The position numbers and the translations under genes are program-made. From positions 32,001 to 96,000 of the IMG/VR virus record IMGVR_UViG_3300011115_000874: DNA of 64,000 nt, one strand, 5' to 3'. The DNA is from a virus. Below, one piece after another: positions 1-64,000 of the stretch. Under the pieces are notes generated by a model that was given only the letters and a program-made list of their open reading frames with translations, made no database searches and was not told where the DNA came from. How positions within the stretch are numbered: position 1 is the first letter of the stretch; each line of letters opens with the position of its first letter.

Positions 1-505
1 TTGTACTGGTAATAGTTGTGTTTGAAGATCTTACAGCTGTGAAAGTATAATTTGGGGTAAAAGATATTTGTGATGTGGTTCCACCTTGATAAAAACTCAT
101 TGTTCTTAAATAATCTATTCTTCCAGATCCGGTTTCTGTGGTTAGAACAGTATCTATTCTTCCTATGTCAGTTACAGTTTTAGTTCCTAATAATGATCCA
201 AATAATGTAGTACCTTCTAAACTAGTAACATTAACTTGTTTTCCTGCTTCAAAATTTTGTAGTAAATTTAATACATCAATAGAATTTGGTTGGGGAGTAA
301 CCACATTACCTTGAGCATCAATTAAATACTTTACAAAGTAAGCTGTTTGATCTATAAGTTCAGGACCTGTTCCTCCTATACTACTAAAATAAGCAAAATA
401 AGTTTGATTTTTTTCAGCTGCTGGGAGTGAACCATATCCACTATCATCGGTAGTAGGGTCATTAAAATCTCCTTGAATATTTGCACTATATAAATTATCT
501 GACAT
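1..505 (-). CDS. Putative virion structural protein, 5' part (runs off the window); not in the ORF track
   Basis: Manual translation from ATG at 505 gives MSDNLYSANIQGDFNDPTTDDSGYGSLPAAEKNQTYFAYF..., open to position 2. It abuts the stop of 507..1475. Confidence 0.75.
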   Translation of the reverse strand, partial: MSDNLYSANIQGDFNDPTTDDSGYGSLPAAEKNQTYFAYFSSIGGTGPELIDQTAYFVKYLIDAQGNVVTPQPNSIDVLNLLQNFEAGKQVNVTSLEGTTLFGSLLGTKTVTDIGRIDTVLTTETGSGRIDYLRTMSFYQGGTTSQISFTPNYTFTAVRSSNTTITST

Positions 506-506
506 G

Positions 507-1475
507 TTATATTGTTCTATATGAATTTGTTCTGCTGCCGTTGTATCTTAAATTAGACCAAGCTTTTGAACTATAATTTGAATCTTGGACAAATGCTCTA
601 TCAGCTGTTCCTGATATGATAAGGCCAAAGTTAATAGGGACCAAGGGATTTTGAGAATAATCTACATCCATCCATGTAGTTGAGTATTGAGGAGTCTCAG
701 CATTATCTAATAATGGGTTATAATCATTATAATCAAAATTAATAGAGTCTGGGTCGTATAATATTAATGATGGTGAAGCATTAAATGGGGTAGCATCATA
801 TAAAGACATACTAACATAAAATTTAGTTATAGTAGTTGCTCCAATTAAAGAAGTAGTTACAAATCCTATTTGGTCATTTTCTAAAATTTGAAATGAGGAT
901 GTAAGATACAATGTAAAATCAAAATTACCTCCAGCCCAACTATTAACAGCTGTTAAATAATTTGAATCATTAAACTCAACATTTTCATTCTTAACTATAG
1001 AAAATCCATTAGCTACAGCGGTAGTGGTGCCACTTCCACTTATTTGTACTTTAATAAATTTATTAGGTGTTTGGCCTGATAGGTATGAGCCTAGAGATGC
1101 AGTCATGAATCCTAAGGTATTTCCACTTATTGAACCAAAAGATGTTACTCTCTTATTGTAGATATCAGATGCTGTGCCTACCCCACCACCATCAGGAGAA
1201 GTAAAACTACTAGCTGAGGTAGCTAAAAAACTATAATCATTTATATCTCCTAATGATGAAGTAAATGGTTGTGGTGATGTTAAACCAAATATAAAATAAT
1301 CATTTTGAACTTGTGTTGTTGCTATATTATATTGTTTAACCCCAATATCTGGGTGGTTGATTCGAATTGAAGTCATTTGAGCTAGGTAATCAGACTTATC
1401 TGTACCATTAGTATCAAACTTATTAATTTTTAAATATTTTACACCTTCATTAAAGGTTGTACCGTATGTTGGCAT
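507..1475 (-). CDS. Putative virion (tail/baseplate) structural protein
   Basis: 322 aa, S/T/G/N-rich, in a tight operon with baseplate genes. Confidence 0.55.
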   Translation of the reverse strand: MPTYGTTFNEGVKYLKINKFDTNGTDKSDYLAQMTSIRINHPDIGVKQYNIATTQVQNDYFIFGLTSPQPFTSSLGDINDYSFLATSASSFTSPDGGGVGTASDIYNKRVTSFGSISGNTLGFMTASLGSYLSGQTPNKFIKVQISGSGTTTAVANGFSIVKNENVEFNDSNYLTAVNSWAGGNFDFTLYLTSSFQILENDQIGFVTTSLIGATTITKFYVSMSLYDATPFNASPSLILYDPDSINFDYNDYNPLLDNAETPQYSTTWMDVDYSQNPLVPINFGLIISGTADRAFVQDSNYSSKAWSNLRYNGSRTNSYRTI

Positions 1476-1491
1476 ATAATTTTATTTAGTT

Positions 1492-4400
1492 TTAACCTAT
1501 ATTTCCTCCACCTCCAGTTGGTACACCTGGGCCTACTGGGGAGAGTGTACTACCTGTATCAAACCATAAATATATCTCTCCTTGGTTTGGTGAAGTATTA
1601 ATATTTAAAAAATTCTCTAAAGATGTTATAGTACTTATATACAATGTAGGAGTATATAAATTTTGTGTGGTTGAAGGATACTTAAATTCATTATTTGGAT
1701 TTAATTCACCATTTGTTACTACAAACTCAGTTCCAGGTAATTCCCCATTATAAAACTCATCTTGTGATGAATGAGAGATATAAGATATGCCTGTTGGTCC
1801 ATCATAAGTTTGTATCCAAGATTGAGTGAAGTTTAAATTATTAAAATTATTAAATGTTCCCCCAGTACTACCACTTATAAAAGCAGTATCAATAACACCT
1901 TCATATGTTAAATCCTCCCCATAATTAAATGAACTACTTAAACCTAAACTTGAAGAATAAGTAGTTGAGTTTTGATATTGAGTATCATAAACTTGTGGTT
2001 GTGGGTATTTATTTCTTTCTAAAATATGTTGTTTGATAACTACACCAGTTGTAAGACTTGTTCTTGCAGGAACAAAATCCTTAATCATTTTAAATAATGA
2101 GTTATCAAAATATTTAATTAATCTTACATAATCAGTTAAATCGTAAGTATCAAAATACTTTTGGAAGAAATTATTACTTAAAGTGTTTAAATCAGGATAT
2201 GAAGTAGCAGATGAAGATACTTGTCTTGGGTCACCAATATATTCACCTATATTAAAGTATCCTAATGAATCAATAATATCATCGTTAACTTCGTTTTGAG
2301 GTGAAAATGCTACCTCTAACATGTTGACATCAGGTGATTCACTACCTAATGATGGATAATATTGTTCTATAGAAGTATATTGTGATAATACACTTCCTGT
2401 AGGTAAACTAGATGATACAATTTGTATTTTGTCTGTTACTCTACCTTTTAAACCTATTACTGGTGAATTTAAAAATCGTGCTTCAATATTTGGTTTAAAA
2501 GTAACATTAGTTAATGTAGCGTCATTAGATGCTATAAATGAAGCTGTTTGAGCCCAAGAACCTGTTATTCTAGGATGTACAGATTGTGATCCAGTATATA
2601 AATCTCCTCCTAAAGGTAATCTAAATGCTAAATAATCATCATATAAAATCTCTCCAGAATAATCTATAGATTGAGGATTCATCACATAATCTTTAAATGA
2701 ATCTACACTTCCTGTTTTGATCCAATATCTTATTTCTTGTAATGAACCTGTGAATCTATTATATGTTGTTCCTCCTATACTTGAAGAAGAAGATACGAAT
2801 ACTGATACACTACTACTCCCAGTCCATGATGTGTTAGCTAATACAACTGATGAAGAAGCTAAATATCCTATTTGGTTACCATCATACCCATCATAATAAA
2901 GTTTATTACTAGCATATAATGTATAAGTATCTTGAAACTTATTAATCATAACTGACCACCACCCATGATCAAAAAATGGTAAGTATACACTTGCTGTATT
3001 TACAATATCATTTACTTTAGGGTAAAATGTTAAATAAGCATGTTGGTAATAAGGATTTACTGATGATCCACTATATGAACCTGAGGTTAAACCTGATCCA
3101 CTATATCTAAGAACTAATGAAGATGAAGGTGGAGTAGTTGGTCCTGTATTTAGACTCCAAATTTGGTAATTAGATCCTGTGTCAAAATCACTAGTTTTGA
3201 ATCTAAATTGTATTGATGATGCTTTAAAATTATTAATACTAGCACTCCACGCTGTATTTAAAAGCCATGGGGTAATAATTAATGATGATGCACTTGCCTC
3301 AGCAGCGTAATTAAATTGTTGGTCAAAATAATCATAAGTAGAAGTATCTTTGTCTCTACCTCCAAACTCACTAATTCTTAAAATAGTATCAGGTACACCA
3401 AAACAATTTATTAACGCTCGTAAACCAGGTATAGTACCCTTAGTTTTAGCTAAATAAGGTAAGTTATGATAAATACGTTTATATATTTCTTTATTTAAAT
3501 CATCTATTGGTGTAACAGATGCTTCATATGAAGCAGTTATATAGTTTGTAATTAAATCTGATCCTGTTGGATTTAGATTTATACCTGTACTTCCTGAGTT
3601 AAATCCAGTGAAGGCGTTAAATAAATCACTAGTAGTAAAATTATTTTGATATAATTTAACTCCAAATGACTTTAATGCCTCAGCTACTAAATCTTTTGAA
3701 ATACCATAATCTAATCTATTATCAGCATTATAATGGTTAGTAACATCTTTATAATATGTCCATAAGTAATCATAATGTTGTCCTACTAATTGTACAAAAG
3801 AATAATATGGTGAATTTCTTTCATCATCACGTATATATTCAGGTATAGTATAGTATAAATAATCTTGATTATTTCTATCATATATAGATGCACTAAGTAA
3901 TCTTCCCCCATAGTAAGGAGATGTATAATCAGAACTACCTAACCAGTTTAAAACTTGAGTACTACCTGTTGAATATAAAGTATAAGGTACTTTATTATTA
4001 GATTTAGGCCATGTATATGATCCTGATTCATAGTACATATAATATTCGTATCCATCAAAATTTTGTATTATATCTGTTATTTTATTTTTAATAATAACAG
4101 AACTTGTTAATGATGATGTAACACTAGATAATAAATTTAATTCATTATTATAGGTTTCTATTTGTTTTACTTTATAGTAAAAATTATCTAATCTAGTTTC
4201 AGCTGAAGAAAAATGTATGAAATTAGAAAAATCAGTGTAATCAAGGCTAATATCAATTGCTTTTTCTTCTAATATACTTTTAATTTGGTTTACAGATGAA
4301 GTAAGAGTATTAGATAATAATAAATTATAATTTGTATAATCAGTTGAGTTATTTAGTCTATCCTGTATATTAACATTAAAATTTGGGCCTTTTATACCAA

Positions 4401-5070
4401 ATGTGACTACAGGAGGAGTAAAAGGTTCAGGTGTGTAAATTATATTAAAAGCTAAAGAATTAGCTATTTTAGTTACAACCCAAAAATCTGAGTTGGTGCT
4501 AATATTAGATGGAAGAGGATTATATAAATTAATTAATATATCATTTGTAGTAGGATTAACTTGTATGTTGTTAGCTACTAATAATATATTGTTACCAAAA
4601 TTTAAATAAAAATCACTAAAATAAAAAGAAGTATTATTAGTAAAATTATTAACTATAAGAACAGGATCTATTGATGGTGAAGTATATTTAACAACTAACT
4701 CAGTTCTATCAGCTGATATACTTTTTATAAAAAGGCCTTTATTTATAGAATTAGTTAATAATTCATTCCTGTAAAAGTTATAATATGTGTTATAGTCTCC
4801 AGATGTAATTCCTCTATTACTTAAATCAACTTCAGGATTTATTTCTATAGAACTAATATTATTTGATACAACTGTCCCATCTATTGGAAATGAAAAAGCA
4901 TTATAGTTATAATCTACAGTTTGAAATGAATTATTCTTTGTAGAAATTACATACTCAATATAATCAGTAGATGGATTAAATGTAGCCTCAATTTGAGTTG
5001 GGTTAATTAATCTTTCATCTTGTGAAGAATAAGGAGAAGAAGAAAATATTTGGGATATAGTTACAGCCAT
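1492..5070 (-). CDS. Large baseplate/tail structural protein
   Basis: 1192 aa. Contains YLAKTKGTIPGLRALINCFG, resembling the KGT motif of phage tail-I/wedge proteins, and a LamG-like beta-rich segment (FTGSLQEIRYW). Lies next to the gp6-like gene. Confidence 0.6.
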   Translation of the reverse strand: MAVTISQIFSSSPYSSQDERLINPTQIEATFNPSTDYIEYVISTKNNSFQTVDYNYNAFSFPIDGTVVSNNISSIEINPEVDLSNRGITSGDYNTYYNFYRNELLTNSINKGLFIKSISADRTELVVKYTSPSIDPVLIVNNFTNNTSFYFSDFYLNFGNNILLVANNIQVNPTTNDILINLYNPLPSNISTNSDFWVVTKIANSLAFNIIYTPEPFTPPVVTFGIKGPNFNVNIQDRLNNSTDYTNYNLLLSNTLTSSVNQIKSILEEKAIDISLDYTDFSNFIHFSSAETRLDNFYYKVKQIETYNNELNLLSSVTSSLTSSVIIKNKITDIIQNFDGYEYYMYYESGSYTWPKSNNKVPYTLYSTGSTQVLNWLGSSDYTSPYYGGRLLSASIYDRNNQDYLYYTIPEYIRDDERNSPYYSFVQLVGQHYDYLWTYYKDVTNHYNADNRLDYGISKDLVAEALKSFGVKLYQNNFTTSDLFNAFTGFNSGSTGINLNPTGSDLITNYITASYEASVTPIDDLNKEIYKRIYHNLPYLAKTKGTIPGLRALINCFGVPDTILRISEFGGRDKDTSTYDYFDQQFNYAAEASASSLIITPWLLNTAWSASINNFKASSIQFRFKTSDFDTGSNYQIWSLNTGPTTPPSSSLVLRYSGSGLTSGSYSGSSVNPYYQHAYLTFYPKVNDIVNTASVYLPFFDHGWWSVMINKFQDTYTLYASNKLYYDGYDGNQIGYLASSSVVLANTSWTGSSSVSVFVSSSSSIGGTTYNRFTGSLQEIRYWIKTGSVDSFKDYVMNPQSIDYSGEILYDDYLAFRLPLGGDLYTGSQSVHPRITGSWAQTASFIASNDATLTNVTFKPNIEARFLNSPVIGLKGRVTDKIQIVSSSLPTGSVLSQYTSIEQYYPSLGSESPDVNMLEVAFSPQNEVNDDIIDSLGYFNIGEYIGDPRQVSSSATSYPDLNTLSNNFFQKYFDTYDLTDYVRLIKYFDNSLFKMIKDFVPARTSLTTGVVIKQHILERNKYPQPQVYDTQYQNSTTYSSSLGLSSSFNYGEDLTYEGVIDTAFISGSTGGTFNNFNNLNFTQSWIQTYDGPTGISYISHSSQDEFYNGELPGTEFVVTNGELNPNNEFKYPSTTQNLYTPTLYISTITSLENFLNINTSPNQGEIYLWFDTGSTLSPVGPGVPTGGGGNIG

Positions 5071-5420
5071 TATTTTATATTTAAGCTAGATGAAAATTGA
5101 AGATTTAAAACTTGTTGGTTAGCTGCTAACAGTTGTTGTCTTAATGATGATATTTCATCTAATAAAAGTTGAGTTTCATCATTTGGAATAGCAACATTTA
5201 TATAATCTCCACTTGTTTTAACTAAATATTCATGTGAATTTATATTCCCTTCAGCAGGAATATCATAAAATATTTTATTATAATACCCAAAAAATTGTTC
5301 TACAGTTATAGTATCTTCAACTGGTGGTGGTGGAAGTTGTAACTGTGTAAAAGAAGTATCAATAACGTTAGTATATTCTCTTCTATTATAAACTGTTTTA
5401 TTTAAATTATAATTAGCCAT
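5070..5420 (-). CDS. Small virion-module protein with C-terminal coiled coil
   Basis: 116 aa, overlaps both neighbours. Confidence 0.5.
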   Translation of the reverse strand: MANYNLNKTVYNRREYTNVIDTSFTQLQLPPPPVEDTITVEQFFGYYNKIFYDIPAEGNINSHEYLVKTSGDYINVAIPNDETQLLLDEISSLRQQLLAANQQVLNLQFSSSLNIK

Positions 5421-6501
5421 TTATTACTTTAAAATAATAATTATCATCAAATATTATTGTACTACCATTTATAGTGGTCTTGATCAATATACTATAGAAT
5501 CGTTCTGGTTCCAAGCCGTTCATGTAAAGCTTAAAATAACTTCCATTAGCATCTACACTTAATTGAGTAAATTGGTTATCAAAATCAATCACATACTCAT
5601 TAGTATATAAATCTTTAATAGCGTAATATGATGCTGTAGGTAAATAATAATTTTGAGTGAAATATGAGGCAGTAGCAAATACTCTATTAGGATATTCAGG
5701 TCTACTGTTTACTCTAAAAATATTATCACTATCAGGATAAAAAATACCTGGGTTATTGTCTACCGCTATAGTAGCAGGGAAGACATTTATTTCAGTTAAA
5801 GAACCAGTACTAAATGAATAGTCTCTCCATTTTATTTCTAATTGAGGAGGATATATAGTATGGGTATCTCTTGAAAAATAATCTAAATTAATATTATATA
5901 AAAGATTGTTTACAAACTCAGCAGCTTGTTTAATAATAAATCCATTATTAGCTATTGAACCTGAGTACCAACTTCTAACTATAGGTGTAACATCTACGTT
6001 TATATCTTTATCATCATAGTATGAAAATGACTGCGTATAAGATGAAGTATACCAATTACCTCCACCACTCACGGAACCATATGATCCTGTTATTCCAACA
6101 GGGAATCCCGTTGTTCTCCAAGCACCACTACCAGAAGATAATCTATTATACCAACTTACTCCATTAGTATATTCTGGGGAGTAAGAATATTTTCCTGTAC
6201 CCATGTTCCAAGAACCAGTCACAGCGTATATTTCTAAAGTAGTGTCTGAGTTTAATCCATTAACTTCAGATATAAATCCTTTTAATGAAGCACTCCAAAC
6301 TGACCCACTTATTTTATTATTAATTACATCAGCTATTTCAGTGGATGAAAATTGGATTAAAGTTCTAGCAGCTTGTGTGTTACCACTATCTTGAGCATCC
6401 TCAATACTTACAGATAATATTTCATTTAATCCTGCATTTTTATTAGGATATCTAGAATATATTGTAGCGTCTTGTGAAGGGAATAATTTGTATATAGCCA
6501 T
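5413..6501 (-). CDS. Virion protein with DNRLRE/CBM96-like beta-sandwich domain
   Basis: Motifs QDATIYS, ARTLIQF, DVTPIVRSW...NNGFIIK and PQLEIKW. A late motif lies upstream. Confidence 0.5.
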   Translation of the reverse strand: MAIYKLFPSQDATIYSRYPNKNAGLNEILSVSIEDAQDSGNTQAARTLIQFSSTEIADVINNKISGSVWSASLKGFISEVNGLNSDTTLEIYAVTGSWNMGTGKYSYSPEYTNGVSWYNRLSSGSGAWRTTGFPVGITGSYGSVSGGGNWYTSSYTQSFSYYDDKDINVDVTPIVRSWYSGSIANNGFIIKQAAEFVNNLLYNINLDYFSRDTHTIYPPQLEIKWRDYSFSTGSLTEINVFPATIAVDNNPGIFYPDSDNIFRVNSRPEYPNRVFATASYFTQNYYLPTASYYAIKDLYTNEYVIDFDNQFTQLSVDANGSYFKLYMNGLEPERFYSILIKTTINGSTIIFDDNYYFKVING

Positions 6502-6520
6502 TTGTTATAAATATAATTTA

Positions 6521-8383
6521 TTAAAAGGATACAACTTTACCTTTAATATCAACATTAGGGTATTTAACTTCAAATATCATTGGGTCTAAACTTGGATATA
6601 CAACATTATTTTGAGTAGCACCTGCTATGTCATAAGCATATTCTGAGTATCCTAATATTGCTCCAGTTTTATTAACTATAGCTACATTTTTAACTGTTTG
6701 AACTCCTTCTATTTTATCTAAAAGTAAATAAATATCTTTTAATATAATAGGTTCATTTATTTGCCAATTATTTAAATTAAAAAATTGTTTTAGTTGAGTA
6801 ATACAATTAAATATAACTTCATTACTATTATATTGAGGGTAGACAGTAATATTAAAATCTACACCTATATTAATAATAAATGCGTCTTTAATTTTAATAG
6901 AGTCATTTATTACTCTATTTTGTGAGATATATGTAGAAAGATTTTGTTTTAGCGCTGGTGATGCTTGGGTTAGATTCCCATTAACATCATAAGATAAAAC
7001 ATATAAATCTAAAACAGATGGAGTTTCTCCTGGGAGGAGAGATGATATTTTTTGAGTTTCAATATATGCTTTTGATATTGAGCCATAATCTGGGGGTAAA
7101 CTCATAGCCCTAACTAAATAATCATCTAATGTGACACTTCTTTGTTGGGATGTAAAACTAACTAGAGAATTTAATCTTATTTGTTCAATTGTATCTCCAG
7201 GTGAACCACCATTAGCTGCTGATGGATTATTTGTAGCTACAGAATTAAAAACATATTGTGCTAAAGTAGCGTCTAGTCCATTATTTACCTTAATATTATT
7301 TTTATTGGTTATAACATTTAATACACCAGAAGCTACATTAGATGTAATCCCACCACCAATTAAATACCTTACTGTTAAAGTAGTATTATTAGGAGCTATA
7401 CCATAAGTATCAGTGTATAAAAAGTTAGATGGAGAGAATGCTGTTGTTAATAATGATCTTTTATATGGTAAACCTAAACCTATATTATTAGGGTTAGGAG
7501 TAATTTCTTCATCTATATTTTGAGTATTAGTACCTGCTCCAAATTGGATTTGAAGTGTTGTTGGAGTCATAAATCTAGTTACAAATCTACGAGGTATTTT
7601 TTTAAGTTGAAGAAGAAATGGAACATCACTTTGATTAACTGAGAGGTTAGGATTGTTTATATTAGTATTTTTAATAGTATCATATACCATTTCTTGAGCT
7701 AAATATGGTACTTCATACCATTTATTTCCGTCACTATCAGTTATATCTAATATTTTAATTATATTAGAATCTTCTATTTCTATTGTTGGATATTTTTCTA
7801 CAGATCCAAAAGAGAATGTTGTTGTTTTAATTTCAGCTGATATAGCTTTTCTAGTTTTCTTTAAAAGGAAATAATCAATATTATTTCCAGTTGTTTGATA
7901 AATAGTTACAGTTGTAGGGTCTTGTGAACTAGAGAATGAAAAATCAACTGAGTCTTGCATCAAAAATGAAGTATTTTGAGTTAAAGATGAGTTAATTTGA
8001 GTGTTTTCAAGTAATTGAACAGCATAATTATAATCAGGAGTATAATTTGTTCCTGATAATATAGATGGGATTTGTTGGTATACATCAATATCAACTGTAG
8101 CTGCTCCAGTGACTTTTGGAGTATAACCTAACATATATGCTAATGAATATATATTATTTTGCTGTCTAGCATATTGGATAAAATTCTCTTGAATTTGATT
8201 ATCAAGATAAAAAGATAATACGTCACCAACATAAGCTGACATTTCAAGAAACATAGTACCAGGGGAACTAGGAGTAAAATTAGCGTAAGTTGAAGGGAAA
8301 TAAGTTTTAGCAAATTCAGTTAATGTATTTTTGAATTCACTAAAATCCTTATTAATGTATTTAATGTCAATATTTTCAGCCAT
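6521..8383 (-). CDS. Baseplate wedge subunit (T4 gp6 / baseplate J-like)
   Basis: DFSEFKNTL...YVGDVLSFYLD...A..LGY at the N terminus; GG..GDTIEQIR...QQRSVTLDDY. Confidence 0.85.
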   Translation of the reverse strand: MAENIDIKYINKDFSEFKNTLTEFAKTYFPSTYANFTPSSPGTMFLEMSAYVGDVLSFYLDNQIQENFIQYARQQNNIYSLAYMLGYTPKVTGAATVDIDVYQQIPSILSGTNYTPDYNYAVQLLENTQINSSLTQNTSFLMQDSVDFSFSSSQDPTTVTIYQTTGNNIDYFLLKKTRKAISAEIKTTTFSFGSVEKYPTIEIEDSNIIKILDITDSDGNKWYEVPYLAQEMVYDTIKNTNINNPNLSVNQSDVPFLLQLKKIPRRFVTRFMTPTTLQIQFGAGTNTQNIDEEITPNPNNIGLGLPYKRSLLTTAFSPSNFLYTDTYGIAPNNTTLTVRYLIGGGITSNVASGVLNVITNKNNIKVNNGLDATLAQYVFNSVATNNPSAANGGSPGDTIEQIRLNSLVSFTSQQRSVTLDDYLVRAMSLPPDYGSISKAYIETQKISSLLPGETPSVLDLYVLSYDVNGNLTQASPALKQNLSTYISQNRVINDSIKIKDAFIINIGVDFNITVYPQYNSNEVIFNCITQLKQFFNLNNWQINEPIILKDIYLLLDKIEGVQTVKNVAIVNKTGAILGYSEYAYDIAGATQNNVVYPSLDPMIFEVKYPNVDIKGKVVSF

Positions 8384-8384
8384 G

Positions 8385-8801
8385 TTATAAAGTTATATCT
8401 ATAGAATTTTTGTTACCAGCAAATGAATAATCAATAATAATATTAATTGAGTTAACATCATAATTTGGATTAATAATTACACTATTTGTAGTGATTTGTG
8501 GAAAATTTGCTTTTAATCCTTCTATAATTTGTAATTTAAGATTATTTAAATTTACTTCAGTTGTATTTTGAAATATAAATCTTCTTAAATCACTACCATA
8601 ATTTGGATTAAGAACACGTTCACCTTTATTAGTTAACATATAATTAATAACATCTGATCTTAATTGTTCTGTAGTAGTGTATGTTGAACTAAATACAGCA
8701 TCTGAACCACTAATTATTGAACCAACAAATGGTAGACTTACCCCAATAGCTAGTTGATAATCAAGATCTAATGGATTATTATTTTCTATTCTATATGCCA
8801 T
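8385..8801 (-). CDS. Baseplate wedge protein, gp25/GPW-like
   Basis: LTNKGERVLNPNYGSDLRRFIF signature; adjacent to the gp6-like gene. Confidence 0.85.
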   Translation of the reverse strand: MAYRIENNNPLDLDYQLAIGVSLPFVGSIISGSDAVFSSTYTTTEQLRSDVINYMLTNKGERVLNPNYGSDLRRFIFQNTTEVNLNNLKLQIIEGLKANFPQITTNSVIINPNYDVNSINIIIDYSFAGNKNSIDITL

Positions 8802-9148
8802 TATTTACTATTCATTAGTCCCATTATTTGATCTAAACCTACTTCACCGCCTGGGAGACTTGATCCTTCACCCATTGTGTTAATTGGTGGAGGTGTGTAA
8901 GCAGGTTGAGCATGAGATGAGTTTGCAGTAATTGTAGCATCAAATTCACCTCCAATCATACTTCGTAAATTACGTTTAAGATCATGATTTACAGGAGAAG
9001 ATTGTTGATAGGTAGGAACGGGAGTATAAGTTTCCTGTATTACTGTTTTAGGTGATTTAACTGCTTCAAGAAGGATATCTTTAATTTCCTCTTGAATTGC
9101 TTCACGTACTGCTTCTTTAATTAATTTTTTTAGTCCGTCGATTTTCAT
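8801..9148 (-). CDS. Hypothetical late protein (LKKLIKEAVREA N terminus)
   Basis: 115 aa, late motif upstream. Confidence 0.6.
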   Translation of the reverse strand: MKIDGLKKLIKEAVREAIQEEIKDILLEAVKSPKTVIQETYTPVPTYQQSSPVNHDLKRNLRSMIGGEFDATITANSSHAQPAYTPPPINTMGEGSSLPGGEVGLDQIMGLMNSK

Positions 9149-9166
9149 ATGATTATAAATATTTGA

Positions 9167-10576
9167 TTATTCAGTTGTTATATTAGGAGTTGTATCTATT
9201 ATGAATTTTAATTGAGATATTAACACTGATGGGTCTGAAGCAAATGAAGAGTCAGTTCTTAGTACATCTACACCTTGCTTATTTTGAGCTACAGCATAGC
9301 GTCTAATATATTTACTTTCATTTTTTTCATCAATTTTCACTCCTAAAGTAAATCCTTTATAAGTATTAGTATTTTCATTTTGAGTAGCTACTACTGTAGG
9401 ATTAGCTAAAGCATTAATTTCAGCATTAATTTGTTCTAAATCCATATTTTGGCTCCCAGAACAATGTTCTAATATAACATCTAATATATCTAAAAATTTT
9501 AAAATTATTCCTAAAAATGTTGCAAATGATGCTATTGTTATATTTACAGTGGTAATTGTTTTTTCATTAACTACTATTTCATTTTTTATTTTAGCTATAA
9601 ATGAAGATATTTTAGCTTGAAGTCCTGCAGTCATTGGGGGTAGTCCTAAAGGAGGTACACCTGTTGCTGGGTATGGGTTAGATTCAGCTAAGTTTATTGC
9701 AAGCTGTATAGCAGATATAACTGTGGCTGTTATTCCTAATATTGTGGCTGTTTTTTTAATTGTATCATACATTCCATTTATTTGAGTAACTAATGAAGCT
9801 CGTAACTTAATAACAGATTGTATTTTTGATGATGATGGGCAATCTATTAAATCTATCAATTGATCTTTAGTAATTTTCCCTAGTATAAAAGCTGCTCCAG
9901 CACCCGCTGCTCCAGCTGCTGCTGCTTTTAAAGCTTCTTTATCTTTAGCTGTTTCTTTAGCTCCATCTGCTGCATTTTTAGCTTGGTTGGTTTTATCTTG
10001 GGCATTTGCTTTAACAGAATCTAAAGTTGAATCTTCACTTATACCTAAATTAGAGATTACTAAAGGAATAACTTGTGGTGCAAATGGAGTTATTAAACCT
10101 ATAATAAATGGGATTAATCTTTTTTTAATAGTTACTTTTTGACTATTAACAAAATTAGAAAATTTAACTTCAGGTGGTAATTCAGCGTTTAATGTTTTGT
10201 TTAGAGCTTTATTATCTTGAGATAGTATTTCTTTGTTAGTTTTGGCTGTGTTTAAAGCTGTTTCGTCTGTTGCTTCAGACATTGCTTTTCTAGGAATCTC
10301 ATAAACAATATTATTTCCTTTAGAATTTTGAGTAGATGAGTCTTGTCCTCCCTCAACAGTATACGGTAATGGTGCTCCTCCAGCGTTGTAATCAACTATA
10401 TTATTAGCTAGCAATATTTCCTCAGCTATACCAGGATAGTCAATAGCACTAGACATCCATTCTCTACCTTTAATTACTTCTCCATTAGATTTAGTTAAAA
10501 TAGCTGATCTTAAAGGACCACGAGTACTAAATGTGATCACACTACCATCACTAACTTTATATATAGGTGTACTCAT
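9167..10576 (-). CDS. Hypothetical late protein with hydrophobic/amphipathic helices
   Basis: 469 aa, Ala/Gly-rich linker and several hydrophobic segments. Confidence 0.55.
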   Translation of the reverse strand: MSTPIYKVSDGSVITFSTRGPLRSAILTKSNGEVIKGREWMSSAIDYPGIAEEILLANNIVDYNAGGAPLPYTVEGGQDSSTQNSKGNNIVYEIPRKAMSEATDETALNTAKTNKEILSQDNKALNKTLNAELPPEVKFSNFVNSQKVTIKKRLIPFIIGLITPFAPQVIPLVISNLGISEDSTLDSVKANAQDKTNQAKNAADGAKETAKDKEALKAAAAGAAGAGAAFILGKITKDQLIDLIDCPSSSKIQSVIKLRASLVTQINGMYDTIKKTATILGITATVISAIQLAINLAESNPYPATGVPPLGLPPMTAGLQAKISSFIAKIKNEIVVNEKTITTVNITIASFATFLGIILKFLDILDVILEHCSGSQNMDLEQINAEINALANPTVVATQNENTNTYKGFTLGVKIDEKNESKYIRRYAVAQNKQGVDVLRTDSSFASDPSVLISQLKFIIDTTPNITTE

Positions 10577-10618
10577 GTTTGGTTATTTACAATAAATATG
10601 CGAAATATATGAAATTGT

Positions 10619-10651
10619 GTTTGGCTTTCCAAGTTATGTTTATTATATTTA
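10619..10651 (+). promoter_or_regulatory. Early-type promoter (GTTTGGC-N18-TATATTTA), the only plus-strand copy seen
   Basis: Matches the repeated motif and lies 16 nt before the only well-supported plus-strand gene. Confidence 0.8.
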
Positions 10652-10667
10652 GGTATAAATAAAGGTT

Positions 10668-10997
10668 ATGAAAAAGTTAATTATTTTAGGATTCGCAGCA
10701 TTTTTAATTCAATCATGTACTGTTTTTAAACATAAACCTAATTGTGGTCAAGATATTGTAGATTTAATTAATTATGAAGATACAATTAAAATTGAATTTA
10801 AAGGTATTGACTCATTAGTTTTTAAAAATAAAGACTACAAACATGTTGCTGATTCATTAATGTATAATCATAATGATGTTTATATGCGAATTGATGTTCA
10901 GAATATTCATACTGGTTATATCCATCGAATTGTTTTTACAAGAAATGCGTTTAGTCGTTACCCATATGATGAAGTTAATTATAAATGGGTAGAATAA
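10668..10997 (+). CDS. Lipoprotein
   Basis: MKKLIILGFAAFLIQSC signal peptide II/lipobox; has its own promoter. Confidence 0.75.
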   Translation: MKKLIILGFAAFLIQSCTVFKHKPNCGQDIVDLINYEDTIKIEFKGIDSLVFKNKDYKHVADSLMYNHNDVYMRIDVQNIHTGYIHRIVFTRNAFSRYPYDEVNYKWVE

Positions 10998-10999
10998 TA

Positions 11000-12556
11000 T
11001 TAACTATCGGATTTAATTAAGCTAAGAGCGTTAGTTGAAAATACATCTGGGTTAGTTTCAATTATTTTATCTTTACATACATCATATTTAAATAACCATA
11101 TTGTCTCATCTCTATTTGATGGTGTTTTACCTTTTAATGTTTCAGAAGCATATGTAACTACAAATGAATTATTTTGTGGTTTTATTTTATATAATTTAAA
11201 AGCTCCAACTCCTTCATGACATTTATTAACTCCCCAAAAATCTTTATAATTTTCAGTTCCTGGAGGTTTAAAGCATGTTATGCTAAAAGTTATAATTTTT
11301 TCATCTAACCCAGTGGTTAATTCTTTTAGTTTAGATGAATTAATTATGAATCTATTATATCTATATCCTCCAATTCTTTTAACTTTTGGTGGAGTTGTAT
11401 CACTAATAGGAAATTGGTCACCTGGTTGTAAAAATTTAAATCTTTCATCATTTTCAGGTGAGGTAGGAGAATGATATCCTGTTATGATGTTTTCATAGTC
11501 TTTTACTTCAGTGTATATGTTATTAAAATTACTTTCAGCAAAAGATTGAGGTATATTATTATTTAAACTAGCGTAATTATTTCCATCATCTCTTAATAAT
11601 ATTTGGTTATTAGCTTTTACTTGATATGTAGCTGAGTTACATTGGTGGCCATCACCTATATACATTACATCAAATGCTAAATTATTAGCTAAACAATCAT
11701 TATCTTTAGATGCTAATTCAACTGTTATACGTGTATATTGATCATTTTTATATTTAGGCAAATCAGCTGTTCTTTCTATTTTAGTATTAGGATCTAAAGA
11801 ACTAGAATTTAATTGTTCTAATAATTGCTTATTTGTTGCTATAACATCAGATCTTTCATTTATTACTAAATCATTAGGATTAGTAGGATTTGGGGTGAAA
11901 TACCTTTCCCAAGGTTCTAAACCTACTTTAGTTATATCTCCAAACTCTATTGTAGGTCTATTATTAATATTAAGAGTTGGGTTTTCAATATATTTTTTAT
12001 CTAAGAAATCATTAACATATTTTTTTAATGCTTCTGCTCTTGCTTTGGCTAACGATCCTGGTGTTCTTCTAAATTCATCTGTTCTATTAACTCCATCTCC
12101 TTCTTCATTATCAGAATTAGTTACTTGTGATTCAGATGAAGTAATTGTAATTTTTGTATTACCTGGATTATTTTTTATGAACTGGAACATGTCTTCAAGT
12201 TCTTGTTTTATTACTTCTTTAGATTCATTACTTAATGAATCAACAAGATATGTTCCTGATTCGTAAAGTCCTTGAAGATTAAGAGTACCTCCTTTTACAG
12301 GATCAATATAACTTGGTAATTCAGCTGTTTGTTGAGGATTAGTGATAGATGTAGTTTCTAAACCAGATTTAGAAAAGGTAACAGTTATATCTTTTGGATC
12401 AAGATCTACAGGAATGGTAATTAACCATTTACCTTCAGAATCAGTTGTTGTGAATTTACCAGATGGTATTCCATTTCCACTTATAGTAACCTTTACTCCT
12501 TCTAATTTATTTCCTGCTGGGGTGTCAAAAACTTGTCCATTAAATTGGTTTGGCAT
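11000..12556 (-). CDS. Virion-module protein with N-terminal carboxypeptidase-regulatory-like domain and possible OmpA-like domain
   Basis: GQVFD...LEGVKVTI...TTTDSEGKW...VTFSKSG; later ITITSSES...LAKARAEALKKY. Confidence 0.5.
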   Translation of the reverse strand: MPNQFNGQVFDTPAGNKLEGVKVTISGNGIPSGKFTTTDSEGKWLITIPVDLDPKDITVTFSKSGLETTSITNPQQTAELPSYIDPVKGGTLNLQGLYESGTYLVDSLSNESKEVIKQELEDMFQFIKNNPGNTKITITSSESQVTNSDNEEGDGVNRTDEFRRTPGSLAKARAEALKKYVNDFLDKKYIENPTLNINNRPTIEFGDITKVGLEPWERYFTPNPTNPNDLVINERSDVIATNKQLLEQLNSSSLDPNTKIERTADLPKYKNDQYTRITVELASKDNDCLANNLAFDVMYIGDGHQCNSATYQVKANNQILLRDDGNNYASLNNNIPQSFAESNFNNIYTEVKDYENIITGYHSPTSPENDERFKFLQPGDQFPISDTTPPKVKRIGGYRYNRFIINSSKLKELTTGLDEKIITFSITCFKPPGTENYKDFWGVNKCHEGVGAFKLYKIKPQNNSFVVTYASETLKGKTPSNRDETIWLFKYDVCKDKIIETNPDVFSTNALSLIKSDS

Positions 12557-12558
12557 GA

Positions 12559-13839
12559 TTATATCGTTTTAACTGTTTTAGATAATAAATTTTTAGCGTT
12601 TACTATATTTAAAATATCATTACTTAAAGTTTCAGCATCACATGCTATAGCTTGTAAAGATACAATTGGAGCACCATTACTATCAATAGATGTTTTAAAT
12701 GCTATATTAAGTGTCTGTAAAAATACAGCTATATCAGATAATAAAAAATTTAAATTTTCACCTAATACAACTGACTGTATTTTGCTTCCTTCTATTCCTT
12801 CAGATGAACCTAAATAAACTTTTTCGGCTGTTAATGAGATTTGTTTAGCATTCACTCCTAAGGTTTCACCACATGATAATTGAATTGCTTTACTAGATAA
12901 TAATAATATTGAATCAGATTTAGCATTAAATACTAATCTTCCTGAGTTAAGTACAATTTGGTTTCCTTCATATTGTCCTACATTAGTAGGAGGTGTTGAT
13001 TTAGTAAATGAAGAATTATTTATATTAGCTGGGAATAGTGGTAGTTGTTGGTTTGAAGTTAAATAAATTGATGATTTATCATTATTAATATCTTCAGTCA
13101 CAGGGACCCAAGGATCAGTAGTATATGATGCTTGTCCGTTTCTTATTATAACAATGGGATCACCATTACTATAACTAGCTCCATTAGACCACCCATTAGG
13201 TATAAAAGAATTACCTACAGTTGAACCAAAACGAATTGAGTTACCCCATCTACCTTCATATATTATGTCTCCTTCATATGGTAATAAAGGATGAATATCT
13301 GTTCTTTCATCAAATGTTTTACCTAAATTGATATCAGTACTATTATCAGTTACTCGTCTATAAGATCCTAATGTAGTAGAAACATAGTCTCTATCTTCAG
13401 CTTCTGTTAAATTTGGTGATACAGGAACAGCATTATGATGTTGGCTATTCCAAACGTTTGAAGGAGGAAAATAATAAGCTACAGATGAATTAGGATTTTC
13501 GGTTAAATTAGCCCCAGGTAAGAATATAATATATGTTAACTCATTAATAAGAGGATACTGTTTTATATTAGGAAATAATGGGATAGCAATTGTATTAGAT
13601 GTAGTATTATTATTATTTACAGCACTTAATCCATAATATGCTTCTTCATAAAAAATAGTTCCAATACTATTCCATTCTCCATATTCTTTAAATTTAGGAT
13701 GAGAATTATCTAAAATAATATCTAATACTCTAATGGGTGTAATTTTAATATCACCTCTACCTAAATTAGCAATTGAAGAAGGATTTGTAGTAAAAGTATT
13801 TTGATATGTACCTGCTACTCCGAACCTAATTTGAGTCAT
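12559..13839 (-). CDS. Baseplate hub/spike protein (gp5/VgrG-like)
   Basis: N-terminal OB-like part (YPLINELTYI), YEGDIIYEGRWGNSIRFG, and a C-terminal beta-helix-like part (QIVLNSGRLVFNAK, VYLG...VVLGE). Confidence 0.6.
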   Translation of the reverse strand: MTQIRFGVAGTYQNTFTTNPSSIANLGRGDIKITPIRVLDIILDNSHPKFKEYGEWNSIGTIFYEEAYYGLSAVNNNNTTSNTIAIPLFPNIKQYPLINELTYIIFLPGANLTENPNSSVAYYFPPSNVWNSQHHNAVPVSPNLTEAEDRDYVSTTLGSYRRVTDNSTDINLGKTFDERTDIHPLLPYEGDIIYEGRWGNSIRFGSTVGNSFIPNGWSNGASYSNGDPIVIIRNGQASYTTDPWVPVTEDINNDKSSIYLTSNQQLPLFPANINNSSFTKSTPPTNVGQYEGNQIVLNSGRLVFNAKSDSILLLSSKAIQLSCGETLGVNAKQISLTAEKVYLGSSEGIEGSKIQSVVLGENLNFLLSDIAVFLQTLNIAFKTSIDSNGAPIVSLQAIACDAETLSNDILNIVNAKNLLSKTVKTI

Positions 13840-14180
13840 TATTCTTCAGTTTTAAATTTATCTAACTCAGCTAATAATTGTTGTTTTTCTTCTTCAGAAA
13901 TACCAAAACTACCATCATTAGGTCCAGCACTATTATTCATAATACGTTGGATAATAGTAGCCATTTTAATCAATTGTTCATCATTCTTAACACTTATCTC
14001 TAAGTATTCTTTAATCAAAGGAACAATAAGAGTAGCATCACCTATTTCTTGTACAAGTGGTTTAAGTTCTGATATTAAGATAGATATTTGTTTGTCTTTT
14101 TTCTGTTGGTTAGTATAAATCTCTTCTAATATATCTGAAAATTTCTTTTTACCAAATACAACATTGTCTAATCCATTCAT
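13839..14180 (-). CDS. Conserved-looking helical late protein
   Basis: 113 aa, late motif at 14193-14199. Confidence 0.55.
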   Translation of the reverse strand: MNGLDNVVFGKKKFSDILEEIYTNQQKKDKQISILISELKPLVQEIGDATLIVPLIKEYLEISVKNDEQLIKMATIIQRIMNNSAGPNDGSFGISEEEKQQLLAELDKFKTEE

Positions 14181-14205
14181 AATATTTTATCTATAAATAT
14201 GAGCA

Positions 14206-14922
14206 TTAGAAATTTGTATATCCGTTTTCTAGATAGAAATAATAATATTGTTTAAATATACCATATAATTTGTCGGCTATCTTAGTGATTTTAGGGGTTT
14301 TAGCGTCAATAATCTCACGAATGTATATATACAGTGCTTTTTTATTAAAGATGTCTATATGCTCTCTCTTACGGAATAACTCAAGGATGGCATCTGCAAT
14401 TTGAGCGTCTGCTTCTTTAGGAAATAAAGTATAAATATTAGATGTACAATAAGTAACATATTCATCTAAAAAATTAGATAATCTATCTTGAGATGAACCT
14501 TCATCAATTCTATAGGAAAAGTTTTCATTTGATTCAATTTCTTCAATAGGGGCTTTATCTACTCGTTTTTTATAATTTTTAGTGTTAGTAATAATTAAGT
14601 AACGTTTAGCAATAGTGCCGAAATATGAGAATGCTTTTGCTCCCCTAGCTGGGTTGAATAGATGTATTTTAGAAAGTAAAAATGTTATTACTTCGTGTTG
14701 TAAATCCTGGATGTTATCTACCTCAGTATAATAGAACTTAAAAGTATGGATAATGTTTTCGGTTAATTTAAAGAAAGCATAATGAATACGTTCACGATAT
14801 ATTTTATCTTTTAATTCAAAGTCAGTAGTACTATTATACTCATTAATAGCATTTTCTGTATCTTGGGTAAAATATTGAACACCTTTAGGTTTTCTTTTTT
14901 TAGCCTCTTGTATTTCGATCAT
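14206..14922 (-). CDS. Phage RNA polymerase sigma-like factor (T4 gp55-like, late transcription)
   Basis: YFT...AI.EY, DLQHEVITFLLSKIHLFNP and KAFSYFGTIAKRYLI resemble sigma region 2 and the gp55 F(A/S)YF motif. Confidence 0.65.
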   Translation of the reverse strand: MIEIQEAKKRKPKGVQYFTQDTENAINEYNSTTDFELKDKIYRERIHYAFFKLTENIIHTFKFYYTEVDNIQDLQHEVITFLLSKIHLFNPARGAKAFSYFGTIAKRYLIITNTKNYKKRVDKAPIEEIESNENFSYRIDEGSSQDRLSNFLDEYVTYCTSNIYTLFPKEADAQIADAILELFRKREHIDIFNKKALYIYIREIIDAKTPKITKIADKLYGIFKQYYYFYLENGYTNF

Positions 14923-15194
14923 AAATTTTTAATTTTAAAAGCATTCAATGTTTCTTGAATTTGCTTTATTTCTTGAAAAAAGAATCCTACTTCATCATCA
15001 GATTCAAATGAACCTTTACGATCTACTTCTTTAAGTTTTTTATCTGAGAATTCAATCACTCCAGATATTTTACTTAAGTATTCCATATACCCTGTTAAGA
15101 TATCTTCTTGTTTTTCATTCTTTTTAAGAAGATTAAAGGTCGTGAATCCAAGAGCCACGACCAATATTCCTAATATAATTACTAATATTATCAT
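14919..15194 (-). CDS. Small membrane-anchored protein
   Basis: N-terminal hydrophobic helix. Confidence 0.6.
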   Translation of the reverse strand: MIILVIILGILVVALGFTTFNLLKKNEKQEDILTGYMEYLSKISGVIEFSDKKLKEVDRKGSFESDDEVGFFFQEIKQIQETLNAFKIKNL

Positions 15195-15961
15195 ATACTA
15201 TCTAACATATTCATTAAACCTTGAGACTTAACATTACTTAATGTCTTAGTTTTAATTGTTTGTTTAGGTGCTTTAGTGACAGCAAAATTATTTACTTTTT
15301 TAACTTCACCTTTTAATTTTGGATTCCATTCACGTTCAAACTCAATACGAGCAGCCATTAAATCAGCTTGATGAACAATGTAAATTAGTGAAGTACGAGG
15401 CTTAGTTTCTGGTGACCAAGACATCAAGTATGGTTTATTAGCATCATCATATAAACCATCATGTAATTTAATTGCTAACCATTCATTTTTAGACATCTGG
15501 ATACCATGAGACAGTAGTAAATGTAAACTACGATCTGGTACTGACATGAATTCTAAACGATCATTAAATTTATAGTCTTCACCTAATTTATCTTTACGCC
15601 ATTGGTCATCTTGAGGGATATAAGCATCATGTTGTTCATCACCCATTTTACCTAGGTCATGATTTAAGGCTGCGAATACTAATTCTTCTTTAGTATAAGT
15701 AGATTCGTCTACTCCCATTTCAACCCATACATTATTTACTTTAAGAGCACAATCAATAACTCGTAACACGTGGTCTACATAACCACCTGGGAAAGCATTA
15801 TGGTATTCTTTCTTATGTGCCGCGGGCATTAACATAAGACGTTCTGAGTATTTAGAATAAAAATCTAATAATTGTGAACGACGTGGTTCACTAATATAAA
15901 CCTCTATTCTAGACATTAATTTATTCCAGTTATCCTGGATTTGTTCTGCTGTTAGATTCAT
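15191..15961 (-). CDS. HD-domain phosphohydrolase (start revised to MNLTAEQ)
   Basis: YHNAFPGGYVDH..V, NHDLGK, LHDG, HQAD metal-binding pattern. Confidence 0.8.
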   Translation of the reverse strand: MNLTAEQIQDNWNKLMSRIEVYISEPRRSQLLDFYSKYSERLMLMPAAHKKEYHNAFPGGYVDHVLRVIDCALKVNNVWVEMGVDESTYTKEELVFAALNHDLGKMGDEQHDAYIPQDDQWRKDKLGEDYKFNDRLEFMSVPDRSLHLLLSHGIQMSKNEWLAIKLHDGLYDDANKPYLMSWSPETKPRTSLIYIVHQADLMAARIEFEREWNPKLKGEVKKVNNFAVTKAPKQTIKTKTLSNVKSQGLMNMLDSI

Positions 15962-15962
15962 A

Positions 15963-16145
15963 TTAATTATACATTGTTTGTTCAGACTCAACAAATAAGC
16001 GAGTTTGCTCAATCATATCTTTTAATCTATCAATACCTTCTAAATATACTTCTAGAGGTTGTTCTTGTTTAACGATAAAGTTTAATTGGTTAGCAAGATT
16101 ATCCATCTTATCTAATTGATGTAATACGTTGTCTTTGTTTTTCAT
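15963..16145 (-). CDS. Hypothetical protein
   Basis: 60 aa ORF. Confidence 0.5.
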   Translation of the reverse strand: MKNKDNVLHQLDKMDNLANQLNFIVKQEQPLEVYLEGIDRLKDMIEQTRLFVESEQTMYN

Positions 16146-16269
16146 ACGTTTATTATTTGTTTTATGTACCCGTGGTCACATTCCACGTTCTTTATTTCCT
16201 ACGTTTTAGATGTTTCCTAAAACCCGTATCTATATAATACGAATTAGGACTTGCGAGGCCAAGCTATTT

Positions 16270-16683
16270 TTAAGAGGGATTTGCTATGTCTTGTATTTTT
16301 TTAAGAAGAGCACAATTCTCATATTCTTCTAAATCTTCAAAGTGGGAGAGTGCTGATGATAATGCTTTTAAAAATTGTTCATCTGAGTATAGTATAAGAC
16401 AATCACGATGCATTTGGTTAGTAGTATCTATTTTAGAAATATGATCCATAGCTCTAGCAAACACCATCATACCACCAGCTAACTTAATGTCATCTACATT
16501 TAATTTAGGATCAGATGATTCGAAGAACTCTACCATCTGTTTACTAAATACTTTATAATTTATAATTAACTTTTTAAACATTCCCATCCAAACAATAGGA
16601 TGATTAGACATATCTACTTGAGTAGTAGTCTCAACTTTCTCTTCAGGGGATTTAAATAAGTTAAAAATATCATCAATATTCAT
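16270..16683 (-). CDS. Hypothetical protein with C-terminal UVR-like motif
   Basis: ALSHFEDLEEYENCALLKK. Confidence 0.5.
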   Translation of the reverse strand: MNIDDIFNLFKSPEEKVETTTQVDMSNHPIVWMGMFKKLIINYKVFSKQMVEFFESSDPKLNVDDIKLAGGMMVFARAMDHISKIDTTNQMHRDCLILYSDEQFLKALSSALSHFEDLEEYENCALLKKIQDIANPS

Positions 16684-16709
16684 ATATATAAATATATGTT
16701 AAACAGGAG

Positions 16710-16731
16710 AATAGCGGCTTTAGGCCGCTAT
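16710..16731 (-). terminator. Intrinsic terminator-like hairpin
   Basis: atagcggc-ttta-g-gccgctat inverted repeat between genes. Confidence 0.5.
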
Positions 16732-16769
16732 AATAAAAAAATTGTGGATGTGTTATTGACGGTTTAAAT

Positions 16770-17114
16770 TTATCCTTTAATTAATTGTTTTTGCTCTTTT
16801 AATGTAGCAGACATTTTATCAATTCTTGAGTCTACATAAGACACAGTGTTATTAAATTTAATATCTAATTCACGCTGTAACTCAGTGACATGATGATCGG
16901 AATGGCGTCCTATTTCATCTAATCTACGATCCAAATCTTGACGTAGATGATTTAAATTTTCCCATCCATCACGTTCAATATTCTTACTTTGTTGTTCTTG
17001 TTCTTTAATTGCTTTTAACAATTTAGTAATCTTAACTACACCCCAAACGATTGCAGCTACAAATGCAGCTCCAACAATCGAGAGCATACCTAAAACGAAA
17101 TATATTGTTTCCAT
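16770..17114 (-). CDS. Membrane-anchored coiled-coil protein
   Basis: N-terminal TM helix followed by a heptad-rich region. Confidence 0.6.
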   Translation of the reverse strand: METIYFVLGMLSIVGAAFVAAIVWGVVKITKLLKAIKEQEQQSKNIERDGWENLNHLRQDLDRRLDEIGRHSDHHVTELQRELDIKFNNTVSYVDSRIDKMSATLKEQKQLIKG

Positions 17115-17160
17115 ATTTATTTTCTCCTTATTATTATGTCAAAGAACACATCCACAATTG

Positions 17161-17234
17161 TGCGCCCTCCTGGGATCGAACCAGGTACCTACTGATTATG
17201 AGTCAGTTGCTCTAACCTAATGAGCTAAGGGCGC
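17161..17234 (-). tRNA. tRNA with CAT anticodon, probably Ile2 (lysidine type)
   Basis: GCGCCCTTAGCTCATTAGGTTAGAGCAACTGACTCATAATCAGTAGGTACCTGGTTCGATCCCAGGAGGGCGCA folds as a full cloverleaf and resembles ileX-type tRNAs. Confidence 0.9.
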
Positions 17235-17240
17235 TATTTG

Positions 17241-17311
17241 AGGTCCTGAACGGAATCGAACCGCTGTATAAGCTTTTGCAGAGCTCCACCTAACCACTCG
17301 GCTACAGGACC
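17241..17311 (-). tRNA. tRNA-Cys(GCA)
   Basis: GGTCCTG/CAGGACC acceptor, GAGCT-CTGCAAA-AGCTT anticodon arm, U73 discriminator. Confidence 0.9.
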
Positions 17312-17317
17312 TTTTTG

Positions 17318-17458
17318 TACTCAAGGCAGGAGTTGAACCTGCACGGGCTGCCATTATAATGACCACATCTTGTTCAGATGATTTTTTACCCACGTTGTTA
17401 TAACCATACGTTGCGTCTACCGTCGAACAGGGCCTCCTGATCCTTTCGCCACTTGAGT
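17318..17458 (-). ncRNA. 141-nt tRNA-like RNA with expanded D and variable regions
   Basis: ACTCAAG/CTTGAGT acceptor, GCAGG-TTCAACT-CCTGC T-arm, TGGCGAAA...GGTAGACGC Leu-like D elements; non-canonical anticodon arm. Confidence 0.6.
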
Positions 17459-17511
17459 ATATGATGAATATAATATCTATATATTATAAAGCCAAACTCT
17501 TCTTGATAAAA

Positions 17512-17534
17512 AAAGCCGGGCTTAACCCGGCTTT
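17512..17534 (-). terminator. Intrinsic terminator
   Basis: aaagccggg-cttaa-cccggcttt hairpin followed by a U tract on the minus strand. Confidence 0.75.
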
Positions 17535-17557
17535 AAACGACTACTTATATTTTAGCG

Positions 17558-17845
17558 TTATAGTTGTTCGTCTGTATTAGTAGGTGGGGTATTGCCGTTA
17601 TTTGGCGTGTTATTCTTGGCTTGTTGTTTCATCTTAACAACGTTTTCTATAACAGTTAAACCTAAACCACCACCAGCAATTAACGCGATTGAATCGAACA
17701 TGAATTCGGGTGTGATGTGTTCTTCGTTCTTATAGGTAGCTATGTACGCTAGAGATATAACTACAGCTAATGCTAATAACGATGCGAAACGCTTACTTGA
17801 AGTATCTGAAGTGCCTGATAATAGGTCTTTAAGGAATTTTTTCAT
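17558..17845 (-). CDS. Two-TM membrane protein (holin-like)
   Basis: SSKRF followed by two hydrophobic helices; late motif upstream. Confidence 0.45.
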   Translation of the reverse strand: MKKFLKDLLSGTSDTSSKRFASLLALAVVISLAYIATYKNEEHITPEFMFDSIALIAGGGLGLTVIENVVKMKQQAKNNTPNNGNTPPTNTDEQL

Positions 17846-17876
17846 AGTGTGTGTTTTATGATAAATATATAGTGAT

Positions 17877-18404
17877 TTACACTAGTAATGATTTTAACTT
17901 TATAGCTAGATCAGGTAGTTTTTTAATAGATAATATCTCTGACCAAGCATTAGGGATATAACTTTTTATAACGGTTACAACCTCAGGTATTTTAGACATA
18001 TCTAAACTATATAAAATTCCAGCTATTATTAATACTGTAGCTTTTAAAATATTAGCTAATTTATTTCTTTGACCATCATCTTTCACAAATGGTTTTAACA
18101 TTAACCTAATTGGAGAGTCTAATTTAGAATCTAATTTACTTGATAAATTAATTATCCAATCTACTTTTTGTCTCATTGGATCTCCACCTTTTTTAAGACT
18201 AATTCTAGACATTAAGGCTTTTACAACTCTAGCTAAGTTATTAACAATCCCTGGTATGGCTGGTGCTATCAAAGCTATATCTCCAATTGTAACTTCATTT
18301 TGAGGTACCTGTTTAATAGCATTTAATATAGCGTCATCTACACCTGATAAATCAATATCTTCTTGTGAGTCTAGTTCTTTTAATAAATCAACTAATTTAA
18401 TCAT
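17877..18404 (-). CDS. Late protein with MIKLVDLLKE N terminus
   Basis: Shared N-terminal tag; late motif 18409-18415. Confidence 0.6.
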   Translation of the reverse strand: MIKLVDLLKELDSQEDIDLSGVDDAILNAIKQVPQNEVTIGDIALIAPAIPGIVNNLARVVKALMSRISLKKGGDPMRQKVDWIINLSSKLDSKLDSPIRLMLKPFVKDDGQRNKLANILKATVLIIAGILYSLDMSKIPEVVTVIKSYIPNAWSEILSIKKLPDLAIKLKSLLV

Positions 18405-18465
18405 AATAATAAATACAACAGAGAAAGGAGCTTTCGCTCCCTTCCCCTAATCAACCTTTAACTAA

Positions 18466-19269
18466 TTAGGCAGCAAACTCAGCTGCTAACTCATATAACT
18501 TAGCATTCAAATCTAAATCTTGTTTGAAGTTCTTAATCTTACGAGCCTTTCTAACCTTAGCTCCTGATTGGTATTCAAACATTCCTTGAGTAATTTTTTC
18601 TTGAATCACATTAAACACACTCCACAAATCAGTACCACGGTCTTCAGGTCTAGTAGCTGTAGTTAAGGCGTTATAATCAATTGCAATGTTTTGCGCTTGT
18701 TCTTCACCAAAACGTATTTGAACTGCTTTACGAGCAAACTCTAAAATTTGTTCTTGGGCCAGTTGCGTTTGTTTGAATTGATTCATTGACTCAACTGCTA
18801 ACGGTAACGCTTCTACCATTGTATTAATAACAGTTTGTAACTCTGTAAAATCATATCCGTAGTGACGAATCTTCATATTCTCAAACTCTTGAGTTGAAAT
18901 TACTAAACCATTCTCACAAATCATTCGAAACAAACCAGCAGTGAATGTAAACGCATTTTTACCATCATGACTATTAGTTAATAGAATTTGTGGAAAAACA
19001 TTATCACCATCTGCACCCTCAATGAACAAATCATTGTTACGAAACACTACTAAGTGTTTTTGAAATCCTTCACCTTTACGGGCGCGTACTTGTTTAACGT
19101 CTACTACACCCCATCCTAACTCTTCCATATCATCAATGATCTGTTTAGTTGAGATATGTGAATACTTCTGACTAGTACCTGGAGCACTTGTAGTTGTGAA
19201 AATTGAACTTGCTTTCTCTTTAATTTCAGAAGCAGTTAAAAACGTGTTGTTGTTTAAATCTAGTGGCAT
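18466..19269 (-). CDS. DUF932/DUF945-family protein
   Basis: SQKYSHIST, KHLVVFR, PQILLTNSHDG...AGLFRMICENGL, DLWSVFNVIQE. Confidence 0.8.
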   Translation of the reverse strand: MPLDLNNNTFLTASEIKEKASSIFTTTSAPGTSQKYSHISTKQIIDDMEELGWGVVDVKQVRARKGEGFQKHLVVFRNNDLFIEGADGDNVFPQILLTNSHDGKNAFTFTAGLFRMICENGLVISTQEFENMKIRHYGYDFTELQTVINTMVEALPLAVESMNQFKQTQLAQEQILEFARKAVQIRFGEEQAQNIAIDYNALTTATRPEDRGTDLWSVFNVIQEKITQGMFEYQSGAKVRKARKIKNFKQDLDLNAKLYELAAEFAA

Positions 19270-19291
19270 AACCTTTATTTATTTATTTTAT

Positions 19292-19588
19292 TTATAATTC
19301 GTTAATTAATGAACACATACGACTAATTGTGTTTCTGTATTTTTCTCTATAATCCATTCTCCATGGATCCCTATCTATATCCTGAGCTAAAAGAACTGCC
19401 TGGTCTGCATATATCTTTAACTTCTCAGATGTAGTGCCTTCAAATTCACCTTCTAAGGCGTCAATTGTAGGTACAATAAATATCTTTTGAACTGCCTTAC
19501 GGCCTCTTTTTTTAGGTTCAGCTGTGCTTACTTCTAATTTAACTTCTTGTTTTTTTGTCCCTGGTGGACGACCTCTTCTTTTTTCCAT
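19292..19588 (-). CDS. Small early protein with AT-hook-like motifs
   Basis: KRRGRPPG and KKRGRK; has its own promoter. Confidence 0.6.
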   Translation of the reverse strand: MEKRRGRPPGTKKQEVKLEVSTAEPKKRGRKAVQKIFIVPTIDALEGEFEGTTSEKLKIYADQAVLLAQDIDRDPWRMDYREKYRNTISRMCSLINEL

Positions 19589-19651
19589 AACCTTTATTTG
19601 TGTTTTTAATTATACCTAAATATAACATCCTTATCCTGGTGAGCCAAACTT

Positions 19652-19825
19652 TTAGTTGAATAGGCTAAGAATAGTAATAATGATAAAAAATATTGTAAAA
19701 TTAAAAACAAGACTACGTGAAACATTAATTACTTCTTCTTTAAATGTAGGCTTTACTTCAGCTTGTTGAGTGAGAATCATACGTGTAATCACTACTCCTA
19801 AAATCAAAATCATAATTGCGTTCAT
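19652..19825 (-). CDS. Small membrane protein, 57 aa (not in ORF track)
   Basis: MNAIMILILGVVITR...FFIITILSLFN; fills the space between two promoter copies. Confidence 0.6.
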   Translation of the reverse strand: MNAIMILILGVVITRMILTQQAEVKPTFKEEVINVSRSLVFNFTIFFIIITILSLFN

Positions 19826-19938
19826 AGTCGTTGTTATTAATTATTATTATGAACTAAATATAACATCAACTCACCAGGAAGCCAAACACTCAACCGGAAA
19901 GGTCACAAGAAAATACTAGAACGTTGAAAATTAATGGA

Positions 19939-20898
19939 TTAGACGATTTCTAGGATAACATCGTCACCTACCTCACGAATCACTGCCAAAGCATCCTGAG
20001 TCGCTACTACTATAACTGGGTAGTTATCATCATCATTCAACCCAACCATTTGCATTAAATCAGCTCCTTCAATTACTTCCTCAATTGAACCAGCTTGATC
20101 TACAACTGCGTCTAACTCAGTTACTTTAATTTTTGTAGTTGATTCATAAATACCATAATCACCTTTAGATAATGATAACCCAGATAAAGCTTGTTTAATA
20201 TCAAGTAACACTTGAGGTGGATCAGTAGATAGTATTAAGTGGTCTACCCCTATACCTTCCATCAAACTAGAATTACTTATATCCTCAGGGGTGAATGGAA
20301 CAATAATTCCTCCTACTTCACCTCCAATAAAATTACCTTGTTTTAAACCTATAGGAGCTAACTTACTAATCCATAAACTCCAACTACCTGGGTATAAGAT
20401 GTTATCTGAGAAAATTGTTTTATATGCTTCTAATAACATAGTATACATCTTAATACCCAATCCTTTACCGCGGTACTTCGGGCTAACGTACGTTAAATGT
20501 ATCTCTGCACCAGGTAGGCGATATGGTTTAGTACGCCCAGAATTCGCATTGATGTATATTTTCTCCACCTCTACTTGTCCTATAACATAATCATCTAAAG
20601 TAGTGCCTTTAGTATTTACTAAATATAAAGTACCACGGTAAGTTGAAGGTACTATAAACTCAAAGTCACCATCAGCTGTGATAACACTTTTTTTAATCAT
20701 ACGAGGATTAAATGTAGCATCAGGCTTTAGATTAAAGTCCTCAGAGTTAAACTTACCTCTACTAACAGTAAAGAACTCATCTTCAGGTATTTGAAAGTCT
20801 TCTAAGAATGCAATCAATACTTGTTCTAAAGTAATGTTATCATCTAGATCGCCACCACGTAGGTCTAATTCTTTAAGTAAGTCGGTTAATTTAATCAT
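19939..20898 (-). CDS. GNAT-like acetyltransferase-domain protein with MIKLTDLLKE N terminus
   Basis: IHLTYVSPKYRGKGLGIKMY corresponds to GNAT acetyl-CoA motif A. Confidence 0.65.
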   Translation of the reverse strand: MIKLTDLLKELDLRGGDLDDNITLEQVLIAFLEDFQIPEDEFFTVSRGKFNSEDFNLKPDATFNPRMIKKSVITADGDFEFIVPSTYRGTLYLVNTKGTTLDDYVIGQVEVEKIYINANSGRTKPYRLPGAEIHLTYVSPKYRGKGLGIKMYTMLLEAYKTIFSDNILYPGSWSLWISKLAPIGLKQGNFIGGEVGGIIVPFTPEDISNSSLMEGIGVDHLILSTDPPQVLLDIKQALSGLSLSKGDYGIYESTTKIKVTELDAVVDQAGSIEEVIEGADLMQMVGLNDDDNYPVIVVATQDALAVIREVGDDVILEIV

Positions 20899-20900
20899 AA

Positions 20901-21950
20901 TTAAAAATTCTTGCTGATTTCATCAGCTAATTGAGGTGATTTAGGAATAGTACTATGTAATGCATCAATTGGTATTACTTTTGATGACGCGTTTGTAGTT
21001 GCTTTTTTAGCGTTTTCTTCTTCTGTTTTAATTTCTTCAGGTGTTTTAGCACCTTCTTTTTTCTTAGAAGCAATTAATGATATTACTTCAACACCATTTA
21101 AGGGTCCTAATTTTTTACCTCCTGGTAATTCTCGTCCTAACCCTGCTTTCTTTTTAGTATCGTTAGTAGCGAACCATTTATAATCTATTGGATCTCCTTC
21201 TTTAAAAGTTTTACCTTTCACAGTGGGTGCTTTATTACTATATCGTTTTTCAAAATTTGTAGTATCAAATTTATCTTCTATTATCCAAGGATCTGATTGT
21301 TTAATATTAGATGCTTGTTTCTTGATTCCACTATCAGATGGAGGGAAATTACTACCAACGTATTCTATATATTTTCCTTCATTACTCTTTTTAAAACCAT
21401 CTAACTCATCATCAGTATAAAAAGTTTTAATCTTTTGTTCCTCAGTTGGTGAAAGATCACCTCCAACTCTATTCTTTACAAATACACTTAATGGTTGAGC
21501 AATTGCTACTCTAGGTTTATTACCTGCTACCATGTTATCAATAAAACTATCTGTACTATCAGCTATACCACTATCTATAAAGAATAATTTGTTATTAAAT
21601 TTCTTAGAGTCTAATGCTTTTAACTCTTTAGCTAAATGCCAAGCCATAGCACCTCCAATAGAAAAACCACCTACTCCAAATTTACTTATGTTAGGATTAC
21701 TTTCAATCTCATTAGCAATGTCTTTAGCATATTTTCTTACATCTAATTCATTAGCAAAATCAGCAGTATAAACAGAAAAATTTTTACCTAAATTATTTGC
21801 TAATGTAGTAAAATCACTTCCACCTTGACCTCCTCCAGCTCCAGAACCAGGTAAGAGTATGAGTGTGTTAGCTCCACCTTTAGATAAAGCGTAGAGTTTA
21901 GGTTTGTTTTCCTCTATTACTTCTTTTAATAAGTGGGTTAGTTTTATCAT
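20901..21950 (-). CDS. Alpha/beta-hydrolase (thioesterase-like) with MIKLTHLLKE N terminus
   Basis: LILLPGSGAG oxyanion loop, GFSIGG nucleophile elbow, FFIDS, C-terminal His (DALH). Confidence 0.65.
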   Translation of the reverse strand: MIKLTHLLKEVIEENKPKLYALSKGGANTLILLPGSGAGGGQGGSDFTTLANNLGKNFSVYTADFANELDVRKYAKDIANEIESNPNISKFGVGGFSIGGAMAWHLAKELKALDSKKFNNKLFFIDSGIADSTDSFIDNMVAGNKPRVAIAQPLSVFVKNRVGGDLSPTEEQKIKTFYTDDELDGFKKSNEGKYIEYVGSNFPPSDSGIKKQASNIKQSDPWIIEDKFDTTNFEKRYSNKAPTVKGKTFKEGDPIDYKWFATNDTKKKAGLGRELPGGKKLGPLNGVEVISLIASKKKEGAKTPEEIKTEEENAKKATTNASSKVIPIDALHSTIPKSPQLADEISKNF

Positions 21951-22026
21951 GGTTATAAATATTTAAAAAGTAAGAGAGGTCCATATGTGGACCCCATCTT
22001 ATTGCACTTTAATACGTATATACGAT

Positions 22027-22197
22027 TTATAGGCAAGCTACAATAGCATCACCAATAGCGTATATAAGGGACAGTGTTGACCATCCTAAGAAAAACCAAG
22101 ATGATTTATACCAAAATGTTTTTGGTTCATCTTTCCATACATGAATGTTAAGCGCGTGTAGGCCTGTTAGTAGTGCCCATCCAATAATTGATATCAT
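22027..22197 (-). CDS. Small two-TM protein, 56 aa (not in ORF track)
   Basis: MISIIGWALLTGLHAL...; abuts the upstream gene. Confidence 0.5.
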   Translation of the reverse strand: MISIIGWALLTGLHALNIHVWKDEPKTFWYKSSWFFLGWSTLSLIYAIGDAIVACL

Positions 22198-22198
22198 A

Positions 22199-22438
22199 TT
22201 ATTCTATTGTTAAGTTATCTTCTTGTAACATTTCTCTAATAACGTCTCTTAGACGGTAACATACATCCATTTCCTCAGATGTTGCTTCACCTTGACCTTG
22301 TAGCGCAGCTCCATACTTATGGACACTACGCAATTTTTGGTCTAGTTCCCAAATGAGATGTCTATACTTATATCCGTCTATTGCAGCACGAGCATCATTT
22401 TCTTCGTCTTCTGTAAATTCTAATATTATTTTTGCCAT
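22199..22438 (-). CDS. Hypothetical early protein
   Basis: 79 aa, promoter copy at 22451-22483. Confidence 0.6.
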   Translation of the reverse strand: MAKIILEFTEDEENDARAAIDGYKYRHLIWELDQKLRSVHKYGAALQGQGEATSEEMDVCYRLRDVIREMLQEDNLTIE

Positions 22439-22488
22439 ATGTTTTTATTTTAAATATAACATTGTTTAGCCTGAAAGCCAAACTTTAG

Positions 22489-22594
22489 TAGTCAGGACAG
22501 GAATCGAACCTGCTTCAGCTTTATCATTTTGAGTGCCATTAGCTGTTAATCTCAACCCTGGAAGGTGCCGCGCTTTCCAAAACGCCACCTGACT
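22489..22594 (-). ncRNA. 106-nt tRNA-like RNA (AGTCAGG acceptor)
   Basis: AGTCAGG/CCTGACT acceptor, GCGT-TTTGGAAA-GCGC D arm, GCAGG-TTCGATT-CCTGT T arm, long CAGCT/AGCTG extra arm. Confidence 0.6.
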
Positions 22595-22597
22595 ATA

Positions 22598-22681
22598 TTA
22601 GTTTATTAAGAATAGTAAAACGAATCCTCCTGTTCCAATAAACAATATCCAAAACAACGACCATTTTTCTTCATTTTTCAT
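22598..22681 (-). CDS. 27-aa hydrophobic peptide between the two tRNA-like RNAs
   Basis: MKNEEKWSLFWILFIGTGGFVLLFLIN with an A-rich leader. Confidence 0.4.
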   Translation of the reverse strand: MKNEEKWSLFWILFIGTGGFVLLFLIN

Positions 22682-22697
22682 AACTTTTTAATTTTAG

Positions 22698-22773
22698 TAG
22701 TCAGGACAGGATTCGAACCTGTACTCGGTGATACATTCTAGATTGCTCATTCCGATGCCAACTTTACCTGACT
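22698..22773 (-). ncRNA. 76-nt tRNA-like RNA (AGTCAGG acceptor, no canonical D arm)
   Basis: Same acceptor as 22489-22594 and an ACAGG-TTCGAAT-CCTGT T arm; the interior forms one long hairpin (TCGG...CCGA). Confidence 0.55.
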
Positions 22774-22984
22774 ATGTTACTATTAGTTCTTTAGCATTCT
22801 ACTCCCAGCTTGAGGAATTGTATCTAACTTAGCCCTACTCACGCTGTGCGGGTACTAAAGTTAACTAATAGTTGCCTTTTTGAACGACGTCGAGAAGGCT
22901 AACTCTATCTCCTATACGATGAGAACAGTTACTTGAGCTTATGTCAGAGGCTTACTGTGTTTTACGATCCCCTCGCGAGCGGGG

Positions 22985-23269
22985 CTAATTTTTATTATCA
23001 AAAACTACTCCATCTTGGTTTTCCATATAGATTCGTTTTCCATCTTTATCATATGTGGTTTTGAACCAATATCCATTATCATCTTCATGATATGTCACTT
23101 TCTCTTCAATGTGATTATGTATTAATTTTAATATCCAAGCGTTTTCGTGCTCATATACACCACATACAATACCTGCTTCTTCTTCGGTGTCATAGTATTT
23201 TATAATACCATCTTTATCCTTCATAAAATCCATAGTTCTAAGATCTATGATTACGTATTTACCTTCCAT
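22985..23269 (-). CDS. Hypothetical protein
   Basis: 94 aa ORF. Confidence 0.55.
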   Translation of the reverse strand: MEGKYVIIDLRTMDFMKDKDGIIKYYDTEEEAGIVCGVYEHENAWILKLIHNHIEEKVTYHEDDNGYWFKTTYDKDGKRIYMENQDGVVFDNKN

Positions 23270-23524
23270 AATTATCCTAATAATTTAACTATAACAGGAC
23301 ATAATAACGCTATTACCATAAATAAATAAATTGGAAATGGATCTATTGGGTAACAAGCTTCCTCCATTTCCTGGTGAAATCTTTTAATTAATTTCTTCAT
23401 AACTTTTGATTTTTAAATTATTCCATTTTGAACTAAATTTAGGATTGTAATCCCAACTATTCCACCTACAAGAAATCCTATTAAAAATGCATTAAATTGT
23501 TTTTCTTCAATCTTATTCATAATC

Positions 23525-23782
23525 TTAAAATCGTGCTAAAGGATCTGAAGTGATGATACCACCATCTTTTTCACCTCGTGAAGTTAACATTTGCTCCTGT
23601 GGTATTACTTCCACTATAACACCGTTAGCAGTGAATTTACCACCCTGCTTTAGCAACTTCGTGAATAGCGTTGCGTGCTTAGGTTCCCATGTTTTACTCG
23701 CCTCTATGACAGCTGGTTTCTCTACTACCTTACCATCGAACTTGATGGTAATACCTTTTCTAATTGCTCTTGATGAAATCAT
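23525..23782 (-). CDS. Hypothetical early protein
   Basis: 85 aa, promoter variant at about 23801-23833. Confidence 0.6.
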   Translation of the reverse strand: MISSRAIRKGITIKFDGKVVEKPAVIEASKTWEPKHATLFTKLLKQGGKFTANGVIVEVIPQEQMLTSRGEKDGGIITSDPLARF

Positions 23783-24085
23783 ATGTTTTTATTTTATATC
23801 TAAATATACGTATATACTTCCCGATAGCCAAACCTTTTGTTAAAGGAGTTCTTTTGAGTTTTACGATTGTTGGTTGAAGGGATTATTTCGGAATCGTAGT
23901 GTACTGTTGATAATATATATGTATATACAAATCGATTCGTAAAGATCGTTTACGATCTGAGAATTGATCCACTCGCGGGAGTTTCAGGACTACCGGGTAT
24001 ATGGATATCAACGCGCATGGTAGCGCTTACGTCGTACTGTATATGTACATACCGTGTACACGCGCACTCCCGCGACATAGGAAGA

Positions 24086-24250
24086 TCAAGCGTGGTCAGA
24101 AATGTAAACCACTTCTTCACTGGTCAACGACACCGAAATTTGCTCGGCGATCGTCTTCACTAGGTTAGGTGACAGTTCACCATGTGGCACTTGCTGGCGA
24201 TGGACCTCCATCATCACTAGTGCGGCGTTGTAGCTCATTGTTGTCATCAT
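24086..24250 (-). CDS. Small hypothetical protein (not in ORF track)
   Basis: MMTTMSYNAALVMMEVHRQQ...; ATGA overlap with 24247..24432. Confidence 0.5.
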   Translation of the reverse strand: MMTTMSYNAALVMMEVHRQQVPHGELSPNLVKTIAEQISVSLTSEEVVYISDHA

Positions 24251-24432
24251 GCTTGGAAGTATGATTGGATGAATTCATTACACATATCAGCTGTGCCTAC
24301 CATTCGAACAGCACCATTCCAGTCTAGTACCTCATAGGCGGGTGAGCTTGATGGGCAGTTAGAATAATTGTCTTCGGGGAACTGGCTCATTGTTTTACCA
24401 GTGGATTTGATTTGAAATCGTTTCATGTTCAT
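24247..24432 (-). CDS. Hypothetical protein
   Basis: 61 aa ORF. Confidence 0.55.
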   Translation of the reverse strand: MNMKRFQIKSTGKTMSQFPEDNYSNCPSSSPAYEVLDWNGAVRMVGTADMCNEFIQSYFQA

Positions 24433-24441
24433 ATGTTTTAA

Positions 24442-24684
24442 TTAGTGTTTAATATCGTAACTGAATAAGTAACCACAATCGTCATCATAAAAATCTATCT
24501 CACGCGTTACCAGATCACCTAATTGATCTAATATTGTTTGGTCTAGCGGTTGCCAGTAACCAACTCTTAAGTAACGATTGTTGTCTCGGAATTGGATATC
24601 GTTCTGCTTGATACCATTGTTGGTTAAGATGTTCTCGATTGTTCTTTCAATCGTGGTTTGAGGTGCTTCGTTTTCTAATCTCAT
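24442..24684 (-). CDS. Early-array hypothetical protein (start revised to MRLENE)
   Basis: The track start lies inside the promoter repeat. Confidence 0.6.
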   Translation of the reverse strand: MRLENEAPQTTIERTIENILTNNGIKQNDIQFRDNNRYLRVGYWQPLDQTILDQLGDLVTREIDFYDDDCGYLFSYDIKH

Positions 24685-24747
24685 GTTATATGTGTTTTTA
24701 ATTATACCTGAATATAACATCACCTGATCGGGAAGCCAAACAAGAGG

Positions 24748-25296
24748 TTACTTACTTATGTACCATCTATCACTGTTATACCTAGCGATGTCATTTGTCT
24801 CTGCTAGCAAGCGGTATTGATGACCTACACTGGTATGTATTTCATCCATAGCGTCTGACACCAGTAAACGTTCACCTAACAACTGTGCGAACATGTCGTT
24901 GGACCTGTCTACTGTGTTCTGGTCTGTGTATATCTTGAAGTAAGACGCTTCCGCTACCTCGCTGATGAACATCCCGGAGTACATACCCTTGAGCTTATAT
25001 CTGTTAACAAACTGGTCGGCGTTGCACCAGATGAATATGCTGTTGTCCTTAGCCGCTAGTGCTTCGGCCACCAGTGAGTCCACAATGTACATACCTGATC
25101 TGAATCCTGATACGTTCAACAGTCCACCTGGTGTTCCATGGCCTAACATGATCACCTGATCGTGTTCATCTATCATATCCATGAGCTCGAGTCGGCTACA
25201 TCCTGTAGTCACTAATGTGACATCAGGTAAACGATTGTATATTGGCGCTAGGAAGTCTGTGGACTCGTCTGTCGGGTGTATTACTAATCGTTTCAT
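24748..25296 (-). CDS. Possible caspase/gingipain-like (clan CD) cysteine peptidase
   Basis: QVIMLGHG and IFIWC strands give the His-Gly...Cys dyad pattern. Confidence 0.4.
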   Translation of the reverse strand: MKRLVIHPTDESTDFLAPIYNRLPDVTLVTTGCSRLELMDMIDEHDQVIMLGHGTPGGLLNVSGFRSGMYIVDSLVAEALAAKDNSIFIWCNADQFVNRYKLKGMYSGMFISEVAEASYFKIYTDQNTVDRSNDMFAQLLGERLLVSDAMDEIHTSVGHQYRLLAETNDIARYNSDRWYISK

Positions 25297-25557
25297 TTAT
25301 GCTGTTGTATTATTATCCTTACTGGCTATCATATTCATGACCTCGAGTACCTCGTCTGGTGAACACCATCCGCGGACATCATCATGCTCGCTCAATTTTA
25401 TCCACCCACCTGGACCCCATGCTGCGATTTCAGCTGTGGTCTCACCTCCATCTGAGTAATTGGTTTTACTGAATTGGACACTTATAGTGTATCCATTTTT
25501 GAATGTCATATGGAACCCATTATTGTATTCGTTTTGTGTTGCTCTAAATTTACTCAT
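25297..25557 (-). CDS. Hypothetical phage protein
   Basis: GFHMTFKNGYTISVQF...DVRGWCSPDEV. Confidence 0.6.
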   Translation of the reverse strand: MSKFRATQNEYNNGFHMTFKNGYTISVQFSKTNYSDGGETTAEIAAWGPGGWIKLSEHDDVRGWCSPDEVLEVMNMIASKDNNTTA

Positions 25558-25817
25558 ATGTCTAATGCTTTTCTTTGTATATTAATAAACCACTCAATTG
25601 TCTCACCATCCTCCTTAACCTTATCACTAGTGTCATTTAAAACGCAAACGTCAAAACGTGATTTGTGATACTCAATACTGTCATGATAATTTTTATGATC
25701 AGGTTTGATAAACGTTACTCGTCCTCCGTCCCCATCATCTACTACCTCGTAACCTAATCCTGTTACCATTTCAAATACTAGCTTGTTAAGCGCTTTTCTT
25801 GATTCTGTTTTGTTCAT
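25554..25817 (-). CDS. Early-array hypothetical protein
   Basis: 87 aa, follows a promoter copy. Confidence 0.6.
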   Translation of the reverse strand: MNKTESRKALNKLVFEMVTGLGYEVVDDGDGGRVTFIKPDHKNYHDSIEYHKSRFDVCVLNDTSDKVKEDGETIEWFINIQRKALDI

Positions 25818-25937
25818 GTTCGTGTTATTTAATTATGACTAAATATAACATCACTCTCACCAGAGGCCAAACCTAGGTACGGAAAAGGGCCCCAATGGGG
25901 CCCACATCCTATATAATTAAAAACACACACATGCTAC

Positions 25938-26456
25938 TTAACTGATCCTCTCTAGGTACATGTCCCCAAAGATATCATCTATCTCATCACTTATCGAATC
26001 TACATCCAAGCAAACCGCATCCTCGATTTCACTATTGACATTATTAGATAGTGTATTGTTGTCTAACTCCACCTCAATCACATTACTCCAGTTATTCAAC
26101 TCTAGTGTGACCAAGTCATCCGCGTTTAATTCCATATCAGTAACTGCTTTCTTAATTGATTCGATTACTCGTTCTGTCAACCTAGTGGCGAAGTCGATCA
26201 ACTCTGCTTTGGTAAGGTGAACATGTCCCGCGTACTTATCATCCTCTGTTACCATGTACTGGCCATCCACAACTCGGTCCTCTTTACTGAAACCAGCGCT
26301 ATCAAACTCAGGACCTTCGTCTTCCACTTCCACAGGTGACTCATCACATCCGCATCCACAAGCACCATCACTACAGATGGTTTCACCACACACTGCAATT
26401 TCAATTGCGCTAATCTTATCTTTTAACTCCATTAATTGTTCTAATACTGTCTTCAT
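25938..26456 (-). CDS. Acidic early protein, paralog of 30924..31268
   Basis: LTKAELIDF versus FTKEELIEF; contains a Cys-rich insert. Confidence 0.6.
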   Translation of the reverse strand: MKTVLEQLMELKDKISAIEIAVCGETICSDGACGCGCDESPVEVEDEGPEFDSAGFSKEDRVVDGQYMVTEDDKYAGHVHLTKAELIDFATRLTERVIESIKKAVTDMELNADDLVTLELNNWSNVIEVELDNNTLSNNVNSEIEDAVCLDVDSISDEIDDIFGDMYLERIS

Positions 26457-26518
26457 GTTATCTGTTTTTATTATTGATCTAAATATAACGTCCTAATTCC
26501 CCTAAGCCAAACCTAAGG

Positions 26519-26701
26519 TTATTTAAATCTGTATTTCTTTACCTTATAATCAGTTACTTCTTCATCCACCTCATCCTCCTCATCAACGTCCTTCTGATGA
26601 CTCATCACTCGGTGAACCGCTGTTTCCTCATCTTCAGCATCCACAAAATAAATTCGTTTAATTGTTTTCAAAACTGTTTCTTCTACCTTAAATGTCTTCA
26701 T
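26519..26701 (-). CDS. Early-array hypothetical protein (start revised to MKTFKV)
   Basis: Own promoter. Confidence 0.6.
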   Translation of the reverse strand: MKTFKVEETVLKTIKRIYFVDAEDEETAVHRVMSHQKDVDEEDEVDEEVTDYKVKKYRFK

Positions 26702-26764
26702 ATGTTTATGTTTTTTAATTATGTCTGAATATAGCATCCCTGTCCCGTTAAGCCAAACAAATGG

Positions 26765-27034
26765 TTAGTTAAGGTAAAACCCAATCTCATGTATTTCATT
26801 CTTAGCGAATGATTTAGCAGAGTCTAGGAAGTGTAGGTGCAAGTGCAAGGCGTTTATGTCGTCCATGATCTCCCTAGTTGGTCTCATATCCAGGTACATC
26901 ATTGAGTTGTGCTCTAGTTCCTGTATCTGTGTTAACGCCTGGCTTATTGACTTATTAGCCATAGCCAATATCTCTAGGACTTGATGTGCCTGTAAGCGTT
27001 CTAATACTTCGTCTGTGTGTTTATTGTAGTCCAT
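26765..27034 (-). CDS. Early-array hypothetical protein (start revised to MDYNKH)
   Basis: The revised start removes the overlap with 27045..27254. Confidence 0.55.
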   Translation of the reverse strand: MDYNKHTDEVLERLQAHQVLEILAMANKSISQALTQIQELEHNSMMYLDMRPTREIMDDINALHLHLHFLDSAKSFAKNEIHEIGFYLN

Positions 27035-27044
27035 GTGTCTATAA

Positions 27045-27254
27045 TTATAGGTTATCAATAAATTCTTGTACTTCTTCAACCAAATTTGCATCATCAATTT
27101 CATATCCATCTTTACTACGTAAAATGAAATCAATACATTTACCATTACTAGAGTCAATAAACTCTTTATACACTAATACTCCTTCCTTTAGATGTTGAAT
27201 AGTGTAAGTGTTTTCAACTACTTGACCCTCAATTTCATGTTTTAATAATTCCAT
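27045..27254 (-). CDS. Early-array hypothetical protein
   Basis: Own promoter. Confidence 0.6.
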   Translation of the reverse strand: MELLKHEIEGQVVENTYTIQHLKEGVLVYKEFIDSSNGKCIDFILRSKDGYEIDDANLVEEVQEFIDNL

Positions 27255-27329
27255 TGTGTTTATGTTTTTTAATTATGGTTAAATATAACATCAATTGTTC
27301 ACAAAGCCAAATAAGGGTGTAAGGGAGTT

Positions 27330-27584
27330 TTAAAATAGAAAATCCTCACCCTCTACAAACCCACTAACATCACCATACTCCCACTCAAATCTCCAAGTCC
27401 CATCTGGTCCTATATGACCAGAAATTAATTTACCATACTTTGAAGTACCATGACTTCGCCAAAATTCTCCTTTAGTAAATTGTCTTTCTCCTTCATGGTC
27501 AAGTAATTTATCTGTAGAACATAATGGTTTATCATACCAATACCACTTAAGTTTGTCAAAATCAATTTTGTTTTTCATATTCAT
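27330..27584 (-). CDS. Early-array hypothetical protein (start revised)
   Basis: Own promoter; Trp/Gly-rich. Confidence 0.6.
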   Translation of the reverse strand: MNMKNKIDFDKLKWYWYDKPLCSTDKLLDHEGERQFTKGEFWRSHGTSKYGKLISGHIGPDGTWRFEWEYGDVSGFVEGEDFLF

Positions 27585-27638
27585 GTTTTTAATTATACCT
27601 GAATATAACATCCATGCTCCGCAGAGCCAAGCAAGGGG

Positions 27639-27869
27639 TTAAACCCCTTTAAAATCAAAATCAATACATCTACCTAACATCATACCATACCCATCATGGC
27701 CTTCTATAAAAATTATATTATTATCATTTAATATCTTTTTACATTTAACCCAATTCACTCTCCCATCAACCCTACAAATTCTAAATCTATCCTTATCATC
27801 CATTCTCATTATAAAAATTCCATCACCACACTTAACAAACATTCCTCTTAACATTTCTAATCTTTCCAT
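27639..27869 (-). CDS. Early-array protein encoded by a nearly cytosine-free gene (76 aa)
   Basis: Only 2 plus-strand G (27698, 27699) in 231 nt; own promoter at 27894-27926. Confidence 0.75.
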   Translation of the reverse strand: MERLEMLRGMFVKCGDGIFIMRMDDKDRFRICRVDGRVNWVKCKKILNDNNIIFIEGHDGYGMMLGRCIDFDFKGV

Positions 27870-28015
27870 AATATTACATTTTTTAATTATGGTTAAATAT
27901 AATAAATATTACCCACAAAGCCAAACAATGGTACATGGGTCTTTAAGGAAGGTACATGGAAACAAGGTGGGACCCCGTTGGATCCCACTTGTAAAAACAC
28001 ACACATGGCTGGGTA

Positions 28016-28225
28016 TTAACCCACTAGCTCGATAGTCTTCATACGACGACGAGACATATTGTACATAGCGTTCGCTACGTCTTGGTTCACCGAACGGTTA
28101 CCATTAATGATGTTTGAAACATGACTGGTAGAATAACCAGTTGCTTCTGCTAGGCGAGCAGTGTCACCTTGTCTTTGACGTGCATTGTAGAACGCCAATT
28201 TTGCTGTACGATTTAATTTACGCAT
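28016..28225 (-). CDS. Cro/C1-type HTH protein
   Basis: TARLAEATGYSTSHVSNIING. Confidence 0.75.
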   Translation of the reverse strand: MRKLNRTAKLAFYNARQRQGDTARLAEATGYSTSHVSNIINGNRSVNQDVANAMYNMSRRRMKTIELVG

Positions 28226-28494
28226 AACTTTAATTAATTATTTATTTATATCTCAATATACGATAGTACTAGTGATAGAGCAAGCTATCCTTAAGAAGGG
28301 GTGAGGCATGAACTGATCAGGTCCATGCCTCGGTTAAGGGAGCTTTGCATCGCTTTCGAATCCCATGAGTAAGTGGTTATTCATCTTCCGGCATACGTTC
28401 CAGTTGATATAGCAGTGCCTACCTGCCTCCCTCATTGTTACCAGATTAAATGTCTCATAATCAACTTAGGCGTCTCATAATCAACTACTGGTAT

Positions 28495-28569
28495 TGGTTG
28501 CGGGAGGGGGATTCGAACCCTCGACCTCAAGGTTATGAGCCTTGCGAGCTACCACTGCTCTATCCCGCG
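28495..28569 (-). tRNA. tRNA-fMet(CAT), CCA encoded
   Basis: CGCGGGA...TCCCGCAACCA with a C1:A72 mismatch; CAAGG-CTCATAA-CCTTG anticodon arm. Confidence 0.9.
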
Positions 28570-28574
28570 ATATG

Positions 28575-28658
28575 TAGCCGGGGCGGGAATCGAACCCGCA
28601 CACCTGTTAGAGTACAAGATTTTAAGTCTTGCGTGTCTACCTATTTCACCACCCGGCC
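28575..28658 (-). tRNA. tRNA-Leu(TAA)
   Basis: GGCCGGG acceptor, GGTAGACAC, CAAGA-CTTAAAA-TCTTG anticodon arm, long variable arm. Confidence 0.92.
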
Positions 28659-28667
28659 ATTTGAGGC

Positions 28668-28841
28668 TTACGCCTCCGGAGTTGCCTCCGTTTGTTCAAC
28701 CTCGACTTGATCAACCTCAGCCTTAGGCTTAGATGGACGTCCACGTTTAACTGTTCCTCCGTTTGCTGCAACTCGTGCTGCGCGGGCCGCTAGACGTGCT
28801 TGACGTGCGCTACCCTCTACTACTGGTCTTCCTTTTTGCAT
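28668..28841 (-). CDS. 57-aa protein with AT-hook-like motifs (not in ORF track)
   Basis: MQKGRPVVEGSARQARLAARAARVAANGGTVKRGRPSKPKAEVDQVEVEQTEATPEA; own promoter. Confidence 0.7.
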   Translation of the reverse strand: MQKGRPVVEGSARQARLAARAARVAANGGTVKRGRPSKPKAEVDQVEVEQTEATPEA

Positions 28842-28905
28842 AACCTTTATTTATTTGTTTTTATTATTTGATTTAATATAATATCCAATCCTAACATAGC
28901 CAAAC

Positions 28906-29175
28906 TTATTCGTGGATAAGATTCACTTCTTTTACCACTTCTGAAACACTAAACTCTCGTTCCTCAGCCACGGCTATAAGTTGTTGAATCTGTCTTGCGT
29001 CGAAGACGTTATCTGGGTCTAGTACGTCGGTTAAGGCCGTTATAAACGTCTTAAATACCGCATCATCCACATTGTGGTAACTGATAACTCCTTTAATAGT
29101 TCCAATCAACTTACCGTAACGGGCGTGTATTGATTGTTCTGCATCTTTTCCTGGCTCAATGATTAAATTTTTCAT
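28906..29175 (-). CDS. Early-array hypothetical protein (start revised to MKNLII)
   Basis: Own promoter. Confidence 0.6.
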   Translation of the reverse strand: MKNLIIEPGKDAEQSIHARYGKLIGTIKGVISYHNVDDAVFKTFITALTDVLDPDNVFDARQIQQLIAVAEEREFSVSEVVKEVNLIHE

Positions 29176-29235
29176 ATATCTGTTTTTAATTATACCTGAA
29201 TATAACATCCCTGTCCCACTAGGCCAAACAAGAGG

Positions 29236-29463
29236 TTACACATTGTAAACCTCTTTTTTATTCACTGACCATATATCTCCATCCTTATCCATACAATGAA
29301 CCGTAGTGGGTCTTACCTTAACTATTTCTCCTACCCAATTTATTTCCCCAAAAAGACCATTTCGGATTAATTCAATTGTGGACCATTTAACTGATTCCCC
29401 TACCTTAAATGAACGTTTTGCTCTTGGTTTTTTAACTGCTGCTGTTTTGATAATCTTTGCCAT
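29236..29463 (-). CDS. Early-array protein, SH3/KOW-like beta fold likely (start revised to MAKIIK)
   Basis: FKVGESVKW...GEIVKV...VHC. Confidence 0.5.
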   Translation of the reverse strand: MAKIIKTAAVKKPRAKRSFKVGESVKWSTIELIRNGLFGEINWVGEIVKVRPTTVHCMDKDGDIWSVNKKEVYNV

Positions 29464-29530
29464 GTGTTTATATTTTTTAATTATGATTAAATATAACATC
29501 ATGTTCCCCAGAAGCCAAACATATCTTGAC

Positions 29531-29673
29531 CCTCCTATCCGGATCTCCCTACCGGATCCACCTACCCGATAATCCTGCGGCCATAACCGGGCATTAGGCG
29601 GCCTTAGGCGGCCCTCAATGCAATACGTTACCCGATACCCCTAGACCGGGTTAGGCCGGGTCCTAGACCGGGT
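29531..29673. repeat. GC-rich intergenic short-repeat patch
   Basis: taggcggcc x2, cctagaccgggt x2, acccgata x2, ccggatc x2. Confidence 0.7.
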
Positions 29674-29741
29674 ATGGATTCTACGCACGAGAAATGGGCA
29701 CGTTTCCGTACCCATCTCCCTATAATTAAAAAACACACACT

Positions 29742-30545
29742 TTATTCCTCTTCGTCCGCCTCTGGCAAACTGTACTCTACTTTACTAAACCCAATTCTAT
29801 ATTTGATATACGATTCAGTATCACAATCTCTGTTTTTACTAAAATATACCTTTCTACTATCACTACCTTTAATTCTATCAATATGACACATTGCTTCGGT
29901 CATGTGTTTCAATCTGTTACTACCTGCAAAATCACCTGCTTTAGTTACTTGTTGAATGTTAATGAACGATGTGTACTTTTTTAATTTGTTACCACCTTTC
30001 TTAACAATACATTGTAAATTCAAAAACCATAACTCAGCAGCGCTTTCAGTTGTACGGTAAGTATCTTTATACATTTCAATTACCTCAGCAATACTATCAA
30101 TCGCAATCACATCATAACCTTGGTCGAACACATACTCCATTGTTTCCTTAACTGTCTCAGTGTAATTCTTCAAAAATAATGTCGGTACAACCTTAAAACC
30201 AGGCATACGTTTGCAATATTTGAAGTGACCAATTTCATCCATCTCACCGCTCACAAACAATACCTTTTTACCTCTCGCCGCTAACTTAGATAACATATCT
30301 AATACCACCGTACTCTTACCTGAACCTGGTCCGCCACATATAATCATGTTAACCGCAGGCATTAAACCTTTATCCGTTGATAAAATCGAATCCATCAACG
30401 TTCCAGTTGACATTGGGCGAAATACAGATTCGTTAAACGATAACTCAGAACCTTTAAATATTTGAACTGATTTTGGGTCGAACGCTACTGTCTCTTTAAC
30501 TTTTGGCTTGCGACCTCTTTTCTTTTGCATTACTAAATTTTTCAT
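29742..30545 (-). CDS. RadA/Sms-like RecA-fold ATPase (ATPase domain only)
   Basis: GGPGSGKST Walker A, FVSGEM, IAIDSI Walker B, QVTKAGDFAG..LKH, KNR. Confidence 0.8.
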   Translation of the reverse strand: MKNLVMQKKRGRKPKVKETVAFDPKSVQIFKGSELSFNESVFRPMSTGTLMDSILSTDKGLMPAVNMIICGGPGSGKSTVVLDMLSKLAARGKKVLFVSGEMDEIGHFKYCKRMPGFKVVPTLFLKNYTETVKETMEYVFDQGYDVIAIDSIAEVIEMYKDTYRTTESAAELWFLNLQCIVKKGGNKLKKYTSFINIQQVTKAGDFAGSNRLKHMTEAMCHIDRIKGSDSRKVYFSKNRDCDTESYIKYRIGFSKVEYSLPEADEEE

Positions 30546-30610
30546 GTGTGTGTTTTTTATTATGAATTAAATATAACATCCCTTGTCCCGAAGGCCAAAC
30601 AAGTTGTGTA

Positions 30611-30823
30611 TTATTTTTTATTAAGAGAAGTTTTATAATTGTAAACAAAATCTCTCAATGTTTCACCTCGACAGATATCATACCCATTTTTTGCAGTGGT
30701 ATTATTTCTAGTAGCATATTCCTCTAACGCAGCATATGTTTCTGGGTATAATATTGTCTTCCACTCACTCAACTGTGTTTGTTGGATTCGAATACCTTCT
30801 CCTACGGTTAACTTCTTTGCCAT
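30611..30823 (-). CDS. Early-array hypothetical protein
   Basis: Own promoter. Confidence 0.6.
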   Translation of the reverse strand: MAKKLTVGEGIRIQQTQLSEWKTILYPETYAALEEYATRNNTTAKNGYDICRGETLRDFVYNYKTSLNKK

Positions 30824-30923
30824 TGTATTATGTGTTTTTAATTATATCTGAATATAACATCACCTAACCCAAAGGCCAAACAGAGGGCACCATTTTGTGC
30901 CCTCCTCTACCTTAAAGGTAATT

Positions 30924-31268
30924 TTACTTACCTAAACCCTCTAATACAGTCTCAACTACACTCTCAACATTCTCATCATCTAATACCCAATCAATACTAT
31001 CTACAACCTCATTTAATACTCTACCTCTACTAACTTTAACTTCAATTCCACCAATTACATCACTCTTTTTAGAGTATAAGGCATTTGTAAAATCAAAATT
31101 ATCCTTTTTACTTAACTCAAACTTCACACCATTTGCAACGGCATTACTAATTGTTTTAGTAAATTCAATTAACTCCTCTTTTGTGAAAGTAACAGTTTCG
31201 TTGTTAATTTCGTTTTCTAATTTAGCAACTTGTGCTTTTAATCCTAACAATTCTGCAATTTTGCTCAT
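30924..31268 (-). CDS. Early-array protein, paralog of 25938..26456; 3' part C-depleted
   Basis: Own promoter; plus-strand 30950-31071 has no G. Confidence 0.65.
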   Translation of the reverse strand: MSKIAELLGLKAQVAKLENEINNETVTFTKEELIEFTKTISNAVANGVKFELSKKDNFDFTNALYSKKSDVIGGIEVKVSRGRVLNEVVDSIDWVLDDENVESVVETVLEGLGK

Positions 31269-31338
31269 TTTGTTTTTGTTTTTAATTATTATTTTTTTAT
31301 TTGATTAAATATAACATCCATTTCCCACAAAGCCAAAC

Positions 31339-31563
31339 CTAACTTACCCTCTCTAAAAACTCTTCTTTACTAATCTTATTCTTAATAGCCCAAGATGCGG
31401 CATCACAAAAATAACCTTTAAAGAATATAAGATGATTGTATTTAGGTCTATTTATTATTTTAGGGTTAATTTTATAACCTTTTTCTCCAGCTATTTTAGC
31501 TAATAATTTTAACTCAGCTCTATCTTTACAGATAACTCCTTCATAATCTTTAAATTCTTTCAT
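31339..31563 (-). CDS. Early-array hypothetical protein
   Basis: Own promoter. Confidence 0.6.
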   Translation of the reverse strand: MKEFKDYEGVICKDRAELKLLAKIAGEKGYKINPKIINRPKYNHLIFFKGYFCDAASWAIKNKISKEEFLERVS

Positions 31564-31619
31564 GTTTGTGTTTTTTAATTATGACTGAATATAACATCTC
31601 TATTCTACAAAGCCAAACA

Positions 31620-31853
31620 TTACACAATAGTTCTTTTAACTGCTTTATACTCCACTAACTCATAACTTAACCAGTTTAATGGAATTTTTACTTTACCAAA
31701 ATTAATGGCCCCCATATTGGTGTTTGGGTCAAATTCCTCCATTATTTTAGATTTATTACCTACAATTTCTCCTACCTTAAACTCCATATCAAAGTGTTTA
31801 GTTATTTCTTTAACACCTTTTTTACTTAAACCTCTGTTGAAAATCTTTACCAT
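31620..31853 (-). CDS. Early-array hypothetical protein
   Basis: Own promoter. Confidence 0.6.
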   Translation of the reverse strand: MVKIFNRGLSKKGVKEITKHFDMEFKVGEIVGNKSKIMEEFDPNTNMGAINFGKVKIPLNWLSYELVEYKAVKRTIV

Positions 31854-31925
31854 TTTTATGTGTTTTTAATTATGACTGAATATAACATCAATGTTCGGCG
31901 AAGCCAAACAAAGTGGTGAGGGAGT

Positions 31926-32168
31926 TTAAATACTCACCTCACACACCACATAATCTAACTCCTCACCTTCCTCATCTTCACATGGGAACCCACTATCCTC
32001 ATTTTCCCAATCATAACTCTCATCATAAACTGGTCCAACATCAAATCCTGGAAAATCAAAATGATAAGTAAAATCAGTATGATCTGAAACTGATAATACT
32101 AATTGGGTCTCACCAAAACCCTCATTTTTTAACTCTGTTAATTGGTCGATTAATTCTTGTACTGTCAT
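31926..32168 (-). CDS. Very acidic early protein (MTVQELIDQL N terminus)
   Basis: Own promoter; D/E-rich. Confidence 0.65.
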   Translation of the reverse strand: MTVQELIDQLTELKNEGFGETQLVLSVSDHTDFTYHFDFPGFDVGPVYDESYDWENEDSGFPCEDEEGEELDYVVCEVSI

Positions 32169-32237
32169 GTGTTATTAATTTTTAATTATACTTAAATATA
32201 ACATCCCTGTTCCACAAAGCCAAACAAGAGGTGATGA

Positions 32238-32420
32238 TTATTCATCATCATCTTCAAAATCAATTTTTTCAAATCTCTCAATCTCATTTAGATCATCAAC
32301 ATATCTATCTAATTTTTGGGATAGATCTTCTAGATCAAAATTATGAGCTTTATCTATGTTTTTATTTGCTAGTTCAATAGCTTGTTTTAAGATTTTAACT
32401 AATTCTTTTTTTGCATTCAT
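32238..32420 (-). CDS. Early-array hypothetical protein
   Basis: Own promoter. Confidence 0.6.
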   Translation of the reverse strand: MNAKKELVKILKQAIELANKNIDKAHNFDLEDLSQKLDRYVDDLNEIERFEKIDFEDDDE

Positions 32421-32507
32421 AATATATATTTTTTAATTATACCTAAATATAACATCAATTGTTCGCGAGGCCAAACAAAGGGTGAAGGGGGGTTAAACCC
32501 CTCTTAC

Positions 32508-32861
32508 CTAAATCTTCTCACACATAGTCTCATCTGCCAAAAACTCTATAAATAAACTCTCACCTTCAAAATAACTACTAATACTTTTTCTAATACTAAC
32601 ATTATACCAAATATCCTTCCCCCAAATATCACTTAACTCTTTATCTTCTAAACAAACACCTTCACCTACAAACTCTTTAATTTCATTAATACTACAATCA
32701 TCATTATAATCTTCAAAATCATCATCCAACCAAAACTCATAACTCACTCTATCACCAATTTTATACTCATTATAATCACTCTCCATATTACCTAAAATCA
32801 ACCCATTAATAACATTTCCAATTCCAACATTTACATCAACCACATTTTTAAACTTTTCCAT
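32508..32861 (-). CDS. Acidic early protein encoded by a nearly cytosine-free gene (117 aa; start revised to MEKFKN)
   Basis: Only 2 plus-strand G (32527, 32536) in 354 nt; own promoter at 32886-32918. Confidence 0.8.
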   Translation of the reverse strand: MEKFKNVVDVNVGIGNVINGLILGNMESDYNEYKIGDRVSYEFWLDDDFEDYNDDCSINEIKEFVGEGVCLEDKELSDIWGKDIWYNVSIRKSISSYFEGESLFIEFLADETMCEKI

Positions 32862-33075
32862 ATTTTTATATTTTTTAATTATACCTAAATATAATAAAAA
32901 TGGTACACAAAGCCAAACAAAGGGTGACAAAGGTTTCTCCCCTATATATTTATAATAGAATTTCAATTGCGAAGACGACACATTGCCCTGGTGGCGAAAA
33001 TCACTGAAGCTAGTAGTTATTGATGCTCAACCAGACTAGAAAAAAGAGCAGGCGCCACGGCGCCCACCACTGTCT

Positions 33076-33537
33076 TTAGCTAACCGCCAAGTATCTCTCA
33101 GCCTGGCTCCAATTCTGGAACCATGGGTTACTAGCGTAGTTGTTTGGGCTCACATTCAGGTCTATCTGGCCTGGGAAGTGATAGTCAATATGCCGTAACA
33201 CCTTTTGCACTAGCGACGGCTTAACATACACCCAAAACTGACCTCCCTCGCTGTCATACTGGATCCCTTCGCCTGCCTTGAACTGGGTCTGGAGTGAGAG
33301 CTCAATGTCGTAGTGGGACAGCTCTCCTTTAGCGCACCCGCTTATGCAAATTGTCAATTTCTGGCTGTGGGGAATGGTTCTTTGAATCTCCTCTTCCTTT
33401 TCATTTTTATACATCTCGTAGGTGCTCTTTTCAAAGTCAGTTGGCTCCCTGTCCTTGTAGGTGACTTCCCATGCTCTTTTTACATCCACCATTAGCTTAG
33501 CTACTCTCAGCTTGATCTCCCTTAAATGATCTTCCAT
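33076..33537 (-). CDS. Early-array hypothetical protein, GC-richer than its neighbours
   Basis: 153 aa; own promoter at about 33555-33588. Confidence 0.6.
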   Translation of the reverse strand: MEDHLREIKLRVAKLMVDVKRAWEVTYKDREPTDFEKSTYEMYKNEKEEEIQRTIPHSQKLTICISGCAKGELSHYDIELSLQTQFKAGEGIQYDSEGGQFWVYVKPSLVQKVLRHIDYHFPGQIDLNVSPNNYASNPWFQNWSQAERYLAVS

Positions 33538-33589
33538 GTGCTTTATTTATTTAACTAAATATAACATCCCTTTCCCCCTAAGCCAAACC

Positions 33590-34100
33590 TTCTTGTTCCC
33601 CCTTTGGTTTCCCCTACCGGATCCTCCTACCAGTTACCCCTACTTGCTCCCCCTACGCGGCCACTGCCATTGCCCCGATGGGGTAGGCGTTTATTTCCAC
33701 AGTATCCCCATTTATTTGCCCCGGGGTGGGGGATATTTTGTATATATTTTTTCGATAAAAAGTTTGGCTTGTTGTGGCGGGCTGGGTTACCGTCCCCTTG
33801 CCCTCATATAACCCGTTTCCCCTACGTTTGTCACATACCACCCTTATATATACTTATATTTGGATATGTGAGTCACACTTGTTCTTCCGTTTGTCACACT
33901 TGGTCCTCCTACCCTATCACCCTACTTGATACCCCTACTTGTTTCCCCTCTTGATCACCCTACCTTTTTTCCCTTACTCGTTTCCCCTACCCTATCACAC
34001 TCCTGTCTCAAACGAATATTCCTCATCCGTCGTTTTGTTTTCCCTACCTGATTCCCCTACCTGATCTTCCTTATCTGATATTCCTACTTGATCTCCCTTA
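33590..34100. repeat. Cluster of (C)CCCTAC/CCTAC short repeats
   Basis: At least ten same-strand copies in the intergenic gap, continuing into the 3' end of 33995..34300. Confidence 0.7.
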
Positions 34101-34300
34101 TAATGTAGGTTATAATATTTTTCTCCATTCTCTATAAACCAGTTTTGTTTTTTATTTATAACATCTCTGTTATATGCTCCTACTATTATGTCACGTTCTT
34201 CTTTTAGTAATGTTTCTATGTTTTGAGACATCCAATAGTGAAATTCGCTTTCACTCATTTTGTAATAGTTCTCTTTAAGTTGTTGTATCGGTGTTTTCAT
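33995..34300 (-). CDS. Hypothetical phage protein (MKTPIQQL...E.YYN pattern)
   Basis: 101 aa ORF. Confidence 0.55.
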   Translation of the reverse strand: MKTPIQQLKENYYKMSESEFHYWMSQNIETLLKEERDIIVGAYNRDVINKKQNWFIENGEKYYNLHYKGDQVGISDKEDQVGESGRENKTTDEEYSFETGV

Positions 34301-34563
34301 AATTTTTTTATATCATCTTCCCATTTCCATCCTAAACATACTTTCATCATTGTTCTATGAAACCAATTAGGTTTCTTTTCAAATGCGATGCATAATGCTT
34401 TATTTCCTAGATAATAATAACCCACATATTTAGGGCCTATATATTGAGTAAATGTAGCGGTGGATGTATTGTTTTCAACAACCCAATCAGCATACTCACT
34501 CACTTCAGTTTTTATTTCCTCAGGTGTCTCGTTCATTAAACGTTCTACTGTTTTAGTTTTCAT
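34297..34563 (-). CDS. Hypothetical protein
   Basis: KKPNWFHR..MK..LGWKW. Confidence 0.55.
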   Translation of the reverse strand: MKTKTVERLMNETPEEIKTEVSEYADWVVENNTSTATFTQYIGPKYVGYYYLGNKALCIAFEKKPNWFHRTMMKVCLGWKWEDDIKKL

Positions 34564-34716
34564 CTTCTAAGTTTATATTTATTAATTCAATGAGTGCTTC
34601 TTTTTGTCGCATCTTCTCTAATATCTCTAATCCATGTCTAGATACTATAAAGTGAGCATCATTCATAAAGAAACTATCCCATACTATTTTTAATGCAAAT
34701 GCGTTCCAAAATTCCT

Positions 34717-35019
34717 TCATATTTCCTTTTCGTATTTAGTATGTGGATAAAAATCTACACAATAAACTTTTACTCGCTCCAACTCTAATCCACCATTGAA
34801 ATCATCTACTTCATAGACATGATGTCCTTCAAGTTCATCTGGGTATTTACTATTAAATGGTACCCATTCAACATATGTAACTTTACTATCTGTTCCTATT
34901 CCATAGTATTCATCTATACCTGCTTTGAGATCCTCTTCTGTATGAGCAGTTGCTATTGGCTTTCCCCATTGAGATAATGCCACATATGTTACTTTAATGT
35001 ATGTTCTTGTTTGTGTCAT
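34717..35019 (-). CDS. Hypothetical protein
   Basis: 100 aa, coupled to the upstream gene. Confidence 0.55.
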   Translation of the reverse strand: MTQTRTYIKVTYVALSQWGKPIATAHTEEDLKAGIDEYYGIGTDSKVTYVEWVPFNSKYPDELEGHHVYEVDDFNGGLELERVKVYCVDFYPHTKYEKEI

Positions 35020-35669
35020 ATTAATCGTTTTTCGTGATGATCTTTTGGTAATGTTAGTTTAGCAATTGGTCTAGATACCATTTTAATTAATATATCATCC
35101 ATTTCAATTGGCTCCAAATCATTTCCATCAACTCCTACATCCATTGCTTTACCAGCCGCCATTCTTAAATGTTTAGGTAGGTGAACGTGTCCATGTAAAT
35201 GTATTGCTCCATCATTCATTCCATTCCAACTTGCAATTGGATAGTGCATACAAATAAAATGTGCTCGGTCTTTTTTCTTACCTGCAATCCACCAACTAAC
35301 ATCTAAATCTAAGTAGTGGTTTACTGAACTGAATATTAACTGTATGTCGTCTCTATTTTTTTCAATGTGCCCATCATGGTTACCAAGTACTAAATGTACA
35401 TTTTGACATACAATTCTATCTCTAAATTCCTTAATACTCTCAAATCCACCAAATGACCAATCACCTAAGTGAATTAAGATATCATCTTGTTGAACATACT
35501 TGTTGATGTTAGATACTAATGTTTCATTCATTTTTTGTAATGAACTAAAATCACGAGTAACCGAGTCAGCATCTGTCCAACGTGTAGTTGCTCTACATAT
35601 GTTAGTGTGGTTGTAGTGGGTATCACTTGTGAACCATAATCGTTGATGTTGTTTTAATTCTATTTTCAT
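35016..35669 (-). CDS. Calcineurin-like metallophosphoesterase (start revised to MKIELK)
   Basis: SDTH, LGD, GNHD, HYP, HGHVH. Confidence 0.85.
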   Translation of the reverse strand: MKIELKQHQRLWFTSDTHYNHTNICRATTRWTDADSVTRDFSSLQKMNETLVSNINKYVQQDDILIHLGDWSFGGFESIKEFRDRIVCQNVHLVLGNHDGHIEKNRDDIQLIFSSVNHYLDLDVSWWIAGKKKDRAHFICMHYPIASWNGMNDGAIHLHGHVHLPKHLRMAAGKAMDVGVDGNDLEPIEMDDILIKMVSRPIAKLTLPKDHHEKRLI

Positions 35670-35675
35670 AATACC

Positions 35676-35708
35676 TAAATATAACAAGAAAAGGCCCGAA
35701 GGCCAAAC
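35676..35708 (-). promoter_or_regulatory. Early promoter whose -33 box is part of a GGCC-TTCG-GGCC hairpin with U tract (terminator/promoter hybrid)
   Basis: Minus strand reads GTTTGGCCTTCGGGCCTTTTCTTGTTATATTTA. Confidence 0.7.
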
Positions 35709-35709
35709 C

Positions 35710-36843
35710 TTAGTGTGAATCTCCTACATCATGTTTCTCACTATAGATCAAATAATCAGGATTAATTACTTTAGCTACTTTTTCTCTTTGTCCACTCACA
35801 TGTTTAATTACAATACCTTCGTGTGGCACTTTAGTACCTTCAATAAAATTATTGAATGTGAATTTATCCTGCATTTCCTGAGACCATGATGCTACAAGTA
35901 ACTCAGGTACGTGTGGTAATGATAATCCAGCATTTATAATATGTCTTGTTCTAATTGTATTCTGGTACTCGCCATTGATCGTAATATCAAACCCAGCAAA
36001 CTCTAACTCTTTCAACCCATAATCATAATTCTTTTGGATACCAGGGCCATATACTTCACCATACAATACAATACCAGATCCTACTTCTTCAAAAATGCTT
36101 AAGTCAACTGATTTTACAAAATGCCATAATTTGTTTTTGATATCGTACTTATCAGCAATTGTTCTCCATACGTCTGTGTCGTAGAAACCTTGAGTATCAG
36201 ATCCTTTCTCTACGTTATGTGAACCATAAACATACTCGTATTCAATCCATTTATCAGCCAAACGTAAGAACTTCTTACACTTATCCCAAAACGATAATTT
36301 ATGTTTCTTAACAATACCATAACGAGCATTTGTACCATGCATCTTACGGGTGATCTGTACGTTATCTTTTTCACTAAACATCCCAGTTACATTCTTGATG
36401 TTAGGGAATTTATGGTACACTGTGAAGTTAGGATTGTCTTTATATTTAATCTTACGACCTCCAGCTAATTGTACTTGACGTACTGGTGGTTCATATTTGA
36501 AGATACCTAACAATTCCATTACATCTGTTCCCTCGACACGTTTAACACCTTGAACATACGTTAAAGGTATAATCAAGCACTCAGAATATACTCCTCTCAA
36601 CTTAACAGTACGTACACGTTGACCCTTACGTAAGTAATTGGTTACGTTCATTGCGTCTGAAAGTTCTTGAGGTATGACCGCGTCTGTAGTTGCTACAACT
36701 ACTAAGTCATCTACCTTGTACTCTCCCTTCTTGATAATACAATTCCATCCACCGATAACACCTTGTTCGATATTATCAGCTCCAGGTATTTCTTTAATTT
36801 CATTTACACGTGCTACATAGCACACTGAGTTATTATTTTCCAT
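35710..36843 (-). CDS. RNA ligase (DRB0094/Rnl2-like family with N-terminal OB domain)
   Basis: IPGADNIE, RVRTVKLRGVYSECL, motif I TRKMHGTN, YGEVYGPGIQKNY, FDI, HEGIVIK, AKVINPDYL. Confidence 0.88.
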   Translation of the reverse strand: MENNNSVCYVARVNEIKEIPGADNIEQGVIGGWNCIIKKGEYKVDDLVVVATTDAVIPQELSDAMNVTNYLRKGQRVRTVKLRGVYSECLIIPLTYVQGVKRVEGTDVMELLGIFKYEPPVRQVQLAGGRKIKYKDNPNFTVYHKFPNIKNVTGMFSEKDNVQITRKMHGTNARYGIVKKHKLSFWDKCKKFLRLADKWIEYEYVYGSHNVEKGSDTQGFYDTDVWRTIADKYDIKNKLWHFVKSVDLSIFEEVGSGIVLYGEVYGPGIQKNYDYGLKELEFAGFDITINGEYQNTIRTRHIINAGLSLPHVPELLVASWSQEMQDKFTFNNFIEGTKVPHEGIVIKHVSGQREKVAKVINPDYLIYSEKHDVGDSH

Positions 36844-36844
36844 A

Positions 36845-37228
36845 TTATAACTTTATTTCAAAACGGTTTCGCATTTGTTCTATCTTATCATCTGGGCATC
36901 CGTGGATGTTTTTACCATCATGTCTATTCTCTACTATAAGGCAAGATGTTTGATACCCATACTTCTCAGCCAATTCAAAGTAAGCATCCATTTCCCATTC
37001 TTGAGTGAATGTATTAGCAACTACAATCATACCTAACCCATCTTCCATGGAGTGTTCAACACGTAGTTTGCACCAATTATGTGCTTGTTTAAGCTTCGAA
37101 GCATCAAACTTATATTCACCATCTCGCATAAAATATTGATCCGCTTCAAACATATAACAGCCTAATGACTTAGCTAGTGTTGATTTACCCGATCCAGGTA
37201 ATCCTCTTAATAATATTAATTGTTTCAT
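36845..37228 (-). CDS. P-loop polynucleotide kinase-like protein (AAA_33; start revised to MKQLIL)
   Basis: LRGLPGSGKST, EADQYF, VANTF, NIHGCP. Confidence 0.8.
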   Translation of the reverse strand: MKQLILLRGLPGSGKSTLAKSLGCYMFEADQYFMRDGEYKFDASKLKQAHNWCKLRVEHSMEDGLGMIVVANTFTQEWEMDAYFELAEKYGYQTSCLIVENRHDGKNIHGCPDDKIEQMRNRFEIKL

Positions 37229-37267
37229 AATGACTAAATATAACAAGAAATGATCTAGAAGCCAAAC

Positions 37268-37483
37268 TTAATCTTCATCATCGTCATCACCATATGGTGC
37301 TTCGTTCCATGTTTTGAATTGGTCGGCGCGTTCAATTTCTTCCCATGACCATTCATCTATTTCTTCCTCGTCTTTATATTTACTTATAATTTCAATTATA
37401 TGATGAGGTTTTAATGTGTGTCCACTATATATAACTCCACACAATTCTTTTTCAATTTCTTCTAATAAACTATTCTTATCCAT
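37268..37483 (-). CDS. Small acidic protein (start revised to MDKNSL)
   Basis: ORF coupled to the upstream gene. Confidence 0.5.
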   Translation of the reverse strand: MDKNSLLEEIEKELCGVIYSGHTLKPHHIIEIISKYKDEEEIDEWSWEEIERADQFKTWNEAPYGDDDDED

Positions 37484-38426
37484 TGGTTGTTGTGTATTCA
37501 CCATTATCTCTTAATTCGTATCCTATTGTTTCACTCTCTTCTCCTGTTACTGGGTTGGCTGTGATACCATATCTATCAGCTAATTCTCTAAGACTATAAC
37601 TTAAACTTGGTCTTTCTTTAAATCGATCATTATTAATTTCTTTAATATCATCATTACATAAATCATAATTTGTTTTCTTACAATTTCTTAAATCATTAAT
37701 TATAACATCTAAGACATGAGATGGTAAGTTAGATTCTGTTGAGTCAATTCTATCATCTACTTCATTCCAAAATGATGTTTCACGACTATGATCTTCATCT
37801 AAGTTTTTAAACGCAGCTACTTTAGCACCTGTTTTTTTACTCATAGTGTAAATCAAGATACCTCGTCTAGTATAATTGTGGTATTGGTATTCTTCACTTG
37901 TTGAGGCGGTGCACCATTTAGTTCCTGCTCCATACTTACAAGACGATTCATATGTTAATGGTTTAACCACTAACCACTCATCATCTTCATAAATTTTTAA
38001 AACAAATTTCTCTAAATCTTTATTAATCATCTTCAACTCAGCAACTGAGATCGCAGCCATTACTTCGTCTAATGATTTGTATGATGTAATGTCTTTATTA
38101 TCAATTAAATTTCTTTCATTTAATTCAACAAATCTATTCACCTCCATAAGAGTATTATCATTAACACTATCTAATGCGTCAGTGACCGCTACTAAAGTAG
38201 GTAATGGTAATTGTTTAACAAATTCTTCTTTAAAACCCATATCCACTAAAGTAGTAGTGTAACTATTTTTAATGTGGTCTTTATGAATCCGTTTATGAAA
38301 ATTTTGTTTATGTAGATTGAGTGTTAACTCAACATACTTAGTTTTTTCAAATAGAATGCTGAGTGCATCTATTACCCCTATATTCATGTTGGGGTTTTGT
38401 TCTTTTAATGTGCTTAATTTACTCAT
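37476..38426 (-). CDS. Hypothetical protein with PcfJ-like motif
   Basis: PLTYESSCKYGAGTKWCT. Confidence 0.45.
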   Translation of the reverse strand: MSKLSTLKEQNPNMNIGVIDALSILFEKTKYVELTLNLHKQNFHKRIHKDHIKNSYTTTLVDMGFKEEFVKQLPLPTLVAVTDALDSVNDNTLMEVNRFVELNERNLIDNKDITSYKSLDEVMAAISVAELKMINKDLEKFVLKIYEDDEWLVVKPLTYESSCKYGAGTKWCTASTSEEYQYHNYTRRGILIYTMSKKTGAKVAAFKNLDEDHSRETSFWNEVDDRIDSTESNLPSHVLDVIINDLRNCKKTNYDLCNDDIKEINNDRFKERPSLSYSLRELADRYGITANPVTGEESETIGYELRDNGEYTTTNG

Positions 38427-38587
38427 AACCTTAATATAATAACCTTTATTTAAAATGCCAATTTATTCTTCATCAAATAAATCCTTCCCATCATAATCAG
38501 GGTGATTTTTTTCCATATAATCTAATCCTAAAACCATTAACACCGCTATAATAGCTGCTAATGTAAATGAAATAATTGCTGATGCTA

Positions 38588-38815
38588 TCATAAAAATAAT
38601 CTTTTAATAATTTCCCATTTTGATTTAAACTCTATTTTCTCAAACTTACCATTTACATTCACAACCCAAGCAAACATACTCTCACTCCAACGTTTGTAAG
38701 TACAATGTCTACATACTAAGTTCTTACCTTGATGTTGAGGTCGTTGGTATGGTCTAGGATTAGTTGTGAACATAAATAATGGATATATTCGTTTACAGTC
38801 AAAGCATTTTTTCAT
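38588..38815 (-). CDS. Small Zn-ribbon protein
   Basis: CFDC...CRHC. Confidence 0.55.
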   Translation of the reverse strand: MKKCFDCKRIYPLFMFTTNPRPYQRPQHQGKNLVCRHCTYKRWSESMFAWVVNVNGKFEKIEFKSKWEIIKRLFL

Positions 38816-39906
38816 TCGTAACTTTCTCTATCAATATTAATAACATATGGAAATCTTGGAACACCATCTGGTGTTAGATTAAAATACTTAACTGTAGCTG
38901 ATTTGCCAATCAATTCTTGTTTTTGTTTCCAAAGTTCTTTACATTCATCCCAACTATACTTAGGTGATGAATTGAATATATGACCTGTTTTACTTCTAAA
39001 TACAAATGAACCTACCATTCCTGTTTTATTACCTTCACCTTCAACTACATCTAAAATAGTATATTCTTCATCTATAAATGATTTATGTTTAAGTAATGAT
39101 TTAGAACGTTTTGATTCATATTCTTTATCTAAGCGAATCATTTGACCTTCATAACCTTGATTAACATACTCACTATACAAATCTATTAATAAACTCTCAT
39201 CTATAACAAAATGAGTATCTACTCGTTTACAACATTTAGGTAAATCTAAACTATATAATGTTTCAGATCGTTTACTAAACACCCCACTACAACTAGGTAA
39301 ATCATAAATGTGATATTGAATTTGTTCTTTACTTTTTTCTAAATCATCACTTGTTGGTTTAGTTTTTTTAACTAATGAACAAATAGCATTAAAGTCATTT
39401 GCAAACTTATCGGCATAAAGTTCTCCATCAAATATCAAATCAGGATTAGATTCAAATAATGGTTTCATTGCTTCATAAATGTGAGGTGCTGAAACTATTT
39501 TCTTACCATTTCTACTCCACATACCATCTGCTCTAACAATACATCTAATACCATCTAATTTAGGTTGTGAGTAAACAGGATAAATAATTTTATCTTTATA
39601 GTCTTCAAATTTATGAGCTAACATTGGATTGAAGAACTTAGGTGTATCAATATCACTTATTGATTCATAACTACCTAACTCTAATTTTTTAGTCCACATC
39701 GCTTGAGCCTCAGCTAATGCTTGTTGTTCAGGTGTTGTTTCATTTTTCTTACCAATGTTCTTACCAGAACAACAAGTCCATTCAGAAGTTGTTTTAACTC
39801 CATCATTGTAACCTGATATTGTTCTGAAACAGTTGTTTTCTACTTCAACGGTCCATTCATTGATTTTACCGTTTACTGCTCTTTTATATAATGTGTTTAA
39901 TTTCAT
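38812..39906 (-). CDS. ATP-dependent DNA ligase
   Basis: PMLAH, QPKLDGIRC, FDGELY, YHIYD, GYEGQMIR, RSKSLLKHK, TPDGVPRFP. Confidence 0.92.
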   Translation of the reverse strand: MKLNTLYKRAVNGKINEWTVEVENNCFRTISGYNDGVKTTSEWTCCSGKNIGKKNETTPEQQALAEAQAMWTKKLELGSYESISDIDTPKFFNPMLAHKFEDYKDKIIYPVYSQPKLDGIRCIVRADGMWSRNGKKIVSAPHIYEAMKPLFESNPDLIFDGELYADKFANDFNAICSLVKKTKPTSDDLEKSKEQIQYHIYDLPSCSGVFSKRSETLYSLDLPKCCKRVDTHFVIDESLLIDLYSEYVNQGYEGQMIRLDKEYESKRSKSLLKHKSFIDEEYTILDVVEGEGNKTGMVGSFVFRSKTGHIFNSSPKYSWDECKELWKQKQELIGKSATVKYFNLTPDGVPRFPYVINIDRESYE

Positions 39907-39968
39907 AGACTAAATATAACAAAGAATGGCCCGAAGGCCAAACATTTGTTATATAGAGGTGTGTGTTT

Positions 39969-40574
39969 TTAGCGCTTACTATGTAAATAATTACTCATTA
40001 TGTTACCTATTGCACCTGTCTTTTGACGAATGTATATCCACTCATCTTTAACTATTTTATGTTTCTTTTCAATATAATGAATACCCATAACACCTATGAT
40101 ACGTCCATCTAAATCAGTTAATGATAGTAAATAAATTGATTTACATTTACCACCAGTTGTTGTATTAAGTAAATATGAGTTAGTTGACTCAGCATCTTCA
40201 ATTATAACTTCTCCATTTTCATATAACTCAGATAATGGTTTATTAAATAATGATACAGGTATGTTTTGATAGATGTTTTTAACTGATTCAATGTTTGGGT
40301 TTAATACCTCATAGAATATAGAGAATTTTTGTATTGATTTACCAGTTGGGTAAAAGTGACCACCATTATGGAATTGAGCTATGAATATTTGATCACAATC
40401 CAACTCATCAAGCATAAGGTCTAATTGGTGTTCAATCTGTTCATTATACTTAATAGACTCAGGTAGTGGGTCTGATTTCTTTTTATCGACTTTTGCTTTA
40501 ACCCATTCTAACAATACAGGTCCTAACACTGATGTAATGAGTGCTATTACAACTGGTACTAAAATATCTATCAT
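39969..40574 (-). CDS. Single-TM protein with GAF-like C-terminal domain; candidate T4 T-like holin
   Basis: N-terminal TM helix, IAQFHNG...FSIFYE...IIGVMGIHY; directly downstream of the endolysin. Confidence 0.5.
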   Translation of the reverse strand: MIDILVPVVIALITSVLGPVLLEWVKAKVDKKKSDPLPESIKYNEQIEHQLDLMLDELDCDQIFIAQFHNGGHFYPTGKSIQKFSIFYEVLNPNIESVKNIYQNIPVSLFNKPLSELYENGEVIIEDAESTNSYLLNTTTGGKCKSIYLLSLTDLDGRIIGVMGIHYIEKKHKIVKDEWIYIRQKTGAIGNIMSNYLHSKR

Positions 40575-40585
40575 CTCTGTTTCTT

Positions 40586-41410
40586 TTATTTTAATAAATT
40601 ATAGAACTCATTAAAATGTTTGATACGATCAGGTAAACCAATAGTACCACCATTAACTCGTTTAGTAACAGCGGTTACAGTTGCTTCATCAGCACCCTTA
40701 TCGCATATTGACCATAATTTATTTGAATCGAAGAAAAACGCTGCTGACGCTAATGGGTATTTAGTAGCAACTAAATCAGGATTAGCGACTGTATCTTCAC
40801 CTATGAATTTAGCAAAGTTTGTATAATTAGATTTACCAGTTAATTGGATATAACCACGTCCACGGAACTTATATCCTTCACCTGTTGATTCATCACCATT
40901 GCCCATTCTTGATCCGTAAACACGAGCTGCAATTTTTTCAGGTTGTTTAGCATATGAGTTAGCTAAGTCACCAGGAAAATATTTTCCAAATATTCTTTTT
41001 AAACCATCAACTGAGTAGTTTAAGTTTTCACTTATTGACTTAAACCCACCTGACTCGTGGCCACATTGTGCTAAGAAATGAGCTAAGCGAAGTGGAGTAG
41101 TGATATTAAATTTAGCTGCTGTGTCTGGTATTTGAGCTATTACAGCATCGGGAACGTGTCCTTTTAAAGCATCTAATTTAAATGAGCTAGGAGGAATAAC
41201 TGCTGACGCAGCGGGAGTTGGAGCTGTTGCTCCGAACATTTTACCCCACGTACCATCTCCTACAATGCCGTCAGCTGTTAGTCCGTTTTTAGCTTGCCAT
41301 TCTTTAACTTTTGTCTCAGTCATTGGTCCGAAACTTCCATCTGCTGACAAACCTAATAATGTTTGTAATTGTTTTACTTCCTCTCCTTTTGAACCGTTTT
41401 TAAGTAACAT
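40586..41410 (-). CDS. Endolysin: peptidoglycan-binding domain plus GH19 lysozyme (start revised to MLLKNG)
   Basis: DGSFGPMT/DGIVG PG-binding repeats; AHFLAQCGHESGGF, ENLNYS, YKFRGRGYIQLTGKSNY, TKRVNGG. Confidence 0.92.
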   Translation of the reverse strand: MLLKNGSKGEEVKQLQTLLGLSADGSFGPMTETKVKEWQAKNGLTADGIVGDGTWGKMFGATAPTPAASAVIPPSSFKLDALKGHVPDAVIAQIPDTAAKFNITTPLRLAHFLAQCGHESGGFKSISENLNYSVDGLKRIFGKYFPGDLANSYAKQPEKIAARVYGSRMGNGDESTGEGYKFRGRGYIQLTGKSNYTNFAKFIGEDTVANPDLVATKYPLASAAFFFDSNKLWSICDKGADEATVTAVTKRVNGGTIGLPDRIKHFNEFYNLLK

Positions 41411-41444
41411 AGTAAATCGTTTAGTGATAAATATCACCTACTTT

Positions 41445-41762
41445 TTACTTCTTGCAATCACAGTCAACAATTTCTTCATCCATTCCTAAACAAAAAGCAA
41501 CCTGCCCTATAGCTGGTTTGTTATTAGTGTAGTACATAATCCCATTCTCAGTTATTACTTGCCAAGCCATATCAATGCTTTTATCTATATTTCTTTCTAC
41601 AGATACTACTCTAATAGGCCATGCCTTAGTAGTGTCAGTTGGAATAATTGGTTGGTTACTTATAGTAACTGTATCAGTACGAGGGATTAGAATTGGTTGA
41701 GGTGTAATTAAATTACAACTAATTAAACCTAAACTTAATAATGTTAATGATATTTTTTTCAT
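41445..41762 (-). CDS. Lipoprotein
   Basis: MKKISLTLLSLGLISC lipobox. Confidence 0.65.
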   Translation of the reverse strand: MKKISLTLLSLGLISCNLITPQPILIPRTDTVTISNQPIIPTDTTKAWPIRVVSVERNIDKSIDMAWQVITENGIMYYTNNKPAIGQVAFCLGMDEEIVDCDCKK

Positions 41763-41953
41763 CTTGATTCCACTTTTATTTGTTTTGCTTCTTCTTTATC
41801 TAATATAAATGCTAGGCCTGAACCTACAGCCACTAATAATGAGTTGTCATTAACGTGGCATACTTTGATTTCACCCCCATTACTAAATCTATTATCAATT
41901 GTCTCGATAACATTATAGACTCTAGGATATATCGTTACTTCACTTAACTTCAT
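41759..41953 (-). CDS. Hypothetical protein
   Basis: 64 aa with ATGA overlaps on both sides. Confidence 0.55.
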   Translation of the reverse strand: MKLSEVTIYPRVYNVIETIDNRFSNGGEIKVCHVNDNSLLVAVGSGLAFILDKEEAKQIKVESR

Positions 41954-42678
41954 AATATAGTTGGGTAATCACCTATTTTAAACTCTCCATCTTCATAAAC
42001 CAAAAACTTATTTGAAGTATCAAATGTATCAATAAAATAATATTTCCCACCAGTTGATTTACCTTCAATATCAATCTTTTTAACATGAGTATGACCTACT
42101 ACTTGAATATAATCTTCTTTCAAGAATGTATCTCGATTACCAGCCATTAATGCTTGAGGACGAATCCAAATTGGTGTTTGTGTTTTAGAATTACCATATG
42201 GGTCAATTCCATAAAACATAAACTTATTAGGTTGATACTCCCAAATAGCGTTTACAAAATCAGCTATTGTACCTGAATCTACTCCTGGTTCATATTTGTT
42301 TTGATATGTTAACCAATCACTTCCAATACCCGCATGTGTAAACAAGATATTATCTAATTGGTAACACATTTGTAGGTGGTGTTTATTTTCTTGAAGTAAC
42401 TGTCGGATTGCAGGTGCAGCACCTGCTTTATATCCTGAGTATGTCTCACCACCTGGGTAGTAATGATAATCATGATTACCAACTAACATAATTACCTCAC
42501 ACTCACCTTTCTCTTTAAACTCAATTATCTCTTTAAAGTTAAACATTTGCTCAGCAGGGCCAATATCAAAACTATCAAAGTAATCTCCTATAAAGATAAC
42601 TCGATCTGCTTGTTCTTGGAACACAATGTCTTTCCAAACATTGCGTCCATGAATATCTCCTAATACTATTGTTTTCAT
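41950..42678 (-). CDS. Metallophosphoesterase (Ser/Thr phosphatase-like)
   Basis: GDIHG, GDYFD, GNHD, THAG, VGHT. Confidence 0.88.
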   Translation of the reverse strand: MKTIVLGDIHGRNVWKDIVFQEQADRVIFIGDYFDSFDIGPAEQMFNFKEIIEFKEKGECEVIMLVGNHDYHYYPGGETYSGYKAGAAPAIRQLLQENKHHLQMCYQLDNILFTHAGIGSDWLTYQNKYEPGVDSGTIADFVNAIWEYQPNKFMFYGIDPYGNSKTQTPIWIRPQALMAGNRDTFLKEDYIQVVGHTHVKKIDIEGKSTGGKYYFIDTFDTSNKFLVYEDGEFKIGDYPTIL

Positions 42679-43001
42679 TTTACTAATTTCTTAACTTTGA
42701 TTATGAAACGACGTTTAAAACATTTCATTGTAGTTGAAAATGTATCTACTGGTGTTTCAGTTCTTAACTCACTAAATGCCTTTTTCATTGCAACTTTAAT
42801 CTTAGGATTAATTTTAATCAATTCAAAGAATTTATCTAAATGAGAAGATGATTTTGAATTCCATCTACCATTATAAAACTCAGTTAATGTTACTCGAGTA
42901 TCACTTAATGTATCAAATAAGTAAACTGTAACTGTTTTTTCCCAACTGTCTGAAATGAATTGTAATTCTTGATTACCTGAAAGTGTGATTGATTTGCTCA
43001 T
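42675..43001 (-). CDS. Hypothetical early protein
   Basis: Promoter copy at about 43027-43059. Confidence 0.55.
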   Translation of the reverse strand: MSKSITLSGNQELQFISDSWEKTVTVYLFDTLSDTRVTLTEFYNGRWNSKSSSHLDKFFELIKINPKIKVAMKKAFSELRTETPVDTFSTTMKCFKRRFIIKVKKLVK

Positions 43002-43079
43002 AACTTTTATTATTTTTTATTATATCTAAATATAACAAAGAAAGACCCGAGGGCCAAACATTTATTATGAAAAGTTTAC

Positions 43080-43298
43080 TTAAAATGGAGTATCGTATTC
43101 AGTTTCTTCATTAGTTTTGAAATACTCTTTCAAAAACTGTTCAGGATACAACATTACATGACCTGTGTATTTAGGGTTAGACACTTTTCGTGTGTCATGT
43201 TTCCATCCGCCTTGTAATGAGGCAAGATATACTTTTTTACCTAATTCAGTTCCAGCTGCTTTACCTAAGAACTCATATAATGACATCATTTTATCCAT
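43080..43298 (-). CDS. Hypothetical phage protein
   Basis: SLYEFLGKAAG...NPKYTGHVMLYP. Confidence 0.55.
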   Translation of the reverse strand: MDKMMSLYEFLGKAAGTELGKKVYLASLQGGWKHDTRKVSNPKYTGHVMLYPEQFLKEYFKTNEETEYDTPF

Positions 43299-43545
43299 TG
43301 ATCACCTCCTCTAATGTTTTCCATTCTGCTTCTACTTCACCTTCTTCACTAAAGTTACCTGTAGCGATTGCTAAATAGATTACTGCGTTTTCATCTTTAC
43401 CAATTGCTACAGCTCCAAAGCCCTCACAAAGATAATAATTAGTCATTGTACTATTAGGCATTTCTGAAGCGATTGCTTCAATATCAAAATCCCAACCCAT
43501 TTCCGGATCATTTTTTTCGACCCATTGTTTGCTAAATTCAGCCAT
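43291..43545 (-). CDS. Hypothetical phage protein
   Basis: MAEFSKQW...CEGFG. Confidence 0.55.
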   Translation of the reverse strand: MAEFSKQWVEKNDPEMGWDFDIEAIASEMPNSTMTNYYLCEGFGAVAIGKDENAVIYLAIATGNFSEEGEVEAEWKTLEEVING

Positions 43546-43622
43546 AACTTATTTTTTATTTATACTTTAATATAATAAAAATAGGCCCGAAGGCCTATTT
43601 ATTTTTAATCTAGTTTTAGATT

Positions 43623-44159
43623 TTAATAATCACCTAAATCTCCACTAGACATACCTCTAGTGCTACGACCTGGCATACCCATTCTATCTATAGCAGGTAA
43701 ATCATCTTCCATGTTTGTAAGTGGTTTAGGTTGAAAGAAGTTCCTAGGATTTTTAGCTAATAACTCAGCAGCTACAGCTTTAGCTTCTTCATAAGTGTAT
43801 GGTCCAAAATCATATGGTATACTATTTTTTTCAATACCGTACATTTTCTTATCACCTCCCATTTCATCTAATTTTGGGTTTTTATCTAAACCCATTTGGT
43901 AATCAATTGTTTTATCTGAGTTACCCATATCTTTATATTCACCAGCATTTATGAATGTTGGTATTCCACTTATAACTTTAGTGAATTGAACTTGGTCAGG
44001 TAATTCATCTACAGTCACTACTTTATTAAACCAACGTACTTGACCTCCAGGCCCAACTTTAGCTATTACTTCGTCTTTAGAATAAGTGCCATAGTTGAAA
44101 TCATTTTCATTTTCAAGTAATAATTGATCGCGTCTCCATTTGTAGATATTAAATGCCAT
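43623..44159 (-). CDS. Late protein (MAFNIYKWRRDQLLLE N terminus)
   Basis: Late motif 44174-44180. Confidence 0.55.
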   Translation of the reverse strand: MAFNIYKWRRDQLLLENENDFNYGTYSKDEVIAKVGPGGQVRWFNKVVTVDELPDQVQFTKVISGIPTFINAGEYKDMGNSDKTIDYQMGLDKNPKLDEMGGDKKMYGIEKNSIPYDFGPYTYEEAKAVAAELLAKNPRNFFQPKPLTNMEDDLPAIDRMGMPGRSTRGMSSGDLGDY

Positions 44160-44258
44160 AGTTTTATTTTATTATAAATATATATTTTTTAGAACAAATC
44201 ATCAAATTCTTTAGGACACTCAGAAATGATATGTTTCTTAACAAATCGTTTCCACCAA

Positions 44259-44831
44259 TTATTCAATCTCATCAACCATCCCATACTTAAGTGCTTCTTC
44301 TGCTGTGAGATACCAATCACGTCTTGATTTTTTAACATCATCTAATTGTTTTTGAGATATAGTTGAGTTTAATAATAAAATTTCATCATACTGTTTCATT
44401 ATACGATTACATTCATCTAAATCATCTTTAATAATAGATAATTTATCAAATTGAGGATAGCTATTTAAAGCTTCATGATACATAAATGTAGCATATTTAC
44501 TCGCTATACGTCTATGACCAACTGCAAATATTGGTAACCCCATTGACATAGCATAACCATAACAGTAAGTATGAATTGGTGTTCTAGAAGTTTTAATTAC
44601 ACCTATTAAAGCGAAACCATCATAAATTACTCCACCAAAACTATTAACAACTAATTTAATCGGTTTACGTTCAAAGTCTTTAGAGACTGAGTCTTGCTCA
44701 TCATCATATTCATTAGCGTCTAAAATAAATTGAATTACTTCCTCAACACTCTCATTATCAATATCATTACTTAAAATAATACTTCTAAATTGATCTTCTC
44801 TATCAAAATATCTATTTTTTCTGCTAGTCAT
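44259..44831 (-). CDS. ClpP-like serine protease
   Basis: NSFGG, AMSMG (Ser), FMYHE (His), RDWYLTAEEALKYGMVDEI (Asp). Confidence 0.88.
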   Translation of the reverse strand: MTSRKNRYFDREDQFRSIILSNDIDNESVEEVIQFILDANEYDDEQDSVSKDFERKPIKLVVNSFGGVIYDGFALIGVIKTSRTPIHTYCYGYAMSMGLPIFAVGHRRIASKYATFMYHEALNSYPQFDKLSIIKDDLDECNRIMKQYDEILLLNSTISQKQLDDVKKSRRDWYLTAEEALKYGMVDEIE

Positions 44832-45010
44832 TATCTATGTTTTTTAGGTGAACATTGATGATTAAGTTGACTTTTGCCTTTATTAACTCGTTTAGTTTGT
44901 TTATACATTATCTGCTGTCTATTACTATGATGTTTATAGTTATAGCCTTTTTGAGGGGCAGAACATGATGCTAATACAGCTACAATTAAAAATAAAATTA
45001 GTTTTTTCAT
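44831..45010 (-). CDS. Small basic lipoprotein (start revised to MKKLIL)
   Basis: MKKLILFLIVAVLASC lipobox. Confidence 0.6.
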   Translation of the reverse strand: MKKLILFLIVAVLASCSAPQKGYNYKHHSNRQQIMYKQTKRVNKGKSQLNHQCSPKKHR

Positions 45011-45231
45011 AATATTTCCTCCCATTCTGGTTCTTTGATTTCTTGTAAAAATATTAATGTCTCACCCTCTTGATACACTTGATCTGACTCAGTATATTCT
45101 TTCCATAACTCAATAAGATCATTTCTTACTTGACCTCCATTTAAATTATCTACAAACTTACCAAACCAAACTCTACGTCTTATAACATAAGGTGTACCAT
45201 TAAGAGTAAGTACATCAGTCCTCGTTACCAT
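45007..45231 (-). CDS. Hypothetical protein
   Basis: 74 aa ORF. Confidence 0.55.
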   Translation of the reverse strand: MVTRTDVLTLNGTPYVIRRRVWFGKFVDNLNGGQVRNDLIELWKEYTESDQVYQEGETLIFLQEIKEPEWEEIL

Positions 45232-45427
45232 GTTTATATTTTTTTCTATTATATACTTTACCTGAAGGTTTTGCCTTCTGTATCATTCTGCGCCTTACTA
45301 TTTGGGCGACGTGTCGTAATGACAAACCATTTAAATTACTATTTTCCATGTGTTTTAATTTATATAATAAATATAACAAAAAAGGCTTGGGAAGCCAAGC
45401 CTTAATCATGAAAAGTTAAGTAAAATC

Positions 45428-45751
45428 TTACTTCTGTTCAGCTGACATTTTTGGGGCTGATTTTTTCTTAAAGTACTTTTTCTTTTTCTTTGGCTCTTCA
45501 GTTTTAGGAGCATCTACAACACCATGCATTGATTTACTTTCCATCACTCGAATTTGAGATTTCAATACTGTTACTTCATTACGAAGCAACTGACGTGTTG
45601 CGTCCACCATTTCTTTTTCTTGGCGGGCTGTTTCTAATGAACCATATAATTCATCAATTTGATTCTTTAAAGAAGTGTTTTCTTTAGATGTGAAACCTAA
45701 AGCAGTTGCTAATCCAATAATTAGGATAATTGTGATTGTTGTTACTAACAT
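45428..45751 (-). CDS. Membrane-anchored coiled-coil protein with basic tail
   Basis: N-terminal TM helix, KKKKK tail. Confidence 0.55.
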   Translation of the reverse strand: MLVTTITIILIIGLATALGFTSKENTSLKNQIDELYGSLETARQEKEMVDATRQLLRNEVTVLKSQIRVMESKSMHGVVDAPKTEEPKKKKKYFKKKSAPKMSAEQK

Positions 45752-46162
45752 ATTTATTTTTTATTTGTTTACATTCTATCCATTTTAACTCTAAAATGGG
45801 CTAATTCTATTATTTCATTTTGACTTTTATGTGGGTGAGATATTTTATACTCACTTATATATTGATGTAATGTGTCTACATCTCCGGCTGTGTGTGCTTG
45901 GTAAAAAATTTCTTCAATACGTTCTTCGTTAGTCATAAAAACTATTTCTTTTAAATTTATAAATCATATTAAATGTAGCCAAATTATCTCTAATTTCTTT
46001 TACATTTGCTTTTTTAAATCTCCAGTAATCTACAAAATTACTTATTATAGTTCTTCCACACTCTAACTGTCCCTCATTCTCTATAGAGTTAAGTATTCTG
46101 ATTATTTTTGCTATATGTTGTCTGAATACTTGTTCCATTCTATAGATATGGATATACATATA

Positions 46163-46504
46163 TTACTCCTTATAGTTTTTCTTAAATTCAGGATCTTCTA
46201 ACCAATGTCTTTCACCTGTTCTTAATCTTGCTTTACTTTTATAATTATGAGCATAAACATAACCTGGAGGGCATTTCTTTTTCATAACCATATTTGTCTC
46301 AAACAAATAGACTGGTCCATTATATTCTTGATGATTAGGTGATCCATCTTCATTCCAGTATAGTATTCTTCTAGGACCATTATAACTCCTAAAACGATTA
46401 CATGTCACTCTAAACCAACTACCATCTTCTAACTGCACTTCAGTAGCTCGTTGAGTTGGGAAATCATAAATTAATTTCACTGTTAAACCTTTTTTCTCAG
46501 CCAT
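46163..46504 (-). CDS. Hypothetical protein
   Basis: 113 aa ORF. Confidence 0.55.
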   Translation of the reverse strand: MAEKKGLTVKLIYDFPTQRATEVQLEDGSWFRVTCNRFRSYNGPRRILYWNEDGSPNHQEYNGPVYLFETNMVMKKKCPPGYVYAHNYKSKARLRTGERHWLEDPEFKKNYKE

Positions 46505-46505
46505 A

Positions 46506-46844
46506 TTACTTCCAAAATAATTGTACCATTAATATAATAAAACTTAATACTAAACAAATAGCTGTTTTCATAGTTATTGGTTCTCCAAATAATGAAATAG
46601 ACATAATTGTAAACATAATTGTACCTATAACAAAACCAATTAATCGTGACGGCCATAATTGACCATCAAAATGTTCAACCATTAAACTAACTGATGTCAT
46701 AAACAATATTGAAATAGGAATGCCTAACAATACCACAGCCCACTGATGAGTTCTCATCCATTCAAACTTCCATCTTCCTTGTAATTGAAGAAAAGTCAAT
46801 ACTTGAGCTAACACCCCCACTAACATTCCTAATAATAGTTTCAT
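46506..46844 (-). CDS. Four-TM membrane protein (SMR/DMT-like)
   Basis: Four hydrophobic helices; LFGEPITMK motif near the C terminus. Confidence 0.6.
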   Translation of the reverse strand: MKLLLGMLVGVLAQVLTFLQLQGRWKFEWMRTHQWAVVLLGIPISILFMTSVSLMVEHFDGQLWPSRLIGFVIGTIMFTIMSISLFGEPITMKTAICLVLSFIILMVQLFWK

Positions 46845-47047
46845 ATATATTCTTTTTCTAATTTACCGTATGTGTATACTCTTAATGTTGCTACTTGTTC
46901 ATCATTATAGAGTGGTTTAGCTAAATCTAAATCATCTGAGAATATTGCTTCGCCTTGTTTGAATCCAATAAATGCTTGGCATTGGTCATTCAAAACAATA
47001 AACTCAGGTTCTTTAGCTATATCAAATACTCTTTTTTTCCTTTTCAT
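46841..47047 (-). CDS. Hypothetical protein
   Basis: Coupled ORF. Confidence 0.5.
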   Translation of the reverse strand: MKRKKRVFDIAKEPEFIVLNDQCQAFIGFKQGEAIFSDDLDLAKPLYNDEQVATLRVYTYGKLEKEYI

Positions 47048-47277
47048 AATTTAGCATCATATTCAGGTAACACTCCTAAATCCTCAATTTTAACCCACAC
47101 TCTCATTTTCCACAAATCAACTTTCAAGTTGTCAATCATTGTCTCTCCTTCCTCAGTAGCCTTAGCTAGAATAAGTAAACATGTATCTAATTGTTCAATT
47201 GCAGATGGTACATCTTTTGATTTGATAAATTGTAATGCTTTCTTCCACGTGTTAGTAATCTTCCCTACTTTCTTCAT
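47044..47277 (-). CDS. Hypothetical protein
   Basis: Coupled ORF. Confidence 0.5.
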   Translation of the reverse strand: MKKVGKITNTWKKALQFIKSKDVPSAIEQLDTCLLILAKATEEGETMIDNLKVDLWKMRVWVKIEDLGVLPEYDAKL

Positions 47278-47405
47278 AACTTAAAATATTAAATATGCGA
47301 CTAAATTAATTACAGCTAATGCTGCGTATACTGACACTACTGTCACAGCCATTGTAGCCGCTAAGACAAAGAACACTTCATCTGGTTTTACTTTTTTCAT
47401 AACCT

Positions 47406-47729
47406 TTATTTTAATTGTTTTATATGTTTACAAACTCTATCTTTAGCTCTATAATAACCAGGGCATGTACAGTGGTATTTGTTACCTACTTTTCTAATTA
47501 TATACTTACTTGAACCATCTGATGATTTTACTTCAATAGTATCAGATTTTGGTTTTGTTTGTGTACCATCATCTTTAATCCATACAATATCATCGAGTGT
47601 AGTATTAAGTGGAACATTAACCCACCATGGACAAATTGCTAATTTATCTACAAAATTAAACAGTACAGGAGGAATAATACCACCCACTACATAATGTTTA
47701 CCGTCTTTGAAATAATAACTTCTTTCCAT
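47406..47729 (-). CDS. SWIM zinc-finger protein
   Basis: CTCPGY...CKHI. Confidence 0.75.
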   Translation of the reverse strand: MERSYYFKDGKHYVVGGIIPPVLFNFVDKLAICPWWVNVPLNTTLDDIVWIKDDGTQTKPKSDTIEVKSSDGSSKYIIRKVGNKYHCTCPGYYRAKDRVCKHIKQLK

Positions 47730-48087
47730 AACCTTTATTTATCTAAATATAATAAAAAATGACCCGAAGGCCAAATTTTTAATTGGGAAGGTTTTGGGGA
47801 GGGTTGTCCTGTTCAATTAACTCTAAATCTAAAGTTAATAATAAACAAAAGTCTTTTAAACTATCCCAGTCATGTTCTGCTAACATAACCAAATCCTTGT
47901 CGGGGATGTCGTCTAAATAATTTTTAATACTCACTTCTGTAAGCGTTTTTAGTTATATATGTCTTCTCGTTTCGTAGTTTAGTAACTTCTTTTTTCTTAC
48001 GTTTACCTTCTAGAACTTGAATATACGACTTTAAACACTCGTACTTTTGCATTGCACTGTTTTTACTCATAACTATTTTTATTTAAT

Positions 48088-48234
48088 TTATTTTCCTTGA
48101 CCACGATAGGCCTTTTTATAATTTTTACTTGACTTTGATTTTGATGTTTTTTTCTTACTATGTACTCCTGGTCTTTTCTTTTTAGGACTTGGATTGTACA
48201 TCTTTGTTGCTGATGTTTGTTTTGTTTTTGCCAT
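48088..48234 (-). CDS. 48-aa highly basic protein (not in ORF track)
   Basis: MAKTKQTSATKMYNPSPKRKRPGVHSKKKTSKSKSSKNYKKAYRGQGK. Confidence 0.55.
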   Translation of the reverse strand: MAKTKQTSATKMYNPSPKKKRPGVHSKKKTSKSKSSKNYKKAYRGQGK

Positions 48235-48550
48235 TTTTCTTAGGTATGTTTTGTTTTTCTTTTAGGTAATTAATTGCCTCTACAATTCTAGTGCAATCTT
48301 CATACTGTTCATTTTCAACATAGTATTTAAGATTCTCTTGTAACGTATCTGCAAAGTATTTTCTTTCCAATGTAATATCATACTCAGCATTTTCTTCTAA
48401 GCATATAACTGTTATGACATGTATATGTTGTTTGCGAGTGTTTAGGTTATTGAGTAATGTTTCTACAACTGCCTTAGCTATTGAGAAATCTCTCCGCTCA
48501 ACCATCTCCTGAAACTCCTCAGTGTTGTTCAATGTGAATTCAATAGCCAT
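48182..48550 (-). CDS. Hypothetical protein with UVR-like motif
   Basis: YVENEQYEDCTRI. Confidence 0.55.
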   Translation of the reverse strand: MAIEFTLNNTEEFQEMVERRDFSIAKAVVETLLNNLNTRKQHIHVITVICLEENAEYDITLERKYFADTLQENLKYYVENEQYEDCTRIVEAINYLKEKQNIPKKNGKNKTNISNKDVQSKS

Positions 48551-48723
48551 ATTAAAATAAATTTAGGAACCCAGGGTCAATTTCTTTACCCTTAAGTTGA
48601 TTCATCTTCTCATCCTTCTTTAACATATCAGTAGCTAACTTTTCTAAATGCTTTGCTTTAATAGCATCATAGTCAGTTATTACTTCTTTATGTTTCTTAC
48701 TCCTTTTCATTCAACTATAAATA

Positions 48724-49365
48724 TTAAAGTCTACTAATAAACTCACTTCCATCATCTTCAATCTCAGGTTTGTCTAAACCTAACTCTAACAATCGTTGTT
48801 TAGTATACTCATCTAATTCCCAATCTACTTCACTTTGGTTCATTGGCTTATGATCCTCTAACCCCTCAAGTTGTTTGTTGCTAAATATATCACCTACCAT
48901 TAAATAATAACAATTGTAACAAAGCATCTCCATATTATCTAATCGGTAATGTTGTTTGTTATTGTCCTTGAAGTGCAAGATCAGTGGGGATTTATAATCT
49001 GAAACTCGGCGTTCATGGAAGCCGCAATTACAACATTCGTCTTTTAAATAACCATCTGTTATCAACCGATACTTAATCTTTTGTGGGTTGAAATGAGATG
49101 GATCTATTCTACCTTCTATAATATCTAAAATCGCTGGCTCCTTTTTATTGAGATTAGATACAGATAAGAATTTAGGAATACCTTTACCTGACTGATTTTT
49201 GTGAGCGTCAAATAAAGATACTCCATTACTATCAACATACAGTTTCATCCACTTTTTGATATGCTGGTAGGAGCAATTCAAGTAACGAGCAGCAGCACGG
49301 ACAGACTTTGTTTTGTCCATTGCGCTGATGATCGATTCTTTAGTTAATGGTCTTGCTTTAGGCAT
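48724..49365 (-). CDS. HTH plus degenerate HNH (Zn) domain protein
   Basis: SVRAAARYLNCSYQHIKKW; CCNC...LILHFKDNN...DNMEMLCYNC. Confidence 0.65.
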   Translation of the reverse strand: MPKARPLTKESIISAMDKTKSVRAAARYLNCSYQHIKKWMKLYVDSNGVSLFDAHKNQSGKGIPKFLSVSNLNKKEPAILDIIEGRIDPSHFNPQKIKYRLITDGYLKDECCNCGFHERRVSDYKSPLILHFKDNNKQHYRLDNMEMLCYNCYYLMVGDIFSNKQLEGLEDHKPMNQSEVDWELDEYTKQRLLELGLDKPEIEDDGSEFISRL

Positions 49366-49699
49366 GGTCTACATCTGGCTCAGTAGCGTCTTCTTCTAGA
49401 TCGAAGTCGTTCAATGTTTTAGTATCATCATCTGCGTCTGTTGAAACAACCTCAAGTGAGGTATTCTCATCTTCAATTAATTGTTTTCTAAAGTTCTTTT
49501 CAGCTTCTTCAATCTTACGAAGATCCTCTCTATCAACAGCATATGTTTCGATCCATGTGTGATCACCCTCTCCCATTAATACTGTTACTGCTGCTTTTTT
49601 CTCAACTGTGGAATGTTGAGTGCAAGTTTGCGTATTAGGCAAAATGGCAATACGTCTTGGATCTATTTCACTCCCACATACAATACATTTTCTACTCAT
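49358..49699 (-). CDS. DksA/TraR-type zinc-finger protein with acidic tail
   Basis: CIVCGSEIDPRRIAILPNTQTCTQH. Confidence 0.7.
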   Translation of the reverse strand: MSRKCIVCGSEIDPRRIAILPNTQTCTQHSTVEKKAAVTVLMGEGDHTWIETYAVDREDLRKIEEAEKNFRKQLIEDENTSLEVVSTDADDDTKTLNDFDLEEDATEPDVDHA

Positions 49700-50096
49700 C
49701 TTTTTTACCTTTATTTTCTATTTTATCTATTTTCTCAATTAATTTCCATAATTCTTCAGGTGTCTTCAACTTATATTTTTTAGTTGGTTTACCTTCAGCA
49801 GTGATTTCTAAATCTAATATCTTTCCCTCACCATCAATTCTATCATACACATACCATAGAATCAATTCTGCCTTCCATTCCTCAAAATGTAAGTAAATTA
49901 AATCCTCAATTATATGGTAAAAATGCTCTTCATAATTCCAAAAATCAACTTGTAGTTGGGAGTGTAAGAAACTAGTTCTAATCCAACAATTGTCTAGTTG
50001 AGACACAAGTCTAACAAATAATTGTTTTTCTTTATTCTCAGATGTCCTTCCACTATCAGAAACTCTAAGTTTACTTCCGAAATTATTTAGATTCAT
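49692..50096 (-). CDS. Hypothetical protein
   Basis: 134 aa; promoter copy at about 50111-50141. Confidence 0.55.
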   Translation of the reverse strand: MNLNNFGSKLRVSDSGRTSENKEKQLFVRLVSQLDNCWIRTSFLHSQLQVDFWNYEEHFYHIIEDLIYLHFEEWKAELILWYVYDRIDGEGKILDLEITAEGKPTKKYKLKTPEELWKLIEKIDKIENKGKKDE

Positions 50097-50141
50097 TTTT
50101 CTTATTTATTTAAATATAACAAAAAATAAGTTAAAGCCAAG

Positions 50142-51317
50142 TTATAATTTAATAAGAGTATCCTGATATTCATCCATTGAATTGATAGTAATTTTTAAAT
50201 TACTTAATTCAAATGAACCTACCTCACCATTATCTTTAATTATATCTAATAACTGTTGAATATATTGGAAATTATTTTGATTTAATTGAGTAGCATTAAA
50301 TGATACTAATATTTCATTTTGTTTTTCATTATCATAAGGTTTAACTCGTTCACAAAGATCAAATGATGTATTTAATTGTTCTCTTTTAATATATTGTTCA
50401 TAATCACAATCTACATACATAGTTGAACACCATGGTTCTAAAACTTCTAATAATGGTAAATTACAATTTTTAATTATAAAACCAACATCATATTTTGATG
50501 ACACAATTGGAAATTGATATTCATCATATTTTGGGGGTGTACCCCACTTACGAATAAATTCTCTTGTTTGATTATGAGCTAATTTATTCCAATCATTTGA
50601 TTTATGATTTAAGTCTGATGTTTTAGAAGCGTGTTCAAATTGTCCTCCCCTACATGTTAAATGATAAACTAATGCTTCCCAACTTTGAATTAAGTCACAT
50701 CCATTTAATAAAAATCTATTAAATAAGTCTCTATCCTCACTATGTGATTTCATAATAGGATCATGTCCACCTACATCATTAAAATCATCTTTATGAATCA
50801 ACCAAGGAGCAAATATTCCATTTGTAGTTATATCTTTTCTATTATTTTCTACAAATTCATTAAATTTATCTACTTTAAAACCATCTATAATATCTGTCTC
50901 AGGCCATAAACCTAAGTCTAATACTACTTTAGCTGGGTCAGAAGGATGTAATGGTGGCTCAATTCTAGTAGCTGATACTATAGTTTTAGGTTTCCAATTA
51001 TTATATAATGCTACGTCAAATCCCTTACCCATAATCATATCAGCATGATATATAACTACAAAGTCAGTGTCTGATTTTTCAACTAATAAATTATAAGCAT
51101 TACCTATACCAAATAATTCTTTAGATGGGTTTTTAATATATTTTATATTATTATCAATACACCATTTTTCAGTTCCATCATTATCAGCATCAACGAATAC
51201 TAATACATCATGGTCTCTAATTGAGTTTTCTTTTATATAAAAAACAGCATGTTTTAAATACCTCAAATTATTTTTTGAGGTAATACAAAATGTAAATTTA
51301 GGTATATTATTTTCCAT
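50142..51317 (-). CDS. Glycosyltransferase family 2 (start revised to MENNIP)
   Basis: FVDADNDGT, YHADM, VGGHD...SEDRDLF.R, VYH. Confidence 0.8.
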   Translation of the reverse strand: MENNIPKFTFCITSKNNLRYLKHAVFYIKENSIRDHDVLVFVDADNDGTEKWCIDNNIKYIKNPSKELFGIGNAYNLLVEKSDTDFVVIYHADMIMGKGFDVALYNNWKPKTIVSATRIEPPLHPSDPAKVVLDLGLWPETDIIDGFKVDKFNEFVENNRKDITTNGIFAPWLIHKDDFNDVGGHDPIMKSHSEDRDLFNRFLLNGCDLIQSWEALVYHLTCRGGQFEHASKTSDLNHKSNDWNKLAHNQTREFIRKWGTPPKYDEYQFPIVSSKYDVGFIIKNCNLPLLEVLEPWCSTMYVDCDYEQYIKREQLNTSFDLCERVKPYDNEKQNEILVSFNATQLNQNNFQYIQQLLDIIKDNGEVGSFELSNLKITINSMDEYQDTLIKL

Positions 51318-51996
51318 CAACACCATCAATTATATGTCTATCCCAACCTATATGAGTAATATATGTCTCTAAAAATCTCATAGCAATCATTCCTTGTTTA
51401 GCATACTCAACTGAGATATCACATTCTAAAGTAACACCTCCACTTTGTTCAGCAGGAGTAATTCGTTCACATCCATTATAACCATTAGGTAATTTTTTCC
51501 AATCACTTAATCGCTTTAAGCCTGGGTTGAGACTGAATCCATTCCATACACCTGTATATTCTAATAATACACATTTAAGTCCATCTAATTCATATACATC
51601 TGGTTTCCATGGGTGGGGAGCTGTAGTGTCATCTATTCCTCTTAACCATACTTGTAATATGTTTGAATCTGCTTCTAATATTTTCATTGAATCTTCAATA
51701 AATTCTTTTTTAAGAAACAACCAATCTTCTTCCATATGGAAAATATACTCAGTATCAACTAATGAGTAAACATAATCTATAGATTTAATTTGATATAATT
51801 TAGGATTATTATATATTAATTCTATAGGGAATTCATATTTATCCTTCACAAAATTATTACACCCAAAATTCATTCCATCATCTATAATAATAAAACGTTT
51901 TAATGGATATGTATTCATTTCAAAAAAACTATCTAAAGTTTTCTCTAATAAATCAGCTCTATTACAAGCTGTCAAAACTACTGTTACTTCTTTCAT
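51307..51996 (-). CDS. Glycosyltransferase family 2-like
   Basis: TACNR.DLL..TL.S, IIDDG, FHMEEDW, FSLNP, HIG. Confidence 0.75.
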   Translation of the reverse strand: MKEVTVVLTACNRADLLEKTLDSFFEMNTYPLKRFIIIDDGMNFGCNNFVKDKYEFPIELIYNNPKLYQIKSIDYVYSLVDTEYIFHMEEDWLFLKKEFIEDSMKILEADSNILQVWLRGIDDTTAPHPWKPDVYELDGLKCVLLEYTGVWNGFSLNPGLKRLSDWKKLPNGYNGCERITPAEQSGGVTLECDISVEYAKQGMIAMRFLETYITHIGWDRHIIDGVDGK

Positions 51997-52873
51997 AAAA
52001 TTTATTTATTTCTATTGGAAAATTCTCATGAGCTATTTTAGTAAACTCATTTTTCTTACTTATACTTGATATATATTTTTTAATAGTTTCATTAGGTCGG
52101 TGAGTATAACTTTCACCTATTATATGATTTTCTAATACAAATTGAAATACATCTTTTCCTTTTTGTCTTAAAATATTACAACACTCAGTCACATATGTGT
52201 CTTCTAAACCATAATGTCCTAAAGACTCAGGTATATTAGTTTTAATTAAAAGATCTTTAGAAATTAAAGTAAACCACCCACCCGCAAATTTAAATGTAGG
52301 GATTGGTTTTACTTCTATTTCCCCAACATCAGGTAAAGTATCTTTATACACATCTGCTACTAATTCATAATCTAAAGGATGATTTAAAAATGCTTTATTA
52401 ACAATTACATCCCAAGTGTTGTCCCATTGTTTTACAAACTGAGGTGTAAGAACAAACATATCAATATTTGATTCTTTAATTGTTTGGTAAGCTGAGGTCA
52501 TGTAACTTAAAGTAGTATCTTTAAATATAAAATCACAATCCAACCATATAAAGAAATCAGCATCACTATTATTTTGTAGACTATATCTTCTTTGAGATAC
52601 ACATCCAAGTATATCTTCATCACCCCATATTAGGGTCCATTCACACCAATCTAAAAACTTAGTAACTAACTCTTCAGTTCTTTCTTTAATATACTCTTTA
52701 GGTAATTTAGTCTCACTCCAATTAGTTAATTCATCAGACAAACACATAGTAATTTCTACTTTGTATTTAGTTGTGTTATCAAGGTAAATAGAATTTCTTT
52801 TTAGATTATATAATGTTAAAGCTAAATCCTCTAATTCTTGGGGTAAAGCAAATATAGTTATAACTCCTTTCAT
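51962..52873 (-). CDS. GT-A fold glycosyltransferase-like
   Basis: IWLDCD (DxD motif), GHYGLED. Confidence 0.6.
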   Translation of the reverse strand: MKGVITIFALPQELEDLALTLYNLKRNSIYLDNTTKYKVEITMCLSDELTNWSETKLPKEYIKERTEELVTKFLDWCEWTLIWGDEDILGCVSQRRYSLQNNSDADFFIWLDCDFIFKDTTLSYMTSAYQTIKESNIDMFVLTPQFVKQWDNTWDVIVNKAFLNHPLDYELVADVYKDTLPDVGEIEVKPIPTFKFAGGWFTLISKDLLIKTNIPESLGHYGLEDTYVTECCNILRQKGKDVFQFVLENHIIGESYTHRPNETIKKYISSISKKNEFTKIAHENFPIEINKFYERSNSSFDSL

Positions 52874-52874
52874 A

Positions 52875-53588
52875 TTATCTAATTAACCCAACGTCTGATT
52901 TTTCCTCTAATGTAGGTATTATTTTTATTTTAATACTGTTTTTTACTAAATGCCATTTTAGTAAGTATTCATTTCTAAGTGGAGAGTCTTGTCCTGGCCA
53001 TCCACCAAATAATGAGTGGAATAAATCAACATCATCTGTAACATATGATATAACATTTGAAAATACTTCTGAGTATACTATCATATCTTGTTGTTTACCT
53101 ATTGCAAACACATCATAGTATCCTCTGTCTTTAACTCTAATATCTGTATTCCACTCTGGTAATATAATACCTTCTTGTGGTAACTCCAAATTAAATTTAG
53201 AGTAATCTATATCAAATCTTGTTCTGATAATATAATCATATTCTTCCTCAACTAATTGGATTGATTTATATATTGAATAAAACATACTTAAACTATTATT
53301 CAGAGGTTGTCTCCAAATAGGACATTTAATTCCACTAGCGTCAAACACTATAGGTTTTTCTACAATATATTTTTTAGGATTATATAATTGAATAAGATCA
53401 TTATAATCACTATCTGTTAATGAATATTGATTATTTCCAAATCCAAAGTTAGTTGACTCAAAATTAGGAGTTTTCCAAGTATGAAAGTATACATCACAAT
53501 CATGTTTATCTAAAAAATATGTTTTTAGACTATCATAACTTTGTTTAAAATTTCTTGCTTGACCACTTATACAAATAGCTATTTTCAT
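52875..53588 (-). CDS. Glycan-locus protein (MKIAICISGQ.R family, GT-like)
   Basis: DVYFHTW, SMFYSI, YDYIIRTRFD. Confidence 0.6.
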   Translation of the reverse strand: MKIAICISGQARNFKQSYDSLKTYFLDKHDCDVYFHTWKTPNFESTNFGFGNNQYSLTDSDYNDLIQLYNPKKYIVEKPIVFDASGIKCPIWRQPLNNSLSMFYSIYKSIQLVEEEYDYIIRTRFDIDYSKFNLELPQEGIILPEWNTDIRVKDRGYYDVFAIGKQQDMIVYSEVFSNVISYVTDDVDLFHSLFGGWPGQDSPLRNEYLLKWHLVKNSIKIKIIPTLEEKSDVGLIR

Positions 53589-54025
53589 TACTTATAATTT
53601 TGAATATAATCACTACATACCCCCAAACATTGAGAGATATCATCATTATGTATCTCAGGCATAACTGCTATACTATCTTTAATAGGTTGTTTACCTGGGT
53701 AGACCCATATATATTTCTTTGAAGTTAAAGTTAATGTATCTTCCTGATGCCAGAAATAATTTATTTGGGGATAATTTTCTTGTAAGTAAATTAAAGCTTC
53801 TGGGTTTTTACAGTGTACCCATATTCTATAAAGATATTGAGTTAACCATGAATCACTTATTAAGTATTGAGGTTCATCATGACCTAGATATAATTTATCT
53901 TCTATAACCCAAAAATCAATCTCAACATCAAATCCTTTATATAATGCTTCTTGAAGATATGATGGTGAATTCTCTTTTTTAGGGTTAGGACCTATCAAAT
54001 TTCCTCTATGAGATATTAGTTTCAT
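53588..54025 (-). CDS. Short glycerophosphodiester phosphodiesterase-like (PLC-like) protein
   Basis: ISHRGN, EN, DVEID, LGHD, HCKN, CSD. Confidence 0.7.
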   Translation of the reverse strand: MKLISHRGNLIGPNPKKENSPSYLQEALYKGFDVEIDFWVIEDKLYLGHDEPQYLISDSWLTQYLYRIWVHCKNPEALIYLQENYPQINYFWHQEDTLTLTSKKYIWVYPGKQPIKDSIAVMPEIHNDDISQCLGVCSDYIQNYK

Positions 54026-54027
54026 AA

Positions 54028-54888
54028 TTAATATTTTTCTCCAATATATAATTTACGTTCATCACCTCGGTCTTCCAATCTATTCTCAGAAATAATTTCA
54101 TGAAACATATGAATACCATATGCTTTATGTTCTCCACTAAACCATACTCCACTTTGTTTTAAACCATAAAATAAATTATGAGGTCCACCCCAAGTTGAGT
54201 TCATATCAAATACTTGGGGATGATAAGCTATCTCTCTTCCTAACTCTAATATATCATTAGTTATAACATGTAAATTAAAATCATGGATATAATTGTGAGA
54301 TACATAATTTATAGATGAATGATAATCCATTTCCCCATTAGGTGAAACTTCATTAAGAGGTAAAGCATTATTATAGTTATCTCCTCCTCTATAATATGTC
54401 TCAAAATCTGAAGGTTGGAATTCAGATAAGTCTAATTTAGTTAGAATAGTATCATAACTAATCTTCTGTTTTGCTCCCAATGTTGGAAGTGACCACATAC
54501 ATTTAGGAGTATTATGTTTTAAAAATACACTATTGAAATTATTTGAAACACAGTAATCTGATTTTAACCAGAGTATTTTACCTGGTATGTTTTGTAATTC
54601 TAAAGATAATCCTATATCAAACCAATTTCTTATATCCTGTAGTAAATTCTTTTTATTAATCTCAGGATCATAAGGAAATATTAAAATGTCTTTAACATAG
54701 TTTTTAACATCGTATTTTTTAATTAATTCAATAATATTATCATTAGATAATTCATGTTCATGGGTATTATATATAACAAAATTATCCCATATAATATTAC
54801 TTGTTTGAAGGGATAATAATGCTTTTAAACTATAATCAGTATGTTTTAAATCTAAAGTAGTATGAGTTGTAAATATACAAGTATTCAT
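54028..54888 (-). CDS. Glycan-locus hypothetical protein, possibly GT-like
   Basis: 286 aa within the GT cluster. Confidence 0.5.
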   Translation of the reverse strand: MNTCIFTTHTTLDLKHTDYSLKALLSLQTSNIIWDNFVIYNTHEHELSNDNIIELIKKYDVKNYVKDILIFPYDPEINKKNLLQDIRNWFDIGLSLELQNIPGKILWLKSDYCVSNNFNSVFLKHNTPKCMWSLPTLGAKQKISYDTILTKLDLSEFQPSDFETYYRGGDNYNNALPLNEVSPNGEMDYHSSINYVSHNYIHDFNLHVITNDILELGREIAYHPQVFDMNSTWGGPHNLFYGLKQSGVWFSGEHKAYGIHMFHEIISENRLEDRGDERKLYIGEKY

Positions 54889-54889
54889 C

Positions 54890-55507
54890 TTAACTAATTA
54901 ATTTACGATATGTGTCAGCGTCTATATTTTTTCTTTCATTAAATATTTCCAACCCACTTGTTTGCTCTGATTCACCTCCCATAACCCATCCTTCTATAGC
55001 ATAGTTATGTTTACCAGCTTGTTTAATTTTATCAAACATCCAATTATCTCCATAATGTATTTTTAACTCATGAGGAATTGGTATATAAGAATTTTTATGT
55101 ATAAAAAATAAACAAGCGTAACATGCCATTAAACTACCAAATTCCTCAACTCTAAACTCACCTTGAGGATTATCCCAACATTTATTTCCAGCACCAATAA
55201 TTCCTCTATCTTCTGTTATATAAGGATAAACTAAATTAATTACACTCCAATCTGTTTCAACATCATCATTAACAATTAATATTTTATCATATTTTGCTAA
55301 TGATACCCCTTTATTCCAAGCTGGGGTAACAAATATATTTTCAGATTCTTTAATATGATTTAATTTAGGTATGTAAGATATATCTATATCTTGAGGAGCA
55401 TTATCAATTAAGATAATCTCTCCCACTAATTCATTATTAGAAATTTGAATTAATCTATCTATAAATCCTTCAGATTTCCATAGGGTAGGTATAACAACTG
55501 ATATCAT
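54890..55507 (-). CDS. Glycosyltransferase family 2
   Basis: ISVVIPT, IILIDN, AWNKG, VNDD, YGDNW. Confidence 0.8.
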   Translation of the reverse strand: MISVVIPTLWKSEGFIDRLIQISNNELVGEIILIDNAPQDIDISYIPKLNHIKESENIFVTPAWNKGVSLAKYDKILIVNDDVETDWSVINLVYPYITEDRGIIGAGNKCWDNPQGEFRVEEFGSLMACYACLFFIHKNSYIPIPHELKIHYGDNWMFDKIKQAGKHNYAIEGWVMGGESEQTSGLEIFNERKNIDADTYRKLIS

Positions 55508-55510
55508 ATT

Positions 55511-56080
55511 TTATTTTTTAAATCCGTAAAAGAATAAATCACAATGGTTTGTTTCTACTTCAAATTCATACTTTTTAAAGTTAGCATCAATGTCTATACA
55601 CTCTCTGATATCTTCTTCAGTTAAATTTTTATAGTATTCATTATCCCAATTTTCTCTAGACACATTAGGCATTGTTTTCCAATTTGGAAATTTTTCTTTA
55701 CCTTCATCTTCTAATGATTTTACTCCATGAACTGGTCTTCCAGTTGTAGCGCATGTAAATAAAAGCATACCACCAGGCTTAAGCATTCTAACAGCGTTTT
55801 GGATTGTTTCTTTGTAGTATGGGTTATGTTCAAAACATTCACATGATATAATAACATCAAATGTATTATCAGGTGCATCATAATCTTGAGCAGGACATAC
55901 TATATCTACTCCAGGGCCAGGACCTAAATCTAATCCTGAGTAGTCACAGTTTTCAAAATATACATCTTCTGTACCGCAGACATTAAATGTACCTATTCCT
56001 AATACTTTTTTGTTGTTAAAATAATTAGGAAACGTTACCTTAATTTTATTAACATAATTGATTTGTTCTTTATGAGCCAT
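55511..56080 (-). CDS. Class I SAM-dependent methyltransferase
   Basis: GLDLGPGPGVD, FDVIISCECFEH, MLKPGG. Confidence 0.8.
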   Translation of the reverse strand: MAHKEQINYVNKIKVTFPNYFNNKKVLGIGTFNVCGTEDVYFENCDYSGLDLGPGPGVDIVCPAQDYDAPDNTFDVIISCECFEHNPYYKETIQNAVRMLKPGGMLLFTCATTGRPVHGVKSLEDEGKEKFPNWKTMPNVSRENWDNEYYKNLTEEDIRECIDIDANFKKYEFEVETNHCDLFFYGFKK

Positions 56081-56083
56081 AAT

Positions 56084-57436
56084 TTATTTATAATTTTCTA
56101 AATAGTTTTTTAAATCTTCAGGAGTTCCTAACCCCCACATTCCCTTAACATTAAATGTTCTAATTTGTTTAGAGTCTTTAATTGCTTGATTAAACACAGG
56201 ACAAACATAAAATTCATTACTCACACGAATGTTTTCCTCAATCATTTCCTCAGCATACTTAACAAAATCAGATCCATGTTTCCAATAATAATATCCTACT
56301 GTCGCAATATCTGATATTGGATTCTTTTCAGCTACCTCAGTTACTAATCCTTTCTCATCTATTTTAGCAAATGACCATTTTGGATGTGTAGCTGTGAATG
56401 TGACTATACCTCCATCAGCTTCAGTTTCATTCATTTTATACATGAACTCATTACTATCCCATTCAACAAACTGATCTGAGTTAGCGAAGAAGAGTGGATT
56501 ACCGTTGTCAATATATTCTTTAGCCAATAATGCAGTGCACGCAGCACCTTCGGTTAAACCATCTGTTTCCACTATTTTACACCCAGGAGTTAATAGGTTT
56601 AATAATGTATCTAAATTATATTTTTCACGGTGTGATTTTTGCACAACATATATATAATTTGCTTCTAGATTTAAGTTTTCAATTACAACTTGAATCATAG
56701 GTTTATTTTTAACTTCAATAAGAGGTTTAGGGAATGTATACCCTGCTTGTTCAAATCTAGAACCAGCACCAGCCATTGGAATCAAAACATTAAGTTTCTC
56801 ATCTTTCCATTTAGGTGTCATATTTATTTTTTCTTTATTTAAATGTTTATAGATATTATTATAATTAACTTCTTTTGGAGAGCCAACTCTCATTACATTA
56901 GCTTTACTTCTACTTGCTGCTAATAATCCATATGGTGAATCTTCAACAATTAAAGTTTCCTCAGGTAAATACCCCATTCTACTCATCGCCTTCCAATACA
57001 TTTCAGGATGTGGTTTACTATTCTTAACATCTTCATTTGATAATATTAAATCAAAACGATCAATAATATCAAACTTAGATAATACTGTTAGTACAGTTTT
57101 ACGAATACTATTTGAACATACTGCTAATTTGTATCCATTATTAATTAACATATCCATACAGACTTGCAATTGAGGACTGGGTTGTAAATTAGATAGTGCT
57201 TCTAAAGTATATTTTTGTTTATTGTCCCAAATTTGTTTATGACTCTTAATAGGCAAGTTTTTTCTTTCAGTTAACATATCTAACTTTTGATTTGTCTTTA
57301 AACCATCATAAACTGATAGATGCTCATCCCAAGATATAGAGTATTTTTCCCCTAATGCTTTATTTAAAGCATCATAATGTATTTGTTTTGCTTCTACTAA
57401 TACACCATCTAAATCAAATATAACTAATTTTATCAT
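56084..57436 (-). CDS. HAD phosphatase fused to sugar nucleotidyltransferase
   Basis: FDLDGVL, SN, KPHPE, EDS..G; then IPMAGAGSRF...PKPLI, ANSDQ, EK, LGTPED. Confidence 0.85.
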   Translation of the reverse strand: MIKLVIFDLDGVLVEAKQIHYDALNKALGEKYSISWDEHLSVYDGLKTNQKLDMLTERKNLPIKSHKQIWDNKQKYTLEALSNLQPSPQLQVCMDMLINNGYKLAVCSNSIRKTVLTVLSKFDIIDRFDLILSNEDVKNSKPHPEMYWKAMSRMGYLPEETLIVEDSPYGLLAASRSKANVMRVGSPKEVNYNNIYKHLNKEKINMTPKWKDEKLNVLIPMAGAGSRFEQAGYTFPKPLIEVKNKPMIQVVIENLNLEANYIYVVQKSHREKYNLDTLLNLLTPGCKIVETDGLTEGAACTALLAKEYIDNGNPLFFANSDQFVEWDSNEFMYKMNETEADGGIVTFTATHPKWSFAKIDEKGLVTEVAEKNPISDIATVGYYYWKHGSDFVKYAEEMIEENIRVSNEFYVCPVFNQAIKDSKQIRTFNVKGMWGLGTPEDLKNYLENYK

Positions 57437-58278
57437 ATATTATTCAATTGACATATTTCTTTTATTGTGCTTACTATTCTAGGAAGATATTCATTATATT
57501 GTAAAGCTAATTGGAAATTTTCCTCCATAACTTCTTTTTTAGATTCATAAAATTCAGGGGTTAGATTATTAACAATTGATATTAATTCATCTACTGTTTC
57601 AAATGTGATAACACCTTCCATATTAAAATATTCTCCTAAATTTGGACATCCCCAATAAATTGGTAAGGTTCTAGTTAGAAAAGCATCTGTAATTTTTTCT
57701 GTGAAGTAATTTTTATGTCTAGTATTTTCAACACCTATATGGAACATACTTTCCCAACATATGTCCTTTCCATTTTCCCATGGATGTTTATCTTCTGTAG
57801 AGTAAATAAAATTAGTTGGTATAGTGATTTTATCAACATTATTAAAGATATTATGTCTTAAAAAATGTCCTTCAACTAAATACTTTTTACCACATAGAAA
57901 TGAAATATTAAACTTTTTATTATCAATAAATTCTGGGTAACGAGTTTCTGGTATAAGTGCATTTTCGTCCCAGAATCTACAGTATCTATTAGACATACCA
58001 TATGGTAGTAAAATTGAGTTAGGGCATGAGTTTAATATATCTTCATTCCAAGTTAATATACAACTAAAAGCTTGATGATTAATTTTAGCCCAATCATGTA
58101 AACCAAATATTTCATTTGGTTCAGATAATATTAAAAAGTTATATGGGTTTTGACTTATATCATGTTGGGAACAAGGATAATCATTAAATAAACTAATAGG
58201 TTTATCCTTTAAATACTCATCACCATTCATATAATGATCAAACATTTCTATAGGCATGTAATGGCACTTAATATACAT
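57433..58278 (-). CDS. Glycosyltransferase family 10 (alpha-1,3-fucosyltransferase-like)
   Basis: FHIGVEN...NYFTEKITDAF...PIYWG. Confidence 0.75.
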   Translation of the reverse strand: MYIKCHYMPIEMFDHYMNGDEYLKDKPISLFNDYPCSQHDISQNPYNFLILSEPNEIFGLHDWAKINHQAFSCILTWNEDILNSCPNSILLPYGMSNRYCRFWDENALIPETRYPEFIDNKKFNISFLCGKKYLVEGHFLRHNIFNNVDKITIPTNFIYSTEDKHPWENGKDICWESMFHIGVENTRHKNYFTEKITDAFLTRTLPIYWGCPNLGEYFNMEGVITFETVDELISIVNNLTPEFYESKKEVMEENFQLALQYNEYLPRIVSTIKEICQLNNI

Positions 58279-58280
58279 TG

Positions 58281-58901
58281 TTATAAGGTATTATAGAAAC
58301 TATTTTGTGATTCTTGTTTTGATATATGTTTATGATGATATAAAGAATATTCTTCCTCTTCAGGTAAATAGGCATATGTTTTATATCCATCTAATACTTC
58401 ATGTAACTTATTTATCCACTTAATATCAGGAGTATTCTTATATATTCTCCATTGATGGTCAGGCCATTGTATCCATCCTTTATCATTTTGTTTCCATCCC
58501 CAAGCTTGTATATGTTGAGGTGTTATTCCTTCCACAGTATTAACTCTAGGAGTTAGAATAATATCAGTTTCTGATTCAGATAATACTTCTGGTAGTATTG
58601 AAATTAGTTCTTTGTTAGGTAATTCATCAGCATCAATTTGAAAGATATAATCACCAGAACACATTCCATTTAATTCATTTTTCCAATCAGCAAAATGACC
58701 TTGGAATGTACTTTCTTTTAAGATAATAATATTTTTAGATGACCAATAATGTAATTCATCTAACAATTTTTTAGATGCCTTTGGTTTATCTAATAAAACA
58801 CAAATTTCATCTACAAGTCGTTTATGTTGATGAAGGAAATTAAGTAAACAACTTACTTCTTCCAGTTCATTACAAACTGTAATTGCATAACTAATTTTCA
58901 T
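58281..58901 (-). CDS. Glycosyltransferase family 2
   Basis: ITVCNE, FADWKN, IFQIDADE, WINKLHE. Confidence 0.8.
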   Translation of the reverse strand: MKISYAITVCNELEEVSCLLNFLHQHKRLVDEICVLLDKPKASKKLLDELHYWSSKNIIILKESTFQGHFADWKNELNGMCSGDYIFQIDADELPNKELISILPEVLSESETDIILTPRVNTVEGITPQHIQAWGWKQNDKGWIQWPDHQWRIYKNTPDIKWINKLHEVLDGYKTYAYLPEEEEYSLYHHKHISKQESQNSFYNTL

Positions 58902-58917
58902 ATAACCTAATATAATA

Positions 58918-59376
58918 TTACTTTGTCAGTAAGCCAATATAATCTAAAGCTTCTATAAAATCTTTTTCATCAAAATGTTGAAGTGTCTCCATATCCATTC
59001 TATATTCATAAAATTTACCTGGTTGTTTAGGGATTGGGAATTTATGTTTTTCTTCCTCAGTTACAGGAACTGCTTTAACAGCTGACCATTTCCAATTATT
59101 AGCCTCAGCTCCATTAGCAAATACCATACCTTGTTTAGGTTCATTGATAGTCTGTGGTAACCATACTAATTTAGTTTCAGGGTCAGTCCAAGCTAACGCT
59201 TTATATAGTTCTGGAAGTACTTCCATTTGTTCATTATAAAACTCACTTCCCTCTGTCATAAGTGAGTTAGTCCAAAACCCACATGATAATGACATCCAAT
59301 TTGTTATTTCAGGTGTTACTTCTATTTCATAACATAAATTCCCTCCTGATTTAGGGCATGTAATAATTTTATCCAT
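58918..59376 (-). CDS. Hypothetical protein
   Basis: 152 aa within the cluster. Confidence 0.55.
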   Translation of the reverse strand: MDKIITCPKSGGNLCYEIEVTPEITNWMSLSCGFWTNSLMTEGSEFYNEQMEVLPELYKALAWTDPETKLVWLPQTINEPKQGMVFANGAEANNWKWSAVKAVPVTEEEKHKFPIPKQPGKFYEYRMDMETLQHFDEKDFIEALDYIGLLTK

Positions 59377-60355
59377 TGTTTTTATATTTATTAATCCAAT
59401 ATTCTACCATTTCATCTAACATTGACTCAAATGTATAATCATGAGTCCATCCTGTTGTTTTAATTAGTTTAGATGAATCACCTTTTAAATTATGTAATTC
59501 TTCAGGACGTAAAAACTTTTCATCTTGAGTCACATATTCTCTATAATCTAAATCTAATAAAGAAAATACATAATCACAAAGTTCTCTTACAGAATGGGAT
59601 ATTCCTGTTGCACAAACAAAATCATCTGATTTGTCTAGTTGTAGTATTTCCCACATTGCCCGAACATAGTCTTTAGCATGTCCCCAATCTCGTGTCGCGT
59701 CTAAATTGCCTAATTTTAATTCATTAGATAATCCTAATTTAATCTTAACTGCTTCCTTACAAACTTTATTTGTTACAAAATTAGTTCCTCGTCTAGGTGA
59801 CTCATGATTAAATAATACACCATTAGAAACAAACATATTATATGAGTGTCTATAATTTCTACTTATGTTATAAGCAAATACTTTAGCACATCCATAAGGT
59901 GAAACGGGATTCATTGGTGTTGTTTCTCTTTGATAACCATCGTTATCAATACTATTTCCAAACATTTCTGAGCTACTAGCCTGGTATACTTTAGTATTAG
60001 GTGATACCATTCTAACTGCTTCTAATACATTTAAAGCACCTATAGCAGTAGCATTCGCAGTATATAATGGTTGGTCAAAACTAATTCTAACATGAGATTG
60101 AGCAGCTAAATTATATAATTCATTAGGTTGTACTTTTTGTATTACCCTAATTAGAGATGCAAGATCAGTTAGATCAGCATACTCTAATTTTAGTTTAGGA
60201 TAAATTTTATCATTAATCCTTGCTGTTTGGTTTTCAGCTACAGAATTACGTTTTAATATTCCCCACACCTCATATCCTTTATCAAGCAAAAACTCAGCTA
60301 AATAAGATCCATCTTGACCATTAATACCTGTGATTAATACTTTTTTATTCTCCAA
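59369..60355 (-). CDS. gmd: GDP-mannose 4,6-dehydratase
   Basis: ITGINGQDGSYLAE, NLAAQSHV, QASSSEMFG, SPYGCAK, FNHESPRRG.NFVT.K, LGNLDA.RDWGHAKDY. Confidence 0.95.
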   Translation of the reverse strand: MENKKVLITGINGQDGSYLAEFLLDKGYEVWGILKRNSVAENQTARINDKIYPKLKLEYADLTDLASLIRVIQKVQPNELYNLAAQSHVRISFDQPLYTANATAIGALNVLEAVRMVSPNTKVYQASSSEMFGNSIDNDGYQRETTPMNPVSPYGCAKVFAYNISRNYRHSYNMFVSNGVLFNHESPRRGTNFVTNKVCKEAVKIKLGLSNELKLGNLDATRDWGHAKDYVRAMWEILQLDKSDDFVCATGISHSVRELCDYVFSLLDLDYREYVTQDEKFLRPEELHNLKGDSSKLIKTTGWTHDYTFESMLDEMVEYWINKYKNNG

Positions 60356-61646
60356 TTTTCTTTAATTTAGGTAATTCAATTTTCTTTAATTGAGGTAATT
60401 TTAATTCTACCTGTTTTGGAAACTCAGGAATGTATTTAGTAAATAATTCATCTACTTTATCCTTCATTTTATCCCAACTAAACTCAGTTTTACTTTTATG
60501 TGCCTGACGTTTAGCTCCATCAAGATATTTTTTATAATCTTCAAATACATCTTTAATAGATGTTCCAGCGTGGCCTAAATCTACTGAGAACCATTGTGAT
60601 TCTTTTAATAACCATTGATTAGCAGCACTTGGGTGTACATCTGTTAACTTACCTGGTAGCATTGTTGTGAATTCAGGGTTTAAGAAATCTACTTGTCCAC
60701 TCCAATTAGTAGTAATGATTGGTTTTTTAGTTAAACTAAATTCAAGTAATGGTCTTCCATAACCCTCTCCTTTAGTTAAATTAATCATTGCTTTTACTTT
60801 AGAATGATTATATAATTCATTCATCTCAGTATCACTAAACTCACCATGTAAAACATAGATATTAGGTAAATCTTTACTATTAATTGATTTTTTGATTAAA
60901 GTAATTTTTCTTAAGATTTCATCTCTATCTAGATATGAAGATCCCATTTGAGATGTTTTTAAGATTAATGCTGGTTTGTCTTTCTTGTTTTTAAATATCT
61001 CATAAAACATTTTAATTAACAATCCTACATTCTTTCTGTCTTCACCTAAATCACCATTGATCCAATGGCCAACAAACAAGAATGCAAATTTTTCTTTAAT
61101 ATTAGTTATTTCAGAGAATGAATCTACTTTATCAAGTGGTTTATAAACATTAATATCTGCACCCTCAAATAACACTTCAATTGGTTTTTCAATTTTAGCC
61201 TCTCCAACTGGTTGATTGGTACGTTGATCTACTTTTTGCAACACAGTATCAATAAATGTTTTCTTTGAATGCTCAGAAGAAGTTAATACTAAATTCATCC
61301 TATTACATCCTTCAATCCAATCACCTGGTGCTATAGTTGTTTCAATACCTGCTGTTACTCCAATATTATATTTTCCTATCGGTTGGAATTCACTTGGTAT
61401 AGTGATTTGCATCCATATTTCTGGTTGTTTTGGTAGTTGAGGTTGAGCCCAAATATGTTGGCTTAAAAATCCCCATTCTGGGTTGTCAGTGATAAAATTC
61501 CAAGGTGTGTTACCCCACATTTGAGGGATAATTTTAACATCATATTTGTCTGTGGCTATAATTGCTCTGACTAAATCTCGAGAGCGTGCTCCGTAACCAC
61601 TATAAGTGTCAATAGGGCAGGAGATAAAAAACAATGGTTTACTCAT
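60345..61646 (-). CDS. GT-B glycosyltransferase (GT4-like)
   Basis: SGYG, FLFVGHW, RKN, KGEGYGRPLLE, NWSG. Confidence 0.8.
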   Translation of the reverse strand: MSKPLFFISCPIDTYSGYGARSRDLVRAIIATDKYDVKIIPQMWGNTPWNFITDNPEWGFLSQHIWAQPQLPKQPEIWMQITIPSEFQPIGKYNIGVTAGIETTIAPGDWIEGCNRMNLVLTSSEHSKKTFIDTVLQKVDQRTNQPVGEAKIEKPIEVLFEGADINVYKPLDKVDSFSEITNIKEKFAFLFVGHWINGDLGEDRKNVGLLIKMFYEIFKNKKDKPALILKTSQMGSSYLDRDEILRKITLIKKSINSKDLPNIYVLHGEFSDTEMNELYNHSKVKAMINLTKGEGYGRPLLEFSLTKKPIITTNWSGQVDFLNPEFTTMLPGKLTDVHPSAANQWLLKESQWFSVDLGHAGTSIKDVFEDYKKYLDGAKRQAHKSKTEFSWDKMKDKVDELFTKYIPEFPKQVELKLPQLKKIELPKLKKIGE

Positions 61647-61655
61647 AACTTTATT

Positions 61656-63092
61656 TTAATATACTAATTTGTGTGGTACTACTTTTTCTTGAGTTTCATT
61701 TGCGTTTATTAACTCGTATTTTTCTCTTGGTTTCCAAGTTTTAAACAATTTGTCTAATGTTTCAATAACTTTTTTACCCATATTTTCAGCTGTAAATCCT
61801 GCTTCATCTGATAAAGCCCATTCACGGCCTTTTAATCCTAACGCTTGTCTTTTTTCTTTACCTAGATTATAAACAGCTTTAATTTGTTCTGCTGCATCTT
61901 CAGCATTACATCTATCATCCCAAATATAAGGTGTTAATGGAGAACCTTGAATTGATCTATTAGTTGGATATACTGGGAAGGCCCATTCACCATGTTCTTT
62001 AATAGTACCATTATGGTTTGAAGGAAAATCAGCATCAAAATCAATCCATTTGCCTTTTTTACTAAAGCGCATTTGGTCTTGCATCCCACCTGTCACATTA
62101 GCAATAATTGGGTTACCAGCTAAAATTGCCTCAGTTAAACTTAATCCCCATCCTTCATTATTAGTTAATAAGATTTGGACATCAGAACAATTATATAGTA
62201 AATTCATTCCTTTAGGATCTAATACCTGGTTAGAGAATAAAATATTATATTTAGAATCACTTCCAAATAACATTTCTCTTACTGCTTCTAAATCAGTACC
62301 ATTATCATCTACTACTTGAGTATGTAATACAAAAGCACATTTTCTTGCTTGTTCATCAGTTAATGAATCAATAAAGATTTTATAAGCAAATAATGTATCA
62401 GGAATTTGTTTACGTCTAATGTTTCTAGAATTAAAGAACATAACAAAATCAAATTCTTTACCTCCAAATAGTTGTTTTTTAAACTCAACTAATTCTTTAT
62501 CATTCTTATCAAGTGGTTTAAATGTTTCTTCATTTAATCCATGAGGAACATATTCAATGATTTTATTTTTAGCTTTATCACCTAATACTAATTCATTAAT
62601 ATTTTTAGTTTGTTTTGATATAGCTAATAAAGCATCACATGACTCATAATATCCTCTATTATACATTGGAGCCGGATAATCATCCCAAATGTTAAGATAG
62701 ATAATAGGCATCTTCTTTCTAACCTCATTTTCAATTTGGAATAACCAAATAAAATATCTTGGGTCTGTGATCAAGAATATAGCATCCGGTTTTTCTATGC
62801 TAATCAGTTGTCTAATTAAATTAGCATCACCATACCCATTACTTGGATATAAGATAATTGAACTGTCAGTTAACCCAGTGTTAGTGTTGGTATCAGGAGA
62901 TAAATCTAATCGTTTACCTTGTTCAGGATGATTAATAGCTCCTCCTACATTCACCCAATTAAAATGTTGGGCTGTGTTTAATACTAATTCTCGAGCGACT
63001 GTAGCTACACCTGAGTGTACTCTAATGTCATCACAAATTAGTAAGATTTTCTTCCTCTCATTTTGAGGAAGATAAGCAAAACTTGAATTCAT
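61656..63092 (-). CDS. GT-B glycosyltransferase (GT4-like)
   Basis: SGVATV, VPHG, RNIRRK, EGWGLSLTEA..G.PII...GG. Confidence 0.82.
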   Translation of the reverse strand: MNSSFAYLPQNERKKILLICDDIRVHSGVATVARELVLNTAQHFNWVNVGGAINHPEQGKRLDLSPDTNTNTGLTDSSIILYPSNGYGDANLIRQLISIEKPDAIFLITDPRYFIWLFQIENEVRKKMPIIYLNIWDDYPAPMYNRGYYESCDALLAISKQTKNINELVLGDKAKNKIIEYVPHGLNEETFKPLDKNDKELVEFKKQLFGGKEFDFVMFFNSRNIRRKQIPDTLFAYKIFIDSLTDEQARKCAFVLHTQVVDDNGTDLEAVREMLFGSDSKYNILFSNQVLDPKGMNLLYNCSDVQILLTNNEGWGLSLTEAILAGNPIIANVTGGMQDQMRFSKKGKWIDFDADFPSNHNGTIKEHGEWAFPVYPTNRSIQGSPLTPYIWDDRCNAEDAAEQIKAVYNLGKEKRQALGLKGREWALSDEAGFTAENMGKKVIETLDKLFKTWKPREKYELINANETQEKVVPHKLVY

Positions 63093-63102
63093 ATAACTTT
63101 TT

Positions 63103-63288
63103 TTATCGATTTAAATTATTGTGGTTGTGGATATTTTTGCGAAATTCTTCATCCGTAAGATATAAATGAACTGTGCGATCTACAAGCTTTTGTAAAGAAA
63201 ACTTATGTTTTACACAACTCATTTTAAAATCATCGAATAACTCGCTTTGTACTTTGACACTAGTTAGTGTCATTTCTTTTTTAGTCAT
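63103..63288 (-). CDS. Small ribbon-helix-helix-like DNA-binding protein
   Basis: LTSVKV strand followed by two helices (LFDDFK...SLQKLVDR). Confidence 0.5.
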   Translation of the reverse strand: MTKKEMTLTSVKVQSELFDDFKMSCVKHKFSLQKLVDRTVHLYLTDEEFRKNIHNHNNLNR

Positions 63289-63340
63289 AGCTTTTATTTA
63301 TTGTTTTAACGTATATAAATATATATACTATTAATAAAAG

Positions 63341-64000
63341 TTACTTATTACATAAATCTTTTTTATCATTATATGGACACCATTTACAACCCTTACTTTC
63401 AATAATTGGGTGAGTAGTATCCTTATATGAACCATCAGTGTTAAAACATTGTTCAAGAAAGTTATTAATTGCTGTTACTGCTTTCTTTATTTTAATTTTA
63501 CCACTTGGGGGTGAGTATTCCTGAAGACGACTTTGAGGAAACTCACTTTGTTCCCATATTTTTCTTTTTAGTATAAGAAAATCTACTTCAATTTGATCTT
63601 CAGGAACATTAAATTGTTGACTAAAGAAATACTTATAAAGTATCAATTGAAATTGTTTACCTTCATCCTTTTTAGTCTCATCATTCCATCCTCGAGTAGA
63701 CGTCTTAAAGTCGATTATCTTAAATGTACTTGTGGGTTCGTGATATAATACCAAGTCGATGAAGCCCTTGAATAAAACGTTTTTAAACGCGTTATTAGGC
63801 GTCATTACAATTGGTAACTCAACCTTAACTAAACTCCATCCTTTTTTACTAAAATATTGACCTCGTTTCTTTTTGAATTGGCTAAGTATGTTTAGTCCGT
63901 CTTCATAAAACTCTCTCATTTCAACAGCGCCACTAAAGTGAGTACTTTTATTTTTCTTGTACTCGTCTAGATACACCTTACGAAATGTCTCCTCAAACTG
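63341..64000 (-). CDS. PD-(D/E)XK nuclease (RecB/Cas4-like exonuclease), 5'-truncated by the window edge
   Basis: E, FKGFIDLV, IIDFKTS, QLILY, CKWCPY...C; frame is open to 64000. Confidence 0.85.
   Translation of the reverse strand, partial: QFEETFRKVYLDEYKKNKSTHFSGAVEMREFYEDGLNILSQFKKKRGQYFSKKGWSLVKVELPIVMTPNNAFKNVLFKGFIDLVLYHEPTSTFKIIDFKTSTRGWNDETKKDEGKQFQLILYKYFFSQQFNVPEDQIEVDFLILKRKIWEQSEFPQSRLQEYSPPSGKIKIKKAVTAINNFLEQCFNTDGSYKDTTHPIIESKGCKWCPYNDKKDLCNK

Follow-up and report, generated by a model that had tools for sequence, protein, structure and literature searches.

A family of tRNA-Leu-like phage genes with variable inserts as a putative chassis for small RNAs

Introduction

Phage tRNA genes are usually seen as helpers in codon usage or as replacements for host tRNAs that have been cut by defence systems, and tRNA-like modules are also known from RNAs with other roles. 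In tmRNA (SsrA), a tRNA-like acceptor/T-arm module carries a large functional insert in place of the anticodon arm and receives its amino acid from a synthetase that does not read the anticodon. In mascRNA, which is formed from the 3' end of MALAT1, in the t-elements of plant mitochondria and in the bacterial YrlA Y RNAs, such modules act as RNase P/RNase Z processing signals or as protein-recognition modules. The replacement of the anticodon arm has also been used in the laboratory, where the engineered tRNA scaffold of Ponchon and Dardel receives an arbitrary structured RNA at this site and confers tRNA-like processing and stabilisation (PMC3753655). In bacteriophage T4, the species 1 and 2 RNAs (RNAC/rnaC and RNAD/rnaD, NC_000866 70908-71171) are small stable RNAs encoded inside the phage tRNA cluster, and their function is still unknown (PMC9697503).

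Here we describe three tRNA-like elements of 141, 106 and 76 nt from an uncultured lake phage, found in a window of 64,000 nucleotides, which is the whole stretch of DNA that was analysed. Three of the seven tRNA-shaped genes of this phage cannot decode, and the same body occurs with hundreds of different middles across uncultured phages; full-text literature searches found no published description of this family. The elements share with tmRNA a tRNA-like module whose anticodon arm is replaced by an insert. However, tmRNA has the alanine identity pair G3-U70, one conserved insert with a tag frame and pseudoknots, and the partner protein SmpB, whereas the elements have a leucine-type body, a U3-A70 pair, short and diverse inserts and no tag ORF, and they gave no match to the tmRNA model (RF00023). 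The mascRNA, t-element and YrlA RNAs belong to other domains of life or have other architectures; YrlA, unlike the elements, combines a Ro-binding stem with an internal tRNA-like part, and the YrlA model (RF02553) produced only chance-level matches, on real tRNAs. Compared with the engineered tRNA scaffold, which is a laboratory design, the elements would be a natural counterpart, with inserts in the D loop too.

Results

All three elements are encoded on the minus strand, as is each neighbouring gene, and the coordinates and lengths given for them in the original prediction were exact (Table 1). As that prediction had described, each of them has a perfect 7-bp acceptor stem beginning with A1-U72, a 5-bp T stem with a TTCRANT loop and a discriminator A; the acceptor/T-arm/discriminator part of the tRNA family (RF00005) is present in all three. 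The two acceptor types indeed covary, through two compensated pairs (G2-C71 to C2-G71 and G6-C67 to A6-U67). None of the three has the 5-bp stem, 7-nt loop, U33 and sensible anticodon of a decoding tRNA. ARAGORN, a check that the prediction had asked for, calls none of them, which indicates that the anticodon arm is non-canonical as claimed, and the alignments to the Rfam tRNA model, which score the 106-nt and 76-nt elements at 32.7 and 29.3 bits (gathering score 29), bypass the anticodon arm via local ends. In contrast, the claim that the D regions differ completely was not borne out, since a GCG/CGC 3-bp D stem and the GG of its loop are kept in the 141-nt and 106-nt elements, the 76-nt element being the sole one of the three without a D stem. 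Describing the lower half as free was overstated, as the D arm is nearly constant across the family.

Table 1. Positions in the window of the three elements and of the features that surround them.
Feature	Position	Strand	Evidence and remarks
141-nt tRNA-Leu-bodied RNA	17318..17458	-	first gene of tRNA operon; sequence, R1 37.7 bits, E 3e-7
106-nt tRNA-Leu-bodied RNA	22489..22594	-	Rfam tRNA 32.7 bits; R1 66.6 bits
76-nt family member	22698..22773	-	Rfam tRNA 29.3 bits; R1 47.2 bits
tRNA-Cys(GCA)	17240-17311	-	ARAGORN; Rfam 61.4 bits
tRNA-Met(CAU)	17160-17234	-	ARAGORN; Rfam 69.3 bits
Intrinsic terminator hairpin and T run	17508-17534 (within 17461..17534)	-	sequence
Promoter-like TTTGGC box (putative)	17491-17496	-	3' of terminator hairpin; sequence
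AT-rich box	within 17461..17534	-	ends a few bases 5' of A1 of the 141-nt RNA; sequence
27-codon hydrophobic ORF MKNEEKWSLFWILFIGTGGFVLLFLIN (predicted)	22598..22681	-	sequence
212-nt gene-free leader	22774..22985	-	94-96% identity in L119 and L131

The 141-nt RNA (acceptor ACUCAAG/CUUGAGU, A73) carries a 20-nt hairpin inserted in the loop of its D stem, a 4-bp stem closing a 12-nt loop at the site of the anticodon arm, and a three-way variable region of 47 nt. In the 106-nt RNA (acceptor AGUCAGG/CCUGACU, A73) the D arm is GCG-UUUUGGAAAG-CGC, and a 55-nt insert with the invariant words AAGGUUGAG, UAAC, ACUC, AUG and AAAG replaces the anticodon and variable arms. The 76-nt RNA has the acceptor and T arm of the 106-nt RNA and retains the word AAGUUGG, while its insert consists of one irregular hairpin. 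Single-sequence fold z-scores were not significant for any of the three elements.

The original prediction had proposed a search with a covariance model; one was built from the acceptor, D arm and T arm with the middle left free (R1), and scored the 106-nt, 76-nt and 141-nt elements at 66.6, 47.2 and 37.7 bits, respectively (E 2e-14 to 3e-7). These matches, and those of the 106-nt and 76-nt elements to the tRNA model, are far above chance, and among the four ordinary tRNAs of the phage R1 matched tRNA-Leu(UAA) only (55.3 bits). The 141-nt element falls into a sister group with an RCUCAAG acceptor. In 1.29 Mb of retrieved loci 196 + 78 matches to R1 were found, and the family comprises at least 361 distinct members on more than 219 uncultured viral contigs, the near-invariance of their acceptor sequence being partly due to exact-word searching. 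A search of one genome per species (185,579 species) yielded a further 25 family stretches, all of them on contigs of metagenome-assembled or uncultured genomes and many labelled Bacteroidota. A family member used as query gave zero matches in 50,697 GenBank phage records, and the 5.9-kb region compared with GenBank phages gave tRNA-Met-like matches only. T4 rnaC (139 nt) resembles the elements in having a tRNA-type T arm and an acceptor-like stem at its end. However, it matched R1 with 19 bits over partial length, below T4 tRNA-Ser and tRNA-Leu, rnaD gave no match, and the two T4 RNAs occur in one copy each without a tRNA-Leu D arm, whereas the window elements are part of a family in which many copies combine a single body with hundreds of inserts. 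The resemblance is thus an analogy only, with no detectable homology.

The original prediction had missed that the body is specifically that of tRNA-Leu, that the D arm belongs to its constant part and that the family is huge. Family members keep the acceptor stem, A73, U8, the tRNA-Leu D arm (A14, A15, G18G19) and the T arm; among strict D arms (n=102) A14 is found in 96%, A15 in 92%, GG in 96% and U48 in 87%, and A73 is present in 84 of 96 copies (88%) in a sample anchored on the 5' 25-mer. Acceptor/T-arm geometry, A73, U8, the 3-bp D stem and the GGAAUUGGUAGA D loop are common to the elements and class II tRNA-Leu (RF00005), and the tRNA-Leu(CAA) of metagenome-assembled genomes (L172, L168) has the same D arm (UGGCGGAAUUGGUAGACGC) and T arm (GCAGGUUCGAUUCCUGU) as the elements. 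Flanks and genomic setting are likewise those of class II tRNA-Leu. Unlike class II tRNA-Leu, the elements lack the 5-bp stem with 7-nt anticodon loop and a consistent anticodon, have a distinct acceptor stem starting with A1-U72, and carry mutually unrelated middles of 17-146 nt, which are placed between D stem and T stem and sometimes within the D loop. The members form 281 unrelated insert clusters on this one body.

An origin from tRNA-Leu raises the question of whether the elements are merely decaying duplicates, or else odd decoding tRNAs with introns or expansions. Of 133 members, ARAGORN reports 29 as tRNAs, with a leucine anticodon in 8 of these, and some inserts contain CUUAAG-like remnants of an anticodon loop. 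However, the acceptor and T stems are both perfect in 87 of the 95 copies that were found through the 5' 25-mer alone, which upholds the earlier view that these are not random pseudogenes and, together with the compensatory changes described below, makes decay unlikely, while the called anticodons are scattered and often A34-initial or of 2 or 4 bases. We consider both versions of this explanation very improbable. An intron or split tRNA was rejected as well, as the inserts fall far short of the length of group I introns and a cloverleaf is not regained by excising any one segment.

Family members are interleaved with canonical tRNAs in phage tRNA arrays on the coding strand, with several copies per genome, most of which adjoin other tRNAs. 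U at position -1 occurs in 125 of 155 elements versus 159 of 240 canonical tRNAs of the same loci, C74 in 151 of 155 versus 239 of 240, and an encoded CCA in 4 of 155 versus 16 of 240; in the window, all three elements have U at -1 and C at 74. These processing-type flanks, common to the elements and the real tRNAs of the same arrays, likewise speak against random pseudogenes. The tRNA-Cys gene begins 6 nt 3' of the 141-nt element in the same operon and is followed by tRNA-Met. It is missing from every relative compared, and the arrangement of terminator and promoter-like box is conserved in L128 and L131-L136. Since the phage genome gave no match to a CCA-adding enzyme, maturation would rely on the host.

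The predicted 27-codon ORF lies exactly between the 76-nt and 106-nt RNAs, and tRNA-type processing of both neighbours would release it as a short mRNA. The gene-free leader leads directly into the 5' end of the 76-nt RNA. In L119 and L131, which lack the 76-nt element and the ORF, it leads into the 106-nt RNA, and relative to these two the element and ORF are inserted precisely at the chassis 5' end; in L133 and L134 the whole island is missing. With 94-96% identity in L119 and L131 versus 79-81% for adjacent coding DNA, though with a fold z-score that was not significant, the leader is probably a further non-coding RNA released through an RNase P cut at the tRNA-like 5' end. A transposon with the 8-bp inverted ends TAGTCAGG/CCTGACTA was rejected, as there are no target duplications and the boundaries are those of the chassis itself, which is expected for homologous recombination and argues against a transposon.

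Mitochondrial tRNA punctuation and the MALAT1-mascRNA pair work through tRNA-shape processing, and the elements might serve purely for this purpose, their shape recruiting RNase P and 3' enzymes to cut polycistronic transcripts and their inserts being tolerated filler. The exact placement of the ORF between two elements, the conserved leader abutting a 5' end and the flanks shared with real tRNAs are consistent with such punctuation. However, RNase P requires only the acceptor/T-arm minihelix, and yet the tRNA-Leu D arm and U48 are conserved; moreover, most copies adjoin other tRNAs able to do the same job, and the inserts have undergone compensatory changes and are conserved in sequence even where the D arms differ. 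We therefore regard punctuation as the sole function as unlikely, while the role of processing signal suggested in the original prediction is plausible as a side role in this phage because of the position of the ORF.

The inserts are on average more structured than expected (mean fold z -0.58, p = 1e-7). In all five classes examined, the predicted pairs include double-sided changes, in each class also inside the insert, and although these covariation sets are small and closely related, they indicate that insert helices are maintained through compensatory changes, which again agrees with the view that the elements are not random pseudogenes. Of the six distinct homologs in the 141-nt class, five are 141 nt and one is 142 nt long; they are 97.5% paired, with 3 double-sided and 7 one-sided changes, and the covariation score observed for the class was reached by 38 of 500 shuffles. 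The insert of the 106-nt element was also found in other contigs, where it is combined with four different D arms. For the 76-nt element there are three further distinct homologs in other contexts (L113, L289 and L290, with L291 identical to L290); in L113 its helix 23-26/39-42 is changed from A.A/A-U/U.G/G.U to C-G/A-U/C-G/A-U. Conservation of the inserts (91-96%) is about equal to that of neighbouring coding DNA (80-96%). Searches of the inserts from the window region and 11 loci against Rfam at a permissive threshold returned tRNA only, no convincing motif is common to the inserts, and within the phage genome the three inserts had no antisense target that rose above shuffled controls.

The elements might also be decoys or sponges, offering the tRNA body to host tRNA-targeting defence nucleases or toxins by which it is recognised, such as the OLD, Septu, PARIS and retron effectors cutting anticodon or variable arms; OLD reportedly amputates the anticodon arm of tRNAs (PMC12445682). 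Defences of this type exist and cleave class II tRNA-Tyr in its variable loop, and they can be overcome by phage tRNAs whose variable loop is altered or whose dosage is raised (PMC13096335), in line with which the elements occur in several copies per genome. However, the inserts imitate no host anticodon or variable arm, and hundreds of different conserved inserts would be superfluous in a decoy, so that we judge this role quite unlikely. Among the three functions offered in the original prediction, a scaffold with variable RNA cargo fits best, with at least 361 members and 281 cargo clusters on one body, whereas a decoy leaves conserved, structured and diverse inserts unexplained.

Discussion

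Our preferred reading, which we hold with moderate confidence, is that the elements are three members of a large phage gene family that arose from a class II leucine tRNA and no longer decodes, in which a variable payload is borne by a chassis that undergoes tRNA-like processing and can probably accept leucine. Few synthetases disregard the anticodon; LeuRS is one of them, and so is AlaRS in the case of tmRNA. The E. coli enzyme requires A73, U8:A14, A15-U48, G18G19, A20a and contacts between D and T loops, while charging does not depend on the anticodon or variable arm (review PMC9976931). By these rules the 141-nt element has the LeuRS features at the sequence level, plus the D-loop insert. 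In the 106-nt element positions 14 and 15 are U and position 48 is A, and the 76-nt element lacks a D stem, so that two of the three elements depart from the E. coli identity set. Since the parts retained across the family are those needed by E. coli LeuRS, the RNAs are probably leucylated.

The charged end itself might then be the functional part, with inserts that merely tune or block entry into the ribosome; such tRNA-Leu mimics could sequester LeuRS or EF-Tu, provide leucine for an aminoacyl-tRNA-dependent transferase or blunt a host sensor of tRNA charging. The agreement of the retained parts with E. coli LeuRS requirements, the prevalence of A73 in the 5'-anchored sample and the indifference of LeuRS to the anticodon, which parallels AlaRS and tmRNA, would fit this explanation. 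On the other hand, it leaves 281 unrelated yet structured and conserved inserts unexplained, two of the three window elements are without A14/A15 or a D stem, and searches of the phage genome turned up no gene for a transferase, a synthetase or RNA repair, which makes it, in our view, rather unlikely. RtcB and Ro60/TROVE (PF05731) had no match in the phage genome, and the T4 RNA ligase family had none in the phage or in any control genome, so that its absence is uninformative. Pfam searches of ten neighbouring ORFs gave DUF932, weak GNAT and weak hydrolase matches only, and the GNAT lead was dropped as it had no PDB or NCBIfam support.

For the preferred reading of a processed chassis with a payload, we propose that the precursor would be cut by RNase P at -1/+1, as for the neighbouring tRNAs, and that the 3' end would be trimmed after position 73 or 74 before CCA is added by the host enzyme. 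The L-shaped upper body would be the chassis that supplies precise ends, stability and recognition, and the insert would be the working payload, different in each copy. The RNAs would probably be leucylated, much as tmRNA is alanylated, and the repeated chassis would allow recombination to gain, lose and re-order units. As a broader and clearly more tentative possibility, freshwater Bacteroidota phages may use the leucine-tRNA body as a natural, recombination-friendly chassis for hundreds of small functional RNAs, such as aptamers, protein sponges or regulators, each of them tRNA-processed, CCA-tailed and leucylated. If so, the family would correspond, in combinatorial form and at the RNA level, to the swappable small-protein cassettes in phage early regions, and would be the second natural aminoacylated non-decoding tRNA chimera after tmRNA.

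If the inserts are payloads, they would represent a large unexplored pool of small phage RNAs and a natural precedent for the tRNA scaffold of RNA biotechnology, and if the RNAs are leucylated they would form a new class of charged non-decoding RNAs. Moreover, tRNA finders miss the elements or assign spurious anticodons to them, which distorts the inference of tRNA sets and genetic codes in metagenomic phages. The other Rfam matches elsewhere in the arrays were to freshwater-1 and a tmRNA only, and a phage tmRNA is present in one element array (L080).

Three tRNA-shaped elements on the minus strand

The window comprises bases 32001-96000 of an IMG/VR virus record of 160,798 bp that has terminal repeats, and the minus strand is the coding strand for all ORFs near the three elements. 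In that orientation the elements have the shape of tRNAs, with the coordinates and stems assigned to them by the original prediction (see table); A73 is present in 3/3 and an encoded CCA in 0/3. As had been anticipated for tRNA finders (pseudo, undetermined or missed), none of the three was called by ARAGORN in the window or the whole genome, both of which yielded the same four ordinary tRNAs (Met, Cys, Met, Leu), while the 106-nt and 76-nt elements reached the gathering score of the Rfam tRNA model with the anticodon region skipped. The D regions had been described as completely different, but a 3-bp GCG/CGC D stem and the D-loop GG are retained in two of the three elements; the 141-nt element has a 20-nt hairpin within its D loop, and the D stem is absent from the 76-nt element. 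In the 106-nt element, positions 14 and 15 are both U and position 48 is A, possibly a swap of the 15-48 pair. A predicted terminator and a conserved promoter-like box precede the 141-nt element, which is followed after 6 nt by tRNA-Cys and then by tRNA-Met.

Coordinates of the tRNA-like elements, neighboring features and loci in other contigs
Feature	Position	Strand	Characteristics
141-nt element	17458->17318	-	acceptor ACUCAAG/CUUGAGU; T arm GCAGG-UUCAACU-CCUGC
106-nt element	22594->22489	-	acceptor AGUCAGG/CCUGACU; T arm GCAGG-UUCGAUU-CCUGU
76-nt element	22773->22698	-	acceptor AGUCAGG/CCUGACU; T arm ACAGG-UUCGAAU-CCUGU
tRNA-Cys(GCA)	17240-17311	-	between 141-nt element and tRNA-Met
319-aa ORF	19939-20898	-	between the tRNA-like loci
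Island	22455-23520		
27-codon hydrophobic ORF	22598-22681	-	MKNEEKWSLFWILFIGTGGFVLLFLIN; framed exactly by two tRNA-like elements
212-nt gene-free stretch	22774-22985	-	abuts 5' end of 76-nt element
tRNA array, 62-kb viral contig	L018:1-3800	-	at least 8 family members in <4 kb
freshwater-1 RNA (RF02979)	L024:4124-4186		70.1 bits (gathering score 72)
Phage-borne tmRNA	L080:553-939		68.8 bits

A phage-borne family with a tRNA-Leu body

The covariance-model search proposed earlier, run with a model (R1) that took in the D arm as well as the acceptor and T arm, recovered a family in viral contigs. R1 scored 66.6, 47.2 and 37.7 bits on the window elements, matched only tRNA-Leu(UAA) among the real tRNAs of the phage (55.3 bits), and gave 274 matches across 1.29 Mb of fetched loci. 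At least 120 viral contigs contain the AGUCAGG-type 3' word (24 bases), often in several copies, and 10 contain that of the 141-nt type. The copies extracted from the matches listed comprise 133 different sequences (54-182 nt), in which the first 26 bases are nearly constant (AGUCAGG-UG-GCG-GAAU(U)GGUAGA-CGC) and the middles vary; a second scan with the 5' 25-mer alone added at least 99 contigs, bringing the distinct members to at least 361. Since the 3' word occurred in only 25 stretches of a prokaryotic set with a single genome per species (185,579 species), all of them on contigs from uncultured or metagenome-assembled genomes (many labelled Bacteroidota), and a family member had no match in 50,697 GenBank phage records, the family is phage-borne and so far known from uncultured material only. 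Its members sit within phage tRNA arrays, a few bases away from canonical tRNAs. The array of contig L018 also contains six canonical tRNAs and expanded tRNA-like genes with other acceptors (GGUCGGU, 137 nt; CCAUUCU, 105 nt), and two further arrays with family members hold a near-threshold freshwater-1 RNA and a tmRNA, respectively.

The tRNA-Leu(CAA) genes of metagenome-assembled genomes holding some of the family contigs (GCCCAGA-UG-GCG-GAAUUGGUAGA-CGC ... GCAGG-UUCGAUU-CCUGU-UCUGGGC-A) are identical to the constant body in D arm and T arm and differ from it in the acceptor stem. Members with a strict D arm (n = 102) have A14 in 96%, A15 in 92%, GG in 96% and U48 in 87%. Judged by these bases, the family retains the parts that LeuRS requires and varies those that it ignores (PMC9976931), and its RNAs are probably chargeable with leucine; of the window elements, the 106-nt one (U14, U15, A48) and the 76-nt one (no D stem) depart from this pattern.

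The flanks of the family are those of canonical tRNAs from the same loci (240 tRNAs, fetched loci L008-L161) when positions outside the search words are compared: U at -1 in 125/155 family members and 159/240 canonical tRNAs, C at 74 in 151/155 and 239/240, and encoded CCA in 4/155 and 16/240, respectively. The nearly invariant C right after the discriminator of canonical tRNAs, so few of which encode CCA, has the appearance of a signal for 3' processing that is conserved among these phages. No CCA-adding enzyme was found in the phage genome, and the simplest reading of the flanks is that the host tRNA maturation pathway would handle family elements and canonical tRNAs alike. The mature RNAs would then begin at A1 and end in a non-templated CCA (...CCUGACUACCA, where the DNA has ACUAC[A/U]A).

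Variable inserts and integrity of the family

Clustering by insert divides the 361 members listed into 281 groups, of which 237 have a single member. Compared with dinucleotide shuffles, the inserts have a small but significant excess of folding stability (mean z -0.58, p = 1e-7, n = 95), and in all five insert classes examined compensatory or wobble changes preserve helices, including, in one class, an 8-bp helix that begins exactly where an anticodon stem would and has three pairs altered on both sides. The insert of the 106-nt element belongs to the largest cluster and recurs in other contigs on four different D arms with the invariant words AAGGUUGAG, UAAC, ACUC, AUG and AAAG, which points to selection acting on the insert itself. 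Rfam matched no family other than tRNA in the inserts, no common motif was detected across them, and the inserts of the window elements had no antisense targets above chance in the phage genome. Beside its invariant words, the 106-nt class (alignment A3) also has the word CACCUCC (window version, CACCUUCC), which resembles the 16S rRNA 3' end (anti-Shine-Dalgarno); it might bind SD-like leaders, or the resemblance might be due to chance.

Taken together, a tRNA-Leu body that stays constant, flanks of tRNA type and numerous unrelated inserts that are structured and conserved lead us to favor, with modest confidence, a chassis (the body) that would carry a payload (the insert) and would probably be chargeable. 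Each of the alternatives accounts for part of the picture. A function residing in the charged end only is unlikely, and a role as decoys against tRNA-cutting defences is more doubtful still, as neither explains inserts that are both diverse and conserved. The same applies to pseudogenes or odd decoders, which we consider highly improbable. Among copies found through the 5' 25-mer alone in contigs outside the earlier fetched set (70-162 nt), the 7-bp acceptor and 5-bp T stem are both perfect in 87/95, bearing out the earlier view that these are not random pseudogenes, and a single defect occurs in 9; of 96 copies scored for flanking bases, 84 have A73 and 94 have C74. The 141-nt class is represented by six distinct sequences, paired in 97.5% of cells; 3 changes are double-sided and 7 one-sided, a covariation equalled by 38/500 shuffles because the set is small and its sequences are close.

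The closest working analogy to a chassis with payload is tmRNA, in which a functional insert is joined to a tRNA-like module and whose synthetase is blind to the anticodon. The closest design analogy is the engineered tRNA scaffold (PMC3753655), and the closest known case is that of T4 RNAC and RNAD, stable tRNA-like RNAs encoded in a phage tRNA cluster, for which no function is known to date (PMC9697503) and to which R1 showed no homology. tRNA-like non-decoding RNAs are known as a kind, of which the present family is a variant that stands out by its scale; full-text literature searches gave no earlier description of it.

Modular gain and loss around the elements

In the close relatives L119 and L131 the 212-nt leader runs directly into the 106-nt element, and relative to them the window has gained the 76-nt element and the 27-codon ORF exactly at the chassis 5' end. 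The island is wholly missing from relatives L133 and L134, and the tRNA-Cys is found in the window only, the 141-nt element being directly followed by tRNA-Met in 8/8 relatives compared. This exact insertion and the presence or absence of island and tRNA suggest that the repeated chassis marks break points of unit exchange. A possible analogue is the amplification of the T4-type tRNA region driven by the homing endonuclease SegB, which cuts a motif there (PMC13096335), on our reading the reverse complement of T-loop DNA; no SegB-like homing endonuclease was found near the window elements. The 319-aa ORF has a weak GNAT acetyltransferase match (21.9 bits, cut-off 20.7), without PDB or NCBIfam support.

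Two tRNA-like elements flank the predicted 27-codon ORF exactly, so their processing as tRNAs would free it as a mini-mRNA. This arrangement and the leader upstream make pure processing punctuation locally attractive, yet for the family as a whole we regard it as improbable, given that punctuation does not account for inserts so diverse and conserved. The leader has a single-sequence fold that is not significant (z +0.35) and shares 94-96% identity with its counterparts in L119 and L131, against 79-81% for the adjoining coding DNA; it is likely another non-coding RNA.

Follow-up and report, generated by a model that had tools for sequence, protein, structure and literature searches.

Small, non-essential early genes carried as cassettes are known from the hyperplastic region of the T4-type phages RB49 and phi1, where they are called PeSL cassettes (Arbiol et al. 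2010, PMC2839356). Each combines a strong host-type promoter with a stem-loop that abuts the next promoter, and the cassettes are gained, lost and swapped between relatives (PMC2839356). The gene analyzed here lies on the minus strand of a 64,000-nt window (the whole stretch of viral DNA that was analyzed; coordinates are those of the window unless genome positions are named). The architecture of its cassette is of the known PeSL type. A sigma70-like early promoter, TTGGCT-17-TATATT, is predicted from the sequence just upstream of a small ORF (27924-27896), the 3' stem-loop GGGGTTTAACCCC abuts the next promoter, and the cassette lies in a hyperplastic region in which cassettes are gained, lost or replaced between relatives. 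PeSL cassettes are without a compositional rule, whereas in the units described here, which we call C-less, one base is absent from the sense strand and the promoter and hairpin subtype is tied to that rule.

Transcription units that lack one base are also known as synthetic G-less and C-less cassettes used for in vitro transcription (e.g. PMC2995049, PMC9908020). In both these and the C-less genes, three NTPs are enough for the polymerase up to a defined first C or G, but the synthetic cassettes are engineered and non-coding, whereas the C-less genes are natural, protein-coding and deeply conserved in about 27 families. A sense-strand skew of G over C is shared with the purine bias by which genes avoid Rho (Dierksheide et al. 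2026, PMC13323073). That bias is driven by something that reads nascent RNA and is quantitative, genome-wide and purine-favouring (PMC13323073), whereas the C-less genes are a discrete zero-C class with no extra purines and with high U. Neither a raised purine content nor a low T was found on their sense strand. In MazF-resistant mRNAs, which are ACA-less, the target has been purged from the coding sequence and the message is immune to a sequence-specific hazard. The C-less genes resemble them in that a message would become immune by purging the hazard's target. However, ACA-less genes keep their other C, whereas the C-less genes purge every C, even where it would be synonymous at a third position or where the sequence is non-coding. 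The depletion goes beyond a toxin's triplet to C in general: 52 ORFs totalling 12,894 nt contain 110 C.

The remaining comparison is with phages in which G is completely replaced by 7-deazaguanines through a DpdA3-type pathway, such as immuto_2-6A, phiST and CP220 (Cui et al. 2023, PMC10516641). That study does not mention G-less template strands. The phage analyzed here resembles them in carrying QueC, of the preQ0 pathway, together with a DpdA3 homolog, and immuto_2-6A also has a near-C-less gene. However, the C-less cassette itself is not part of the DpdA3 modification pathway, and the DpdA3 phages G004 (an uncultured relative) and CP220 have no C-less genes. Full-text literature searches for natural cytosine-free phage genes retrieved only engineered C-less and G-less cassettes, and as far as these searches found, a three-letter rule for natural genes is not in print.

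The C-less gene and its cassette

The ORF at 27639..27869 (minus strand, 231 nt, 76 aa; family A) contains T83 A82 G64 C2 on its coding strand. Its only two C stand side by side at 27698..27699, as the third base of a Gly codon GGC and the first base of a conserved His codon CAT within a GHDGYG motif. The plus strand is free of G from 27700 to 27890, a run of 191 nt where chance alone would be expected to give a longest run of about 62 nt, and the encoded protein has zero A, P, T, Q and S and a single H. These counts agree with the sequence-only reading, which had pointed out the two adjacent C, the G-free plus strand and the five missing amino acids. It had also judged the 76-aa protein to be unlike the protein encoded at 32508, and BLASTP between the two gave E = 0.99.

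Chance is excluded as the source of the C-lessness. The probability of drawing two or fewer C in 76 codons from the genome's own codon usage is 3.8e-13. Based on synonymous choice alone, with the protein fixed, 10.9 C-containing codons are expected among the 58 that have a choice and one is seen (P ~10^-5.5). The ORFs of the genome have a median C content of 13.5%, with the first percentile at 6.8%. Across the whole 160,798-bp genome, four or fewer G per 200 nt occur only at the C-less ORF 27639-27869 and at 32491-32922; the top four G-free runs are 365, 191, 122 and 98 nt long and the fifth is 79 nt.

Relative to normal composition, C is replaced in this ORF more by G (+10 points) than by T (+5.5), with T at 36%. 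Sense-strand G amounts to 26-28% in the C-less genes and G-ending synonymous codons are enriched; G is not avoided on the sense strand. The two C-less genes of the genome have 62-63% A+G, compared with 54-63% in their neighbours, and 36-38% U, the highest among 15 early genes, and their G-over-C skew is the most extreme possible. Their MFE is the weakest among the 15 early genes (-10.4 and -12.2 kcal per 100 nt). An unstructured mRNA was considered as the cause and dropped because these values are not distinct from that of the early gene g60 (-11.3 kcal per 100 nt).

The early promoter of the cassette (27896..27924, minus strand) consists of a -35 element TTGGCT (27924-27919), a 17-nt spacer and a -10 element TATATT (27901-27896). 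It has no TG ahead of the -10, and the region from about -22 to -6 is purely A/T. Early promoters of the genome fit GTTTGGCT-N17-TATATT at 33 sites. Most of those in the early array read GATG-TTATATT, with TG before the -10, compared with TTTAT-TATATT at both C-less genes. The promoters of family A and of the second C-less gene (family B) both have the form GTTTGGCTTTGTG...TTTATTATATT, without the TG found in the usual GATGTTATATT. The common promoter subtype claimed for the two genes is therefore seen at both, but it is not exclusive to them, as TTTATTATATT also occurs at genome positions 9910, 26070 and 42621. About 25 other early genes have the same -35 and -10 elements as the C-less cassettes, contain 7-19% C and are presumably expressed.

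A C-free 5' leader follows at 27870..27890, the C-free run beginning at 27890, right after the CC at 27892-27891. A transcription start would be expected 6-8 nt past the -10, and the start predicted in this way falls where the C-free run begins. Neighbouring genes have the C-containing leader AAAAACAYAAACA, in place of which family A has AATTAAAAAATGTAATATT. Early leaders of this phage are A-rich, with no evident Shine-Dalgarno motif. The Bacteroidota promoter consensus is TTTG / TAnnTTTG, and the early promoters plus the A-rich leaders look like Bacteroidota-type expression signals.

At its 3' end the gene runs into the stem-loop GGGGTTTAACCCC (27635..27647, minus strand; 7 bp, no U tract), whose 5' arm encodes Gly-Val and whose loop region contains the stop codon TAA (27641-27639). 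After the GGC-CAT pair, the next C of the transcript lies in the 3' arm of this hairpin, past the stop codon. The genome contains just two copies of the 13-mer (27635-27647 and 32489-32501), both at the end of a C-less ORF, which upholds the earlier observation that both genes end at the same hairpin; the two copies fold at -9.8 and -12.9 kcal/mol, respectively. The promoter of the next gene, which is of normal composition, abuts the hairpin (27602..27630, minus strand, TTGGCT-17-TATATT with TG), its -35 beginning 4 nt after the stem-loop. The sister cassette of family B (32489..32916, minus strand; ORF 32508-32861, 117 aa, 2 C) shares the promoter subtype (32888-32916) and the hairpin, and its leader is likewise C-free.

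Upstream, the preceding cassette is closed by a terminator-like hairpin (27967..27988, minus strand) that belongs to a gene for a 69-aa Cro/C1-type HTH protein (28016..28225, minus strand; PF01381, 25 bits). This gene, directly upstream of family A, has a normal composition (18.7% C) and precedes family A in most of the close relatives examined (L001-L005, L007). By way of speculation, the HTH protein might regulate the GATG-containing early promoters, and the TG-less cassette promoters might escape it. Phage genes for tRNA-Met(CAT) and tRNA-Leu(TAA) lie between early cassettes at 28495-28658 (minus strand), about 630 nt upstream of the C-less gene. UUA accounts for 82% of TTR Leu codons, and Met makes up 5.4% of residues in C-less genes, compared with 3.3%; both preferences possibly reflect just AT-rich codon usage.

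Family A and the C-less class in related phages

We conclude that the 76-aa ORF is a real gene, based on about 40 metagenomic orthologs, dN/dS values of 0.18-0.69 (with dS up to about 0.8) and an AlphaFold model (26 sequences) with a pLDDT of 88.7 and an alpha-beta-beta-alpha-beta-beta topology. Its homologs are solely metagenomic. One search gave 16 clusters, 63-98% identical to the protein, and another gave 8 representatives of clusters formed at the 50% level; there are further 4 IMG/VR loci and 27 metagenome loci down to 41% identity. The protein has no match in Pfam or PHROGs. A tblastn search of 50,697 phage records gave no match, whether the query was this protein, a distant family member or a C-less protein of 172 aa, and Foldseek found no match for the model in PDB or BFVD at E <= 0.001. 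The best hit of a wide VIA-align search with the model (Z 6.3) is a generic ferredoxin-like sandwich, and the ESM Atlas returned unnamed clusters only, at 0.81.

Every family A ortholog, down to 41% identity, is C-poor (0-7 C). When 23 distinct orthologs were aligned by codon, 167 of the 234 columns varied; C occurs as a state in 11 of these, compared with 154 for A, 133 for G and 104 for T. The corresponding counts for C in the variable columns of neighbouring genes at the same loci are 63 of 102, 131 of 313 and 91 of 177, and in family B 7 of 159. Synonymous change in family A is frequent but takes place among A-, G- and T-ending codons, C-ending codons being almost absent. Judged from these alignments, purifying selection keeps family A C-free.

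Where C does occur in the C-less genes, its position is informative. Among the 110 C of the 52 distinct low-C ORFs, 81 are at codon positions 1-2 (His, Thr, Pro, Ala, Gln) and 29 are at third positions; 15 of the latter are the GGC ahead of the His CAT in family A and 14 are elsewhere. Family A orthologs without the His have 0 C. C is tolerated only where the amino acid is needed, and the conserved GGC is the exception. Of 18 family A orthologs with CAT, 14 have GGC immediately before it and one has GCC, and GGC is never found without CAT after it. The other Gly codons of family A drift freely among GGT, GGA and GGG, while the GGC before CAT is conserved across orthologs with dS up to about 0.8. 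A C beside an unavoidable C thus seems to be cost-free or even favoured. The GGC-CAT pair also creates a GGCC palindrome, at 27698-27703 (minus strand) and in the orthologs. C-less proteins in general use a 15-letter amino acid alphabet, even at variable positions.

A scan of all fetched loci identified 68 distinct proteins encoded at <=2.5% C, which fall into about 27 BLAST families. These are small proteins, for the most part acidic, and include one membrane protein with two helices. ORFs form discrete classes, with either 2.5% C or less or 5.6% C or more. In close relatives, four unrelated C-less families have a hairpin of the GGGG-TTTAA-CCCC type, and three of these also have the TG-less promoter and a C-free leader. 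In a set of 259 distinct promoters, TG-less ones make up 20 of the 23 upstream of C-less DNA and 70 of the remaining 236 (OR 15.8, p 9e-8, kinship ignored). The idea that these genes form a dedicated class of C-less early cassettes and not a one-off thus holds beyond this genome, and the association of low-C ORFs with the promoter subtype and the hairpin, proposed there as a check, is mostly seen in the close relatives.

In relatives that are more distant, the rule extends over several genes that form blocks. One locus (L038) has zero C over 1.27 kb, a stretch that includes five genes with their spacers and internal promoters and in which the C-free run starts about 25 nt upstream of the predicted transcription start. 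Others have 10 C in 1.48 kb (L030), 40 C in a C-poor stretch of about 2.7 kb (L033) and 5 C in 1,993 nt (L099). C-poor blocks of the sense strand, as long as 1,993 nt, were found in 10 of 80 related IMG/VR loci; no locus had a G-less block there. The C-poor blocks always follow the direction of transcription. Based on the C-free spacers and promoters and the sense-strand blocks, we conclude that the rule acts at the level of nucleotides and transcription direction, and not at that of codons or tRNAs. Relatives differ in which C-less and normal cassettes sit between conserved genes, and the family A cassette is a member of an accessory, swappable pool of small early genes.

These are natural protein-coding genes written in three of the four bases, hence in 15 amino acids, and held so by selection across dozens of families. 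Such a rule implies a strong base-specific hazard early in infection, which could strike either the C of the RNA or the (modified) G of the template, and we found no published description of a hazard of this kind. The rule also flags, by composition alone, small early proteins that are likely to matter for host takeover or counter-defence.

G-replacement genes in carriers and non-carriers

The phage is an uncultured, Flavobacterium-type phage whose nearest cultured relative is immuto_2-6A (160,410 bp; QueC 64% and baseplate wedge 47% identical). Its genome encodes QueC at genome positions 110966-111580 (E 1e-40) and a DpdA3 homolog at 111890-112660 (36% identity to the DpdA3 of immuto_2-6A, E 4e-51). 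The latter is missed by PF01702 (TGT) and was found only with the immuto protein as query. No match to the ThyA/dCMP-hydroxymethylase or dCMP-deaminase families was found in the genome, and cytosine modification was rejected on this basis. In virion DNA of immuto_2-6A every G is replaced, with 100% fdPreQ1 (PMC10516641).

The complete genome analyzed here (G000) has QueC, DpdA3 and two C-less genes. In complete immuto_2-6A, QueC and DpdA3 are accompanied by a single near-C-less early gene; this gene, gp143, has a C-free leader and, by direct count, 5 C in 357 nt. A third genome (G005, 155 kb, 93% complete) has QueC, DpdA3 and two C-less genes. Thus, all three carriers with a complete or nearly complete genome have QueC and DpdA3, and all belong to the same clade. 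The sequence at NC_055915.1 68330-68686 (L042 18330-18686) is unrelated to families A and B and provides an experimental handle. QueC and DpdA3 without a C-less gene are found in G004 (169 kb, 100% complete; lowest ORF at 8.1% C), in G007 (77% complete) and in the Campylobacter phage CP220 (100% dADG). A further relative (G006, 124 kb, 74% complete) has no C-less gene, and neither QueC nor DpdA3 was found in it. Mel-JY01 (190 kb) and LR756508.1 (484 kb) have no QueC match, no DpdA3 match and no C-less gene; they are the only other baseplate wedge matches, at 47% and 37% identity, so that Mel-JY01 is by this protein as close to the present genome as immuto_2-6A.

It should be noted that the co-occurrence of QueC and DpdA3 with C-less genes is not phylogenetically independent, as the carriers are all from one clade. 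Furthermore, the lack of C-less genes in G004 and CP220 indicates that complete G replacement does not require the cassettes. No complete genome with C-less cassettes but without DpdA3 was found, most carrier contigs being too short to reach the QueC region.

What the three-letter rule may guard against

A sense strand without C means that the transcribed strand is without G over the whole C-less transcription unit. The reading that we favour, with a probability of roughly one in three (0.36), is that C-less cassettes represent a proofing of the template, being transcription units designed to escape trouble where the template has a modified G. The phage has QueC and a DpdA3 homolog, the gene set that in immuto_2-6A swaps every G of virion DNA for the bulky fdPreQ1. 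A G-less template strand would then be the only stretch that host RNA polymerase could copy without meeting a modified base or damage at one. At a modified template G, the polymerase might read slowly or be blocked, or the host might attack the base. With such a design, a few accessory early proteins would be sure to be expressed promptly, probably to counter host defences or to take over the host.

Several observations are consistent with this proofing of the template. The rule is a strand rule, as seen in the 1.27 kb without C that include spacers and internal promoters, and the 10 loci with C-poor blocks on the sense strand have no G-less counterpart. The C-free run of family A begins at the predicted start, its next C beyond GGC-CAT lies in the 3' arm of the hairpin, and C is a state in just 11 of the 167 variable columns. 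The high sense-strand G (26-28%) and the enrichment of G-ending codons fit a rule on the template strand alone. The reading also joins two rare things at the same base pair, G-less template strands and complete G replacement, and the three carriers with QueC and DpdA3 stand beside Mel-JY01 and LR756508.1, which lack both and have no C-less genes. Experiments with the RNA polymerases of E. coli and B. subtilis lend it some support, as templates in which 7-deazaG bears a mid-sized or bulky group (vinyl, ethynyl or phenyl) at position 7 nearly abolish transcription in vitro (PMC4838386). However, that study saw no truncated transcripts and placed the block at initiation, in the recognition of the -35, and not at elongation (PMC4838386); the -35 elements of C-less cassettes still contain G. 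Also against proofing of the template are the absence of C-less ORFs from G004 and of a C-less gene from CP220, the restriction of the carriers to one clade, and the roughly 25 early genes that have the same -35 and -10 and 7-19% C and are presumably expressed. If every G of the template added to the cost, one would not expect a synonymous GGC to be conserved before CAT.

In a related reading, which we consider rather unlikely, the cassettes are attack-proof templates. Hosts would strike the phage 7-deazaguanines, e.g. with a glycosylase or a type IV-like system, leaving lesions that block RNA polymerase on the transcribed strand, and only G-less templates would remain readable. The C-less genes might then encode inhibitors of that defence. 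If true, attack-proof templates would be a new class of anti-defence genes recognisable from composition alone.

The hazard may instead lie on the RNA side, acting at every C of the nascent or finished transcript; we consider this tentative alternative nearly as likely as the proofing of the template. Candidates are a C-dependent endoribonuclease (a toxin or abortive-infection RNase), the viperin-made chain terminator ddhCTP and a shortage of CTP (CTP stress or defence-positive hosts being the cause that the sequence-only reading had put forward), and the C-less messages would be those that still yield protein, e.g. for Dmd-like antidotes. The C-free zone matches the predicted transcript from start to hairpin, leaders and spacers included, and the C classes are discrete. 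Moreover, the presence of the genes is accessory and patchy even among DpdA3 phages, as would be expected of counter-measures to variable host defences, and the proteins are small and mostly acidic. The tolerance of GGC solely next to CAT also suggests a cost that depends on context and not on count alone. However, to our knowledge no C-specific RNase, viperin or CTP-depleting function is known or has been shown for these hosts, and no gene for such an agent was identified in our analysis. ddhCTP is reported to act on phage-encoded polymerases, whereas the promoters of the C-less cassettes are of host type. An RNA-side hazard would also leave the presence of the G-replacement gene set in every carrier seen to ancestry.

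The other alternatives fare worse. A C-less message has no YC dinucleotides for Rho loading and would escape Rho-dependent termination or the silencing of foreign DNA. The cassettes have the most extreme possible G-over-C skew, and what marks a Rho target is T-richness combined with more C than G (PMC13323073). We nevertheless find Rho avoidance improbable, because the purine content of the C-less genes (62-63%) is no higher than that of their neighbours (54-63%), their U (36-38%) is the highest of all and scored as pro-Rho by the same study, and an adjacent early gene with 18.7% C and 20% G is tolerated. Rho also needs a C-rich stretch of roughly 80-150 nt, so that purging the last few C would bring little benefit, yet the class is discrete. 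Loss of C from the non-template strand, displaced and deaminated during heavy transcription (spontaneously or by an ssDNA deaminase) and then either eroded by mutation pressure or selected against because U in DNA is cut, would explain why the pattern is strand-specific, tracks transcription direction and comes with T raised to 36%. It is very improbable, however, given that C is replaced more by G than by T, that the ORFs are intact and their proteins keep the 15-letter alphabet even at variable positions, that orthologs diverged to a dS of up to about 0.8 have kept a synonymous GGC, and that neighbours with similar -35/-10 elements are unaffected. At the level of translation, avoidance of a set of tRNAs or codons (e.g. 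if host tRNAs were cleaved or Q-modification changed) would fit the five missing amino acids, the restriction to NNU, NNA and NNG codons and the phage tRNA-Leu(UAA) and tRNA-Met genes 630 nt upstream of the cassette. This explanation is all but refuted, since leaders, spacers and internal promoters, which are not translated, lack C as well. Moreover, C is banned from all three codon positions, which no one set of tRNAs would account for.

Some further observations concern neighbouring sequence and other genomes. In the early array (26500-33600, minus strand), many ORF calls start with MLYSGIIKN or MLYLIIIKK, which are the promoter and leader read in frame; these N-termini are not real, and the true start is the ATG after AATTAAAAA. 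Two shorter C-free stretches, one of 122 nt within gene 30924-31268 and one of 98 nt at 49661-49758, are not C-less genes. The former (30950-31071, minus strand) covers the C-terminal 40 codons of a 114-aa early gene, which are C-free also in close relatives, but neither in the 54%-identical L001 ortholog nor in a distant homolog; this may be a case that is partial or in decay, or may follow from the amino-acid composition. CP220 has a single 111-nt G-free run on the plus strand (NC_027997.1 83687-83797), where the expected longest run is about 63 nt. In Mel-JY01, a weak C-poor spot (123472-123674) was rejected as a C-less gene because it is non-coding and G-rich. It lies within a stretch (PP395634.1 123472-124470) that is non-coding, first G-rich and C-poor and then with G-free runs of 87-88 nt, that has no ORF and that may be a repeat or regulatory region.

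Follow-up and report, generated by a model that had tools for sequence, protein, structure and literature searches.

Why would a phage write a gene almost without one of the four nucleotides, and what keeps it that way? The locus that raises this question lies in a stretch of 64,000 nucleotides of a phage genome (hereafter the window), where the plus strand contains no G over the 365 nt from 32537 to 32901. Since genes here are oriented on the minus strand, which holds 219 of the 225 ORFs, the G-free plus strand is the template strand and its counterpart a C-free coding strand. The run extends from inside a promoter spacer to codon 108 of the gene at 32508..32861 (minus strand; 117 codons plus stop, 354 nt), which we call the C-less gene and assign to family A. 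It is the longest run free of any single base, both in the window and in the whole genome of 160,798 bp, in which the runners-up among G-free runs measure 191 nt (27700-27890), 122 nt (30950-31071) and 98 nt, and runs lacking A, C or T reach 63 nt at most.

The coding strand of the C-less gene holds 119 A, 2 C, 99 G and 134 T, the two cytosines being those of a GCA codon (Ala109) and an ACT codon (Thr112). These counts agree with the first-pass annotation, which had reported the G-free stretch and a CDS with two C, one from Ala and one from Thr. It had also claimed that the product lacks Pro, Gln and His and that every synonymous choice is C-free, and this holds for the whole gene: none of the 114 codons of C-optional amino acids carries a C, for which the codon usage of the genome's other ORFs gives a chance of about 1e-12 to 1e-14, and Ala, Pro, Thr, Gln and His residues occur twice against 25 expected (P = 3e-10). 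With a background of 14% C the probability of such a run (0.86^365) is about 1e-24 per position and about 2e-19 genome-wide, which we regard as agreement with the earlier estimate of near 1e-20 or lower. AT-richness, which had likewise been discounted, is not the cause of the absence of C, since G makes up 28% of the coding strand, with T at 38%; the neighbouring gene 33076..33537 sits within a kilobase of 47% GC. The per-gene base counts that had been proposed as a check reveal two discrete outliers and no smooth tail of C depletion. Coding-strand C averages 13.8% per ORF (sd 3.6%, 225 ORFs), falls to 0.56% in 32508..32861 and to 0.87% in 27639..27869, and stands at 6.4% in the next lowest ORF.

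Homologues of the family A protein form 25 clusters at 90% identity and, among 1.84 billion representatives, 26 clusters at 50% identity, all of about 90-125 aa. One homologue is labelled Synechococcus lacustris, most likely because a phage contig was binned with that organism. At the DNA level we compared twelve genes of family A, taken from metagenome and viral contigs of independent origin; each has 1-5 C over its 270-372 nt, and this is equally true of the two that are most distant (33-37% identity). The gene thus stays C-less while its sequence diverges, down to 33% identity, as the first reading of the locus had suggested should be checked. Of the NNY codons in the twelve genes, 647 have T as their last base and two have C, and of the 38 C left over, 33 occupy the second position of an Ala or Thr codon. 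Cytosine has been purged alike in RC and YC contexts, and comparison of close relatives shows many A<->G differences and few T<->C differences. At the protein level Ala, Pro, Thr, Gln and His account for 0-5% of residues in nearly all 26 clusters, against 21% in the proteome.

Since NNC codons have been removed although they are read by the same tRNAs as NNT codons, the constraint falls on the nucleic acid and not on tRNA supply, and we rejected a tRNA- or codon-level cause. Taken together, these comparisons indicate purifying selection, at the nucleotide level, against C anywhere in the transcribed unit. The earlier proposal that the gene is selected to be expressed when cytidine is a liability therefore stands as far as selection against C is concerned. 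Homologues of normal C content had been named as an argument to the contrary, and they appear in a minor way: P0064 (L245:986-1294), a distant relative within the family, carries 21 C over its 309 nt. The composition of P0064 implies that the fold itself does not require a restricted alphabet, and that the constraint is contextual. As a side observation, we note that the relaxed members of family A are P0054 and P0064.

By its predicted signals 32508..32861 is a real, self-contained early cassette, consisting of a -33/-7 promoter, an A/T-only leader, the ORF of 117 codons and a GC-hairpin terminator. The predicted early promoter and leader occupy 32862..32917 and comprise a -33 box TTTGGC (32917..32912), TATATTTA (32893..32886), (T)ATAAT (32883..32878) and a leader of 16 nt made of A and T only (32877..32862), all on the minus strand. 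Directly after the stop codon stands a terminator hairpin, GGGG-TTTAA-CCCCCC (32487..32507, minus strand; RNAfold -12.9 kcal/mol), and this layout recurs in all homologous cassettes. Beyond the last nine codons of the gene the next C is in the 3' arm of this hairpin, and apart from those in two codons, all cytosines of the family A message are base-paired in the stable GC stem.

The promoter follows an early pattern, TTTGGC - 18 nt - TATATT(T/C)A - 3 nt - ATAAT - TAAAAA, which has 17 strict copies in the genome and which we take to be the -33 TTTG / -7 TAnnTTTG arrangement of primary-sigma promoters in Bacteroidota. The C-less genes have promoters of a subtype of their own: T-rich sequence stands in place of the (G)GATG ahead of TATATT, AAAAAAT(A/G) stands in place of the AAAAACA that is conserved in other early leaders, and the spacer contains 4 G+C, compared with a mean of 8.1 and a minimum of 5 in the 16 other early promoters. 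Each gene of the C-less families is a one-gene cassette, and in families A, B and C (the latter two described below) the C-free zone opens at ATAAT, takes in both the leader of A and T only and the ORF, and closes at a GGGG-loop-CCCC hairpin, where the 3' arm begins. A C immediately 5' of ATAAT is tolerated in C-less promoters, as in TTTAACCATAAT, and because it is tolerated just there the boundary of the zone fits the transcript. Judged from these signals, the C-free zone is the transcription unit in all three families.

Family A is not alone. The second outlier is the CDS of a C-less cassette at 27639..27926 (minus strand) that belongs to family B and is unrelated to family A. Its promoter lies at 27870..27926 and its CDS at 27639..27869 (both on the minus strand), encoding 76 aa (pI 8.4) with 2 C, both in GGC-CAT, and the plus strand is G-free from 27700 to 27890. 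The family B stop codon sits in the terminator loop, abutting the first terminator C. There are 16 homologous clusters of this protein, also nearly without Ala, Pro, Thr and Gln, and the homologous genes in contigs L001, L002 and L015 have 2 C each. Family C encodes a membrane peptide of 63 aa with two hydrophobic helices and 0 C; in L006, L009 and L015 it immediately follows family A, and the window lacks it. Family D is represented by gp143 (68330..68686) from immuto_2-6A, a cultured Flavobacterium phage; this is an acidic protein whose gene has 5 C in 357 nt and which hhalign indicates to be unrelated to family A (probability 0.2%). A related genome, G007, contains a 5-kb island of C-poor genes (2.5-6% C). 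These comparisons indicate that, in this phage clade, C-less writing is shared by at least four small-protein families that are unrelated to one another. The content of C-less cassettes differs between close relatives, as seen in the variable presence of family C, in the family D gene of immuto and in genome G001, which carries only family A.

What, then, is this phage? Its genome is a single IMG/VR record with direct terminal repeats, rated 100% complete by CheckV. PHROG and Pfam matches include a baseplate wedge, an RNA ligase, a DNA ligase, PolB, a Clp protease and glycosyltransferases. Among cultured phages, those most closely related to it are the Immutovirus phages that infect Flavobacterium sp. 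LMO8; these have the same genome size and a baseplate wedge 47% identical, and next comes 'Microcystis phage Mel-JY01' (47%). These matches, together with synteny with immuto, identify it as a myovirus, and by homology it is an uncultured aquatic immuto-like phage; with immuto it shares the possession of a C-less gene besides the synteny and the baseplate wedge.

Like the DpdA3-type 7-deazaguanine phages, it encodes a DpdA3 homologue and the preQ0 enzymes FolE, QueD, QueE and QueC (Pfam GTP_cyclohydroI, PTPS, Radical_SAM and QueC, all above cut-offs), the latter along with a phosphoribosyltransferase and a MazG-like pyrophosphatase beside PolB. The DpdA3-type transglycosylase (L013:11860-12666, minus strand) is 36% identical over 96% of its length to DpdA of immuto_2-6A (E = 7e-46) and 33-34% identical to CP220-group proteins, and it scores 26.3 bits against Pfam DUF6610, just below the cut-off of 27. 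More than 577 loci in IMG/VR encode DpdA3 homologues. In the DpdA3 phages CP220, phiST and immuto_2-6A all G is replaced by a 7-deazaguanine derivative, as established by mass spectrometry (Cui et al. 2023, PMC10516641), and in immuto_2-6A the base was identified as fdPreQ1, with full replacement measured (PMC10516641). Since the preQ0 pathway and DpdA3 are encoded here too, the virion DNA of our phage probably has every G replaced by a 7-deazaguanine derivative. No match to the dCMP/cytidine deaminase family and no canonical TGT were found in the phage genome.

The distribution of C-less genes was surveyed against this background. In a control composition scan of seven genomes (T4, CP220, phiST, phiSM, Mel-JY01, LR756508 and G006) no ORF fell below 5.6% C and none below 6.1% G, and T4, used as a mirror test for a G-less gene in an hmC phage, had none. 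Within our sample C-less genes occur only in genomes bearing DpdA3, namely G000, G001 and immuto, with the C-poor island of G007 in addition. The DpdA3-less relatives Mel-JY01 and LR756508 have no C-less gene. Neither do the DpdA3-bearing phages CP220 and phiST (100% replaced), which differ from ours in this respect, nor the IMG/VR genomes G004 and G006. The resulting count, 3-4 of 10 with DpdA3 versus 0 of 4 without, is not significant, comes from a small sample and is confounded by phylogeny.

The pattern requires an agent that charges a cost per C in the message or per G in the template, regardless of neighbouring bases; the cost must cover precisely one transcription unit and fall on a few early cassettes only. 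Agents at the DNA level and at the RNA level both fit. The explanation that we rank first, with a probability of about 35%, operates on the DNA: a template without modified guanine stays readable while the host attacks modified bases. Three RNA-level versions, discussed below, have about equal or slightly greater weight when they are added together, still short of even odds. If G replacement is complete, a G-free template strand would bear no modified bases, and a host enzyme that recognises, excises or cuts at modified G, for example a Dag-type defence glycosylase or a type IV-like nuclease, would find about 50 targets on the template strand of an ordinary gene of ~350 nt and 2 in the C-less cassette. 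Taking fewer hits, the cassette would remain transcribable for longer from the injected DNA and could deliver first-response proteins. The selective agent would thus be template damage. The first-pass annotation had listed guanine lesions on the template strand among its candidate pressures, with DarT1 as the source; the candidate moves to the front here, with the phage's own 7-deazaguanines, in place of DarT1 lesions, as the proposed target.

Several observations are consistent with a template kept free of modified guanine. Selection acts at the nucleotide level (647:2 at NNY codons), the C-free zone coincides with the transcription unit in families A, B and C, and the genes for the modification (FolE, QueD, QueE, QueC, the phosphoribosyltransferase, the MazG-like enzyme and DpdA3) are present. 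Immuto_2-6A, which is fully modified, has its own unrelated C-less gene (gp143), and in the sample C-less genes are confined to DpdA3-bearing genomes. The spacers of the C-less promoters are not transcribed and yet are the poorest in G:C, which a purely RNA-level agent would not predict. Defence glycosylases that excise 7-deazaguanines do exist, and they fragment phage DNA in proportion to the density of the modification (bioRxiv 10.1101/2025.10.29.685425). Such enzymes, which include Dag1 and Dag2, resemble Brig1, which acts on glucosyl-hmC, in that the host inflicts damage once per modified base, a per-site hazard; they were found in Vibrio integrons and not in Bacteroidota, and their link to the C-less gene is one that we infer.

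Other observations weigh against this explanation. Full replacement of G is not sufficient to bring about the trait, as CP220, phiST, G004 and G006 have no C-less gene, and the co-occurrence with DpdA3 (3-4/10 versus 0/4) is confounded by phylogeny and not significant. Both strands of the promoter still contain G, and damage to the remainder of the genome would not be averted, so that the cassette would gain only a head start. No defence that attacks 7-deazaguanine is known in Bacteroidota, and an agent acting on C in RNA predicts all features of the transcribed unit equally well. More tentatively than for the cassette itself, we propose that the C-less genes of G-modifying phages may be one instance of a general principle, in which base-replacing phages would write swappable first-response genes with a template lacking the replaced base. 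Such a template would be damage-proof and could be expressed while the host attacks the modified bases.

The next candidate, which we consider unlikely although it comes closest to the template explanation among single alternatives, is a hazard in RNA synthesis. The cassette would need no CTP and would be expressed when CTP is scarce or when a chain terminator such as viperin-made ddhCTP is present, every C bringing with it a constant risk that the polymerase stalls or terminates; prokaryotic viperins reportedly make ddhCTP. A per-nucleotide hazard of this type predicts that C is purged in every context, as it is (NNY 647:2), and the C-free zone does start near the expected start site, with C returning only in the last 10-20 nt of the transcript, where early termination costs nothing. 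Nevertheless no viperin or CTP-depleting enzyme is linked to the host or the phage, nor was a deaminase found in the phage genome. In family B, moreover, the stop codon abuts the first C of the terminator, and a polymerase stalled there would block translation termination. A synthesis hazard predicts no G:C poverty in an untranscribed spacer and provides no reason for the trait to arise in a G-modifying clade.

Distinctly less probable is the second RNA-level version, in which the message evades an activity that cuts or modifies RNA at single-stranded C, be it a host defence RNase, a collateral CRISPR RNase or the phage's own shut-off RNase, and would in that way persist longer than other messages. 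Known endoribonucleases recognise motifs, the avoidance of which does not need the total removal of C, and in the C-less genes RC and YC are purged alike; no candidate enzyme was identified, and the depletion of the promoter spacer is not predicted. In favour of the idea, the message exposes almost no single-stranded C, and the RNA ligase of the phage, together with metallophosphoesterases, resembles an RNA repair set, suggesting that RNA damage matters in this infection. The C-less gene resembles restriction-site avoidance and the ACA-less, MazF-resistant mRNAs in that the target of an enzyme would be excluded at the cost of codon choice, but it goes further than either by dropping a whole nucleotide in all contexts together with five amino acids. 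Motif avoidance of the ACA-less or restriction-site-free type was accordingly rejected, as C is absent in all contexts and what remains of it stands only where Ala or Thr demands it.

A self-inflicted effect at the DNA level is a little more doubtful again. Here modified G, or DpdA3 at work on the template, would slow the host polymerase, or a phage factor would discriminate by the status of G, and the few genes that need immediate or maximal output would avoid G in the template. The genomic context of FolE, QueD, QueE, QueC and DpdA3 suits this possibility. Polymerases generally tolerate substituents at position 7, which point into the major groove; this argues against it, as does the fact that all other phage genes are read from modified templates and that CP220, phiST, G004 and G006 manage without C-less genes.

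Lower in our ranking stands the third RNA-level version, evasion of Rho, for which we see little chance. Rho loads on C-rich, G-poor naked RNA, and a message without C would remain unbound and escape premature termination where transcription outruns translation. The ligand of Rho is YC and not C after purines, however, and C after purines has been purged as strictly as C after pyrimidines. Rho targets have been characterised as long stretches of C over G combined with T-richness, and a purine bias protects genes from it (Dierksheide et al. 2026, PMC13323073). A G>C skew, which fits, runs through the coding strands of the whole phage, and the sense strand of the C-less gene favours G over C (99 G versus 2 C) at the expense of codon usage, just as in genes biased against Rho. 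That bias is graded and genome-wide (PMC13323073), unlike the few discrete, T-rich cassettes seen here, and we rejected a graded bias of this sort on the distribution of C, with two outliers at 0.6-0.9%, the next ORF at 6.4% and a mean of 13.8%. Furthermore, the T-richness of these genes (38%) raises the Rho score (PMC13323073), giving up the last few C and five amino acids is far more than a lower score would call for, and each transcript is short, monocistronic and provided with a terminator of its own.

Protection of the DNA itself is more improbable than any of these. The non-template strand, bared while transcription proceeds, would offer no C to deaminate, or the gene would present no GC-containing palindromic site to restriction enzymes, and the strict separation of G and C between the strands does remove every palindromic site with a G:C pair. 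However, a phage whose genome was cut or edited at other sites would die all the same, selection against mutation of one small gene is weak, and complete replacement of G, measured in the relative immuto, already blocks enzymes with G in their site (PMC10516641).

We attach practically no weight to a single C-to-T hypermutation event or an assembly artefact, as opposed to a maintained feature: the ORF is intact, its relatives are equally C-less, four families and dozens of independent assemblies show the trait, divergent homologues differ at many sites and never gain C, and, since family A is C-less on independent assemblies from several metagenome sources, the artefact that the first reading had allowed for is ruled out.

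Other ideas were set aside on composition or folding. An R-loop or purine-rich RNA does not account for a message in which U is enriched (38%) and only C is missing. Weak mRNA structure is not the aim either: the C-less messages, at -0.10 to -0.13 kcal/mol per nt, do belong to the least structured ones, but an ordinary neighbour folds at -0.117. A synthetic origin was also rejected. Like the synthetic G-less and C-less cassettes used for in vitro transcription, the cassette offers a few hundred bases that can be transcribed with three NTPs; those constructs are engineered, non-coding, C-rich repeats, whereas the present one is a natural, conserved, protein-coding gene.

The protein products provide few clues. 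The family A protein is small and strongly acidic (117 aa, pI 4.05, 28 Asp+Glu versus 10 Lys+Arg), in which it resembles the DNA-mimic inhibitors of restriction and glycosylases Ocr, ArdA and Ugi. AlphaFold2 modelled family A with a pLDDT of 91 and family B with 84.5, and searches of PDB and BFVD with Foldseek and VIA-align found no convincing relative of the family A fold (best scores: PDB Z = 4.4, Foldseek E = 0.16, BFVD E = 0.06). For family B the best PDB score was Z = 5.8 (VIA-align), and both Z values are within the noise of the tool. Pfam and PHROG gave no match for family A, family B or the neighbours, tblastn against phage records gave none, and the ESM Atlas returned only unnamed viral clusters (0.87). 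The suggestion that the acidic product inhibits the very defence that selects against C thus receives no support from fold or family searches, and since the other C-less genes encode a basic protein of 76 aa and a two-TM membrane peptide, an acidic inhibitor is not the common denominator.

In their organisation the C-less cassettes resemble the mobile PeSL cassettes of T4-type phages, small early ORFs placed between their own early promoter and a stem-loop terminator, which are also swappable, with a content that varies between related phages. To our knowledge, PeSL cassettes have not been described as lacking a nucleotide. Our literature searches turned up neither natural genes that do without one nucleotide, and with it five amino acids, under lasting selection, nor template-strand avoidance of modified bases, and in the literature on DpdA3-type phages we found no mention of genes with a G-less template.

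The pattern implies that something in these infections acts once per C in the message or once per G in the template, and C-less writing would mark a handful of tiny genes as the phage's answer to it. This would offer a route, by sequence only, to first-response genes, and perhaps to counter-defence genes, in uncultured phages. The same genes also provide natural examples of proteins that use 15-17 amino acids and of transcription units that need three NTPs. Were the link with guanine replacement true, the conflict between phage and host over modified bases would acquire a new level.

Two further tracts deserve mention. The C-poor tract at 123.5-123.65 kb of Mel-JY01 was rejected as a C-less gene, being G-rich and probably non-coding DNA between hairpins. 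In the window, the G-free stretch of 122 nt on the plus strand (30950..31071) lies in the 3' half of the gene 30924..31268, which encodes 114 aa and is otherwise ordinary, with 23 C in all; this stretch may be what is left of a C-less gene, or a chimeric fragment of one.

Besides the C-less early gene (family A), the window carries a second, unrelated C-less cassette on the minus strand (27639..27926; family B), which encodes a basic protein of 76 aa in which four Cys are conserved. The promoter of this cassette belongs to the same subtype as that of family A, and the loop of its hairpin terminator contains the stop codon of the gene. The only two C in family B make up a GGCC, in which GGC is a synonymous choice, and this GGCC was kept in four of the four homologues whose DNA was examined.

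C-free stretches were also seen in other settings. An otherwise ordinary early gene on the minus strand (30924..31268) has a C-free part of 122 nt in its 3' half (30950..31071), and may be either a chimera with a C-less gene or the remnant of one in decay. On the plus strand, a further G-free run of 98 nt (49661..49758) exceeds the chance maximum for this genome, roughly estimated at ~66 nt. For family A itself, a relative (P0054; NCBI GCA_041442895.1, a 657-bp contig) has an additional N-terminal leader, MKLIKEAKRLQQLAGINE, of ordinary amino-acid composition.

Among the related phages with a match to DpdA3, the DNA guanine transglycosylase, G007 (IMGVR_UViG_3300007734_000760) holds a C-poor island of 5 kb on the minus strand (143,300..148,300), where the C content of the six early genes is 2.5-6.4% and G-free runs of 101-167 nt occur on the plus strand. 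The island is a graded form of the C-less trait in a DpdA3-bearing relative. Two near-complete relatives have no C-less gene (G004) or only a weak one (G005), and the DpdA3 match of each contains one in-frame stop (G004 66450..67241 and G005 94955..95743; TAA and TGA). The enzyme might be inactive in both, which would be relevant to any connection of C-less genes with G modification.

The window's early promoters form an array of near-identical minus-strand copies (19588..43001; 16 strict copies in the window and one outside) with the consensus TTTGGC-N18-TATATTYA-N3-ATAAT-TAAAAA. Each small gene has one such promoter, which usually begins at most a few bases from the preceding terminator. This layout is of the Bacteroidota type and argues for a Bacteroidota host.

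An RNA ligase (PHROG 968, E = 3e-61) adjoins a metallophosphoesterase on the minus strand (35016..36843), and a second metallophosphoesterase lies further along (41950..42678, minus). By analogy with T4 Rnl/Pnkp these genes may constitute an RNA repair set, hinting that RNA-cutting host defences matter to this phage. Two weak minus-strand matches to the tRNA model (22489..22594 and 22698..22773; 32.7 and 29.3 bits), neither called as tRNA by ARAGORN, look like tRNA-like RNAs distinct from the four clear tRNA genes (two Met, Cys and Leu-UAA). Finally, 33538..33995 (~450 nt) contains no convincing minus-strand ORF and gave no Rfam match, has long A-free runs on the plus strand (33588-33615 and 33762-33788), and lies in a kilobase (33001-34000) of 47% GC, compared with 32% for the genome; this region could represent a structured RNA or some other kind of non-coding element.
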